Source of the DNA: Fimbriosthenelais zetlandica
Taxonomy: Eukaryota
Reading direction: 5' to 3'
Assembly (NCBI GenBank): GCA_977030845.1
Contig: OZ365115.1
Coordinates: 36,704,001-36,768,000 of the forward strand
Length of the DNA: 64,000 nucleotides
Position numbers and translations under genes: made by a program
The notes under the pieces: model-generated
The model's input: the letters and a program-made list of their open reading frames with translations, nothing else
Told to the model about the DNA's origin: nothing
The model's database searches: none
Part shown: piece after piece, positions 1 through 64,000 of the stretch
Layout: every line of letters begins with the position of its first letter
Numbering within the stretch: position 1 is the stretch's first letter

Positions 1-420
1 ACAGACATGACCGGGTTTGCGGGTTTTCTTTACTTTATAATATCTAGTTTAACATCTAGTTTTAAGCCTGGTCTTCTAGACAATTTCAGGCCAAACAGAA
101 AACACAATTTTCGCTTTAGAGTTTACAATAAAGAGGACAAAAGTGTGATCAGGTTATGTACAATCTCAAGAAAGCAGAGTCAGATAAATTATATATAGGC
201 TACAGGAAACAAAAAACCCAAGGTGTGAGACTTATTATTTCTGATTATGTACATGGATATGGATCTATGATGTCTGACCCAAATCCTGCTCCTGCCAAAT
301 CTGAGATTTGTGTCACCATTATTACAACAGACATGTCCGCCACACAGGATGGGAACAGATACTCCCTGAGGGTGCTTCCCGGGAGCAGGGGGGGGGGGGG
401 GAATGTATGAAGCCTGGAAC

Positions 421-565
421 ACAATCATCCCATTCTCTATCCACCTCCATCCCAAAGTATTTTTCTAGTCACATCAAATGCTTGTAATTTAACAGTCCTT
501 TAGACAGGTAAGGGTAACCACTGACACAATTTAAATCATTGTATGCCATTAGAAACGGGAGATCA
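421..565 (+). mobile_element. Partial copy of the Kolobok-like MITE family (see 54407-54605)
   Basis: Shares the core CAAATGCTTGTAATTT-AACAG-CCTTTA-AC-GGTAAGGGTAACCACTGACACAATTT-AATCATT-ATGCCATTAGAAA with the copies at about 5.0, 54.5, 60.5 and 62.1 kb. Confidence 0.75.
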
Positions 566-1045
566 AATTTCAATGTTTCAACCTGTTTTATAGGATATAG
601 AATGACACACCCTCGTGTTCCAGTCACACCCAGACCTGTGGTCAACTGACAATATAAGAAACATAGGTACAGAGAGACCACATGGCCTGGTACACTGCCA
701 AATATAGATGTACAGATCTGACTGTATCACTGAATGAGTGGACACAGTGACTGACACCTGATCCTGATCACAAAGAACGTATTCATAAAGGTAGACAGCA
801 CGACTGAGGCTTTCTACACTCAGCTTGGGTCATAGATTGAGAAACAGGTTCAGAGGTAGGGCCCCAACCCAGAGCCAGGTACAAGAAAAAGTCCTGATGA
901 CCACAAAATCATTCTGGGCATTGTTCCGGGAATTCCTCCGCTTCCTTTCATATTAATTTCGAGTTGATTTTCCCCCACAGTTGCACGTAAATCGATGTAG
1001 TCCCGAGTTGTTAGCATTGTACACTGTGGGACTATATCAACTTAC

Positions 1046-1140
1046 ACGCCACCGTGAGGCAAGGCTGAGAACTAAACTACTCCGTCACTTCCGGTACACG
1101 CACACCCTGCGCATGCTCAGAGAGTAGGGCCACTTCCGGT
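1046..1140 (-). promoter_or_regulatory. Housekeeping-type promoter and probable non-coding first exon of a gene leaving the window to the left
   Basis: Two ETS/GABP motifs CACTTCCGGT (1086-1095, 1131-1140) flank an NRF1-like TGCGCATGC (1108-1116). A minus-strand donor GGCGT|GTAAGT lies at 1046/1045. No downstream coding exon was recognised in 1-1040. Confidence 0.45.
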
Positions 1141-3269
1141 GCTGAGTGACCCGTGGGTTATTTCCCCTGGTGGCTTCAGTTCACAAGTTGTTGCCAAGGA
1201 GCTAAAGAGTAAAGGATTGGAAGCTGAAATCAATAGTTTATATCGATATGGAAGTCATAGGTTATCTAAAAACATGTCATGTTCATATTGTATCTTGATG
1301 TCATATGAGATATGCCAGTACGTCGCTTGTAATTTCCGTTTGGTTTATATAATTTCTGGAAGCAATAAGAACTCAAATTGCAACTAGCCGTGATTGAACA
1401 TACATTATGGGTCAAACTAAGTAGCTTCAAACTTAGCTATTTCCCCTTAGATGTTTCATATGTTATGGGTGACAGTGTCAGAGAGAGAGAGAGGGAGGGA
1501 GAGTGAGAGATGGAGGGAGAAAGAAGATAGTAAATAGTAGATTTTACTGTAGAATTTAGGTACTTTCAGATGATATGAACAATTTATTGCTGTGATAAAG
1601 GGTGATCTGGTAGGGAAGAAATCAAAATGTCTCTAAACCACTGTGACAATGTCTAAGTTGTTAGTTTCTGATTTGAAAAGCGCGGGAAACGACCGTTTTC
1701 ATACCTCCAATTCAACTCAGGTTTACTATGGATTTCCCCATCGATTAGTAGTATCCCAGAGTGTATTAGAAAGTAAATTTCCTTGTCTTTCAGATGGTAT
1801 AAACCATTTATTGATGTGAGAAGTATGACTGTAGTTATGCCCCTGTAAAGTGGACATGTCTTGGGTTATGGTAGCGGGCGGGGACTCGCGGTATCAGAGA
1901 TCGTATTGTCATATTCTCCAGCCCCTTTAAGAGAATCTGAGGCTGCAAATTATCACATCAAACCACTCCGCCTCCTCTCCTACTAATCTCATTAGAAATG
2001 ATTCATTTCCCAGTCATATGTTTTCAGTACTCTACTTTTTCTAGTTCGATCAAAGGCATATGAATTAAGTCTATCCACCCGTGAGCACTTTGTATTGCTG
2101 TATTTTGCGTTTATAAAATCCAAGCATGTTCAATTATATTTTTGAGGGATTATAGCAAATAAACCTCAGACAAATACGACACAAAACAGTGACTCTAATA
2201 ACTTGGAAAGTCAGAAATTAAATTAGAATTGAAAATCAAATTTGAATCTAGAGAAAAATGTCATTGAAACTCGATGTAAACTTGTAAATGAAGGATGGAG
2301 GATCACTGCACAACAACAGGTCTACACTGCCTGGTGGGTGGCGTCTATATAGGAAATACAGTACTTAGTCATTCCGAAACTTTTAAAGTAGACTTACTTA
2401 ACAAATTATCTTCAATATTGAAACCATCACAGTAACTAATTGTTCCAGACATAAAATTATACAGGAACAAATAAATGTCAATTTAGAGGTGTCAAAAACG
2501 TCATGAGATATAAAGCCAATTAGGCCTTAAATGCAGTTTCTTGTACAATGTCAATATAGGATGCCATAATGATTATAATATTTTATATCGTCTATAGATT
2601 ATTTGCTGTCACCTGTTAGAGCTTATACTGACACCTGGACATATACTATTGTGAATTTACAAAAAAAAATGGAAAAAATGACCTAAAATCTCCAGGGGAA
2701 GGAATGTATGTGTCATCTCGTCAACACGTGATACACGAGAATATACGAGAGTTGTGAGAAGCACCCCCAGAGGAAACTCAAATATCTGCCAGACCCGTGT
2801 AAATGTTAAAACAGGGGTTAATAGGCCTCCCTATAGTCCACAGACAGAGGGAAGAGCGGGTGGGAAAAGGTTTTCATACAAAGACACAAAAATTCCTATT
2901 GAATATTGGTTTTACTACCTTATTAGTAGTTCTAGCAACAGTTCATCATATGGAGAAATATTGGATTTGGAGTAACCTATATGCCTGGAAGAGATAACTT
3001 AGAAATGTACTAAGAAATAGCCCCGAGCTAATGAAAACCATGGAATAAAATATAGTCAATATGGCAATATGAAAATTATGATAAAATACGGGACTGGGAA
3101 GAGGCACGGGGAGTCAGGCGGTACTCCGAGCCCCGGGGATCCGTGCATACATTACCTGCCTCATTTACATATTAAATGAGGCTGAGGAAGGTAGGTAGGA
3201 GGAAGGTAGGTACATATAGCCGGGGGCCACGTACCTGTTAGGTGCTGTACTACCGAGTTAACACCCGAG

Positions 3270-3830
3270 GCGAGGTGAGGGGGAGGTGGGGGGATGGGGA
3301 TGGGTTGGGGGAGGTGGGGGGAGGAGGGGGAGGTGAGGGGGATGGGGATGGGTTGGGGGAGGTTGGGGAGGTCGGGGAGAGGTGGAGGAGATGGGGACGG
3401 GTTGTAGGGAGGTGAGTGGGGATGGGGATGGGTTGGGGGAGAGGTGGAGGAGATGGGGATGGGTTGTGGGGAGGTCGGAGAGAGGTGGGGGAGGTGGGGA
3501 GATGGGGATAGGTTGGGGGGAGTTGGGGAGATGGGGATGGGTTGGGGGAGGTGAGTGGGGATGGGGAGGTATAGGGGGAGGTGGGGGAGGTGAGTGGGAG
3601 ATGGGGAAGGGTTGGGGGAGGTATAGGGGGAGGTCGGGGAGAGGTGGGGGAGATGGGGATGGGTTGTGGGGAGGTGAGGGGGGATGGGGGAAGGATTGGG
3701 GGAGGTATAGGGAGGTCGGGGATGGGTGGGGAGAGGTGGCGGGGATGGATATGGAGGGGTAGTGGTGGAGGTTGGTGGGAGGGCGTGACAGGGGAAGGGG
3801 AGGTAGGGATGGGAGGGAGAATTGAAGGAG
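3270..3830 (+). repeat. G-rich minisatellite (GGGGAGGTGGGGGAGATGGGGATGGGTT-like units), potential G-quadruplex array
   Basis: About 560 bp of degenerate tandem units with continuous G3-G5 runs on the + strand. Followed by a (GGGAAGAGGGGAA)n-type run at about 3871-3935. Confidence 0.9.
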
Positions 3831-4741
3831 GAGAGACGTATGTATGCATAGAAAAGAAAGGGAAGTGGGGGTGGGAAGAGGGGAAGGGAAGAGGGGAAGG
3901 GAAGAGGGGAAGGGAAGAGGGGAAGGGAAGAGAGGATGGGCAAACTAAATACAGAGGAAAGGAGGAAAGCTTGCTTTAGCCACCTGCCAAAAGCTGCCTC
4001 AGCAATTGCAATCTTTACTATACTACATTCTTGATATCATTTTCGCATTTTAAAAATGGAAAAAACAAATCATGATTAAAGAAGATGCAAAAATGTTCAC
4101 CCAGTCCCTGGATTAGATGTTTAAAATCTGACAAAGAAAGATTGCCCGTGTGGAGATGTAAGGACTGTTCTCTCTACAGTGTTCATTTATCATTGCTACA
4201 GCGCTGTGTGCGGCGCTTTATTAAACTAATTACACTCTATCACTGATTAGAGCACCTTAAAGTAGTCTACACTAATGGCCTTTACTTCACACATTCCCCA
4301 CCAGATGGCCACCGGATCTCTACTCTCTGTCGACCCATGTACTAATGTAAAGTAATGTATTATATATGTTCTTGAATCTCAAGTGTTCTCTAACTCTCTA
4401 CTCACTAATGTACATGTATAGTAATTTTTAACGTAAAGATGTGCTATGGAAAGGATCTACAGTGGTAAGTTTATAGCTTAAGTATCTCATGAAAAACATC
4501 CCGTACTTATTATACATGTACTAATGGTCCAGGTGCAACTGGACATTATTATTGCCAAAATGTTGGTAATCAAATTCCTCCACTCCCTACTCTCATAGCA
4601 ATTGCCCTTGATTGACATTGTCAGAATCCAAGATGGCCGCCAAAATGGCGGCTGGAAACGAACTTTTGGGTCAGACAATTCTGGTACAACAGCTCAGTAT
4701 TATAGACTTAATGTTGTAGGATCAGCCTCCATGTTTATGGG

Positions 4742-4810
4742 ACCTGGAGCCTGTTTCAAAACAAATAAATTAGCCATAGACTTAATATTCCTTTTGAAAC
4801 AGGCCCTGGT
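4742..4810. mobile_element. Short MITE-like hairpin element (TIR GCCTGTTTCAAAA)
   Basis: GCCTGTTTCAAAA ... TTTTGAAACAGGC inverted repeat. The same TIR recurs at 14855-14896. Confidence 0.5.
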
Positions 4811-4974
4811 GATGGGAAGAATGCAGTGTAGAGTTGAGGTGTTGTTTTATAACAATAAAAGTGAGCGGTCTGTGGATGAGACTGACTGGATTATTATGAT
4901 GGATCAGTGACGGATGTCCGCACCTCTACACCTCACATTAATCACATTAATCACACAATCACAATAAAACCACG

Positions 4975-5163
4975 ACTACACTGATCCCATTCTCCATCCG
5001 AATGATACTATATTTCTATTCACACCAAATGCTTGTAATTTTAACAGACCTTTACACCTAGGTAAGGGTAACCACTGACAATATTTCAATCATTAGATGC
5101 CATTAGAAATGGTGGATCGGATGGCGACGGGTTGACAATCGGATTAGTGTGTTGGCTCCTTAG
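4975..5163 (+). mobile_element. Near full-length copy of the Kolobok-like MITE
   Basis: Aligns by eye along its length with 54407-54605, including the right end GATTAGTGTGT-GGC-CCTT. Confidence 0.8.
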
Positions 5164-6384
5164 ACCTCCTCACTATATCCAATCATTTGCTAGCACCATT
5201 AGGAACATCACAACTCAAAACTCAAACTAATATAATGTGTCTTTTCTGACTGTCATTGCAGGTTTTTGATTGATCAGATGTTTTTCTAAATTTGTTTATA
5301 TTTTGTTTTCCAATGTGCTAATTGAAAGGGCCGAGATGCATTAAATGTACATAATGAATATATCAATAACGCCATTAATAACTAGGCTAGTTATGAATGA
5401 GAATAATAACCTACCTGCTCTAAGGCTCAGGCCCCCTTCCTCACTTTTTGCCTTGCACCCGCCTACTGATAAACTGCCTAATGCCAGCCTAACTTTTACT
5501 TCAAAATTCCATTTAAAAATTCAAAATTCTGAATGTTAATTAGTGTCATGATATCTGATTCAAAAAGAGCCAATCAGGTGGCTGGCAGGTCCGTTGCCAT
5601 GGAGGATTAAATAAATTGCTGGGAGGTTTGTAGAAATGCCTGAAGGTATTTTCCACTTGTCTTATACCTGCCACAGGTGGATTGTCAAACTAATTTACAT
5701 AAGAAGCTCATCTTCCCAGGTGAGGATGCTGTGTGTGGGTGTGACATATGGTCATTAGCATTTTATGACGGTTTAAACATGTCCTTTGGATATATTATTT
5801 GGATATATTATTTTATATAGTATTAACAATAGGTTAACACTGTGTGGTGGACTGGCCATTCATGATTAAAATGAAAACATGACATTGTAAAGCTGGTATT
5901 GGAGCCGTGTTCAGCAGCGACCATTATTCATAATAAAATCACATTACAAGTCCAGCCGTGCCAAGGTGGCCTACTTAAATCCATATTCATCAACTTATTA
6001 GTTTATTCCATATTAAAATCTTGCTTTTTCTTATTTCGTTATGGCACAGACTTGTCTGAGCATGACTTGCATATGAAATGTTTCATTTGCACTTCTTCCC
6101 CGCGACACCGGAAGGAATGCCCCCTGGCGGGATGGCCGGGAGGTGAGAGGAAGTCCGTCCTCTACAGGAGGCCACGGACACTAGTGGACGGTGGTTGTAA
6201 CTGGTAGTGAATTCTAATGTTCTACTCCTCTCTCTCTCTCTCTCTCTCTCTCTTTTCCCATTCATAAATATCAAACTAATCATTCTGTCCTAGTCTACAC
6301 ATTATTTTATGGCGGGCATGATGATGTTTTTATTCATTAGAAATTTCGCGACTATAACGATAGAAAAATAATATAGCAGAAAAT

Positions 6385-6463
6385 TAAAATTACAAGCATT
6401 TGAATAGAAATATAGTATCGGGTGGAGTCAGATAGAGAATGGGATGAGTGTGTGGGTAACTTT
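6385..6463 (-). mobile_element. Partial reverse copy of the Kolobok-like MITE (left end)
   Basis: AAAATTACAAGCATTTG-AATAGAAATATAGTATC...GAGAATGGGATGAGTGTGTGGGTAACTTTAA is the reverse complement of the family's left half. Confidence 0.7.
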
Positions 6464-8089
6464 AATATTGATGGTTGTCTGGATGAGTTGTATATGTGTT
6501 ATTAAGTAGTGAGAGGTTGGGATGTTAGTTCAGTAAAAGGAGCAGGTTAATAATTGACAGACAATGAGACAGGCGATCCGGGGAGTGGGGCTTCCTTACT
6601 ACCAGGGGCATGTGTCAAACAACACTGGAAGAGAGGTGGTGCCCCCAAAGCCACCCCAGGTTACCCGTCCCCAGGGGAATTAGACTGAAATACTTCTCTA
6701 TAGGTCTATTATACTTTAGAGGACTTTACTCTTCCATTCAATGTGAATAAGATCCTTCTATAATGCAGGATTGAGGTGTGGGGCTCACATGCATCTAATG
6801 TCCATAAAATGTTTCATAACAATAATATACATAAATTATTTCATAAAATATATCTGGGATCAGTTTCATCATCGTTTAGCACTTTAGAAGCCAATGCTCA
6901 TTGAATTGCTTGTGAAACGCTCCCCAAGGTCATAAACATGTTGTGACAGTTGAACCAAACTTTCCCATGGTCATTCACTCTAGCATTCCCATGAAATAAT
7001 GATCACTACAAGGTCGTCTCTGGGAAAAAACTTCCAGTTTCCCTTACCTTTCAAATGAGAAATTCTATAGTGTGTATGGCAGATTGGAAGTCCATCCTTG
7101 TAGTGATGAAAATCGTTATTTGTTCAGATTTTAATTTTAGATTTAGGGAAACATTTTAAATGAAATTCCTGTACTTGTTAATGTTCACATAAACTGTGAG
7201 ATGGGAATGTTTAATGAAGTCATAAAACTTAATACAATGTCAGAGTGAGGTCCATCTGTCCACGGAGGCGCAGGTAGCCTACTATAATATCATAATTCAT
7301 GTCTCTACACATACACATAGTCATTTATAACTTTGGATGATCGCCATTTCATTGAGGGAACTACGCACTTTCCTATTAATGTTATTTACTGGCCAGTCGA
7401 TTCTACAAATCCATACATGGGCTCGGAAGAGTACGCAAATAGATGGTACTCAAAAGGTACAGGCAATTGAACCAACATTCAAGCTAACTTGACTCAATTG
7501 CATTATGTAACTTTGAATTGATCAAATTGTGACTATCGAAACACACATTGTTGGTCTACACATACGTTCGGGTAGATCCACTGAGAACTTGAGGGCGAAG
7601 ACAAATCTTAAAACATCTCCATAAGGTTTTAAAGGCCTAATATAGCTCTAACTCATCCCTATATGAGGTAGATACACTGAGGTCTTAAGTGTCTAAGATA
7701 ACCCTTAAAGCACGATACATCCGCTGGAGTATATTAAGGGTCTAAGACAGTTCCTAGGGCTATACACAAGACCCTATACAAACAGTTCATATGGAAGCAT
7801 ATCAATCACTTAAAGAAAAGCCCATCTGTTACTGATTCTTCCAAGTTTAACTAATAAAATGAATACTCACAGGAAATCTGGAAAACCCTTTGTAGAGGTA
7901 CTCCTGATATGTCACTTCTCACTTGTCCGTTGACGGGGGCATCCTCCTCCTCCTCCAGCTTGGTTATCAAGCTGCTGGTCAAGTTCCTCCTTCCTTGCCT
8001 TGCTGTAACAACTCCATTGTTCTCTACCAGAGCACATTGTCCACATTCTGAATCCCCATCTCTCACTTCCTGCCACGGTCTCTCACTCA

Positions 8090-8094
8090 ATCTC

Positions 8095-8133
<39 letters not shown>

Positions 8134-8668
8134 TCCTTCTCCTCTCTCTCCCCTCTCTCTCTCCATCCCTCTCTTTTGCTTTTACACTCTACCTTTCTCT
8201 GTCCTTCCCTTTCTTTCTCCCAGACCATCTCAGCATTTCGCAATCTGTCCCTCACCTCTCTCTCCCTCTCTGTCTCTCCCTCTCTGTCTCTCCCTCCCTC
8301 CCTCTCTAATCTTTCAGCCCCTCTCTGCCCCTGTCTCTCTCTCTGTTTCTATCTCCCACTATCTCTGTCTCTGTCTCTGTCTCAATGTTTGCCCCTGTCT
8401 CCGTTCTCCCTCTATCTCTGCCCCTGTCTCCCTGTCTCTCTTCTCCTGTCTCTGTCAGTGGTCAGTATGAATGTGACCTATGGTCAGGCCTCTATCTCTG
8501 TCACCGTTCTCCCTCTATCTCTGCCCCTGTCTCTCTTCTCCTGTCCCTGTCAGTGGTCAGTATGAATCTGAACTGTGGTCAGGCCTCTATCTCTGTCTCT
8601 GTCTCCCTCTGTCTCTCTTCTCCTGTCTCTGTGAGTGGTCAGTATGAATCTGACCCTTGGTCAGGCCT
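8090..8668. repeat. CT microsatellite followed by three diverged 80-100 bp tandem units
   Basis: GTCAGTGGTCAGTATGAAT-TGA-CT-TGGTCAGGCCTC recurs at about 8454, 8549 and 8631, separated by CT-rich spacer DNA. Confidence 0.85.
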
Positions 8669-9555
8669 CGTCAGTGTTGTAGGATGCTGGTACACATCGT
8701 ATCATGGCAACTCCCGCCAAATGGCCGCAGGGCGTCCATATAAACATTCTACGCCAAGCTTTTATATCATTTCCATATTTTTAGCTTGACCCACTTACAG
8801 TACGTTTATAGCTAGCGTATTGGTCATCGATGACACCGTGCTGGCCTTCTTCAGATCTCTAAATTACATTTTACACTAATTATAACGATTCTATTTCCAA
8901 ATATTCTAAATGTATTTGGCTCTGATCATTCCAGCCTAAAGTTCCATCGTATCATTAAGGGTTAACGCTATGTATGATGGTTCTCTATATCCCATTGGCC
9001 TAAGATCATAAATTTATTTTTATTTGTTCAATTGGATGTGTAGAGAAAAAATACACTTATCGATGTGCGGTTAGGAGAAGATCGGGGGATCGTTTCATTA
9101 ACAGAATGCGCTACGTTATCCTACAGACTTAACATGGAATAATATATAGCATATCATTGTATGAAGCATGGCCAACAATGCATATTGCTACACGAGTTTT
9201 TAGTCAAACATCTTATCGTGAGAAAAATACACTGCCTTCAATTGATTAACATAGTCAGACTTTCTTATGAAACAATCCCCCGATCTAAATGTCATATAGT
9301 TTGGGTCCAAGTTTTCGTAACATTACCCTATAATAGACTCAATATAAACTGATGGAGCTAAAATTTTATGAAACATGCCCCAGAAGTCCGGAGTTATGGA
9401 AGGCCGTATTGACTCCTGTTGCCAGGCAACTGAATCACTTAATTTTAAGTAAAGTGTCATGTTTCTTTTCCTGTGCATAAAAACCAATGTTAATATAATA
9501 TCAGAGATAGTATAACATGACAACACAAACGCAGACAGTTTTTAGTATGTGTTTT

Positions 9556-9561
9556 TTTATT
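9556..9561 (-). terminator. Candidate TnT polyadenylation signal
   Basis: AATAAA on the minus strand with a GU-rich element (TGTCTGCGTTTGTGTTGTC) about 20-40 nt downstream, about 1.4 kb past the TnT stop codon. Confidence 0.45.
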
Positions 9562-10976
9562 CCAAGCCAAAAAATTAGGGCTGATTATGATGCAAGATCT
9601 ACATGTTGTGTAAATCTGACTCATTAATTTCTAATACAGATCGTGGTGATCTCATAGATTTAACAGTACCTCACAATCCCTAACACTGATCATTGTAGGC
9701 GAAAAACCACCTCTTACTGTACCCCAAATAGATGTCAGACAATGATAACATGTCGGCTATAATGTACTCCATGGGTATGGAATTATATGATTTTTACAAT
9801 ATTGTTTGTGAGCATTGTCGCGCCGTCTGTTGTCGTTTTATGTTCGTTTTATCCCTCTGTGCTGGCATCATTGTGTTAAGAAGTCTGTCCTTGTTTTAGG
9901 TTAGATGTAAACAGCCCCTGGCCGTTAAAATCCAACCCCCCGCTGGAAAATCTTACTAACTCTGAGCCGCCATTGCCAAAACAGCTCAGCTAAGTAAGAT
10001 ACTCCGTGCATGAACATAAACAGACGCTCTTAACGGATAAAAACCTCGAGGAGATCTTCCTCCTCGACTTCCTTCCCACCATGTTTGAAAATGTTACTTT
10101 GTTTTTCCATTTGTTTAGTCCATATACAGTTGTTACTGTCCTGGAAGCGAGCATTATGGGGCCTTCGTTCACAAAGTCTCCACTAGCCTCCTTCCCGTAT
10201 CCAAGATTTTGTACGGATCTGTGCAAAAAGAAATAATAAAATATTTTAGCAATGACCGGGATTAGTTAAAGACTAAGATACTAAAGATAAATATAGTACC
10301 TTATGACAAACTGTCTAAATCTATCGTATTTTACTTGAAGTTATATTAAAACAGATACAGAATGATAAAGATACATTATAAACAGGAATGTAAACATTCT
10401 TCACACATTCGTTAAACCATGCTGAGGGGAAAGGATACTTTAGTAATTACTGCTAAATACGAAACTAATGACCAAACTTCTGATCAAACAAAGTACCGTA
10501 GGGTGTTTAGTTTCAGAGCAGTGAACTCAAGGGCATTTCAAGGACATCCAAATTATAGCAAGGTCATGTCAAATGTTTCCATGGGCATCCAATGTGCATT
10601 CTACGTCATCCAATGTGCATTCCAGGTTGGGTTCTTGAGGAAGCTGTTTCCAAGGACACTCCAAGGTCACGTGCAAGAAAAAGCGTCTCTAAACGAATCA
10701 ATCTAACAATCCGGGACATGCAAGGCGGTCAGGGTATTTATGTAAGTGCGAGGAAAACTGAAAAGCTAAAGTGGAAATGGAATTCTAACTATTGTGTAGA
10801 TTCTTGAAACAATATTCCAGGCTTGGTTTCTGATGCACATTCCAGTGTTTGCTTCATGATCAATGCAGGATTCCAGTGTTGGTTTTGGGGGTAGCATTCC
10901 AAAGGTGGTGAAAATGTCACTCCAAAAGTGATAAAATAAAGCGTTCCGCACCAGAAGTTATGATGAATGTGTTGGT

Positions 10977-11192
10977 TTACTCTTCACCCTCGCCTTCCTC
11001 TTCTGGGGGCACCATGCCTTCGATGTCCTCGTAAGATGGTAGGCCAGTATTCTCGTCCCATAGCAGTCTACGGCAGGGCTGGATCTTTTCCGCTGGCATG
11101 ATCCAGGTAGGGCCGTGGAAGACTGTGTGTCGGGTTCCATAATCACGCTTATCCTGCTGGCGCTCAAATTTGCTGAACATTTCAACCTTTGA
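10977..11192 (-). CDS. TnT: TnT last coding exon (SKVEMFSKFERQQDKRDY...PPEEEGEGEE*)
   Basis: Acceptor ctccaattcag, phase 0, TAA at 10979-10977. The C-terminus resembles molluscan TnT (GLPxYEDI). Confidence 0.93.
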   Translation of the reverse strand, partial: SKVEMFSKFERQQDKRDYGTRHTVFHGPTWIMPAEKIQPCRRLLWDENTGLPSYEDIEGMVPPEEEGEGEE

Positions 11193-14100
11193 CTGAATTG
11201 GAGAAGAAGATGAAAATACAAGTTAATAATGGAACAATATATCATGACACCGGATCCAGGGGAGGTACCGCGGGGTTATCTGACTGTTTCTCAAGGGGTA
11301 CTGATGGGTTTTAATTAGAAAGATGATTTGATAAGGTGTAAGGGAGTGGGTGTGGGATAGATGGGGGGACAGGTGGGGGATAGATGGAGGGATAGGTGTA
11401 GGATAGACCTCCTCTGGATCCTTGATTAGTCAGGCTTTAATCCCAGCTATCAAGCAATGCAACAATCCCGTGGATTTGATCCAAAACATTTCATGACTTT
11501 GTTCTGAACATTTGTAATTTGCTTTGATTGAGTTGCAGTGCTGCCACCAAGCGGGATAGAAAACCTGACCAATTGTTGTCACGACTTCACAAAGGATAAA
11601 ACTCAAACCTACCTCATTCATGCATGCAAGATTAATATATATCATCTCATCTTTGAAACATTTTCATTTTGTCGGCAAAACTTCGTCTGTCTCTGTTTCT
11701 CTCATATTTGCTGGCCAAAGGAACTTTAGGCTAAAAGTAAAACATGGAAGGAACATGCAAGAGGGTAAAAATATCTACTTTTATATGATCATGCTGAGGG
11801 GTAGATTGTATAGAGATATAAGGGGTTGGCTATAATTATGTCTGAAGGCAATACAGTCAAATAGTAAAAGTGGGCTGGGATAGTTTGCCTTGGGATGCAA
11901 CTATATTCGAACGGATCTTTTTGAAGCAAGGAAAATGAGGTTTTCTTCCATGTCATATACTCACTGGGGCTCCGGCAAACTTCTCTTGGATGGGATCGCT
12001 CCTGTAAAGGATAGACGTTGATCCATTACAAAATAATTCACTATCCAAGAATTTTGTTTAAAACTTATGCAAATATATTATAGAAGATGTAGATTACGAC
12101 AGTCTAAATGCTTTATGACACACCAAGGAACTTATGGCCACCACTACAGTTTATAAAGTATTATCATGAAGATTGTTTCAGTATTTTATTGAATTACAAT
12201 TTTTAAACTTTTAAAATGAACACTCACTCATCAGGTCCCATCTGTACTCTCTTCAAACCTCCGCGACTGAAAGAGGAGAAAGAAATATGTAAATAGTGAA
12301 AAGATGACATTATATTTCCTCAATTTTAAGTACTGCATATTTCCCCCTATACTAATCCTATGGATGAACAATACTTGGGGTGGAATACATAGAACCGACT
12401 GCGGTTTGGGACGGAGGGCGATATCAACAACATCAACCCAGAACCTCCTGTATTCCTTCTTTATATTAAAAATGTTCCTTCTTATTATTAAACATGTCTT
12501 ACCCGACTTGGTTGACTGCCCTAGCACGCTCAGCCAACTCCATCATCTGTCCATAGAAACAACAATCAACAATGAGTAACCATAGTGAGGTGAAGTGTCA
12601 GAGAGGGCTTGGATGAGTCAGGTAGGCGGGGGGAATCAAGCGGTATCATCTAACAGATCAACCATAAAATGCACGTATATACTAGTGAATACAGAACTAC
12701 TATTACAGAACTAGAGAGCTACAGCTGAGGAAACACTGAACTAATATGAAGGCATGAAGCTCGGGAGAGGGGGATGGCGGATGGAGATTCATGGGTGGGG
12801 GGGGGTTATTTTTATTACAAACTTTTTTGGCTCCAGGCTTTTTGTATTTTTGGTTGCCACCGCCACTGCAGCATCTGTTTAGGAGTTAATTGTGTTTATA
12901 CAACAATAACAGATTTATACAACAAATAGTTCTACAAATTATAAAAAATAAACTTAATAATTCAGATACTAGGCTACTGTTAATAAATGATCGACACTAC
13001 GCCACAGGCACTAGGATGTCAACTTATAAGTTATCTCAATGTAAGCATTGAATCTTCATCATTACTGAATTTATCTACTGGAATTCTATCAAATAAAAGC
13101 CATGCTTAAATACAAGGAAGAGTTGTTAATTTAGTTCAAAAAGGACCATCTGCCATTTCTAAAAGGAAAGGGAAGAAGATAAGAGCCTTTGGAAAAGAAG
13201 AATTCTAAATGAGCTGAAAGGAAACTGAAAGGAAAGGGGGGCGATAATAGAGGTGAAATTTGTATTTTAGTGTTCGGTTCCGCCGCTTGGCCACCAACCC
13301 ATGCCCAACCCAAACCCTTCCATCCAAAATGGCGGACGGAAGAGCTTGAACTGAATCCGTGAAGTGAGGAAGGCCCCAAGGGTGGGCGGGAACAGCACAC
13401 CGTCCATTAAATCTGACAGGTTTTATTATTTAAATCTTACAGGTTTTTATTAATTTTGTTGGGTTTTCCAAGAATGTAATAAAGCCTGCGAGTTGCTGCG
13501 GGACTGCCCTCAGAAGAGGTGAGAAAATAGTTCTATATATAGATCCAATAATACAAGATTACTGACTTTAATAAAGATATGGGAGATATTATGTAACGAT
13601 TAATCAGCAGAAATATCAACAATTAGACTGAAATGAAAATTTCTGATATGAATCACCCGCCCTGAATGATCTGGTATGGCTACGTTGGTTTGGATGGGGC
13701 CCGGGATCGCTCATTTGGCATTGAGGGATTCCCTGGGTATATGGGGTTCCCCGACCTACTTTAATCTTCAGCAACTTGCAGGCCAAGTTTACAAAGGATT
13801 AAAAAGTGAAGACAATACAAACGACGGATGAATTCATTGGTTTCTAATAAAAGTTGTGATTTTCTCGCTACATTATACTGGGGCAATTTCTGCTTTTCTT
13901 TTCAACAAGATTTCTGTTAACAAGATTATAAACATGATTCAAAAATTGAAGACCAAGTCAATGAGGACCCCAATAATGACAGCTGTAATATCGATGAGAA
14001 GAAATGGCAAACAGTAAGGAATTCATGGAAGAGTTGAAGGTACAACAAACAGGGTTTTGTCATATATTTTATAGATATAATATCTTTAAATAATTGCAGT

Positions 14101-17100
14101 TTGACTGTATATTTGAGGGCGAGTTCAGTGTATAGATTTTGTATTTCATTCAATATTATTCTTAAATCCTCTTAAAGAAATATATAATTTGATTCCCACT
14201 ACGAAATGCATTACTTTTCATATAAACATGTTGTGAGAAAGTGTTATGATATCTCAATTCTCTTTTGATGTTCATGAGTAGAAAAATAGATGTATTGATG
14301 TTCATATGTACAATAATGTTGTGTTTAATAATGTGTTTAATAATGTTGTCTTTAATAATGTTGTCTTTAATAATGTTGTCTTTAATAATGTTGTCTTTAT
14401 AATATCTCTTGTATTATATTATCTAACATATTGTGATGTAGTTTTATCATATCTCGTATTGTGATGTATTTTGATTGTATCTCATGAGCCACGTTGTGTA
14501 TTATAATGGCTCTGAGCGTGGACAGTGAGTTGGCACTCCGGAGCAGGGAGTCAAGCAGGCAGTATAATGAACGCTCACTTACGTCATATTGTTGCTCTTT
14601 GAAGCGTTTTTCCAGGTCGTACTTCTCGCTCTCCAGGCGGTAGATCAGGCCGTGGAGCTCCTTGGCCTTCTCAGAGAGTTTGCTCGAGTCGAAACCGGAG
14701 ATGTCAAGAGGCTGGATGCGCTGAGCTAAAATAGCCCGCTTCTCGGCCTCCAACTGCTCGCGGGATTTCCTCTCTCCTTGGCCTTCATCGTCTCCGGCGT
14801 CCGCCTACAACAGTAAACTGACGGCTGTCATTTTGTCCCGTGAAAAGCTCACCTGGAGCCCGTTTCAAAAGGATTATTCGTTTTGAAACAGGCTCCTGGG
14901 GCCTATTTCAAAAGAAAAATTAGCAATGCTAAGTCTATGGCAAAGTTTTGTTCAAAAATTTCCGATATGCCTCGTATATGCCTAGTATATATTATACACT
15001 CTCTAATTTAACTTCTCTTTAATTAACTTTAACTAAGATTCAACTACATGTAGCTAGCACCTTAGATACAGCACTAGGGCTGAAGTATTCTACTCCCTGA
15101 AATATCGTTCCCTTAGAAAGAAATCAAAATACCTCAACTTCATTAACTTACATTATACACAAAAAGGTAGTTCACAAGACATAGCAACAACCTAAGTCCT
15201 TGACAAAATTTTAAATGAAAAGGAATGTACTTATTTTGAAGAAAACAAACCCTTAAATGAATATCAATATGGGTTATGGAAAGGAAGTGGAAGAGTAAGA
15301 GGGATATCGCATTTAAAGTTGTGGACTGAGTTCAAATCCGGATGACTTAACACTGATGGGAACTTGTGTTACTGATTCAATAAGGACTTAATAAAATCAT
15401 TCAATGGACACGAAAAGACTTCGGTTATTAACAGGGCACACAAGGTTCGTGCTGGCTTGTAATTGATTTAACAACTAAATATTTCTTCAGAGGAACAAAG
15501 CTTTGTTTTGGTGAGGAAGGGAGGGGACAATAGTTTAGCCCTATTTCCTGTAATTTATGACTTGTGACGATTTACCTCTTCCTTCTATAAAAATAGATAA
15601 ACCAAAAAGGTTCAATCAGATATGTAAACATCCCAGATTTGTGGTTGGGTACTTCAAAAAATAATAAATAAAGGGGAAAACACTAGTATCATATAGGGTT
15701 TTATAAACCAAAAAACTGAAATTATCTATCCTAAAATACATTTAGTGAAAAAATATAGAATATTTAGAAAGTTATTTCAAGAAAACATGTGTAGATGTGG
15801 GGATGAATGACGTCACTCACTTGTCCGGGGGGTGTGTCTCTTTTGGAGATGACGAAGTTTGCCTTGGGTGGATTCTTCCATTTAGCCATCTCCGCCATCT
15901 TGGCATCACGGGCGTCTCTCCTCTTGCTCTCCTCCTCCTCCTTCTTCCTCTTCCTCTCTTCCTGTGAACAGTTAAAAAACAATTACACTTTATTTTTTAC
16001 TTAAATCTGATTTTTAAGTGTGAACTGCACATCTGGAGTCATGGCTACTTCCGGTATGTGTATTGCCAAGTGGGGAATGCACAAATGGTTCACAAAAAGA
16101 CCTTTCCTAAAGGTGTATAATGTCCCCTTTCCACTTTTCTTTGGATGAGATGCCTTTTACATTCAGTTCTTCTCATAGAACTTGCACAGGGAAGTCCTGT
16201 TAGATAATTTATTGAATCATAATGTTCAGAAGGTACCACTTTTGTGTACATTTTTAGGAAACAGCCAAAGGAGCTTAGCAACGCTCCTGCAGATCTTTTG
16301 TAGAATATTTCGAGGATAATTCAAATAAAACTTGGTGTGGAAGAACATGGTGAATGTACCGACCTCCTCAGCCTTGCGGCGAGCGTCATCTTCAGAACGC
16401 TTCTCAGCCAATCTCTGCTCCTCCTCCTGACGCTCCTTCTTACGTTGTTCCTAAATTTAAAAAAACATTTACTGAATTAAATATTACATTAATACCTGAT
16501 CATTGAATGACATCACTGGTGAACCATAATCTGAGGAAATGCAAACAGATTCATTTTATAATTGTTTATGTTAAAGATGTAAATTGGTTATCATGAGGAC
16601 ACTATTTTGATTGAATTTAATGACATAATACATAAAACTTAACTGACAAGTTGACATCAGATTTTGTAAAAAAAAAATGTAACTTTGTATAAGAAAATGA
16701 AAGTAGAAATTGTGGTATCAGTGAGCACTAATTCATGCTAAACAATTAATAATGAAAAATAACCACAATATAAGAGTTGATGACAATATGGTAAACATAA
16801 ATCTACTGATGTATGGGTAGAGATGGGGGGAGAGACCTGAGAGTGGTGGAGAGGAAGGTCTCCATACTGAAACGGTAATCAGGGCAACACCTAGCTCCAA
16901 CTTCCCGGTACAAAATCCACATTTTACTGTCAACCCAGGCCAAATCTCATAAAAACTCTCCATATCAACATTATCAGCTTCATATATAGGCTATACATTA
17001 CCTTGTAGTTCGTAAAGGGGCTTACAATGAATGACAATTTAGGCTTAGTAATCAAATTTTAGGTTCATAATGGAAATTTTAGGTTCATAATGGAAATTTT

Positions 17101-20100
17101 AGGTTCATAATGGAAATTTTGGGTTCAAAATAACAGTTTTGGGTTATAAATTAGGTTGATGAGTACTCATTAGAGAAGCAGTTAATGGTTAGAGTTCAGC
17201 GTAGAAAAGTTGGAGCTTCGTTGTTTATTAAAAATAATATCAATAAAGGTTTGAACATCAAACGACCAAGTAGTGGTTTACAAATAATGATGAGTCGAAA
17301 AAAACAACCACTGGTGAATATAGGAATCAGGGGTAAATATAAGACAATACATAATTATATGGACTAGAAACAGAATAGAATTGTAAGAAAGATGGATTAT
17401 ACACAGTTGGTGGTGGGGGGGGGGGTGACTATGGGGGGCAGCGTCCGTGTTTAGTCAGGTGTTGGTGAACAGTCAAGCACCAATGTTGAGCATCTTACGC
17501 TTCTCGATCTGAGTTCGTTTATCTCCTCTTCCATCCGCGCCCGTTCTATTTTGTTAGCCTCCAGCAGTTCCCGGGCTGCCTCATCCATGTCTTCTGATGA
17601 CGCTCCTCCTGCTCCGGCACGGCGTTTCTGTTACCATGGTAATAAACAAACCCTAACATTAATACTCTACACGGTGTGTCTACCCCGCGGTCTACCCCGC
17701 GGTCTACCCCGCGGTCTACCCCGCGGTCTAAACCCGGCCCAACGCTCCAGCTTCCGGTCCGTCGCATCCGCTCAGTCTCAAAAAACCTTCAAACGACCTC
17801 CAAATGACATTGAGGAAAAGCCGTGTTGGCAATCTGATGTTGGCATAGAGAAACCATGTAACATAGAGGAGGCAACTGTAGTGTCTGTCGGAATGAAATT
17901 TAAAATGGAAGAAAGATGGGATACTTTCCAGGGTAGGCCTAAATGAGTTAGCCTAATTCTCAAAATGATTTAAAGCATTTTTCCCATTTTGGTTACTCAG
18001 TCTATGAGGTCATTTGAACACAATTAGAGATCTGAACTCCTGAAATATAAACATGTCGCCACAAGCACATACAAGTACAACAGCGAGTAAGATGCTGCAC
18101 TCGCTCTGTATGTATGTGACGCCATGACGTCATGATGACGTCACGGCGTCATGACGTATTAGTCACACAGAAGGTAGTCGTGACTTACACGTCTCTCTCT
18201 CAGGACCTGGATCTCCTCTGCCTCACGCTCGCGTTCTTGCCGAGCTAGCTCGAGCAGTTCCATGGTTTGCTCGTCAACGCCCGCGATGTTACCGAGCTGC
18301 TCACGCCGACGCTGGATGGGTTATGGTGAGCAGATAGTAAACAGGTTAGTAAACATTAGGTTCACACATCATCCGACCCACCGATTCTCCCGGTTACTTT
18401 ACTTCCGGTTTAGTACAAGCGTCAAATGTTGGGCGGCTGATACTCAATCAAATTTAGTCAGGGTTTAAATTTACTTAGTGGTTTCAGACTTACTTTGATT
18501 TTATTAGTATAAACTTAAGACCTATGCACATAGATGCGATTCTCCAAGTGATAACTGCGTGAAACTACATTTCCAGTCACACCCAATGCTTGTAATTTTG
18601 TCAGTGGTTTGCCTTAGCTAGGTGTAAAGGACTGTTAAAATTACAAGCATTGGATGTGAATAGAAATATCGTTCCGGCAGCAATCGCTTTGAGAATCGCC
18701 TATATGTGTCCCAGGCTTTAGACCGTTACAGAATAAAATGTGACTGTTACTAATAATGAAGTGAATGAACATTGTTTATGATGGAATTCATGCATTAATT
18801 AACACCGAATAGTTGGGAAGTTTACAGGTCAGAAACAAAAGGTGAACTTGGTGGATTATTTCTGTGATTACTGAATCTGGGGTAAAACCGTCGCAGCGCT
18901 GTCAACACTGGAGATCTTCACAATTCATGACAACAGACTAATTTACATAATTCTTTATGTAATACATTGCTTAGTTATGTCAATAATTGGTTCATATAAC
19001 TTCAAAGTTTAATAATTTATTTTAATAAAGCATTTTTATGTTTGATGTTATTAAAAAGTATTGAAAATAAAGGATACACTTTTTTTTTTAAATAATTGAC
19101 CAAAAATGGTTCATACCTGCATGGCCAGCTCTGCCTCCGATGGTCCAGAATCCTCTGGTGGAGCCATCCTGAGAAGAAATCATTCTCATTTAGAGCAAGA
19201 AACAAAAAATAATTAACATCTAATACATCGGAAATAATCAGAGAGGAACATGGCGATATTTCAATCAGATCTAAAATACTGACTAATATATCAAGTTTTA
19301 TCAACTATATGATCATTTCTCATGAAAATAATTGAAATATTTTGTCATAAAACATCGGAAATACTTCTCATGATGGATAAAAATCATGAATATTTGAATA
19401 AAAATGAAAAATATGATACAAGCAGTGAACCAATGACTCAAAATGTGGCTACCAGATTCAGACAAACACAGTGAAAGGCCATTATCAACAAAGGTACACA
19501 TAACACGTGACAATCCCACAAAAAAATACTGACAAAACTCCCCAACAATAGAGACAAGGGGGACCGTGACCGTAACCATGGCAACATGAGTGCCAGCTCC
19601 AATAAACAGTGAGACATACGGCAATCATTAAAATAATAGACATTCAAAGATGAACAACAGGTGGGGCGAGATGTGATGGCAGAGACTTAAACTGGACATT
19701 CTTATAGGGTGAAAATCTCAACGAACAACAGCGGAAGAGAAAAAAAACCTCAGTGTAAAATGTTTCCGTAAAGTTGAATCAACAACAAGAGTGTACACCG
19801 GTATCACTAGTCCGTAAAGTGGTTAGGTGGTCTTCATTAAAATATACTAATTAATAGGATTAAACTGGAAATTAATTAATTAAATAGCATTATAATTATT
19901 TGTAGGCATTTGATTATAGCATGCTTTGCATATGTGACTAAAAAAAATAAAAAATTTCGGGATAACAAGAAAGACATGTAGTTGTTTTGATATTATTACT
20001 TTAAAGACATTTTTAAATGTTAATTAATTTTATCGTTATGTTTTTAAGATATTACCATGGTAACTAAATTCCAGCCACAGTTGTACGACACCCAACATTC

Positions 20101-23100
20101 TACTATACACAGTCTCTAAACAATCTAAAGTTCACATTTCTAAAGACATCTTTTGATTTTTTCTAGAGAATCTATAAATTCTTTCACAATTATAGACCAG
20201 TCTACACGTCTTTTGTTCCTATTAAAAGCCTTAGTTATATAAGGCTTCATTACAGTATTTACAAAAATCATTTGCTTACTTTAAAAACATGATTTTTAAC
20301 ACCAAAACATTTGAGTTTTAGGGAGCTTTTTCGACATAGATAGGTGTTGGTTAATTGCTCCATTTTCATCAAGTAGTATGGTTTCCAAAAGTTGTCATGT
20401 TTTTTAAAGGTAGCAATAATTGTTGTGAGTACTGTAGTTTTTGCGGGGATGGGATTATCAGTAGGTGAGGGTACAGTCTATGTTAATCTTAATCTATACA
20501 CCAGCCAATGCAATCTCTGCTCAAAATCAGTTTTCCATAATAAATATCACCAAAAAGACAAAATTTCTGCTTTTGCAATGTTGATTCTATTCCACAAAAT
20601 TTTCACCAAAGAATTTAAAATATTTTCCTTAAAGATAGAAGCTTTAAATTTAGGGGGAGAGGAAGGGAATTGCCTTGATTGTTTTGCATTGATGGTGGAG
20701 AGGATGGCGGTTGAACCTAACTACCTCACTGCTAAATCATGGAAACGGAAAGGAAATACACTACATGAACATAAAGTATGGATTAAAATGGAAACAAATA
20801 GAGCAAACGGAACCACGACCAATGATTATTATTGTGCTCGTGAATGTGAGGATGAAGCTAATCTACAAATGTAAATACTGAAATAAACATCGACACGTCT
20901 TGAGTCAATCATGACTGTCACGTCGCACTGTCTTAGCTTTGACTTCTCCATTTACTCCATACTCCCTTTGCGGGCCGTCAAGGTAATAAGTAAATCTTAC
21001 TCGGATCTGAAACATAAGCGTTGTACGATTAGAAAGAAAAAGAGAAAAAAATAACAAAGAAATCTGTAGCATGACAGAGGGTTCTGCAATGTGTGTTTTT
21101 ATGAATTCAGATTGCTTACATGTAGGCCAGTTTATATTTGAGACAATCTTTAGAAGAAATGTTCATGAAATATTGGGTTTGTATGTGTGGCCAGTGATTT
21201 TTGAAACACATTGCATAACAGGAAGATATGACAGAACACTTGAAAATGCTTTGCTTGCAAACCAAGCTAATCTAGCGACCTATAATAGACCTGGGTCATT
21301 CACGACATCAAACACCGCGAGATCCTGTCACAGGGACGAGAGCAAAACACTCTCCCATGCTGCAGAAAGAGAAAATATAGAGAGTGAGAGAAATGTAGAG
21401 AGTGACAGAGAATATAGCAAGAGAGAGAAAGAGAGAGAGAGAGGGAGGGAGAGAGAGAGAGAGGGAGAGAGTGAGAGTAGCGGGAGAGAGGGAGGGCGAT
21501 GGCCGAGAGAGCGAGAGAATACAGAAATATGCAAGAGAGGGTGAGAGAAAGAGTGAGAATAGAGAGAAACAGACAGTGAGTGAGAGAGGGTGAGAGAGAG
21601 AGGGACAAAGAGAGATAGGAATAGGAGAGAAGGGAGAGAGACAGAGAGAAGAAAGAGACAGAAAGGGACAGAAGGCAGAGAGACAGAGTGGAGAGAAACA
21701 GAGATACTGAGAGAGCAGAAGAGAGTGAGACAGAACAAAAAAGAGTGAGAAAGAGGAACAGAGAGAGAGACAGAGAGAGAAAAAGATAAAGAGAGACAGA
21801 GAGAGAAAGAGAGAGAAAGATAAAGAGAGAGACAGTGAGAGTGAGAGAGGGATAGATAAAGAGAGAGAGAGAAGTGTTGTAAGCAGTAGGTGTAGTACTG
21901 TATTGTCACGTATAGAGAGAGAGATGCCTGAACGTGGGAATCATCCAATATAAAACAGCCGCTAAGCTTCTAACGTCCGGCCCACACAGTTCATCAACTA
22001 GTACGTCAAGTACGTCAAGTATTCATCATCTTTAGGCCAGCCAGCATCACAAATATAGCACGTACCCCTGACAACCAGGTAGCGTCTCATGCTATAGAGT
22101 GTAACATGGAGTAATAGTTACATGCATTTATCCTTTAAAATTCTTTTTTTTCTTTGAAAAACTGGCAATTTTTCCAATAAATAAGTGGATTTATGTTTTA
22201 TACTCAGAATAAAAATTGATTTAATTATTTTTGGATCCTTAATGGGAATCAATGACTTATAGTGGGGTTCTTATTTTATGTAAGTTTTTAACGTCAAATT
22301 TATTAATAAAATTCGTCCAATGAGTATGTCATGTTGAATGGGGGTCTTTCTGGGACAATAGAGAAGAACAAAAACTGTAATGTATTCAAATTGACAAGAG
22401 GCAATGTTGGAAGAGAAACTTGTTGAAGTAAAAGATGAATATAATATATACCAGTAATAGCCATACCAAAGTCTCTTTATGTATGTGTTAAGTCACTCCA
22501 AAACTTATAAAGGTGCCGCATTTAGTTTGTTAACAACTTCTGAACTGAGGTGTTCTTTGACCTTGTTTGACATAAGGATCTTTTCATTTTCCATTATTTT
22601 TTTAGCGCTTCCTTCTACATTGTCATCTAAGAATGTTGTGCCTTTTGGATAATCTACATTCAATCAGTAGGCACCTTGTTTTTTGTGGTCTTTTTTTTTT
22701 AATTTCATGATTTTTTTTTACAAAAAAACCATAGGATTATAAAGAGACTTTAGTGCGGACAGATAATGAGACAGAAGCATGGATAGAGAGAAATATAACA
22801 CTGATACTAGATCATACTGCAGTCCGGAGTAGAACCAACTGTGTCACATGCCAGTTTGTGGTGAATAATACGACAATAGGGGGATGGCCTATGCTTACTT
22901 TCTAACCGGCGATTTAGGTTCGTCCTCGCCCTCCTCCCTGGCAAAAAAAGGTCAAATTGGGGTCAACCTAAGGTCAAATTGGGGTCAACCTAGCGTTTAT
23001 ATTGACACGCAATCCTCAGTTGTTCTTATTTGACCTAAATTAGCAATTGATGCATGGTGGATGGGACTAGCATAACGAGGAAACGACAGTCAGCAAGTCT

Positions 23101-26100
23101 GTCAGTCAACAAGTCGATCTGACAGTCAAGTCAGTGAACTTTACTCTGTAATATCAGGATCCACTAGGGTGATATCTCATCGAATCGTAAACCGAAGAGA
23201 GAGGGGAGTTCTAACAGACCCTTCCCGCTCTCACTACCAGTATTAGTCGTGGGTATCGTCGGTTTGCGATCGGATGGACAACCGGTTCAGTGGACCTGTC
23301 GGCTGAAGGTCATTTGAAGGTCATGACTTTATAATGGATCATAAACAAAGCAAACCAGTCCGGATGTCGAGGTTAGGGTTAGGGTACCTTCTGTCATGGC
23401 GGGCATGTTATAGTACTACTGGGTTCTAACAAAATCAAAGGTTTTTATGAAGTCAAAGTTATCAAAGTATTAATCGGGTCTACGTGTTATGAAGCCAACT
23501 CTAAAAAATATAGTCGCCGTGAGATTGTTACGACTGTTACGACTGTAACGACTAGACAGGCAGTGATCACCGGGTTTATGTGGGCTTAATGATGTCACTT
23601 ACAACTGATCAACAAGAAAAGGAGGACTGTGTGGATTGATGACAAAATGTGACTCCATTAAACAGTACAGGAAGTAAACAATGACCATTATGACGTCACC
23701 GGAAGTGACGCCACCGGAAGGGACAACAAATAAACCATGGAGATAATCTTAACCTTAGATAACACCTGTATAGGGGACAATACCTTAATGATCAACAACA
23801 CACCTGGCATTGTTCTTAATATGGATAAAAAACACAGGTGATCTAAACATATAAATCACACAATATAATCTACAAGTTATACACAAACACAGCCTATAAC
23901 AGACAACCATCAACGAGTACTGGGCTCAGAAGAAGCCACTTCTACAAATCCAATCATAATCAGACATAGACAGAGAAATATAAACACTTCTCTGCAAAGA
24001 AATCGTCAATTTGTCTTTAAGTTTTAGTTGAGGAAACACAGAGTATGATATTTGTGCAGAGAATGGGTTCAGTATGAAATGATGGAAATTCACATTTTAC
24101 ATGGACATCATAGATATATATAAAGCAGTCTATCAGATAAAAATTGACTTTAAAAAGACATTATTAAATGAGGGAAAATATCAGTTCCCATGTTATAATT
24201 TAAGAGAATTTTCTACAAAAGCCTAATATAATACCGCTTAATTATTTATTAGTTTCTACAGCAAAGGATTTGTTAGTGTCCTTATAAATGATTTTAACAT
24301 TATTTTGGATACTTTGGAATTCCGTGGAAGCTTTATCTATCTAATTATAAACAAAATATTAAGCTTAACCCTCTAGTAAAACACTTATTCTAGATTTGTT
24401 AATTTAATGTTTAAACTATTCTTCTTTGTTTAGATGTTAAGCAAGGGTTTCTAGGATACACAGAAAAGGAGAGCAACGAGAAAAGCGGACATTAGATAAG
24501 ACACTAGAGAACAAAGAATAAACGTAATCATTTAAATGCAGCGTCAATTCCTTTAAATTCTTCAGGGATTTAAGTGAGTACTTCCCAAAATGGCAAAGAT
24601 ATTACAATTGAATTGATTGGTGGCGTTGAAATAACATCACCTGAATTTCAGATGAAAGTTAAGTGATAAAGAAACTGCATGAAAATATGTTACGTTTACA
24701 TTAATTGTGAGAGAAGAGTGAAGAGAGAATGAGAGTGAATGAGAGTGAATGAGAGCTGGAAGAAGGAAGGCTGGCTTGACTTGAAATGGTTAAATCTACA
24801 GGGCATACATCTCTACAACTTCTACTGACACCAACAACAACACCAACACCAACATCACTACCCAACATCACTTACTCGTCTTCCACGTCGGACCTGAATA
24901 ACACCAAATAAAACAAGAAAACAGTGAGAAGAGAAACAGATGTTTAAAGAGAAAGAGAGAGAGACTACAAAAAGACGACTTGGTGAGAAAGAGACCTGAA
25001 GGTCATCCAAGGACAAGATGAGGAGACAGAGCCAACGCTGAGCTGGAAATGAAAGATGGAACGAAGAGGGACACACAGGCATAGACAGGGCCCCCTCCCA
25101 CAGGTTATGGTTTAAAAAAGATTAAAAAAACCTCCAACCATGACTGGAGTCAGCCATGAAGTTCAAGGTTAGCCTGAACGTCAGGTGGAGAAAGTTTCGT
25201 AAACATGACGTTCAATCTCGTTCACACTTTTCACACAGAAACAAGAGGACATCAAACACTAAAAGGACGACACAAAACATTGTACATATACGACACATTA
25301 AAGACAAGTACTTAATATCACAATATAATGAATATTGTCAGGAAAACATGTATAGATCAGAAGAAATAAGGCGGGGACACACTATGCGAACAACCAATGT
25401 TCACAATCATTTCACAACAATTTTTCTTTGATGTTTTTAGGTGAAAACGACTAGTAAATCATCAAAATTATTCAATAATCCATGAAACAAAATATCTTGG
25501 AATTATATTTCTTCTATATAGTAATATCCACAAGAAAAATCATCACATGACAGTGAACATCGATTGTCGATTCAGTGTGTCACAGCCTTAAGTAGACATA
25601 GGAGTAAAGCACGTTTGATTCATTCAAACTTCAAAGTACAAAAGAATCAAACACACCAAAAGCAAGTCCGTGTTAAATTTATATAGGTGGGAATGGCTTG
25701 TTTTATTTTTGTTATATTTAAAATATAAATCATTTTAGTTTGTAATGTTACATGTTAAATTATTTGTTGTTAAATTACATTTTATAATTGTTTTAATAAA
25801 CTCTTACCATTTTCTTTTAGTTATTAATTGAGTTCTTTTGTTATCTAGTTGTTATTTATTTCATGTAGAAGTTAAAGAATAAATTGTTGGACAATATTTT
25901 TTAATGCATTCCTTGGTAACACTAGAGAAACTATAAACACAAACTTTCTACATTTATGCACAGTGTGTTTCAGAATTGTATTGTTGTGTTGCATAATTTG
26001 AAGTGGACAAGCATCAAACTATAAAAAACAACAGATTTCACGTGAAAAGGAACAAAATCAAAACTTAAACTCCAACAACTTGTCAACAACACATAATGTG

Positions 26101-29100
26101 ATGCCCAGATCTTGTCAGGATACAGACAAATGTCTTTTAGTAAATTCAGAAATATCTGCCAATTTTCTCTTAGAAAATTATTGTTTTTTTTAAAGATTTA
26201 TAAGCAAGGCAGTGCACAGCAGGTGAAGGGTTGTGCAATGCTTTTAAGATATCATTTTCAAAGTGTCTTTGTAGATTTTCAAATTTATATTATAATTAGT
26301 AATAATTTCTCTCTGCATCACTGCCATAGGTTCAGCTACAAAGGAGAACAAAATATAAAGCCATGCTTTACAAAACGACAGACAGACTCCTTCAGTTTCA
26401 CAACACATTGCAGGACTGCACTATAAAAGTTCAAACATACAAACGGAAAGTGTTTAAAAACCTAGGGTCTAGAGACATGAACGTATAAACATGGTGAGAG
26501 TATCACTCTAAGATTCTAATATCTAATAATAACACTGGCATAACGTTATGCACAACCAGGAGTGTGTGGTGGGGAGAGTCCCCCTTACCACCATTCTCAT
26601 CGCCATGACTCAGCAGTTCTTTATCACTCACTTTGTTTCTTCTTCCTCCTCTCTGAAGATTAAATCATATTATTTCTGTTGTCAATAATTGTTTATAAAC
26701 ATGCCTATCCATGTTCCTTTTAATAATCAGTAATAATTAGTTTCTGTTTTAATTAATTAGTATACATGTATTTGTTAGATATCTGATTTATTATAAAACC
26801 GTTATTTGATTTATTATAAAACCGTTATTTGATTTATTATAAAACAACCCCAATACAAACTCTTGGATTTCAAATCTCTCATTATTCGCCTCTCATTAGA
26901 GCCCAAATAATTTTGTGATTTTTCATTATTAAAAACACAATATTATCGTTAGCGGCTAGCTTGAGTTACCCGAAAAACAGGACTTGACACACCCTTTCAC
27001 ATTTCACATAGTAACATGTCAAGAAAAAAATCACTGAAATAGAAATATTGTTCATAAAAAGCACGAAGACAGAAACAGTAAAACATAGTTACATTACCTT
27101 AACAACAACAACAACAACAACAAACCAACAACACCACACAACATGAGCTACATCCATGCTTGGGGAGTGGGGGGGGGGGGGGGTGGTCCGCTATGGGGAA
27201 ATTGGGTTTATTTATAGTTCAGAAGGCCTTGATATGTTATTTGTGAGTTTTCATTGTTTCAGAGAGTCTAAATAAAGAGTCTGAGACTCGCTTGTTCCTC
27301 TTGAAAATTGAAATAAGAAAAAGGTAACTTTCAGGGCTTATTTTCTTCAGATCTTTTGGGCCAAGCACTTATTTTACTTTTCACAATAATTTAAAATTTT
27401 CAAATATGACTTCAATAAGGGGGGGTTGTGTAGAAATATAGTGCAGCACACACATACCCTGGTGCAGAATGTCAGGAAAATATTTCAAAAAGTGAAAATA
27501 TGTGTAGAAAACATGTGAGAGTTGAGTGAAATCACACACGGGGCTGTGTCTGGTATGTCTCATAATGAGTAATAGATCACAATGCTATCAGCCTCTCACA
27601 ATACTGTACAGGATGAATCAACTGTAAGAGAGAGCCAACTGTATAAGATCTTACAGGGCACTGGGCCTGTGCACAAATCAAGACAGTCAGGCAATGACTC
27701 AAAGAAAACAAATCTTCCTTTCTTGAGTACTACTTTCATACTGGTATTAGGAATTTTGTCTTTCTACAATGACTCAAAGAAGTTCTGCTCGTCTAACTGA
27801 TTCATTTCTCATCCCCTCCAGTTCCCAAAATCATCTAATTGCCAGCAGGGTGTAGGCTTTGAGGCCAAGAACCTCATATGTTCATCATTTGGACTATTTT
27901 CCTATCCCCGCAATGATAAAAGGTCACCGGAAGTGGCTCTTTCTCACCTCCTTTTAGGAGAGCGGAGCAAGACTTGCATGCCCTATTGGTTTATGACATA
28001 TTGAGGGTGTTGTACAAGCAAATCTTCGCGAGGGCAAGTGTCAACGAGGGTACCCTCTTTGTGTGATTGCATTGTACAGCTATGTTTGTGACAAAACAGT
28101 GCTTGGACAATGCAATGCAAGTAATTGTCCAATTCTTTTCAAGAATTGGAACAATGCAATCGCTCGGTGAAGGTACCCTCGTCGACCCTCTCCCTCGCCA
28201 AGATTTGGTTGTACAACAGGGGGTAATGCTAGGTGTGGCGAGGGCTCGCAGTGCTAGAGAGACCCTGGAGAGACTGTCGTGAGTTTGTGCAGCAGGTCGG
28301 CCCTACAATCTTTAAGCTCCATGCTCTGGACTCATTGTTCTGAATGTCTGTACATGGCAAGCTCTACTTACTTTGTGAACTGCTCCTCCCCTCTGAATAT
28401 CATTAAAAATTACCCAGAAATATATAACCTGGTTCTAAAAATGGTCAGTGATGAATAAATCAACTTGTAAAATGACGATCAAAAAAACAAAATGCCTGTT
28501 CTTAAGATATTCTGTTTCGTTTCTTTGTGCTGATATGGATTTATTTCTGTAGAAAGTTTAAATTGATTTGTCTTTGATTTAATTTAATCCTTGGTTCAAT
28601 GTTTTGATTGGGTCATGTCTTTCTAACGGGAGATTTTGTAATATACATTTTGGTCCAGCCTTATTGGGGATTGGTAAGTTTAGGACAGCTATATTAATGT
28701 ATTTAGGAACATGAAAAGACATAGATCTATACACTAAATGTTAGAGAAAAGTCTTATATACAGGTCTACATTAAAAGTCTACACCTTATAAAAAAAACTA
28801 CAACAATAATCTCAGGTCACATGCAACTTCATCAGAACAGACACCACAACATCAACAACTATATCCATATATAGACCAAATATTAAATCAATTCTAAAAT
28901 AGTTTTTTAGATAAACTACAGTTACTTTGTAAGACATTTCCACATAGAACATGTATACATATTACCATACAGTATTATAGTTATTTTTGTTGTTTATTAT
29001 TGAGTTATTTTATATCATGCAAATTAGAAATTAGAATGTGATTGTTTTCACGCTAGCATGCCAAGAGATAAAAGGAACATACTCCTCCTCGCTGGAATTC

Positions 29101-30651
29101 AACAATAACAATAAAATGCATTAAACTACAAACAAACAAACCATGAAATAATAAACAAATCGCAATGAAATGTTTAGCAACTGAAAGTGGAAAAGAATTA
29201 GTGATAAACATCACTGTATTCATTTTCCTTTCAAAGCAGCAGGTACAATACGATATACAAATCACACGAGTGTAATAATGAAAATATATATCATTTATAA
29301 AAATATACTTCAACTGAGATAAATTACTGGAAAAATATTTAAATATTTATATTCTTGTAATAAATTGTTCCCTGTTTCATATATAATTGAGATCTTAGTA
29401 GCAGCGGCCGCGCGCTCATGTCTGATGTTGGTCGCGCGTGGAGTAAGATGTGTTAAACTAGACTAAACTTAAACTCAGGCTGTTACAAAAAGCTAATGAT
29501 TCAAAATGACCAAATTATTACTGAAATGTTAAGATTAACTACAAATGTCAAGATTAACTACAAAAATAAAGGATGAATATAAACTGTCAAATGTTAACAG
29601 CAGTATGAGATAAACCGCGGCCAAATAATTTTTTTTAAGTTTTAGATTTTCAAAATAATTTCTAAAATTATACTAAAATTTCAGATCAAATTGGTTCCGA
29701 AAAAGGTTCTACTCTATGTATTCAAATAATAGGAAGATTTCACAGGTCAATAACTGATGGTTTTGTTTTAATCAAAGAATTTCAGGAGGTTTTTCACTAC
29801 TAAGAAAAGTGGGAAAGTAATGTTGGTATGCCATTTTTCTATGGCCGATTTTGGCCAAATAAAATTAGTAAAACGAAGAGGTCTTTTCAATAGATGACCC
29901 TATTGAATGTATGGGGAATGTAAGTGTTTTAAGAGTAGGGTACTATCTACTGTATCTAGAGTATGAGAAATCTACGTCGTGTAAAGTTTATATTTAACAC
30001 TAGTCAGACAAGAAAACGCGCAGCCAAAGCACAAAGATAAACAGAATGAAACTGGCAGAACACATGCAGCTCTATAGCAGTATTATACACAAATACATGG
30101 ATTATACTCCATATATTGAACTATAGTCAGGAGCGCAATTATTGTACATGTACACTCTTAAACCTACTGTATGTAAACGGCAATTTACTGTTTATTAACA
30201 GTGAAAGCCGTTGCCTGGCTAAAAGATCTAGTAAATCTAGGCCATCCTTTTGAAAGACAGTTGCTGATCAGTTGCAAATTTGGCAAGATTTGGTTTGAAT
30301 ATTAATGGCAACAAATTGCAACTGAACAGCAACATTGTGCAACAATATACGTTATACATGGAAGTCCAGCCAAGTTTGTTCCGAATATAGCCATGAAAAT
30401 CTTCAAACTCAATATACAGAGCAATTCACTGTATTTGCTGTAGATTTTACAATAAGGTTTTAGAGTGTACGTCATATTAATATTGGCATCGTTAACTCTT
30501 TCCATGCAAGCTGAAAGAGAATATTTACAATTTAGGAAGAAATATGAAGGAGAAATGCTTGCGCGGGGGGGAGGTTGATTTATTTCACATCTAATGCAAA
30601 CCGGAAGTGAAATATTGCCTACCCGGACATAACTTCCTCCTCGTCAGACAT
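10977..30651 (-). CDS. TnT: Troponin T, invertebrate (mollusc/annelid-type), spliced CDS of about 371-373 aa with all optional exons
   Basis: Exons joined in consistent phase: 30651-30623, 29091-29083, 28392-28372, 27666-27655, 26652-26632, 24893-24876, 22937-22899, 21006-21001, 19168-19117, [18311-18189 or 17627-17499], 16450-16364, 15961-15821, 14804-14583, 12546-12503, 12266-12228, 12001-11965, 11192-10977. Sum with the 123-nt alternative is 1116 nt (372 codons including stop). The protein has TnT hallmarks MSDEEE, EAEKRAILAQRIQPLDISG, LESEKYDLEKRFKEQQYD, MMELAERAR and SKFERQQDKRDY. Confidence 0.95.
11965..12001 (-). CDS. TnT: TnT exon (SDPIQEKFAGAP)
   Basis: ctttacag acceptor, GTGAGT donor, 37 nt, phase 2 to 0. 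Confidence 0.92.
12228..12266 (-). CDS. TnT: TnT exon (RGGLKRVQMGPD)
   Basis: ctctttcag acceptor, GTGAGT donor, 39 nt, phase 2 to 2. Confidence 0.92.
12503..12546 (-). CDS. TnT: TnT exon (MMELAERARAVNQVG)
   Basis: ggacag acceptor, GTAAGA donor, 44 nt, phase 0 to 2. Confidence 0.93.
14312..14398. repeat. 15-bp tandem repeat (TAATAATGTTGTCTT) about 5-6 copies
   Basis: Directly visible tandem units in the TnT intron. Confidence 0.9.
14583..14804 (-). CDS. TnT: TnT core exon (ADAGDDEG...EAEKRAILAQRIQPLDISG...KEQQYD)
   Basis: ttgtag acceptor, GTAAGT donor, 222 nt, phase 0 to 0. Encodes the coiled-coil (IT-arm) region. Confidence 0.96.
15821..15961 (-). CDS. TnT: TnT exon (EERKRKKEEEE...NFVISKRDTPPGQ)
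   Basis: gttcacag acceptor, GTGAGT donor, 141 nt. NFVISK is typical of protostome TnT. Confidence 0.94.
16364..16450 (-). CDS. TnT: TnT exon (EQRKKERQEEEQRLAEKRSEDDARRKAEE)
   Basis: aaatttag acceptor, weak GTCGGT donor required by phase, 87 nt. Confidence 0.88.
17057..17130. repeat. 20-bp tandem repeat (TTTTAGGTTCATAATGGAAA) about 3.5 copies
   Basis: Directly visible. Confidence 0.9.
17499..17627 (-). CDS. TnT: TnT mutually exclusive exon B (KRRAGAGGASSEDMDEAARELLEANKIERARMEEEINELRSRS)
   Basis: ggtaacag acceptor, GTAAGA donor, 129 nt, phase 0 to 0. Paralogous to exon A. Confidence 0.9.
17678..17730. repeat. 12-bp tandem repeat (TCTACCCCGCGG) x4
   Basis: Directly visible, in the intron between the two TnT alternative exons. 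Confidence 0.9.
18189..18311 (-). CDS. TnT: TnT mutually exclusive exon A (RRREQLGNIAGVDEQTMELLELARQEREREAEEIQVLRERR)
   Basis: cccatccag acceptor, GTAAGT donor, 123 nt, phase 0 to 0. Shares the DE..ELLE...ER...EEI..LR.R pattern with exon B. Confidence 0.9.
18565..18672. mobile_element. Fold-back derivative of the Kolobok-like MITE
   Basis: 22-bp inverted arms 18578-18599 and 18637-18658 (one mismatch) enclosing the reverse complement of the family core. Confidence 0.7.
19117..19168 (-). CDS. TnT: TnT exon (MAPPEDSGPSEAELAMQ)
   Basis: ttcttctcag acceptor, GTATGA donor, 52 nt, phase 2 to 0. SEAELAM motif as in molluscan TnT. Confidence 0.9.
21001..21006 (-). CDS. TnT: TnT 6-nt microexon (ATCCGA)
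   Basis: Long pyrimidine tract and CTAAT branch-like motif, tgtttcag acceptor, GTAAGA donor. Phase 2 to 2. Confidence 0.7.
21410..21890. repeat. GA-rich microsatellite block
   Basis: Degenerate (GA)n / (GAGACA)n tract. Confidence 0.9.
22899..22937 (-). CDS. TnT: TnT 39-nt exon (EEGEDEPKSPVR)
   Basis: tttttttgccag acceptor, GTAAGC donor, phase 2 to 2, open and acidic. Confidence 0.82.
24876..24893 (-). CDS. TnT: TnT 18-nt microexon (SDVED)
   Basis: gttattcag acceptor after a long pyrimidine tract, GTAAGT donor, phase 2 to 2. Confidence 0.82.
26632..26652 (-). CDS. TnT: TnT 21-nt microexon (EEEEET)
   Basis: aatcttcag acceptor, GTGAGT donor, phase 2 to 2. Confidence 0.78.
27655..27666 (-). 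CDS. TnT: Candidate TnT 12-nt microexon (PSA)
   Basis: CTGAC branch-like motif, tgtgcacag acceptor, GTAAGA donor, phase 2 to 2. Weaker pyrimidine tract and not acidic. Confidence 0.5.
28372..28392 (-). CDS. TnT: TnT 21-nt microexon (GEEQFT)
   Basis: gatattcag acceptor, GTAAGT donor, phase 2 to 2. Same length and ACAAA ending as 26632-26652. Confidence 0.75.
29083..29091 (-). CDS. TnT: TnT 9-nt microexon (CGAGGAGGA)
   Basis: gaattccag acceptor, GTATGT donor, phase 2 to 2, encodes EE. Confidence 0.72.
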
Positions 30652-30689
30652 TGTGGTGGTTTAGTAGTCGAAAACTATGTACAAAAATC
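30623..30689 (-). CDS. TnT: TnT start-codon exon (ATG at 30651; MSDEEEVMSG)
   Basis: ctttttttacag acceptor at 30689, CCACAATGT start context, GTAGGC donor in phase 2. Confidence 0.9.
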
Positions 30690-32051
30690 CTGTAAAAAAA
30701 GAGTGAAATCTTCAGAAAAAAAAACCAAGGAGCAAAGTGTAGTGATGAGTGGATGGACAATGAGTGTGTAGTGACACAGGTGGCCACTAGGTGCCACCAC
30801 AAGTGGCTCATATAGCCAGTCCATGCATGTTCATATATCAAAGCAAAATATACATTATATAGACTCTCAGTGACATTTATCAAAGTAAACCTGAAAAGGA
30901 AACGGTGGAGAAATGACACAATAGGAGCCCAGGTTCTTTTATCATGTTTCGTATGGCATACTGCTAACTTCTAGGCAGACTTATTGCAATATTAACAATA
31001 TTACTGAAGTAACTAATGTTGTATGATTTCTGTTATAAAGAAGTCAATAGTTCGTAGTATATGTTCCCTACTCTAGAATATATTCCTTGAGTCTGAGGTG
31101 GACTCACAGGGAGATGGAGTCACAGAGATGGACAATTTAAGGTAAAACACTTCTAAGATAATCCTGTGTAAAACTAAAATGGGTCTAAAATGGACTTCTC
31201 TGGGTCTGATACTGTGAGAGGAAGGAGGAGTACCGGACTAGTGGGTCAAGGTACCACCAGGTGTCCATGGCAATGTGTTCCTCCACCCTTCAACATTTCT
31301 AGGACTCCCTCCTCCCAGCTGCTGGAAGGGGAGGGGGCTAGAGGGGGGCTGGGGCACTCATAACCAATGTGGGACCAATCTGAAGCTAAGTGGGTACTTA
31401 TGCTATTTCTGAGCAATAGTTAGTACATATGATTGTAGACCCGACTCAGGTATTTCCAATTGAAAACAGCTTTCCTTGTTTCAATGCCCTTTTCGCGAGA
31501 AATAATGAGAAAACCTGAATAGATTGAAAATGAGCACCCGCTTTCTTTCTGAGTACCCTACTCGGGGATGTGATGGAGGGTATTCGGGTATAAAGTAGGT
31601 TTAGGGGAAGGACGAAGGTCACCATGGAAACGGGGTGTTAGGGTCAGATTTCCAGAGGTTTCCAGGCGAAGGGGCGGGGGCTGGGGTAGGGGGGCTAGGG
31701 GCTGGGGGCGTGGCTGGCGGGGTAACTGGTGAACTTTTGATTTGTAAAAGTGAATATATATTGACATTCATGATCTGGAAAGTTCGGAACCTTTCTAAAG
31801 ATAAGTTTCAATGAGTTAGAGAATATATTAAACATTATTTTTCTCATTTCCTCTTCCTAGAAGAGCTCCGCGTTTCTCGGCGTTCTCACAAGGAGCATTT
31901 CAAGGTCACTTTGACCTACTGACCCACATGTTTGAATTGCTCGCGACCAGCGTTAGGAAAACTACAGTTTTTTGTATTTTGGTGGGATTTTAATTGGTAT
32001 TTTACACATTTAGACTTTAGAATAGAATCTGTGGGTTTGTTGAGCGGTTAC

Positions 32052-32146
32052 TTTAAGCTATGAGCAGCTCTAGGCCTGCCTGGGAGCAGTAGGGACTCCT
32101 GCAGCTAACAGCTCAGTCAGAGAGTTGCTCAGTCAGCTATTTATAG
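32052..32146 (-). promoter_or_regulatory. Putative TnT core promoter (TATA/MEF2 box CTATAAATAG at 32146-32137) and non-coding exon 1 ending at 32052
   Basis: The box fits both TATA and MEF2 YTA(W)4TAR. An AA|GTAACC donor lies about 85 nt downstream. The next acceptor is the ATG exon. Confidence 0.5.
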
Positions 32147-32739
32147 TCCTGAGTACCTCATACGTTCCCAACTTGGGCAGAGACTTCAACTACAAGGTTA
32201 ATAGACTCCAGAACATACGCCCTTTATACACCCTCTCAGATCTACTAATATCTAATCAATTTTGCTCATTTTCTTTTCATTTTGTCCTGATTTTAGCATT
32301 CATTTCATAAATAAAGACCTAAGATAAGTGCACCAAAAAGTAGATGAAAAAGAAATCATTTTTAATGGATTTTCTTTTCAAATGTTGCTTTGGAAAGGTA
32401 CTGGTTGCCTTGGAAACAGTTCGAAATGCTTGAGATAGGAACGAAATTCAGGAAAGATCTTTATAGTACTGCTTATCTTGTCCTTATCTTCATAAAAAAT
32501 TTACTAAAATTTGACTTTTTTTATCACCAGCACGAAAAGCGTCCAAAGAACCTTCTTTGAGCGGAATGACCTTTACTAATTCGTGATTAATTTGCCCAAA
32601 ATGAGAGAATAACATGATCTGGCCCACAAATTGGACGTGGATGGATGTGAGAAGGACACGGATACATGGGTGAAGAGCATATAATGTAGCGCAGCAAGCC
32701 TGGCCAGAAAAACGAAAATAAATCCACCGGTGGGGGCGG

Positions 32740-32749
32740 TTATTTTTAG
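32740..32749. promoter_or_regulatory. MEF2-type site TTATTTTTAG next to a GC box
   Basis: Matches YTA(W)4TAR and is preceded by GGGGGCGG, about 0.6 kb upstream of the putative TnT TATA. Confidence 0.45.
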
Positions 32750-34089
32750 TTGCTCATTCGGCCGCCATATTGGAGGGCGCTGGTCGCAGCTCAACCTAGC
32801 GGCGAGTAGAGCAATGATGACAGGCTGTATCCTTACAGATTAACATGGTAACCATACATCCTAATCCTCGATACAATCAATCCATACAGAGGACATGAAG
32901 GTCACTAATCCAGAACATTAATCCACAGGGGTAAAGTCTGCTCTTTGGTTTTATCAAAATAGTCAATATTTAAGTCGTACTGGGGCATAATCCCGTAGGA
33001 ATGGTCATGTAGATTTAGATTTACGTGGAAGCCATGGTTGATATTTCAGTCCACGCCGACCAGCAGCAGCGTAAAATCCTCCATTATCATACAAACATCG
33101 TGTATAGTCTTGGTAGGAAATGGCAGATAATAATAGCAGATAATAATAGTAAGTGAAGTGTTCCATGAGATGCGGTATAATCCACTCGTTCACACACACA
33201 CACCTGGCAATAATTCCCACATCAAAATACAATCACAGATAAATCCTCAATTACACTTTGGACAAATTAAAATTAAATCAAATCGGGGAAAAGATCAGGA
33301 ATCAAATAGTAATCGTATTCCAAGTCATGTCGCAGAACACGCGTCGAACCCCGGGGGGGTGGGGGGTGGGGCAGGAGACCCGATACACGAAAAAAATACC
33401 GCACAGACCTCCACAGCTATTAACACCCAATACAAGTCTCTATTTTACTCCAAAAACGCACAGATTTTACCCCCAAAAAAGTATAAAAGATGACCAAATG
33501 ATCCAGTGGTAGGTAGAAGGTTGGTAGATGGAGAAAAACTGGTGAAAATGTTGAGGGAAATGTAAGATTTTGGGAGGAATACTAACCTGGTCCAACTGTA
33601 AGGACTGACAGGCGCTACTGCAGTGCTGGTTGTTAAGAGAGAGTAAAGCTCCAAGCCCCGGTAAACAAGATGGCGTCCGACTCGCCTGTGGAATGTATGG
33701 GGTGTGGGAAGAGAGGCGCTCTGAGCTGCTTCAACTTCACCTAGCGGCCTTCAAGTAAACTAATCCATGCCCTCCATCTTCTTTTCTCGGCAACCTATTC
33801 TAGGAAGTCTACTCCCTTCACTAGGGTGGACGGTGAGTAGGCGGGGGCTACTCTATTTTAACTTTCCTTTTAATAATTAATAACATAATATCACCAACAT
33901 GTACATAGACTCTCTAGACTCATGTATTATGTGCTTTACATTCTTGCTGAGTCATTCATTTAATATGAAGAAATAATAAGTCGGAAGTGATCCCCATTTC
34001 TGTTCACATCCCACCTATCACCCCTTTATTTAGAACATGAATGGACTCGTCCACAAGCCAAGGTAAACTGCATTCACAGGGACCTAAAT

Positions 34090-34220
34090 AAATCCCGCCC
34101 AGAGAGCCCTGAGCTGCTCGCACTGCGCATGCCCAGCGAGTAGCTCTACTCCTTATATAGCAAGACCGGAAACACTGGGTTACCATGGTGCTCAGCTATA
34201 GGCTGGGGCGGGGCGGGGAG
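34090..34220. promoter_or_regulatory. Promoter/enhancer-like motif cluster
   Basis: CCCGCCC, NRF1-like TGCGCATGC (34124-34132), near-CArG CCTTATATAG (34151-34160), CCGGAAA, X-box-like GTTACCATGG (34179) and GGGGCGGGGCGGGG within 130 bp. Confidence 0.45.
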
Positions 34221-34549
34221 CTTACTAACAATGTGGACACACATACCCTCCCCATGGTGGTTCAAAGGCTATCTTTCCTTCCCAACTGACAAGCAATTCA
34301 TTTGGAAACTCAATTCAGAACCCAGTAAATGCTTAGGCCTACTCGCTTCAGTCAGGGGTCCTGAAATGCTTATTTTCAAGAAAGGGTATGCTTATCTGAA
34401 CAAAATAAGTCTATTTCCCAAGAAAAAATTGGCATTTTTGCAAAAGAAACACTAATATTGAAGCCTATGAACTAGAATAGGTAACCAAGTTGGTTGTAGG
34501 TGCCTTCTAGGACCCTTGGTCGTTCCTCTAGGCCTCGCCCTCCATCGCT

Positions 34550-34625
34550 CGCCCTCCTTCCTCCAACCCCTTCCTCCACCCCTTCCTCCACCCCTTCCTC
34601 CACCCCTTCCTCCTCTTCCACCCTC
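34550..34625. repeat. 12-bp tandem repeat (CCTTCCTCCACC) about 4 copies
   Basis: Directly visible. Confidence 0.85.
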
Positions 34626-35360
34626 AACTTTTACCTTCCCACTCAATCTCACCACCTCTTCTTGGTTGCTATGACAACAAGCAGACCTGGAAGTAGCTAG
34701 CTCGACTTGAGCCCAGTCTACGATAAAAATAGGGTTGAAAATATTATACCTTAATATACGGGGGGCATTCTTAAACGTTAAGTTATGCTGGGTTGTCATA
34801 CACTTTACCAGTCCCGTATCCCATATCAAATATTGAATATCAAAACCAATTCTGGTAGCAATGAAATAAAAATGTATGCTGTATTTCATAATATGCATTT
34901 ATAGCGCACCTATTATGAAATAGCCTAGGTTTCTAAACCTTGCAAACCATAAGATATCATAAAAATATCATGGCATTTATTTTTAGAAAATTGAGAAACT
35001 TTCAATAGATCCTGCATATTTGAAGGGGAGTTAAGACAAGAATACCAGGCCTAGAATTAAAAAGATCCTGACTAAATATTGGCAGCAGATGGGGAGGAAT
35101 TCAGTACTATATATTTTGATGAGAGACTTCCGCGTGGTCTGGCTAACAGGGGTTGGTTGATATCAAAAGCAAACCTGGTGCTACAGGGGAATAAAATGTG
35201 TACAAGTAAACTATAAAACCAGTGTGGGAGAGGGAGGGGGAGGGGGAGGGGGGAGGGGGGAGGGGAAGGGGGAGGGGGAGACGATCAGGCGTGGGAGAGC
35301 TGCTCAGTAGACTTGCTTCAAGCCCCACACCAATTATTATAATGAAGTCACTCATCCAGA

Positions 35361-35565
35361 GTCATTGCCTTGCCATTCTTGCAGCTTTTCATTGCATTTA
35401 TCGACTTGCTTTATGTGATAGGAGGTCCCCTGCCTTGTTGCAGTAGTGGAGCCACACACTCAAAACAACTAAAAGAGTTCCAAGCAGTAAAAACCCAAGT
35501 GGAGCTGGCCTATAATAGCCTCAATTGCAATTGCAGCAAGAAAATTGCAATGAAAAGTTCCAAAA
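35361..35565 (+). mobile_element. MITE-like element; inverted sister copy at 37855-38002
   Basis: Internal TIR CTTTTCATTGCA ... TGCAATGAAAAG. About 70 bp (CAAGTGGAGCTGGCCTAT...GCAGCAAGAAAA-TGCAATGA) is present in reverse at 37861-37932. Confidence 0.65.
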
Positions 35566-37497
35566 ATCCCTCGTAACAAGTATTCTTAATCTATGGGAAT
35601 CTCAGTCTACTTTAAACGTAGAAAACCTTGGAAATCCTTTTCAAGTTTGACCTAGGAAGGCCTTCAACATTAACTATGTTATTAAAAAATCATTGAACTG
35701 ATTTGTTTTTAATTCCTGGCTTATTTTTGACTGGAAACCCAGACAGATGTGCACGTGCGTTGTGTCTGTCTGGGCTAACCTGCAGGTACACCTCGTCAGG
35801 ATTTATGTATTGTTATTGCGTTTCTCGCTCATTAGACTTTTTGTCACTGTCTCGGTTTTTCCTGCAGGTTAGTCCACCAGACTCGCATCCCGTGTCCTGG
35901 GGTAGAGTTTATGGGATGTTTCAGGTTAATAGATAGAACTGACCGAGGGTAGGCCTGGGGTGGGGCATGCCCCTAGGCCTGAGGGTGGAGGGATGTCCCA
36001 ATGGCAAAACAGACTTATAATTGCACAGGAGTCTCTATAGATGGAAGCCATTGTTTTGGGTTGAAATCATGTGTTCCTAAATAGCTGAATATCTATTACA
36101 TCTAAGATAATGCCGAGAAAGCCTGGATATTTTCCTAGAAGTAGGGGACAGGCATGTTATCAATATAGATCCAGTGGGCCATCAAGATTTCAATATCTTA
36201 ATGATAGCCTAGTTAAAGAAAAAACAAGAACAGTAAAAAGAGCAAGAACATGAATAACAAGAACAAAAGGAGGAGGAAAGAGAGGAAATGAAAAGGAAGA
36301 GGAGAAATGGGAAGAAACTCATTATGGAAGCTGTAAGATTTCAGTAAAGTATTTCTAAGTTACAGTGTATTGTCATCAACCAGAATGATAGGCGGGCTAG
36401 GCAATGATAGGTTTCAGTATAGAGACTTTCCATGTGACAGCTTATTGCCATCAAACACATTGACAGGCAGGCTGGGCATTGACAGGCAGGCTATAGGCTG
36501 GCTGTGTACTCATACACTAACATTAGTCACATATCAGGAGGTCGATCACAGCTCAAAACCTCCCAGATGTTCTCCTCAACCAAACTCACAGAAAAACAAG
36601 ACCTAGAGATGCTGGTCCAAATTATCTCTGATATCCACAACAAACCATGGTTCTCTAACCCTCCCCCCCCCATAACCCACCCCCCACCCCCCTCTAACCC
36701 TCCCCCAGCCCACACTTTCACTGTATCAGCGCCTAGAAACAAGCAGGGTTGCCATGGTAACCAGAGATTAGCCGTTGCTATGGTATTATCACCCTGCTTC
36801 ACGATCTAACGCCACGTGCGTGACTTGGAGGGGGAGGATTTTATTTATATATTTTATTGTTTTTTTCTCTTTTAGCTAATGTAAAGGTGATGTAGGGTTG
36901 GCTGTTTTGCCAGCAGGACTTCCACGTCAATAGAGGGAGGCTTGGCAACGGGGTCTAATGATGCTAACCCAGCTAGGCTGCCTCCTACTATACTACCTAC
37001 ATCATATACTGACTATTATACTATATACTAGAGGGGTTATATGATTTGTAATATAGAACATGTAAAATACGGGATATTCAAACCATGTGAATTAAGTAGA
37101 CCTTGGACCGAAATTTGAAAATATTGGTGTATAATATATTGCCCTATCCCATCACATAAAATATTTAAATTTTCATTAGAAATTGCACAGGTCTAATAAC
37201 AGGCCCTTGTACAATAAGATATCAATATTGCAACCAAAACCTTCCGGTTGTTGGGATGTGAATAAATAAATATTCAAAATAATTGATACAAAAGTAGGCC
37301 CCACATTTTATACTGCTTCACCGGCCATCGCCCTCCTTCCCCGTGAAGCCATTTTAAAGTGGATTCAGGATGAAGTTTAAGGTTTCCAGCAGTCATGTAG
37401 TACGTTATAATGTTTTCCCGGGGTTGAACCTGGAGTTAAACCAAGCCTGGAGCTAGCAGACATGGAGGTGTAGAGGAGGATGTTTATCTTTACCCGA

Positions 37498-37507
37498 CTA
37501 TAAATAG
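37498..37507. promoter_or_regulatory. MEF2-type site CTATAAATAG
   Basis: Identical 10-mer to the putative TnT TATA/MEF2 box (opposite strand), same GA flank. Confidence 0.4.
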
Positions 37508-37639
37508 TGGCTTCCCATGCTGGTACAGGTGGCTTACCCGGCCAGCCTGCTCCAAACCACTTGGCACCTCTCACTGTCTGCTTCTACTGTAGCCTTTCAT
37601 CCATTAGGCCCAGTCCTAACCCTAAAGTCTGTACTCCAC

Positions 37640-37835
37640 TTCTGCGATACTTGCGATACTACTGCGACAAAGGTGATACTTGTGTCGCAATAGAATTAAT
37701 ATTGTGGTCCAAGTGTCCAAGGCCGTCCTCAACTGATACAATTTCATTGCGAAACAAACATCATCTTTGTCGCAGTAGAGTCGCAAAGCCTTGGACACTT
37801 CGACCATAATTCATGATTTATTGCGACATAAGCAT
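37640..37835. repeat. Complex inverted-repeat element
   Basis: Segment 37659-37690 is inverted at 37747-37778, and 37679-37723 is inverted at 37788-37832. Confidence 0.75.
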
Positions 37836-37854
37836 AACTATTGTCGTTTCTCAT

Positions 37855-38002
37855 TGTTTCTCATTGCAGTTTTCTTGCTGCAATGGAAGTTAATGCTATA
37901 ATAGGCCAGCTCCACTTGGCTTTTCACTGCTTACAACTGCTACGGTTGTTACACGAAGATAATTGCAATGTAAAGTTGCAAGAATCCCAAGGCAAAAGTC
38001 AC
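37855..38002 (-). mobile_element. Inverted copy of the MITE at 35361-35565
   Basis: Both ends match the 35.4 kb element in reverse orientation. Confidence 0.65.
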
Positions 38003-38514
38003 TAGTGTATCCAACCACTTACCAGTAGAGGTGGTTGTTAGCAAAGAACATGTGTTCAAAAAATGTATTAAAAAATCAACATAAATAGCCGTGGATGTTT
38101 ATGAGGAGGGGAGGACTCGGTCGTTGGTTTATACAAGCGGGAGGAGGGCTAATGGTTAAAGTCTCTCACTGGGGAGACTTTTTATACCACGTGAAAGCAA
38201 ACAAGCCTACCAGGAGGCTTCATATTTGTATGTATAAATATAGTATGAGAAAATATTACACTCTCTAGTTTTTGTTGGGATGTTCAGGTTCCTTGTCTTT
38301 CTCCTGGAGTTAGTAAATATTTTTACTGGTAAAACCTCGAGGTTATTTATATAAAACTTGTATATAGCATCTCCCAGAGCCATTCTACATTCTAGAACAT
38401 TAAATTCGTTTAACTAAAATAAAATTATTATAAACTCCACTGTTACAATACCCTAGTGTTTACACAGAGTCAGCTATTCACTTTAATTGGTCGCCTATTC
38501 TATATACAGCTGTC

Positions 38515-38735
38515 TTGACCATTGCTTCGGAGGTCGCCCTCCGCACCAAGCATATTGCAATTGGACCGAAACTAACATATAACTTTTAATAACCATCCTT
38601 GTTACAACACTATCAGCTGTTCACTTTGGTTTCCTTTCCATCAGATTGCTGCTGCAGGAGGGCGATAGCCAAAGCAATGGTCAATATCGGGATCATTGCT
38701 TTGGCTGTCACCCTCCTCAACAAACACATTGCCTT
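38515..38735. repeat. Inverted/direct repeat element (TTGACCATTGCTT-GG--TCGCCCTCC)
   Basis: 28-bp arms 38518-38545 and 38658-38685 are inverted, with a third direct copy from about 38694. Confidence 0.7.
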
Positions 38736-40108
38736 TGGACAGTAATTTACACATTTTGAACCTGACAAATAACGCATTTTACTCATGATTGCATAGACTA
38801 GATTAGCTAAAGATGAGTTGGCACTCTGATATCAATATCAGACTCCTATGTTAAGACTATAGGAAGTCAGTACCAAAGGTATAAAATATACAATAAAATA
38901 TAGAAGGGAATGGTCATTACCAACTGAGTCATCAATGTGGTTTCATAAACAGTCAACATTGACTAAGCCACTTACAGCTCGTGGCTTGTGGCTGGTCTAA
39001 TTGAGTGGACTTGTTTATAATTGAGTGGACTTGTTTATAATTGAGTGTCAGTGATCGAGGCTTGTGGAGGACCACACGGTATTGTTGACAGTCGGGGACA
39101 TGTTAATCAGACCTGAACCAGTCTAGTGGCGGGTGGAGGAGGTGTGTGTATTCCTCTCACCTCTCCCTCCTCCTCCTCCTCCTCTCCCCACTCAGTATAT
39201 ATACCCACACACCTTACCTGGCTGACCAGCGGTCTCTCATCACCCCTCACCCCTCATTAAGGTGTCATTATCTGTATTAGTGTGTGTAGGAGGGCGGTGG
39301 CCGGGGGTGGCGTTAATAAAGCATTATAACTCACCTGTATCTGATGTTATAATCACACGGCGTCTCTAGATCTCACACAAGGAAGCGGGGTGCAAGGTAA
39401 GACGGGAGGGGGCGTGGTCTAACTCAGACCACGTGACGGGGGCTGGAGGTGATTGGCAGGTGTCGCAGGTGCGTCAGGGGTGGTGGAGAGGTGGATGGAT
39501 CAAGTCAGGTGTGATTAGGTTACGTAACACTAGGCTTGGACGACTGGGTCCGGGCGTCGAGACAAGCTTGTTGACTTACTTTTACAATTGACAACTATAA
39601 TTGCTGGACTCCTTCTTTACGGTACCTCACTAATTGTTGTATTACTGGTGGTGGATTAACTCAGGTGTGATTAGGCCATTCATAAGTTACGTAACATTCG
39701 ATTTCGATCCGGGCATAGGGACAAGCTTGTTGGCATACTTTTACAATAGGCATTTTACAGAAGTACACATACATACTACATACACACACGCACATTTCTC
39801 ACAGCTTAGGATTTATACCACGATTTTGATGGATATATCACATTTTGGCTGCTACAATCTATATCAACTTACGCGTGAACATCTCCTGATTCTGTGGGTA
39901 TAGACATTTTTCTCCAACAAACACCGTTTTCCATGTTTTTCTACAATATCTGATTTGATTTTGATGAACACTGAATGAAAATGAGTGGGAAGGATAATTG
40001 CCTGGACGAGAAGCTCTATCAATTACCTGAGGGATTAGACAATGCTAGAGGATTACCCCCTCTCAATGCGAAGGCTTCAGTCAAGCTTGATACCTCCCAG
40101 CTGACTAT

Positions 40109-40351
40109 ATGAAAAGCCTACAGGGAGGTGAGGTCAATAACCAGGACGATACATCCAGTACATCTGATTTAGCAACCAGCCTTAATTTTGCCTTTGGCCA
40201 AATTGAAGAACTCATAAAACATCACAGTACACAGTGTGATACCATTAACAATTTGTGTGAAAATTTGGATAAGCTATTAACGGCGAACAACCATCTTTCC
40301 GAGCAGAACAAGGAACTGGAAGATTATTGTCTGAGTATAGACCTGAGATAG
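40109..40351 (+). mobile_element. Possible degraded LINE ORF1 (coiled-coil) fragment
   Basis: The 80-aa ORF ends in heptad-like NLDKLLTANNHLSEQNKELEDYCLSIDLR, reminiscent of LINE ORF1 coiled coils. This is resemblance only, with no RT or endonuclease seen. Confidence 0.25.
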
Positions 40352-40354
40352 GGT

Positions 40355-40550
40355 TGCAATTCATTTGCCTCTCTAAATGCTGGAGTATTCGATGGTGTCT
40401 CTAATTGCTAGAGTACTCATTTGCCTCTAATTTCTCGAGTACTCATTGGCCTCTTTAATTGCTCCAGAACACGTTTGCCTCTTAAATTGCTTTATTCTCA
40501 TTTGCCTCTCTAATTACTAGAGTACTCAATGGCCTCTCCAATTGCTCGTT
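40355..40550. repeat. About 29-bp degenerate minisatellite (GAGTACTCATTTGCCTCTCTAATTGCTA)
   Basis: Six to seven diverged tandem units. Confidence 0.8.
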
Positions 40551-40660
40551 GCATTTATTAATATTGTAAGCATTTCTACGACTCTCTGTCCTGAATAACT
40601 ACAATTGTTTAATAAATAAAATGATAATGAAAACAAAAGTTGAGCTTTCGCTATTTCAAT

Positions 40661-40666
40661 TTTATT
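40661..40666 (-). terminator. Candidate TnI polyadenylation signal
   Basis: AATAAA on the minus strand followed by U-rich sequence (CTTTTGTTTTCATTATCATTT), about 1.5 kb past the TnI stop codon. Confidence 0.4.
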
Positions 40667-42143
40667 TACGAGATGCACTTTTTTACCATTATACAGACAC
40701 TGTACCCAATCATGGAATCACGAAACAAGAAATGATGACAAAAAAATAGAGAAAAATAATGAAATTACCCCGTAACGAAAACACACATGATTCACTCATA
40801 CACGTCCGCCACCCTCACCTCTCACACATCACGAGATGTCCCACGTGCTCATCATGTGACATCAATATTACAGTCAGTACATGCTAGATGCTGTCAGGAG
40901 GTACTGCTACTACAGTCATACCTCCTACACTCCCCCCAGACCCCCCGCTTATACACTATATATGATCCTCTATTAAACAAATACTGATTATAAATCATTA
41001 ATGATCAATCGTGTATCAATGTATATTGGTTTTATGTCACGGTAGCACATTCTATTATAACTCCCCATCATAAAGCGATCATAAATCAGTGTATATATAT
41101 ATCCGTCAATAATGCCAGCCTGGCTAAAATATCAATTATTAAAATCTCTGCGTTCCTCATGGAACAGAAGCAGCTAGAATGATTATCTGGTTTAACTACA
41201 GTCACGTGGTACTCAGTATTGTTATATTTCAATGTTGTAATAATATGATTTGATAATATATGAAGATACCCTAGTATATAATAAAGTAGGTCATGGTTGG
41301 GTATTCAGGTCAATTAAGGTCAACTTCTCCCTCAAGGTCAGGTGAAGGTCATGACCTTTGACCTTGGATGCGGAGACTTGCCTGTATTTGTGAACACCCA
41401 GTCCTGCTGGAGGCTGACCTTGACTTCACTCAGCCACTGAGGACAAAACCTGCTCCCGAGTCACTCAAGAGCAAGCCTTGCCTCACAGATCTTAGATAAA
41501 CCTAATATCTTGATCGTTATGTATAAAATATATGTTGTTAAAATCAGCACAGTTGTTTTAGTTCATGTCAGTCCGACCTTGGGTCGTTAAAACCCGCGGT
41601 TGACCTTGACATGACGTAATAACCTTGATTCGGGGGCCGTTTTTAATCTTACTTTGGGCCTAGAAACATCATGGTATATGGATTTTACTAAAATTTTCCT
41701 GCTTTTAGGAAATCTGACCAGTGGCAATTCCATCAGGTCATCAAAGCGGTTAAAATCAAAGGTGACAAGCGTCCCTTCCGTCGGCCATTTTGGATAATGC
41801 CCCGTGTGATAATAGTCCATGTCCCAGCCTGTGTTCTGGACATTGTATTGTTCTATCTTACATTGTTCTTCACACTGTGTCGAACCAGCAGTTGTTGCCA
41901 TGGATTCCTTGTTATTTAGAACGAAAGCCACTGCGTTGCCATAGTCAAGGAGATGGTGACATCCCGTAACAACAAAAGATGGACGCCACAGCCAAGGGAC
42001 GTTAGTTTCGTATTTTATGGGCGATTCTTTAACAATGACTTTGCAGGTCAAATGGGAGTAGTTTAGCAGAGGATGTAAAAGACCGGGTCTGAACCGGTAT
42101 AAACCGGTCAGAACCGGCTCAGGGAGGTGACGTGAGCAATCAT

Positions 42144-42266
42144 TTACTCCTCCTCTTCCTCCTCCTCTTCCTCCTCCTCTGCCTCCCCTTCCTCTTCTCC
42201 TTCCTCGTCTTTTTCTCCCTCTTTATGTTTCAGGGCGTCCTGTCCCCAGTCTGGTTTCTTGGGGCC
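42144..42266 (-). CDS. TnI: TnI last coding exon (GPKKPDWGQDALK...E11*)
   Basis: ttgttttcag acceptor, 123 nt, TAA at 42146-42144. KPDW motif and poly-Glu tail. Confidence 0.93.
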   Translation of the reverse strand, partial: GPKKPDWGQDALKHKEGEKDEEGEEEGEAEEEEEEEEEEE

Positions 42267-45200
42267 CTGAAAACAAAATTACAAAATTCATAAATCACTT
42301 CATCTCATCTCATCAAACATTTTCTGGCAAAAACAATCGCGAAAAACAATATGATTGGTTAAAAGCCACACTGTTCATTCTGTAAACTGTATAAATCAAA
42401 TTAGACTTGAGCAATTTACGATAATTGTAACCTAGCAATTTTGATTATCCAGACTCCCAAACATGATGTAAAAAACGACTATTACGCCCTATATGTGGTA
42501 TACAAGAGAGACTTTAACCATTAGGACCTACACAATAACAGAAACATAATGTTTTCAAATAAAGATAAAATTAAGTTGAAATTTAAATAAAATGTGACGT
42601 ACCTTATCCTCCTCCTCCAGCGCGAACTTGTCTTTGCCAGTTGACTTGAGTTGGTCGCGGAAGCCAAGTTTGGACTTGAGAGACTTCTTATCAAACTTGG
42701 CCAGTCTGGGAGACAATAGTGCAGGTGGTAATGATAATATAGTGACACAACCAAAACAAAGAGAACCCAAAGATCTCAGCAATGGCGGATAACCGGAATA
42801 ATTATAATACATGGGCATAGATGGCGGATAACCGGAATAATGATACATGGGCATAGATGGTGGATAACCGGAATAATGATACATGGGAATCCAGTCAATT
42901 AAACAATAAGTGTTGCGTTATGCATCAATTTTGAACCAAAGAAATCTGGGACTGTACATGTCATCAATAATGGAATTTTGAGGCGGGAGTGAATTCAAAT
43001 ATAGGGAATATGTCTTGCCATATAGGGCCTATAAAGCAATTTAGAACCTGTAGGAGGTGTCTGTATGAGCAAATAGGTATCTCTCATCATATATAGTGAA
43101 TTTTGGGCCCAAGAACTATTCAAAAAAACATTTGGACCCCTTCGTCCTGAATTAGTGGATCCGCCACTGCTAGGTATGCTGGAGAGGTTTTGGGTCAAAG
43201 ACATGAATAACTATTCTACAGGAAACCTGCCTTGGCCTATTATAGGACTGTCAGATGAACAATCTGAATATGCTAAACATGTTTTAGATCAATATCAATG
43301 ATATACTGTACAGAAAACAGATCTAAAATCTATTAAAAAAACACACTTTTCACTCGTGAATTTAAAACTGTATAGGCCAAAACAAATATTCTCTTAGCCA
43401 ACTAGACAATGGGTAAATAACAATGATTAATTAATAATAGACATTAACAACAATTAGAAACAATGATAACGATTATTATACAATCCAACATATGTACCTA
43501 CCCGACCTGCCCGTATGGTATGTAGGTATATTTGGATGGCGATCTTATAAACACTAAGACTTATCAGCTACTGTTTAGAAACTTTGGTGAAACTGGCTTA
43601 AGGTTAATGGTCAAGAATTATTATAAATATCCTGTTAATATTTGTGTATAATATAGGTTAATATTCTTATCGTATATCACGGAGATATGTGGGCATTTAG
43701 ATACGAAACTAACGTTAGATACGAAACTACGTTAAATCTGGACCATGGAGACTTGGCGCTTGGAGTAACTTATGTGTGCAAGGATCAAAAAGGACATTGA
43801 TGGAAAGAAAATGAGGTTCACTTGTCAATATATTTGTTTTGGGGAGAAATAAATTATGCAAAAGTGACTTTGGTTTTGCCAAACTTCTGCCATCTGCAAT
43901 AAGGAAAATAAGAAATTGCTGCAAATTCCATCAGTTCTGGTTTCCATTTAGTTTCGTATTAAATTGGTTGAAAAATCTGAGAATTTATGTTTTTAATCGT
44001 TAAGAAGGTACCCCCTGTTAATTAGACATAAATCTTTTGATGATTATTAATGTCATTAGACTATGAATTTTTCTAATTAATTATAGAAAAGTAAAGAATT
44101 AAAGAACGCCACAAACCATATTATTAGTTATCATGTTTGACCATATTATAATGACCTTGACACTGCTAGCAATAAAAGCATTGTATAGAGGAGAGAAGGG
44201 GAGAGAGAGTGACAGGGAGACAGAGAGAGGGGGCAGGGAGACAGACAAAGAGGGGGAGGCAGAGTGGGAGATAGAAAGTGTGAGAATGAAAGGAGAGACG
44301 AAGAGGGAGTTTGCAGGAGAGAATTGGAAGGTAAAAGAGAGGTAGATGGAGACAGAGTGAGATAGAGAAAGTGTGAAAGAGGTAGATGTATAGACGAGGA
44401 AAGAGAGGGAGTGAGACAGAGACAGGGATAGAGATAGAGATGAAGATAGAGGGCAGATGAGAGGGTAAAGGTTGAACCCTGATTGTCTGGTATACGTACT
44501 TGCTCTCAGTCTTGGAGACCTTCTTGAGTACAGGCTTAGCGCTGAAAAACAAGGACAAAACTTGAAAATATGTTTCAACTGGAATAATATAAAAGAGGAC
44601 AGAAAATGATCAAATCTCTCTACTAGAAGTCTATATCCTTTCAAGGAAGAAATCTCAGGAAACAGCTTCATTTTATTTAAATGTCGATGTATTTACTGAT
44701 AAAACGAATGAGTGTACTTACAACTTGCCCTTGATGTCGTTGACCTTGATGGTGAGCTCGTTCACCTAGCAAAATCAGATGATGAAAAATTAATAAAATG
44801 TTTATAATAAAATAATAATGTTAACTCATTTTTTACATTTCCTGTCATTCTAGTAAAGTCTATAGTGATATCTTCAATTCTTCAAAGCAGTGTACGACGA
44901 TCTTACTTGTAAACTACTCGTATTTGATACAACTTGTTGTAAATATTCTGATCTCATTACGTATAATGACAATATAGCATTAACATTCTGTTTATACAAC
45001 AGTAATCAGGAATATAAAAGAGTAAAATATCATTTGAAGTGTTATATAAGGGTGTGAGGTGACATGCTTAATATTTTATGTTAGTTTTGGCCAATAGCTA
45101 TAGACGCCTGAGCGAGCGCCAATCAGCAACCTCCAAACATGCACGTGACTCCCCACGTGACTGCCACGTGGTGCCCCATGCAGCATGGCTGGCGTGAGGC

Positions 45201-48200
45201 CAGACTTCAGGCAGAAGACATGTCCACGGTGACAAGATGGAGGCAGTGCAAACAAATATATCCTCAAAGATAAATCAATTATTGTAAATTTATCTTGATG
45301 ATTTTTTATCAGCAGAATTTACCTGGGAGGGCGACTGGTTGAAAATGCTCCAACACAATGATGAGCATCTTAAAGTACTTTAAACATGAAGCTTCTTTAA
45401 GGATTTAAGTGGAATATTTAGTAGATCAGCAGCCACAGTATGCAGGCGCCAGTAAAAGGACAGATCTTTATAGCTTTAAGTTCTGGATGTGAGACATCGT
45501 GCATTTGTGAAAAATCTGCTCAGAAGGAAGATCGATGTGTTAAAGAAACGATGAGTGAGCATGTCGATGACCTTGAGAAGGTCACGGCCGAATGTGGCCT
45601 GGTTAATACGTCATCTAAGCTCAATATATCATCAAAGCTTCAAATCACTAATGATAATTAACACCTACTATAGTAAGCAGAAACAAGCTGAATAGATGAA
45701 CACAGTAACAGGCCGGAAACAACGAGCGGCTGCTGGTAACATTGAAGTCTCATTATTTGTCGACGATGCCAAACTTGTGAGTTTAACAGCTATATTATTA
45801 TTATTAATCTACTAACAACTTGTTTATAACGTAAATGAATCTATATAGAAAATCTAATATTTATCCTAATAACTGACTAAATGTAAATTTGACCAACTCT
45901 ACAGTAACTGTGCACATAATACTGAACGTTAAATACTAAAAGAACATCAAAATTCCCACCGGTGTCTGGCTCAATATCACTTGTCTTTTTTGTTATAATT
46001 AATGTATATTTTTGATAATGTTTTGAATGGTTGGAAGCAGAACTACTGACTGGGCACCCAATTAGGTCAATACTCGAACTAACGACCACTAAATCTCTCC
46101 CTGACGATCTAAATATCTAGCCTGTTCCACTGAGCCTATTCTATTGTACTTTCTATTCATCCTTCTAATCTAAAAGTAATATTTTTCAGCTCTATATTGC
46201 TCTTCATAAGTCTAATTTGTATAAGTTTTCTATGTCATCACCTAGGTTAATGAGATGCCATGACAATTCAGTGACAGACTTTTGAGTCAGGTAATTCTAA
46301 ACATCTCTTTGAAAGTACAACACAAGAACTTTGACAAAAACAGAAAATTTTGACCATGGAACATTTCAGACATCCATGATACATAGACAAGAAAAGCAAT
46401 GAATTTAGAGGAGCAGATATGACAGGCAGATGTGCACAGACATAGACACTGACTGGATCAAGGACATTGTCAAGGTCAAATCAAGGTTGAATTACTGTGT
46501 AATTGTTTCTTCTAGAAGAAACTAGTGTCAATGTTTCCCCACATACGTATTCATGTCTTTCTAGGTTAAATTAATGTGGAAAATTAGTGTAACACCTTTT
46601 AGAGGTGTGTAAAAGCTAAGTATCTAGTGTAACACCTTGTGATAGGTGTGAGAAGCTGTGTAACACCTCTTGTAGGCGTGAAAAGGCTTTGAAATAATCT
46701 CAGGCGTGTATGAAGTGAAAGAATAAGTGTCATAGAGTAAAGATATAAGGGCAGTGGGGTGTTTTTTGAATGGAGAAAAAGCAAAATATCATCCAAGGAT
46801 AATGCTTTCTCACAGTCAGACAGACGTGCCAGGTTTACAAAGCAGCAAAAAACAAAGCCCTTCAAGTCTCATCGTCAAGACTTCACAGATGAAGACAGAC
46901 ATCCAGCAGTGTGGTCACTCAGTTGGTATATCTTGATTCTGATTCTGCAATCATGACATCCACACCAGCCATTTTGTTTCATCACAAAGCCAGAAAAAGC
47001 TATTGCAAAATCTCCTCATACATGGTTGGATGTCCGGAATAGACGGCCTTGGTGAGGGACGCACTGAGCAAGCAGTAAACCAGCCTACCTACCTTACCTC
47101 ACATACTTATATTACAAGCTAAGTCAGAGTGAGGGGCGCTGTCCCCAGCACCGAACTACAATGATGAAGCTTCAGCTTCAGCTTCCAGATTCTACTCCTT
47201 GCCTGTGTTCTATCCAACCACAAAGATTCCTTTGTGGGGTCAACGCGTAAAACAACAACTACCAGTACTAGGAAAAGTATAACAGTTGGTATAGACACAG
47301 GCGTCAGAGAGCGACAGACAAGGATCAGTGAAATCAGGCGCCAGGTCCCCGTGGTTATATTTTTTGAGATGTTTTTTTTATTTTTTTTCTCTACCTCGTA
47401 TTCCTGTCGTCTGATCTTCACTTCCCAGTCATATTTCTCCTCTTCTAAACGGCAGACCATGTCGTACATCTCTTTCACCTTACGCTCCAGATCGGCTGAA
47501 TTCATGGATATAACAACGGCCAAAAGACAGTTAGTCAACGTCTGGTACAATTACAGACAACAAAGGTGGTGAAATGACAACGAGGAGAAGGGAGAAATGA
47601 AGAGATTATAACATAGTGGGGCGTGGAGAGAAACAAAAAATACAAAACAAAAGTAAATCAGTCAACAACTGGTGAATGAAAAGGTGAACAGGTCAATCAG
47701 GGTCCACTTCCGGTCGTCAAGGACGCTGCAAGGTCAAGGTCGCTGCCTCGGCTTCCCATTGGTTGATTTCAATCACGTGTGTATCCATCTTGTGAGGGGA
47801 TGAGAGGGTTTGTAGTTAGACTGGAGGGACCTAGGGGGCGGGGAGGTTTGCAAAACAAAAAAGAGGGAGAAACCAATGAGTAGAGTATGTTTTTCGAACC
47901 TCAGCCTCCTGGGCCCTCATTTTCACCTCCACGTCGTACCTCTGCTCCTCCAGCTTCACGTAACAGTTGTACAGCTCCTTGACCTTCTTCTCCAACTGGT
48001 CTGCTCATTTCAAGGTCATTCAGTTAGACATCTCATAGCAACAACAGACTGACAATTATTCTATTCAAAAACAGGTTGAGAATAGCATTGTATGTGTCTA
48101 GATTTGAATCTAGAATGTTCCATAACAGGAGGGTGTCAACCAAAGTGAGATTCATGTCGGGGTAGGTTTGAGTAAAGTATGCTCTGTAGGCTTTCACTGA

Positions 48201-51200
48201 CATCTCTGAAAAGTTTAAGAATAAAGAAATCTTAAACTAAATCTCCTGGAAATAACAACTTGTGGATGATTAAGGCTTACACAGAACATACTGTACTCAA
48301 ATAATCAACATTCAAAGTGAGGGAAAGTCAAAGTGACCTTGACAATATTCAGAGACATTGTATTGCAATACTTCAGATGTTATTTAGATCAATTGCTTTG
48401 CATCTGCAAATGGTTCAAATTGTACAAATGTGAATATCCATCGTGAATATGTCCGAGTAGGTCTAGAGATCTTTATAATTGTAGAGGTCACTTTGTAATA
48501 ACCACATCATGGGTTATGAGGCTCACAGAACATTCTAGATTATGGTACAGTGCTTTCCCTATAGCGACCACAGTTGTGACTACCAAACTGACCTCTATGA
48601 AGTAAGTGGTCGGTTTAGGGAGTATTTTAAACTTACAAGAACGATTATAGGACCATACAGCTATGGTCGGATTAAAGGGGTGGTCTGTTTTGTGGTCGGC
48701 TATGGGGGAAGCACTGTACTTCAGTCATATTCTCACCACCTTACTCATATATTCAATTAAGATAATAATAATTTAGTGACTGTCCGCAGCAACGATTGGA
48801 CGAACCAAACAGATCATATAGATATAATGCCATGCAAATTTCAAGGAGTAGCAGAGTCCAGAGAGATTCAGATTGATTCTATACGAATAAGTTCAGTGTA
48901 ATTTTAAAATGGATGTCCAGAATATCAACTGGAAAACAATGAACATGTAAGAATAGGTGGTGCATGCACAGATGTTTACCTAGGCTAATACAAGGGTCTT
49001 ATCATGGAGGTCATAGGTTTATTAATTAAATTTAACAAAAATTATAACAAAAATTAACAAGGATTATAACTGCAAGAAACTCATTCAGATAATTGTGGTT
49101 GTAAAAGTAAATCAAAATTTTAAATTGTTGTCCGATGTTTGGGGTCAATTATTTATATTATAGCCTCATAATGTGACAAATATTTCATGGTCAACTCAAG
49201 CAAGGCTAACATGGTAAAAACATTCTGAATTTTAAATAAAAATGGTCTTAAAAATCATGCACATCAAAGTTGATGGATCAAAGAAATATTTCTAACGGAA
49301 AATGCAAACTATTCTTCATAATTTACATTGTATTTTTACTTTCATATCAACTGTAGGATATTGGGCTGGTAAGTGGTTGGAGCAGGTCTGGGTTGGTAAG
49401 GTATAGGTGCTAGGGTTTAGGTTCAACACAGGGAGGTAGGTGGGGGTAGGGTGAGTTGGGAATGGGGGCAGGTTTGCCAAGTGGGTGTGGGTTGGGTGTG
49501 GGTTGGGTAGGATGGGCCAGACTTGGTAGGGGTGTAGGGTATGGGTGTACGGTGTGGGGTTAGAGGGTTGGGTAGGGTGGGCCAGACTTGGTAAGGGGTT
49601 AGGGTGTGGGGTTAGGGGCAAACTATAGGCTCACACTGTGTACATGCACCGCCTACCTTGTCCTAGGCCTGAAATTTCAAGAGGGGGGACACGGGCATCG
49701 ATAATCTTCTTCTTGGCTGCTGCCTCCTCTGCTTGCTTCTTCTTCAAGTCCTCAGCGGCTTTTTGCATAATAAGTTGCTACAAGTTGAAAGCGGGTAAGT
49801 TCTGTGTTAGTCCTGTATTTTGACGTGATATTATAACTTAATACTTGTCTCAGATGAGCAAAGAGAACTGTGGAGGGCTTAGTGGCATAATGCCAACAGC
49901 AAGGGTACAAAAATACGACAATAATTATATTAAAATAAGCATATTTTTTAAATGTTAAACATCAAATTTACTCTCGTAACATTATCAACAGTTTTCAAAT
50001 GAAAGAATTATGTCTATTTTGTATCAAATCATTATGATTCTTTTTCTTCATAACAATAAGTTCATTAAATATCTAATTAAGTGAATTAGAATAGTTGTAA
50101 ATGAAAAGAATCATGCATATATTGCTAAAACACATGCAGTAAAACAAAACTCAACCATTTGTGTGTTGAAATAGCCTCTGTAAAGCCTGGAAAAACTGCT
50201 AAAACTACAAGCCTTTTCTGTGAATAGAAATATAGTATCGGACAGCAATCGGACAGAGCCGGATAGAGAATCTGGAGTAATGTCTGGTCCCACCTTTGGT
50301 GAGGGCCTCCAGGTTTAGAGGAGGTACCCGTTGGTCCAGGTACAGCTTTCTCTCTCTCAGTTTCTCATCTTCCTCAGCTTTCAGATCAGCCATGGCTTTT
50401 TCCAGAATCACAGACTAAAAACAGGAGGAAAAAACATGCAGGAAAACCATGCCATGAACACTGGGTGCGGACTAATCTTACTGAAAAAGGGTGACGTGCG
50501 AGGGGCAGATCAACTGAGGTTCTAAAGGGGATTTTAAGACAGAAATCCTGTGATTCTTGTCTTAAAAGGTATACATTCTAAGTCATAAACCATTCATCTC
50601 AAACATTATATAGATCAACAATTTGTTTTCATTCTAAGAATGATTTTATATGACAGGAGCAGGGGGTAAAGATCCCAAGGTCATTGAAGGTCATGCAGAA
50701 ATACATCTAAAATAACTCTAAATGATCTAAAAACATGCAGACAGGAACTATTAAATAAATATCCCAACCAAATGTCATTTGGCATGGATCCAGGGGGCAC
50801 TAAAAAGCAGCTTCAAACTTCTAAATCTGATTTCAAGATGTTTCAAGAATGTTCTTACCTTGAGAAGTTTCTTCTTCTCAGGAGTGAGTCCTCCCAGACC
50901 CCTCCTCTTTCCGCCTTTTTTCTGCAAATCAAAGAATGAAACAATGATTTTTCACAGAATCAAACATTTTAAAGAACATATCTTGGCCACATTGCATGTA
51001 ATAGATGTTAGATATGCATGCAACCCATTCATGTCTGGAGCAGAGGTGGTGACCGCCATCTTGGATGACGTCATTGAATCACCATGGAAACCACCGGAAG
51101 TGTAACCTGCAGCCATTGATAAGGCGATAACTTTCAACTTTACTTCTCCACCAGACTTTATCTGACCTCAGCCTCTGATTCTAGACTGGGTACAGCCATT

Positions 51201-54200
51201 AGATTTTTGCTAAGATGATTAGGCCTAATTCCCTGAAATATAAAGTTTGATAAATGTGATCATACCTCTTCATCATGGCCGTTTTCCTCCACGTGATCGT
51301 GAGGTGAAGGTCGTGCTAAATCCTACAGTAACAACATGCAACAACGACATGCAACAAGCTGTAACAACATCGACAACAGCGGTAACGTTCATTATAAATT
51401 CATGCTGAGTAAATGTAAGGATTCTTAAAGGAAATAATTCAAAGATCCCAAGGCACACATACAGTGGAGTCTCACTAAAGTGACCACCAGAAGGATCAAA
51501 CTGGTCATATAGTGAGATGGTCGGTTTGCTGAGTATGTCTTAGTCGTGTTAAATCTTTTGGTTCTGACCATTTAGTGGTCACTTACTGAGATGGTCGCTT
51601 TTCTGACCATTTAGTGGTCGGATAGTGAGTTGGTCGGTTTAGTGAGGTGGTCATTGAGTGAGACTCCACTGTATTAGTGTGGGTTTCACTCTTACTCTCT
51701 TCATCTCAGACGCAGCTAGCGTTCCTTCTCTATCTCTGCTCTCTTCCAGTAAGAGTCGTTCCTGTCTCTCTTTCTCTCTCGCTACTCTCTGAGCTTCTCT
51801 GTCTTGTCTATCTTGTTCTCTTCGTGCTGCTCTCTCCGCCTCACGGTCAGCCAGTTCTCTTTCTCTCTGTCCTTCTTCTTCTCTTCGTTTGTCTTGCATT
51901 TTTCTCCTCCGTTCTTCCTGTTCCTCCGCCCAGTTAGAGTCGGTATTGTTGGGTGTTTCTTGTAGTCGTTCTTGTCTTGCTCGTCTCCGAGCTTCCCGGT
52001 CCAGCTGAGCGCAATAATTACAACATCAACTCATGCAAGGAACACACAACAACATATCATGCAAAATACTCCCGATTTAAAGCAATTTTCTGTGTATTTT
52101 TGCTTGAAACTGACCTTTTTAGAATAAGAAATATAGTAATACGGGGAAGTGATTCCCTGATTCTGACCTCTCTTTTTCTCGCCCGTTGGTCTTCTTCTCC
52201 CCCTTCTTCCTCCTCTTCCCCATTCTCTCCTCCGTTCATTCCCCTGCTCTTGTCTTCTCTTTCTCTTTGTCTCCTCGTTTGTCTGCTCATTTCCTTCTTC
52301 TCTGCCTCCTCTCTCCTCTTATTTTCCTCTTGCTCTAGTCTGATTCTTTCTGCCTCTTCCTCTTCTAGCCGTTTGATTTCCTCCTCGTCCGCTAGTCGTT
52401 GTCTTTCCTCCTCCTCTTCCTCTTTTCTCAGCCTCTCTTCTTCTTGCCTATATAACTCCTCCTCTTCCTCTTCCTGCCTCTGACGTTCTTCCTCTTCTCT
52501 CCTCTTCCTTCTTTCTCGCCTTCTATTCTCTTCCTCTTCCTCTATTCTCCTTTGCTCCTCTATTCTTTCCTTCTCTTCCTCTTCAGCTATCCTTCTTTCT
52601 TCTTCCTCTTCCTCCAACCTCAATCGCTCTTCTTCTTCCTTTCTCTTTCTTTCCTCTTCCTTCTTTTTCCTGGCCTGCTCCTCCCTTTCTATTCTCTTTC
52701 TTTCTTCTTCCTCTTCTTCCAACCTTAATCTCTCTTCTTCTTCCTTTCTCTTCCTCTCTTCCTCCTTCTTTTCCCTGGCTTCCTCCTTTTCTATTCTCTT
52801 TCTTTCCTCTTCCTCTTCTTCCTGTCTTCGTTGCTCCTCCTCTCTTTTTCGTTCTGCCTCTTCTAGTTTCCTTTGCTCTTCTTCTGCTTTTCTTTCTCGT
52901 TCTTGTCTTTCTATTTCTTCTTTTCGTCTTTCCTCTTCCTTTGTCCTCTCTTCCTCCTCTTCCCCCTCTTCTCTTGCTTTAGATGTATAGTTTCTGTTAT
53001 TATTGATTTCCTCCTGCTCTCGTTCTCCCTCTTGCTCTTCCTCTCCTCTTCTCCTCCGGCGGTAAGTGTTGGGTGAAGAGCTGTGACTTGCCTTCATGAA
53101 GGACATGCAAAGATCACAGCACACCATGCAAAAATATATCACAACAAACGACAAACCTCCACCGGACAATCTTCTATAGTAGGGTACCCCAGAAATACTC
53201 AAAAGTACAACTAATTCTCAGTGAAAAATTGTTTGGATAATTTCATTCCAATTCAAAAATCTCGTATAAAGTATGCTTTACCAGCATTTCAACCAAAATT
53301 CTATCAATTTCAAAATGTGATACGAAAGTTCCAAAAGGTTAGTCAAATATTTTAAATGAAAGAGCCAAAGAATAAAGATCAAATCCCAAAGTTGATAAAT
53401 TAGTCATGAGGATCTACCTCCTCGCCATTTTCCGTCTTCTCCACGTGATTGGAGGAGGAACCATTTTCTTCTTCCTCTTCCGGTTCCTCTAGTTTCCGGT
53501 TCCGGCGTGAACGCCAGGACGCCAGGGAACTAGAGGGCGTAGTCTCATCTGTGACGTCAGACGCCGGCGTCTGTACGCCAGAAATCATGCAAAAAATACA
53601 TGCAAAAAAACTCATGCACCATGTACATAAAAATACATGTTTTAGTAGAAAATTGTGGGCATATTCAGAGGTGGTTAGTTACAAAAGGTCTTTTATGTAC
53701 AATTGTACATGACATTGTATGTAAAGGGTTGGTAAATATTGAGGTATTTTGAAAAATGAAAAAACATTTGGGAGTGAACACACATCTATTCCATGATGAA
53801 GACCTGATCAAAGTTTTTCTTGATGACAAACATGAGTCATATGTAGGATATTCACAAAGATAACCACAGATTTAAGATAATCATAGATTTATATAATATA
53901 ATATACATGGCCACCTACTGTACCAGTCTGATGAACACTCAGTCAATATGTAGTGTTTGCTTACCTCGCCCCTGAAAGATAAATAAAGAAGACATTAAAA
54001 TCTAACATTATATTCAAATAAGACAATTAATCACAAGGACTAATCGTAAGTTACTACAATATAAATTAATTATGAGATTTGAAGACATTGAAGACATTCG
54101 AAGTCTTTGATATTGTTTTAGAGAGTCTACTTTCAAAGTTATTATGCAATTTTTATGCAATTTATATGCTAGAACGGTTGCTTTGGGTTTGACATTAATT

Positions 54201-57200
54201 TCATGCAGGATTAGTTTGGATTAAGACATGAAGAATGCGGGACGTGCCTTAGCCTGGCCTCGCGGTTAGCACGACGTTCATGACGTCGTCTCTCAATGTC
54301 GACGTCAATCTGACTGGAATCTGCCGCTCTGATTAACAAACAAAAAAACAAACACAAACAGGGGTGAGAAAACCACATGCAGGTCTACAAACAACAAACT
54401 GCTTAAAGGTGCACACACACTAATCACATTCTCTATACGATAGGGCCGACTAGCAATACAAAGTTCACACAAAGTCCTTGTAATTTTAACAGACCGTTAT
54501 ACCTAGGTAAGGCTAACTACTGACACAATTACAATCATTGGATGCCATTTGAAATGGGGGATCGGATGGCGCAAATTGGAGAATCGGATTAGTGTGTGGG
54601 CACCTTTAAATCTAATGCAATTTCCTGGCTGTATAATTTGAGTTTGAGAGATAGGCCTTAAGGCAATGGTTTGAATTCGAACGATTCTATTTCACATATC
54701 TTAGCAATCATTTAGTAGATTTCAACCACAAATTGCGAAAATAGAAATCTAGGTACACATGCATGGGTAGAACAAAAACTTTAAAACACAAATATTATCT
54801 TATTTTAACATTTTTCTCTTAGTTCCTGGCGTTGCATTTCATGTTCATTGACATACTTCATTTGGGGTAATATTTCATTTAGTATTAGTTATTTTATAAG
54901 ACTTTGGACATGGTAATTATAATTTATTTCATTATTAGCGATATTTTCATGGATGTGTGTAGTTAAGAGCTGATATTTGAGGCCGTATCCATGGTATTTG
55001 CTGCCTGGTAACGGTATCCATGGTAACCTGGTAACGGGTCTGAGCCGGGACTTCACTTATAGAGCAGTCAGGTATCAGGTTACCTTACCACAGAAACAGC
55101 CGGCCTACAGGCTAAATATATACCGGGCAGAGAGCAGCTCACAGAGCCATGAGCTGGAGGCCGGCAAGGCTTCACGGGCCGCGGGGGGGGGGGGGGGGGG
55201 GTACTACCCGGCGGAATTATTATACATTCAATATCTAATGATGACCTCAAAGGAGCTTAAGGAATATATAAATGTGTGAAAGAAAAATGTTATCTCATAA
55301 TCCGGTAGAAACCATCCTATAACTGAAGGGAAGGGGAAGGGGGGAGGGGCGACATTCCATTTATGAAGGAATATGTATGGCTCGACTGTGGCTCAAGCAA
55401 TACTTGATGGAAAGCTCAAATAGTCAAAAGATTTTTTAATATTTCTGTGAAGGTCGGTTGTCGCCCCCTTCATGGATGAAATGCCTTTCACCAATACAGA
55501 TTTCCTAATGCAAGAAAAGATAATATCTCGATTTTGCTCGCTTTAGACCCAAGAAACGTCCTCAAAAGTTACCCTGTAACTGAGGAAATGTAGCAAAGGC
55601 TTCCTATAAGTCTTTCCAATAGACTTTAAAGTAGTTTTTCTTTCTTTTCAATAATATAATTCCCTGATATAAGTTTAAATCACTCCATAACACAAACACA
55701 CGATCATGCAATGGAGGAAAATGTGCATTCCGAGGAAAAACGAGGTAAAAGTTGACTTACATTTTGATGAATTTGAGAAGGTAACAGCCAGATAGCGGTG
55801 AAGATTTAGACGGAACGAGTTAGCGCCCCTGAGCTGCCCGATACTGGTAGGTGGATGTAGACGATACCCTCTCCTAATCCACCCTCCCACCCCTCTAATC
55901 CACCCCACATAGACCCGCCCACACACCCAGCCAATCACAGCCAGCCTTACTCACCTCTATGGTGGTTTAACATGGGACTAGCCGAGCCGCGGCTGTAAGA
56001 GAGCCGCTGATTGGTGGAGGAGTTGAGGGTCAGATTGAGTTACTCAGGGATGGGTCAGGAGCAGCTCAAAATGTTAACTCGTGGATTCACGAGCTCGTGG
56101 CTTCCACTCGTGGTCTCTCCCCCGGCTACCTCAACCCGACCCACAGACCCCCCAGCTTTCACAGACATACAATCTCACTTTCTCTTATATTTTTTGAATA
56201 TTTGTATAATAAGGCCTATTTACAGTTTTGCGAGTCGTTCCTCGCGTTCCCGCCGGCGACGCGCGATGCGTTCACTAATGTCGTCATCGTCATCCGGCGT
56301 CGACATGGCCGCCCTGAAAATTATAGCAAATAAAATTAATTTGATTTTCATCCCGTGACCTCTATTTTATTATACTTTTGCTTTATTAGAAGCATGACCA
56401 TTAAGCCTTAAACACACATAGGCGATTTTCCCAAGCGATGCAGCTCGAAAGTATTATTATATTACAATACATTATGTGTATTTAAGGCAGAAATACCTAC
56501 AGAAATTATTGATTTTTTCACCGGGGGGGACAGGGGCATAGACCCTATGAGAAAATATGTTTTTTGGCTCCAAAAGCTATTTAAATCACAAGGAGGAGGG
56601 GACCCAGAGCCCCTGGACGCCCCCCCCCCCCCCTCAACATTGGAACCGTTCCTTGACATAGAGAGAAGGGGTTTAGGTAGGTTATAAATATTTTTAGATG
56701 CCAACTCGATACTACAAACATGGCAGCCAAGCTCGACAGATTCATCACAGATCATTCTGCCGGGTCAACTTCTCCCACCGATGGTGAGAGAGGCATCTTA
56801 TCTGAAAGCGGTTGTTGACCTGTTAAAAACCGTTTAAAAAAACAATTTTAACATTTAAAAGTCGATCAGTTGTAAGTGGGTGCTTTTTCTAACCTTTATA
56901 AATTTACCCTAACCTCCCCACCCCCACACATACCCAACCCCTCTCTCTCCTCTCTCACCCTCCTCTCAAAATATCAACTCCAACATTATAGACTTGCATT
57001 CGTCCCAAAGTTATTTCGGTTTGTCCCAGTCAGGAATTAGTTCATTTATCAGAGACTGGAGCAAGTCTCTCGGCCTCAACTTCCCCCCCCCCCCCCCACC
57101 TCTCACTCACCCATACACGCGATCACAGGTAACTAGGACTACCTGGTCTGGTTGCTATGGTTACCTAGAATAGAACAAACTGAGAAGAGAGTCTGAGGAG

Positions 57201-60200
57201 AGGTGTGTAGGGGGCTGAGCCAAAAACCCGCCCTCAAGGCTGGTGGGGGCAGGGAGGAGGGGGGTGCCTGAACACTCGACCAAGAATAAGGATCAATCAA
57301 AGTGCTCTATATTATAGGCCTATTATATCTTTGAACTTCTTTCAAAATATTTATAAAATTTTACTAATATTTTAAAGGTATTTTCGTCTGACTAAATCTG
57401 TTGAGGGTAAGATTCTTTTCCTCAAAATATATGTGTTGAGTGGAATGAAAATGAGAGGGAGATGGGAGAGATCAAGAGAGAGAGAAAGAGAGAGGATCGG
57501 GTATAGAGAAAGACAGTCACATTGGGCATAGAGAAGATAGGGAAAGACAGGGAAGAGACGGAGAGATAAATTGAGAGGCGTGTAGAGATGTTGAGATAAG
57601 AGTATAGGCTATAATGCTGGTACACAGTATATGATATGATATGAGTTATGAATATTTGACCAGGAGAGTGGCGGTGCTCTCTCTGGAATGTGAACAATCT
57701 CAGCTTAAAGTTCACCCCATCACACACCTGTCCCTTAAGCCATTGCTCCACCTCTGCGATTTAGCTAGCGACAAGAGTGAAGATTTTCGTTCCTTGGTCG
57801 ATGACTCCTTTCTACAGTTATCTCCCTCCCTCCCAGGCCCTCCTCTCTAATTCGCCCCCTTCTACAACTATCTCCCTCCTCTCTTCATATCTCTCTCTCT
57901 CTGTCTATCTACCTCAATCTCTCTCCCTCTGTCTCTCCCTGTCTCTCTGTCTCTGTCTCTGTCTCTCTCGCCCTCCTCAGTTGACTTGGTCGATGTGTCG
58001 GTCAGTGGGTGGGTTTTTCACTAAATGTGGGCCTAATTTATCAGACATTCCCACATATAAACATGTAGGTCCCTGATTGGCAGGTTCAGCAGGTCAGGAA
58101 AGGTGGGAGTGGGAAGCGATCTGACTTCACAGGCAACGAAAAGGGTCAAACTTCTCACAAAATGAGAAACAGAGCTGGTCGAAATCTAGATCAACAATTT
58201 ATGGGAAACTTGGTCATTGGGCGTTTTCTAGGAAACTATAACATGAATGAGGTCTACAAGAGCTCTTAAAACATCGCTTGGGGGGGTAGATCCACTGTGG
58301 TCTTAAAGGCAATTGTTAAGACTTATCTAGGGTAAGAATAACCAAAATCCCTGATTGTATCTAGGAGTAAATTGGCTGCGTTGCACAACAATGGTTTAAC
58401 CTATGGTTGTACAATGGCCTGAATATTAGTAATTCCGACCTGCCAACCTCCGTGCATGACATTTAATTTCCTATTTCACCTCGTAATCAGTAATTTCTCG
58501 ATCTAAGTCTCACAGTCGGAGTATCTTGACTCAATCATTTCACCAATCTTGTTGCCAATGCCTGTTTTATCACTCTGGCTCTGGTCCAGTATTCCTGATG
58601 ATATCAGAGTGTATTTCTATAGTAGGAGGTCGTCACTGGGGGAGCTCAACCATGCAGGCTCGCCGGGAACGACATGCTTCGTTACCATATGCTCAAAGTT
58701 TTCATGCTCGATGTTTAAATTACATTAAAAATCAGCAAAATAAATGTAAACTACACACGAGGAGCGAGTATCACAAACTAACGTGTCTGCATTCCTTATA
58801 TTCAAAATAAATTATATATATTAGTCAAAATGTTGAGCGAAAAGGGGATAGAATAAAGTGAAGTAATATTAGGAAATGTGAAAGCACTTCCTGGACTAAG
58901 GTATTGAAGGGAGGAAAAGTAAAAACTTTAATTGTTTGAAAAGATTTTTGTGGGATATTGATTAAAACGATTATCAGGTGTGGTTTTTGGAAAATTGCCC
59001 GGATGTGTGTATTAGCATGAGTACAAACGTGAAACGCTGACAGACACGTCGCCATGGTTACCAGGATTGTTGATGTTAGAGAAGGAGGTCATCTATAGAA
59101 AGGTTGCCATGGTAATGCCTCCAGCCATTCACCTCAATCACTACACAACGCTCGCTTACCATGGAATTTACATCTTCTAGGATCTCTCAAAATCTCTCTC
59201 TTTCCTCTCTCGCTCTCTCTCGCTCTCTCTCTCTCTCCCTCTCTCCCTCTCTCTCGCTCTCTCTCGCTCTCTTCATCTATCTATCTCTTCTCCCTCTCTC
59301 TTACCCACTCTTTCTATCTATCTCTCTTCTTCTCTATCTCTTTCACGCCGTCCATTTCTCTTTCTCTTTCTCCCTCCCTCTCTACCTTTTATTTCCTTAA
59401 AAGTTTGTGACATGTTTCCTATTGAATTCTAACATTCCGATGTTAGAATGTGTCAGATTGACTCAGTAAATCTTTGTGATGTTTAAAAGAAATGTGTCCA
59501 GTACACAATGTGCATTACTTGGTGCATTACTAGGTTAGTAAATGAAGTGGAAGTTTTACAAGCTACAGCGCCCCCGGCGACCACTCTTAACAACTCACAA
59601 TGTCATCAAGGGTTAACTTTTAAAGTGATTTAAATGTAAACACGGGGTTACAAGGGTTAAAGGTGGGATGGGAAGGCAGGTGGGAGAATGAGGATTTTAG
59701 TGAGTAGTTCTACATCTGGAGATCCAATGTAAAGGATTATGTCAAGAGGGGGGGGGGTCAGATTGGCTTCCCCCATCCCTTCCAGAACATTGGATGAAAA
59801 TGGTTTCACTCAAATAGCATTTTTCTACAGCTACCTCCCTCTCTCTCATAACCTATTCGATCTCTAATTCGCCCCTTTCTACAGCCATCTCCCTCCCTTC
59901 AACACCCTTCTGTCCAATTGGCCCTTTTCTACTGCTATCTCCCTCTCTCTCATACCCTTCTGTCCAATTCTCCTATCCTACCCAGCAATTTTTCTTCTAT
60001 TTTTTCTCATGCTCAGCTCACTTCACAAAATCCAAAACTATTGCAACACTATCCCTCATATAGCCTAGTTGAGGGACTTCCCAGTAGGACAATATAGTTC
60101 CACACCTGGTCCAAGATGTCCAGACACGATCGATACATTTTCTACATGAATTCTCAACCTAATTCTCCCCATTCAGCCTGATATTGAACCCCCAGGTGCA

Positions 60201-60340
60201 GCAGGGATGGATGTTTATTTTTACAGTCAGTTATTTTCATCTTTTTGTTATTTTTATCAGGCAAACATTCTGACTTACTCCCTCGCTTGGCGAGCTAGCC
60301 TCCGCTGCTCCCTCCTCGCTTCCAGATCCGTCACACTCAT
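42144..60340 (-). CDS. TnI: Troponin I with very long optional E/R/K-rich (caldesmon-like) N-terminal extension; about 759 aa longest, about 228-278 aa shortest
   Basis: Exons in consistent phase: 60340-60279, 56313-56224, 54328-54248, 53971-53965, 53570-53418, 53091-52168, 52004-51696, 51322-51266, 50921-50859, [50414-50294 or 49777-49657], [48000-47900 or 47495-47395], 44765-44722, 44541-44500, 42705-42603, 42266-42144. Sum is 2280 nt. Protostome TnI hallmarks: GLGGLTPEKKKLLK, LIMQKAAEDLK, LEEEKYDWEVKIRRQEYE, VNELTIKVNDIKGKFAKPVLKKVSKTESK, FRDQLK, KPDW. Confidence 0.95.
42603..42705 (-). CDS. TnI: TnI exon (LAKFDKKSLKSKLGFRDQLKSTGKDKFALEEEDK)
   Basis: gtctcccag acceptor, GTACGT donor, 103 nt, phase 2 to 0. 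Confidence 0.94.
42781..42887. repeat. 36-bp tandem repeat x3 (ATGGCGGATAACCGGAATAATGATACATGGGCATAG)
   Basis: Adjacent near-identical units with no spacers. Confidence 0.9.
44190..44462. repeat. GA-rich microsatellite block
   Basis: Degenerate (GA)n directly downstream of the TnI donor at 44500. Confidence 0.85.
44500..44541 (-). CDS. TnI: TnI exon (AKPVLKKVSKTES), inhibitory region
   Basis: gtttttcag acceptor, GTACGT donor, 42 nt, phase 2 to 2. Confidence 0.95.
44722..44765 (-). CDS. TnI: TnI exon (VNELTIKVNDIKGKF)
   Basis: ttttgctag acceptor, GTAAGT donor, 44 nt, phase 0 to 2. Confidence 0.95.
45100..45175. promoter_or_regulatory. Intronic cluster of three CACGTG E-boxes with two CCAAT boxes
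   Basis: CACGTG at 45142, 45154 and 45165. CCAAT at about 45090 and 45119. Confidence 0.4.
47395..47495 (-). CDS. TnI: TnI mutually exclusive exon X1 (DLERKVKEMYDMVCRLEEEKYDWEVKIRRQEYE)
   Basis: 101 nt, phase 1 to 0, gaattcag acceptor, GTAGAG donor. Confidence 0.93.
47900..48000 (-). CDS. TnI: TnI mutually exclusive exon X2 (QLEKKVKELYNCYVKLEEQRYDVEVKMRAQEAE)
   Basis: 101 nt, phase 1 to 0, same length as and paralogous to X1. Weak acceptor (atgagcag) and donor (GTTCGA). Confidence 0.88.
49420..49620. repeat. G/T-rich degenerate minisatellite (GGGTGTGGGGTTAG, GGGCCAGACTTGGTA)
   Basis: Directly visible, starting about 35 nt downstream of the Y1 donor in transcript orientation. Confidence 0.8.
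49657..49777 (-). CDS. TnI: TnI mutually exclusive exon Y1 (QLIMQKAAEDLKKKQAEEAAAKKKIIDARVPPLEISGLGQ)
   Basis: 121 nt, phase 0 to 1, aacttgtag acceptor, GTAGGC donor. Confidence 0.93.
50294..50414 (-). CDS. TnI: TnI mutually exclusive exon Y2 (SVILEKAMADLKAEEDEKLRERKLYLDQRVPPLNLEALTK)
   Basis: 121 nt, phase 0 to 1, same length as Y1, shared I..KA..DLK and D.RVPPL. Confidence 0.92.
50859..50921 (-). CDS. TnI: TnI exon (KKGGKRRGLGGLTPEKKKLLK)
   Basis: gatttgcag acceptor, GTAAGA donor, 63 nt. Start of the conserved TnI domain. Confidence 0.95.
51266..51322 (-). CDS. TnI: TnI cassette exon (DLARPSPHDHVEENGHDEE)
   Basis: actgtag acceptor, GTATGA donor, 57 nt, phase 0 to 0. Confidence 0.8.
51696..52004 (-). 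CDS. TnI: TnI cassette exon (LDREARRRARQERLQ...ASEMKR)
   Basis: gcgctcag acceptor, GTAAGA donor, 309 nt, phase 0 to 0, open E/R-rich frame. Confidence 0.85.
52168..53091 (-). CDS. TnI: TnI giant cassette exon, 308 codons, ER/K single-alpha-helix-like
   Basis: Within ORF 52057..53202. Phase-0 acceptor atgaag|GCAAGT at 53091 and GTCAGA donor after 52168. Contains an internal duplication of about 35 aa (EEEERKRIE.EE.AR.KKEEERKRKEEEERLRLEEE x2). Confidence 0.82.
53418..53570 (-). CDS. TnI: TnI cassette exon (TPASDVTDETT...TENGEE)
   Basis: cgtacag acceptor, GTAGAT donor, 153 nt, only the phase-0 frame is open. Confidence 0.82.
53965..53971 (-). CDS. TnI: TnI 7-nt microexon GGGCGAG (phase 2 to 0)
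   Basis: Strong ctttatttatctttcag acceptor and GAG|GTAAGC donor. It is the exon needed to join the phase-2 upstream exons to all phase-0 downstream exons. Confidence 0.85.
54248..54328 (-). CDS. TnI: TnI 81-nt exon (AADSSQIDVDIERRRHERRANREARL) ending at a GC donor
   Basis: tttgttaatcag acceptor, open phase-2 frame, AAG|GCACGT donor restores phase 2. Confidence 0.75.
54407..54605 (+). mobile_element. Full-length 199-bp Kolobok-like MITE
   Basis: TTAA at 54403-54406 and 54606-54609. TIRs AGGTGC(A/C)CACACACTAATC / GATTAGTGTGTGGGCACCT with an AG 5' terminus. TTAA target duplication with RR termini is characteristic of Kolobok DNA transposons. Confidence 0.8.
56224..56313 (-). CDS. TnI: TnI exon with internal in-frame ATG at 56306 (AAMSTPDDDDDISERIARRRREREERLAK)
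   Basis: aattttcag acceptor, GCGGCCATGT strong start context, GTAAAT donor in phase 2. Confidence 0.88.
57805..57970. repeat. Dispersed/tandem unit CTCTAATTCGCCCC-TTCTACA-C-ATCTCCCTCC plus CT microsatellite; related copies at 59820-59965
   Basis: The same about 40-bp unit occurs at about 57848 and 59863, with further diverged tandem copies. Confidence 0.7.
59195..59395. repeat. CT/CGCT microsatellite
   Basis: Directly visible. Confidence 0.9.
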
Positions 60341-60450
60341 CTTCTCTTCCCTTCTTCTCTTCTCTTTCTCTTGTTGAGGTGTCTCCAGCCCCTCTCCGCC
60401 CACGCTCCTCCTCTTCAGGCACCTATACTCCTTGTTTTGTTTGTTAACAC
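60279..60450 (-). CDS. TnI: TnI first coding exon (ATG at 60340; MSVTDLEARREQRRLARQAR)
   Basis: gttttgttttcag acceptor at 60450, AAGATGA start context, GA|GTAAGT donor in phase 2, in frame with the 56313 exon. Resembles the LEERRAAR-type N-terminus of long molluscan TnI. Confidence 0.85.
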
Positions 60451-60965
60451 CTGAAAACAAAACGAAGAACAAATAATGAATCGACCATAAACTTTTCGTT
60501 TTCACATGCAATGCTTGTCATTTTAACAGTCTTTTACATCTAAGTAAAGCTAACCACTGACACAATTTCAATCCTACTATTGGACACCATGTAAACCATT
60601 TTTAACTCTCACTATTAAAGAATATAATAGTAATTCATATGTAGATTCATATCAATCAATATGATAAATTGGTGACTCATTGATCAACTATATATACCAG
60701 AGAAACTTAATGTGAAAAGACAACAAAGTGCCTAATCATTCACTTCTATTTTAGATATCTTTTATAACTACATATTTTGATGGACCTGCTCTGTCATTAA
60801 TATTTGACCCTTTTCAGTTCCTTGATGGATGTTCTGTGTTTTCTATTTGACCCAGTTAGAGGATGAGCAGCTCGTTAGTACCGGGTGGTGGTACAGGGGG
60901 CGCCACCGTCTATGAGAGCAGGACGGGGTGTTACTATAGCAACTATACTGATAGAGGGAGCTCCC

Positions 60966-60975
60966 CCAAATATGG
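60966..60975. promoter_or_regulatory. Perfect CArG box CCAAATATGG
   Basis: Matches the CC(A/T)6GG SRF consensus, about 0.5 kb upstream of the TnI ATG exon. Near an X-box half site (CTATAGCAAC) and a CTCF-like CAGGGGGCGCCA (about 60894). Confidence 0.5.
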
Positions 60976-60999
60976 CCGCCTACAAGATATATGACGAGA

Positions 61000-64000: not shown

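What the first reader, a model, noticed from the sequence alone, without database searches (positions are those of the whole stretch)
51266..60340. A troponin I carrying an optional caldesmon-like module (about 759 aa in the longest form)
Seen: about 550 aa precede the TnI core. Four phase-0 cassettes (153+924+309+57 nt = 481 aa) can be skipped without frameshift. The 924-nt exon holds about 220 residues of ER/K helix, roughly 33 nm at 0.15 nm per residue. The next exon begins LDREARRRARQERL. Established: human caldesmon has AARERRRRARQERL in its N-terminal myosin-binding region, a DDEAAFLERLARREERR segment (compare DDDISERIARRRRERE at 56.2 kb) and an alternatively spliced central single alpha helix distinguishing h- from l-caldesmon. 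The caldesmon-related LSP1 sits between human TNNI2 and TNNT3. E/R-rich extensions are known in molluscan TnI but, to my knowledge, are much shorter. Inference: one gene may switch between an ordinary TnI and a TnI that tethers thin to thick filaments like caldesmon, and it may mark an evolutionary link between caldesmon/LSP1 and the TnI-TnT locus.
Basis: partly seen in the sequence, partly recalled or inferred. Interest (0 to 1): 0.8.

Follow-up and report, generated by a model that had tools for sequence, protein, structure and literature searches.

The report
Troponin I with optional long charged helix
An invertebrate (probably annelid) troponin I gene carries four in-frame extra exons that could add a 481-residue, highly charged, mostly helical arm to this muscle regulator; the exons look real, but the proposed kinship with caldesmon is not supported.

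Summary
On the minus strand, a troponin I (TnI) gene runs from ATG 60340 to the stop at 42144. It contains four AG/GT-bounded, phase 0-0 exons of 153, 924, 309 and 57 nt. With them the protein is 758 aa; without them, 277 aa.

The exons look like real coding sequence:
- The 924-nt exon has strong 3-base periodicity and no stop codon, where 9 are expected.
- It holds a 240-residue Pro/Gly-free stretch that is 80% charged and predicted helical (about 36 nm).
- Each cassette has 2-3 UGCAUG motifs within 60 nt upstream of its acceptor, which suggests coordinated Rbfox-type splicing.
- A second species (locus L036) has the same layout: two E/R-rich phase 0-0 exons preceded by UGCAUG. Their sequences cannot be aligned with ours.

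No RNA data could be obtained, so "optional" remains an inference.

The caldesmon link is not supported:
- Pfam Caldesmon does not match the cassettes or anything in the genome.
- Two large protein searches found no homologue.
- The 11/14 motif match is unremarkable once the choice of motif is allowed for, and it is absent from L036.

I read this as a fast-evolving, composition-conserved ER/K extension of TnI. It is analogous to h-caldesmon's spliced helix, not demonstrably homologous. The scan has not recorded this feature on other DNA.

The parts
60279..60340 (-). Exon e1: ATG plus MSVTDLEARREQRRLARQAR(E). Ends in phase 2 with donor GTAAGT.
   Evidence: The open frame continues 59 codons upstream and an acceptor-like site lies at about 60451, so the true start is not fixed.
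56224..56313 (-). Exon e2: AAMSTPDDDDDISERIARRRREREERLAK(L). Phase 2 to phase 2.
54244..54328 (-). Exon e3: AADSSQIDVDIERRRHERRANREARLRH, the E/R-rich helix directly preceding the core in the short form. Its donor is weak.
   Evidence: An alternative is a GC donor at 54248 joined to the 7-nt microexon at 53965-53971.
53418..53570 (-). Cassette 1, 153 nt (51 aa), phase 0-0. A Ser/Thr/Pro- and Glu-rich linker.
52168..53091 (-). Cassette 2, 924 nt (308 aa), phase 0-0. E 42%, R 22%, K 9%.
   Evidence: period-3 signal 11.2, 0 stops against 9.3 expected; AlphaFold2 helices 10-134 and 143-283, mean pLDDT 82; in-frame 105-nt tandem repeat at 52593-52822.
52243..52962 (-). ER/K segment with single-alpha-helix character: 240 Pro/Gly-free residues (protein residues 174-413), about 36 nm at 0.15 nm per residue.
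   Evidence: (80% charged, 5-19% hydrophobic).
51696..52004 (-). Cassette 3, 309 nt (103 aa), phase 0-0. E/R/Q/A-rich; begins LDREARRRARQERL.
   Evidence: P of no stops 0.02; AlphaFold2 single helix 2-102, pLDDT 90; no homologue or paralogue.
51266..51322 (-). Cassette 4, 57 nt (19 aa), phase 0-0. An acidic/His linker.
53586..53618 (-). Three UGCAUG motifs 16-43 nt upstream of the cassette 1 acceptor, within a 13-nt tandem repeat.
53104..53130 (-). Two UGCAUG motifs 13 and 34 nt upstream of the cassette 2 acceptor.
52032..52063 (-). Two UGCAUG motifs 28 and 54 nt upstream of the cassette 3 acceptor.
51335..51353 (-). Two UGCAUG motifs 13 and 26 nt upstream of the cassette 4 acceptor, within a 13-nt tandem repeat.
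50859..50921 (-). First TnI core exon: KKGGKRRGLGGLTPEKKKLLK. Phase 0-0.
42144..50414 (-). Rest of the TnI core. Mutually exclusive pair A1 50414-50294 / A2 49777-49657. Mutually exclusive pair B1 48000-47900 / B2 47495-47395. Inhibitory-region exons 44765-44722 and 44541-44500. Exon 42705-42603. Last exon 42266-42144, with a poly-Glu tail and the stop codon.
   Evidence: the A2/B2 form is 80% identical over 173 aa to the spliced ORF in L008.

Best explanation
The stretch is the 5' half of a lophotrochozoan-type (probably annelid) troponin I gene.

Between exon 3 and the first core exon lie four genuine, symmetric coding exons. Exon 3 encodes the short E/R-rich N-terminal helix. Together the four exons insert 481 residues:
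- an acidic Ser/Thr linker;
- a 308-aa exon whose central 240 residues are an ER/K-type single alpha-helix, about 36 nm long;
- a 103-aa E/R/Q/A-rich helix;
- a short acidic linker.

The block is most likely included or skipped as a unit under control of (U)GCAUG-binding Rbfox-type factors. That would give a 758-aa long TnI and a 277-aa TnI from the same promoter.

The insert behaves as a fast-evolving module that is conserved in composition and length rather than in sequence. It grew partly by in-frame 105-nt tandem duplication. It would place a long, stiff, strongly charged arm on the N-terminus of TnI, where it leaves the troponin core. It is therefore an exaggerated, splice-regulated version of the N-terminal extensions already known in invertebrate TnIs.

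Shown: exon structure, coding character, helix propensity, the motif clusters, and a parallel in a second species.
Inferred: alternative splicing, the single-helix state, and any binding partner.

The resemblance to h-caldesmon (an optional helix of about 34 nm) is functional analogy and shared composition, not demonstrable homology.
For: - Exon bounds, phases and the assembled 758-aa and 277-aa frames.
- Coding signal of the 924-nt and 309-nt exons against non-coding purine-rich controls in the same window.
- A 240-aa Pro/Gly-free stretch, 80% charged and 5-19% hydrophobic.
- AlphaFold2 predicts helix over c924 residues 10-134 and 143-283, and over c309 residues 2-102.
- Nine sense-strand UGCAUG motifs lie in the four 60-nt windows upstream of the cassette acceptors, where about 0.06 are expected. 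The window total is 51 against 29.3 expected, with 0 of 100 shuffles reaching 51.
- The cassette acceptors have poor pyrimidine tracts, as regulated exons often do.
- There is an in-frame 105-nt repeat.
- Locus L036, from another species with the same A1/A2/B exon set, has E/R-rich phase 0-0 exons of 669 and 201 nt upstream of the core. UGCAUG motifs lie at 1990, 2041 and 2814, just upstream of their acceptors.
- An ENA contig carrying a 78%-identical B exon has same-strand ORFs of 306 aa and 142 aa at similar offsets.
- TnI identity: Pfam Troponin matches the core exons, and the core is 80% identical to expressed short TnIs of relatives.
- Precedents: a roughly 310-aa N-terminal extension in sea-urchin TnI (PMC5341096) and Rbfox1 control of Drosophila TnI (PMC8742874).
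Against: - There is no transcript evidence. No sequencing run was listed for this genome.
- No protein containing the 309-nt exon is in a 1.84-billion-sequence library, so public annotation does not include the long form.
- All full-length TnI mRNAs of relatives recovered from metatranscriptome-like contigs are short forms. They start M-G/A-E-K-K at the core exon and carry no extension.
- Other related genomic loci (L085, L072, L012) show no E/R-rich exons in the 2-9 kb upstream that is available.
- The ER/K stretch has a net acidic excess (112 acidic against 81 basic) with runs of 5-6 Glu, which could weaken a single helix.
- AlphaFold2 was run on single sequences and cannot tell a single helix from other helical states.
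- The AAG acceptor of the 924-nt exon and the e3 donor are weak.
- An Rbfox gene was not located (inconclusive).
Confidence: 0.6

Rival explanations
1. The module is a true caldesmon relative. Its E/R-rich ends bind myosin, so the long TnI tethers thin to thick filaments. The locus would then record a common origin of caldesmon/LSP1 and the TnI-TnT cluster.
For:
- An optional helix of about 36 nm parallels the roughly 34-nm spliced helix of h-caldesmon (PMC13102872).
- In vertebrates, CALD1, LSP1 or LAD1 lie between TNNI and TNNT paralogues, also in lamprey and hagfish (PMC9825255).
- No separate caldesmon gene was detected in this genome, and caldesmon is regarded as a vertebrate novelty (PMC5167519).
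- Old immunological reports describe caldesmon-like proteins in mollusc and earthworm muscle (cited in PMC12040844 and PMC5167519).
Against: - Pfam Caldesmon gives no match at E<=10 for any cassette, for e2 or e3, or for L036's cassettes.
- phmmer and the word-indexed searches returned no caldesmon hit: none for c309, and six marginal unrelated proteins for c924.
- The motif P-value is not corrected for picking the best of several hundred caldesmon windows.
- The second motif has P of 0.02-0.04.
- The motif order is reversed relative to caldesmon.
- The motif is absent from L036 (P=0.24). L036 instead resembles a different caldesmon stretch that I recalled from memory, and ours does not resemble that stretch (P=0.33). 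This is the behaviour expected of low-complexity R/E sequence.
- Our cassettes and L036's do not align with each other, so a signal surviving to vertebrates is unlikely.
- The module lies 5' of the TnI core, not between TnI and TnT.
- There is no caldesmon-type C-terminal actin/calmodulin-binding domain.
Confidence: 0.08
2. The four exons are constitutive in transcripts that start at e1. The ordinary short TnI would then come from a different first exon or promoter spliced straight to the KKGG exon. On this view the switch is made by promoter choice, not by cassette skipping.
For: - Every complete TnI mRNA of relatives in the metatranscriptome-like contigs starts M-G/A-E-K-K immediately before the core exon. 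All use A2/B2-type exons, and none carries an e1-e3-like extension.
- A possible minimal first exon (ATG|gtaagc) lies at 59162 in intron 1.
Against: - The clusters of UGCAUG directly upstream of each of the four acceptors are the signature of regulated cassette exons.
- All four exons and both flanking exon ends are in phase 0, so skipping is frame-neutral.
- No convincing M-G-E first exon was found between 50.9 and 64 kb.
Confidence: 0.2
3. The cassettes are not expressed coding exons. They would be purine-rich simple sequence in intron 3 that happens to be open, with chance splice-like sites.
For: - The window contains several purine-rich, ER-like open stretches that are clearly non-coding, for example 60955-61374, 21400-21950 and 7854-8348.
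- No annotated protein or RNA supports the exons.
Against: - The period-3 signal is 11.2 for the 924-nt exon and 3.7 for the 309-nt exon, against 0.2-2.6 in the controls.
- The 924-nt exon has no in-frame stop where 9.3 are expected (P<5e-4).
- Four successive AG/GT-bounded units are all in phase 0-0.
- The tandem repeat unit is a multiple of three.
- UGCAUG clusters are positioned at each acceptor.
- L036 has the same phase 0-0 E/R-rich exons.
Confidence: 0.05
4. The long arm acts mainly through charge. Its roughly 130 Glu residues would serve as a low-affinity Ca2+/Mg2+ reservoir next to troponin C, as proposed for the Glu-rich C-terminal extension of insect troponin T. It would not act as a mechanical tether.
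For: - The 924-nt exon is 42% Glu with a net acidic excess.
- TnI here and in relatives also ends in a run of 12-30 Glu.
- The insect TnT precedent rests on my own knowledge (Cao et al., J Biol Chem 2020) and was not checked here.
Against: - The regular alternation of acidic and basic blocks, and the absence of Pro/Gly over 240 residues, point to a structural helix rather than a floppy polyanion.
- No experimental data exist.
Confidence: 0.07

Closest known systems
Sea-urchin troponin I (Hemicentrotus pulcherrimus HpTnI, about 52 kDa; PMC5341096)
   Same: It is a TnI whose troponin motif is preceded by a very long N-terminal extension of about 310 aa. Several bands on blots hint at isoforms.
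   Different: Our extension reaches 558 aa. It is built from discrete symmetric exons with UGCAUG clusters and contains a 240-aa ER/K helix. The C-terminal part here is the ordinary protostome type. The HpTnI sequence itself was not available for comparison.
Molluscan (Akazara scallop) TnI with an E/R-rich N-terminal extension of about 130 aa (Tanaka et al. 2005, as cited in PMC5341096)
   Same: It has an E/R-rich N-terminal extension ahead of a conserved core, and that extension was reported to be dispensable for basic regulation. Our short 277-aa form, with its 79-aa extension, is of this kind.
   Different: The cassette block adds a further 481 aa, including a single-helix-type rod. This was not compared at sequence level, because no scallop sequence was available from the tools.
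h-caldesmon versus l-caldesmon (CALD1; PMC13102872)
   Same: An alternatively spliced central ER/K single alpha-helix of about 34 nm is flanked by R/E-rich helical regions on a thin-filament regulatory protein.
   Different: There is no Pfam Caldesmon match, no caldesmon C-terminal actin/tropomyosin/calmodulin domain and no conserved motif. The module is attached to a troponin I core, and its position relative to TnI/TnT differs from that of vertebrate CALD1/LSP1.
Drosophila wupA (TnI) alternative exons and Rbfox1 regulation (PMC8742874)
   Same: A single TnI gene makes fibre-type isoforms through an optional N-terminal exon and mutually exclusive core exons. Rbfox motifs are present, and Rbfox1 affects TnI isoforms.
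   Different: The fly's optional N-terminal exon is short and Pro/Ala-rich (my own knowledge). Here the optional part is about 480 aa of ER/K-rich sequence, with motif clusters at each acceptor.
ER/K single alpha-helix (SAH) domains of myosins, drebrin and others (PMC5378345, PMC5812594)
   Same: The composition, the alternation of charged blocks, the lack of a hydrophobic seam, and the predicted uninterrupted helix.
   Different: At 240 residues it is at the long end of the range. It has a net acidic excess, and it sits on a troponin subunit. I found no published case of that in the papers searched.

Membership tests
Troponin I | Match to the Pfam Troponin (PF00992) profile in the core | tested here: met
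   exon A1 scores 23.4 bits (E 7.7e-5) and B1 19.7 bits. B2 scores 31.3 bits, over the cut-off. The only other Troponin hit in the genome is the neighbouring TnT.
Troponin I | Inhibitory region and C-terminal region collinear with expressed TnIs | tested here: met
   The sequence GKFAKPVLKKVSK...KPDW is present. The assembled core is 80% identical over 173 aa to the spliced ORF of L008, and 54-79% identical to 16 others.
Caldesmon/LSP1 (Pfam PF02029) | Profile match to the Caldesmon family model | tested here: not met
   No hit at E<=10 for the cassettes, e2 or e3, or for L036's cassettes. No candidate anywhere in the genome. That search also hit none of the 14 control genomes, so it says nothing about whether the family is absent.
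Caldesmon/LSP1 (Pfam PF02029) | C-terminal actin/tropomyosin/calmodulin-binding domain | tested here: not met
   The C-terminal 200 aa are a troponin I core.
Caldesmon/LSP1 (Pfam PF02029) | Conserved N-terminal (myosin-binding) sequence | tested here: inconclusive
The match is not conserved in L036 (P=0.24). The caldesmon sequence itself could not be obtained from any tool.
Caldesmon/LSP1 (Pfam PF02029) | Alternatively spliced central single alpha-helix | tested here: inconclusive
   A long ER/K helix on a symmetric exon is present. Splicing was not observed, because no runs were listed. This feature is analogous only.
ER/K single alpha-helix (SAH) domain | High E/R/K content with i to i+3/i+4 opposite-charge pattern, no Pro/Gly, no hydrophobic seam | tested here: met
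   240 residues, 80% charged, hydrophobic fraction 0.05-0.19, and a pair score of 1.0-2.1 against roughly -1.1 to 0.9 in the rest of the protein.
ER/K single alpha-helix (SAH) domain | Predicted continuous helix | tested here: met
   helices 10-134 and 143-283, with pLDDT mostly 85-96; the 309-nt exon product is helical over residues 2-102.
ER/K single alpha-helix (SAH) domain | Monomeric, stable helix in solution | not testable with these tools
   This needs circular dichroism, ultracentrifugation or SAXS on the recombinant segment.
Rbfox-regulated cassette exons | (U)GCAUG clusters in the introns next to symmetric exons | tested here: met
   2-3 motifs lie within 13-54 nt upstream of each of the four acceptors. 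L036 shows a similar enrichment, 40 against 15 expected.
Rbfox-regulated cassette exons | Observed tissue-dependent inclusion or skipping, and dependence on an Rbfox protein | not testable with these tools
   No sequencing run was listed. A Fox-1_C search of the genome found nothing, which is inconclusive.

The most novel reading that the evidence does not exclude
In a subset of this worm's muscles, the long TnI isoform uses its roughly 36-nm ER/K rod and R/E-rich helices to bridge thin filaments to myosin or to neighbouring troponins. It would do in protostomes the job that caldesmon does in vertebrate smooth muscle. It might also be the 'caldesmon-like' antigen reported in annelid and mollusc muscle. 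In that case the vertebrate CALD1/LSP1/LAD1 genes, wedged between TNNI and TNNT, could descend from such a troponin-locus module.
Probability: 0.08. Interest if true: 0.85.

Novelty: new variant of a known kind. Interest (0 to 1): 0.45.

Why it matters
If the long form is expressed, it would be, as far as I could find, the largest troponin I described. It would also be the first troponin subunit carrying a long ER/K single alpha-helix. Every troponin along the thin filament (spaced about 38 nm apart) would then bear a stiff, charged arm of about 36 nm that splicing could add or remove.

That would give invertebrate muscle a new way to tune thin-filament regulation, or contacts between filaments, from a single gene. 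It would also offer a natural parallel to the h-/l-caldesmon switch.

The two-species comparison is a clear example of an exon that is conserved in phase, composition and splicing signals while its sequence has diverged beyond alignment.

The caldesmon-origin idea remains an open but testable question, because CALD1, LSP1 and LAD1 do sit inside vertebrate TNNI-TNNT clusters.

Tried and rejected
- **RNA evidence.** Two run searches (5.7-kb and 1.4-kb queries) listed no run, so read laying could not be used.
- **Homologues of the 309-nt exon.** phmmer against 1.84 billion representatives gave 0 hits. The word-indexed search gave 316 candidates, none at E<=10. The own-genome search found only the exon itself. 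The ESM Atlas gave no usable hit. The PDB gave one chance hit at E 0.31.
- **Homologues of the 924-nt exon.** The search returned six marginal, unrelated proteins. PDB hits were other charged helices: SEC3, a Dot/Icm substrate and apoA-I. The Atlas gave nothing.
- **Similarity to TnT.** A composition-corrected BLAST of the extension against TnT-region ORFs found only the known core similarity.
- **Internal Ka/Ks.** A comparison of the two 105-nt repeat copies was spoiled by a 1-codon indel and was dropped.
- **Checking the quoted caldesmon peptides.** I searched the paper library for them and found none.
- **Missing papers.** Barnes 2016 and Cao 2019 are not held.
- **Rbfox gene.** A Fox-1_C search of the genome found nothing, which is inconclusive.
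- **Alternative first exon.** A search for an M-G-E-type first exon found nothing convincing.
- **Steps not taken.** I ran no complex prediction, because I do not claim binding. I did not run a fold search on a bare helix, because it would be uninformative.

Full report
**What is there.**
The finding lies in the 5' half of a minus-strand gene. The gene starts at ATG 60340 and ends at a stop at 42144. Its 3' half is an ordinary protostome-type troponin I:
- Pfam Troponin matches exons A1, B1 and B2.
- The inhibitory region (GKFAKPVLKKVSK), a KPDW box and a poly-Glu tail are present.
- The core assembled from my exon model is 80% identical over 173 aa to an intron-less ORF in a metatranscriptome-like contig (L008). 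It is 54-79% identical to 16 others.

A troponin T gene follows on the same strand at about 14-29 kb. These are the only Troponin-family matches in the 447-Mb assembly.

**Check of the observation.**
The four cassettes are exactly as described. They lie at 53570-53418 (153 nt), 53091-52168 (924 nt), 52004-51696 (309 nt) and 51322-51266 (57 nt). Each is open, bounded by AG and GT, and a multiple of three.

Joined to e1, e2, e3 and the core, they give 2277 nt, or 758 aa, with 558 aa ahead of the KKGGKRRG exon. Leaving them out gives an in-frame 277-aa protein.

Purine-rich DNA is naturally poor in stop codons, and this window has several non-coding ER-like open stretches. I therefore tested coding character directly:
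- The 924-nt exon has no stop in frame, where 9.3 are expected from its composition (0 of 2000 shuffles stop-free). The other two frames have 15 and 7 stops.
- Its 3-base periodicity is 11 times background. The 309-nt exon scores 3.7, and six non-coding purine-rich controls score 0.2-2.6.
- Part of the exon is an in-frame 105-nt (35-aa) tandem repeat.

Weak points:
- The e3 donor is CAC|GTCCCG.
- The 924-nt exon has an AAG acceptor.
- The open frame continues upstream of the ATG, with an acceptor-like site near 60451.

**The protein module.**
Residues 174-413 (window 52962-52243) are 240 residues without Pro or Gly. They are 80% charged (112 acidic, 81 basic) and only 5-19% hydrophobic. Blocks of E alternate with blocks of K/R.

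AlphaFold2, run on single sequences, predicts helix over residues 10-134 and 143-283 of the 924-nt exon product (pLDDT mostly 85-96). It predicts one helix over residues 2-102 of the 309-nt exon product, with pLDDT 90. At 0.15 nm per residue the central stretch would span about 36 nm, close to the roughly 34 nm quoted for the h-caldesmon helix (PMC13102872).

Monomeric helix behaviour is not shown, and the net acidic excess is a caveat.

**Evidence that the exons are regulated cassettes.**
On the sense strand, UGCAUG occurs 2-3 times within 13-54 nt upstream of every one of the four acceptors:

| Cassette | UGCAUG positions (window) |
|---|---|
| 57 nt | 51335, 51348 |
| 309 nt | 52032, 52058 |
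| 924 nt | 53104, 53125 |
| 153 nt | 53586, 53599, 53613 |

The window holds 51 copies against 29.3 expected, and no shuffle reached 51. Nine copies in 240 nt compare with about 0.06 expected, which I calculate as a Poisson P of order 1e-17. Two of the clusters sit in 13-nt tandem repeats.

(U)GCAUG is the Rbfox site. Rbfox motifs flank muscle-specific exons, and Rbfox1 acts on Drosophila TnI (PMC8742874). The cassette acceptors also have poor pyrimidine tracts.

Together with the uniform phase 0, this makes coordinated inclusion or skipping the most likely behaviour. No RNA could be examined, because no run was listed.

**Other species.**
A pattern scan of metagenome contigs returned 80 TnI loci. 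One of them, L036 (contig JAAUXT010128751.1), has the same A1/A2/B exon set and poly-Glu last exon. About 4.5-5.5 kb upstream of its core exon it has two E/R-rich exons of 669 nt (2054-2722) and 201 nt (2861-3061). Both are AG/GT-bounded and phase 0-0. UGCAUG motifs lie at 1990 and 2041 before the first exon and at 2814 before the second.

BLASTP finds no alignment at E<=100 between our cassettes and L036's. The module is therefore conserved in position, phase, composition and flanking motifs, but not in sequence. That pattern fits a spacer or rod, not a sequence-specific binding domain.

Three other observations limit the picture:
- Other loci (L085, L072, L012) show no such exons in the 2-9 kb upstream that is available.
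- All complete mRNAs of relatives are short forms that begin M-G/A-E-K-K at the core exon and use A2/B2-type exons.
- The long form, if made, is therefore probably a minority or tissue-restricted isoform. The ordinary short TnI may arise from another first exon.

**The caldesmon claim.**
- Pfam's Caldesmon model gives no hit at E<=10 on any cassette, on e2 or e3, or on L036's cassettes. It finds no candidate in the whole genome. That last search also hit none of the control genomes, so it does not show the family is absent.
- phmmer of the 309-nt exon against 1.84 billion representatives found nothing at E<=1e-3.
- Word-indexed searches found no relative: none for c309, and six marginal unrelated proteins for c924.
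- The exon has no paralogue in the genome.

I could not obtain a caldesmon sequence from any tool, and the quoted peptides occur in no held paper.
- LDREARRRARQERL matches the first at 11/14. This beats global, block and motif shuffles at P of 3e-4 to 1.6e-3. That is the probability for one pre-chosen 14-mer, whereas the peptide was chosen after the fact from several hundred windows of an R/E-rich protein.
- The second peptide gives P of 0.02-0.04.
- The two matches are in reversed order relative to caldesmon.
- Similar R/E/A/Q strings recur in e1, e2 and the end of the 309-nt exon.
- In L036 the first peptide has no counterpart (P=0.24). L036 instead resembles a different caldesmon N-terminal stretch that I recalled from memory (10/16, P=0.004), and ours does not resemble that stretch (P=0.33).

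Different species hitting different parts of caldesmon is what shared low-complexity composition predicts. It is not what descent predicts.

The extension shows no composition-corrected similarity to the neighbouring TnT either.

**What remains of the evolutionary idea.**
The literature confirms that CALD1, LSP1 or LAD1 lie inside vertebrate TNNI-TNNT clusters, including in lamprey and hagfish (PMC9825255). Caldesmon is regarded as a vertebrate novelty (PMC5167519). An origin of caldesmon at the troponin locus is therefore a reasonable question.

Here, however, the module lies 5' of the TnI core rather than between TnI and TnT. I saw no ORF of 90 aa or more suggesting a gene in the 29-42 kb interval. 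The sequences evolve too fast for the present data to decide. I give true homology or tethering about 8%.

**Verdict.**

The closest known cases are the roughly 310-aa N-terminal extension of sea-urchin TnI (PMC5341096) and the shorter E/R-rich extension of molluscan TnI. This is a new variant of a known kind. It is of moderate interest until expression is shown.

Noticed in passing
window 53965-53971 (minus strand), with 54244-54248: A 7-nt sequence, GGGCGAG, is flanked by an excellent acceptor (tttatctttcag) and donor (gtaagc). If e3 instead used the GC donor AAG|GCACGT at 54248, this microexon would restore phase 0 (...ARL-R-G-E).
   Followed up: partly
window 50435-50440 and 49643-49648 (minus strand): A UGCAUG lies 21 nt upstream of mutually exclusive exon A1, and another lies 9 nt downstream of exon A2. 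An Rbfox-type switch that skips A1 and includes A2 together with cassette skipping would produce this layout. Relatives' short mRNAs do use A2/B2-type exons. This overlaps the scan's sibling notes s1-217065 and s1-217103.
   Followed up: partly
window 60341-60517 (minus strand): The reading frame stays open for 59 codons upstream of ATG 60340, and an acceptor-like site (ttttgttttcag|G) lies at about 60451. e1 may therefore be an internal exon, and the true start is uncertain.
   Followed up: no
window 59160-59162 (minus strand): An ATG is followed directly by gtaagc in intron 1. It is a candidate minimal first exon that would give M-KKGGKRRG..., like the M-G-E-K-K starts of relatives' short TnI mRNAs. 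This is speculative.
   Followed up: no
L007, L008, L015-L018, L024, L055, L071, L073, L078 and others: Metagenome-collection contigs carry complete, intron-less TnI ORFs of about 195-220 aa with long poly-Glu tails (12-30 E). These are evidently transcripts of marine invertebrates, and they are useful as expressed references for lophotrochozoan short TnI.
   Followed up: partly
L036:5210-6842: Two long same-strand ORFs (351 and 257 aa) sit in the TnI intron between the E/R-rich exons and the core. They look like an inserted mobile element. I did not examine them.
   Followed up: no
window 14400-18320 (minus strand): Troponin T exons (for example ...KRAILAQRIQPLDISGFD...EKYDLEKRF...) lie downstream of TnI on the same strand. 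TnI and TnT are the only Troponin-family hits in the 447-Mb genome.
   Followed up: partly
window 60955-61374, 21400-21950, 7854-8348, 57821-58017, 59137-59428: These purine-rich simple-sequence tracts translate into RERE-like open frames but show no 3-base periodicity. They served as useful negative controls, and they are a trap for exon calling in this genome.
   Followed up: yes
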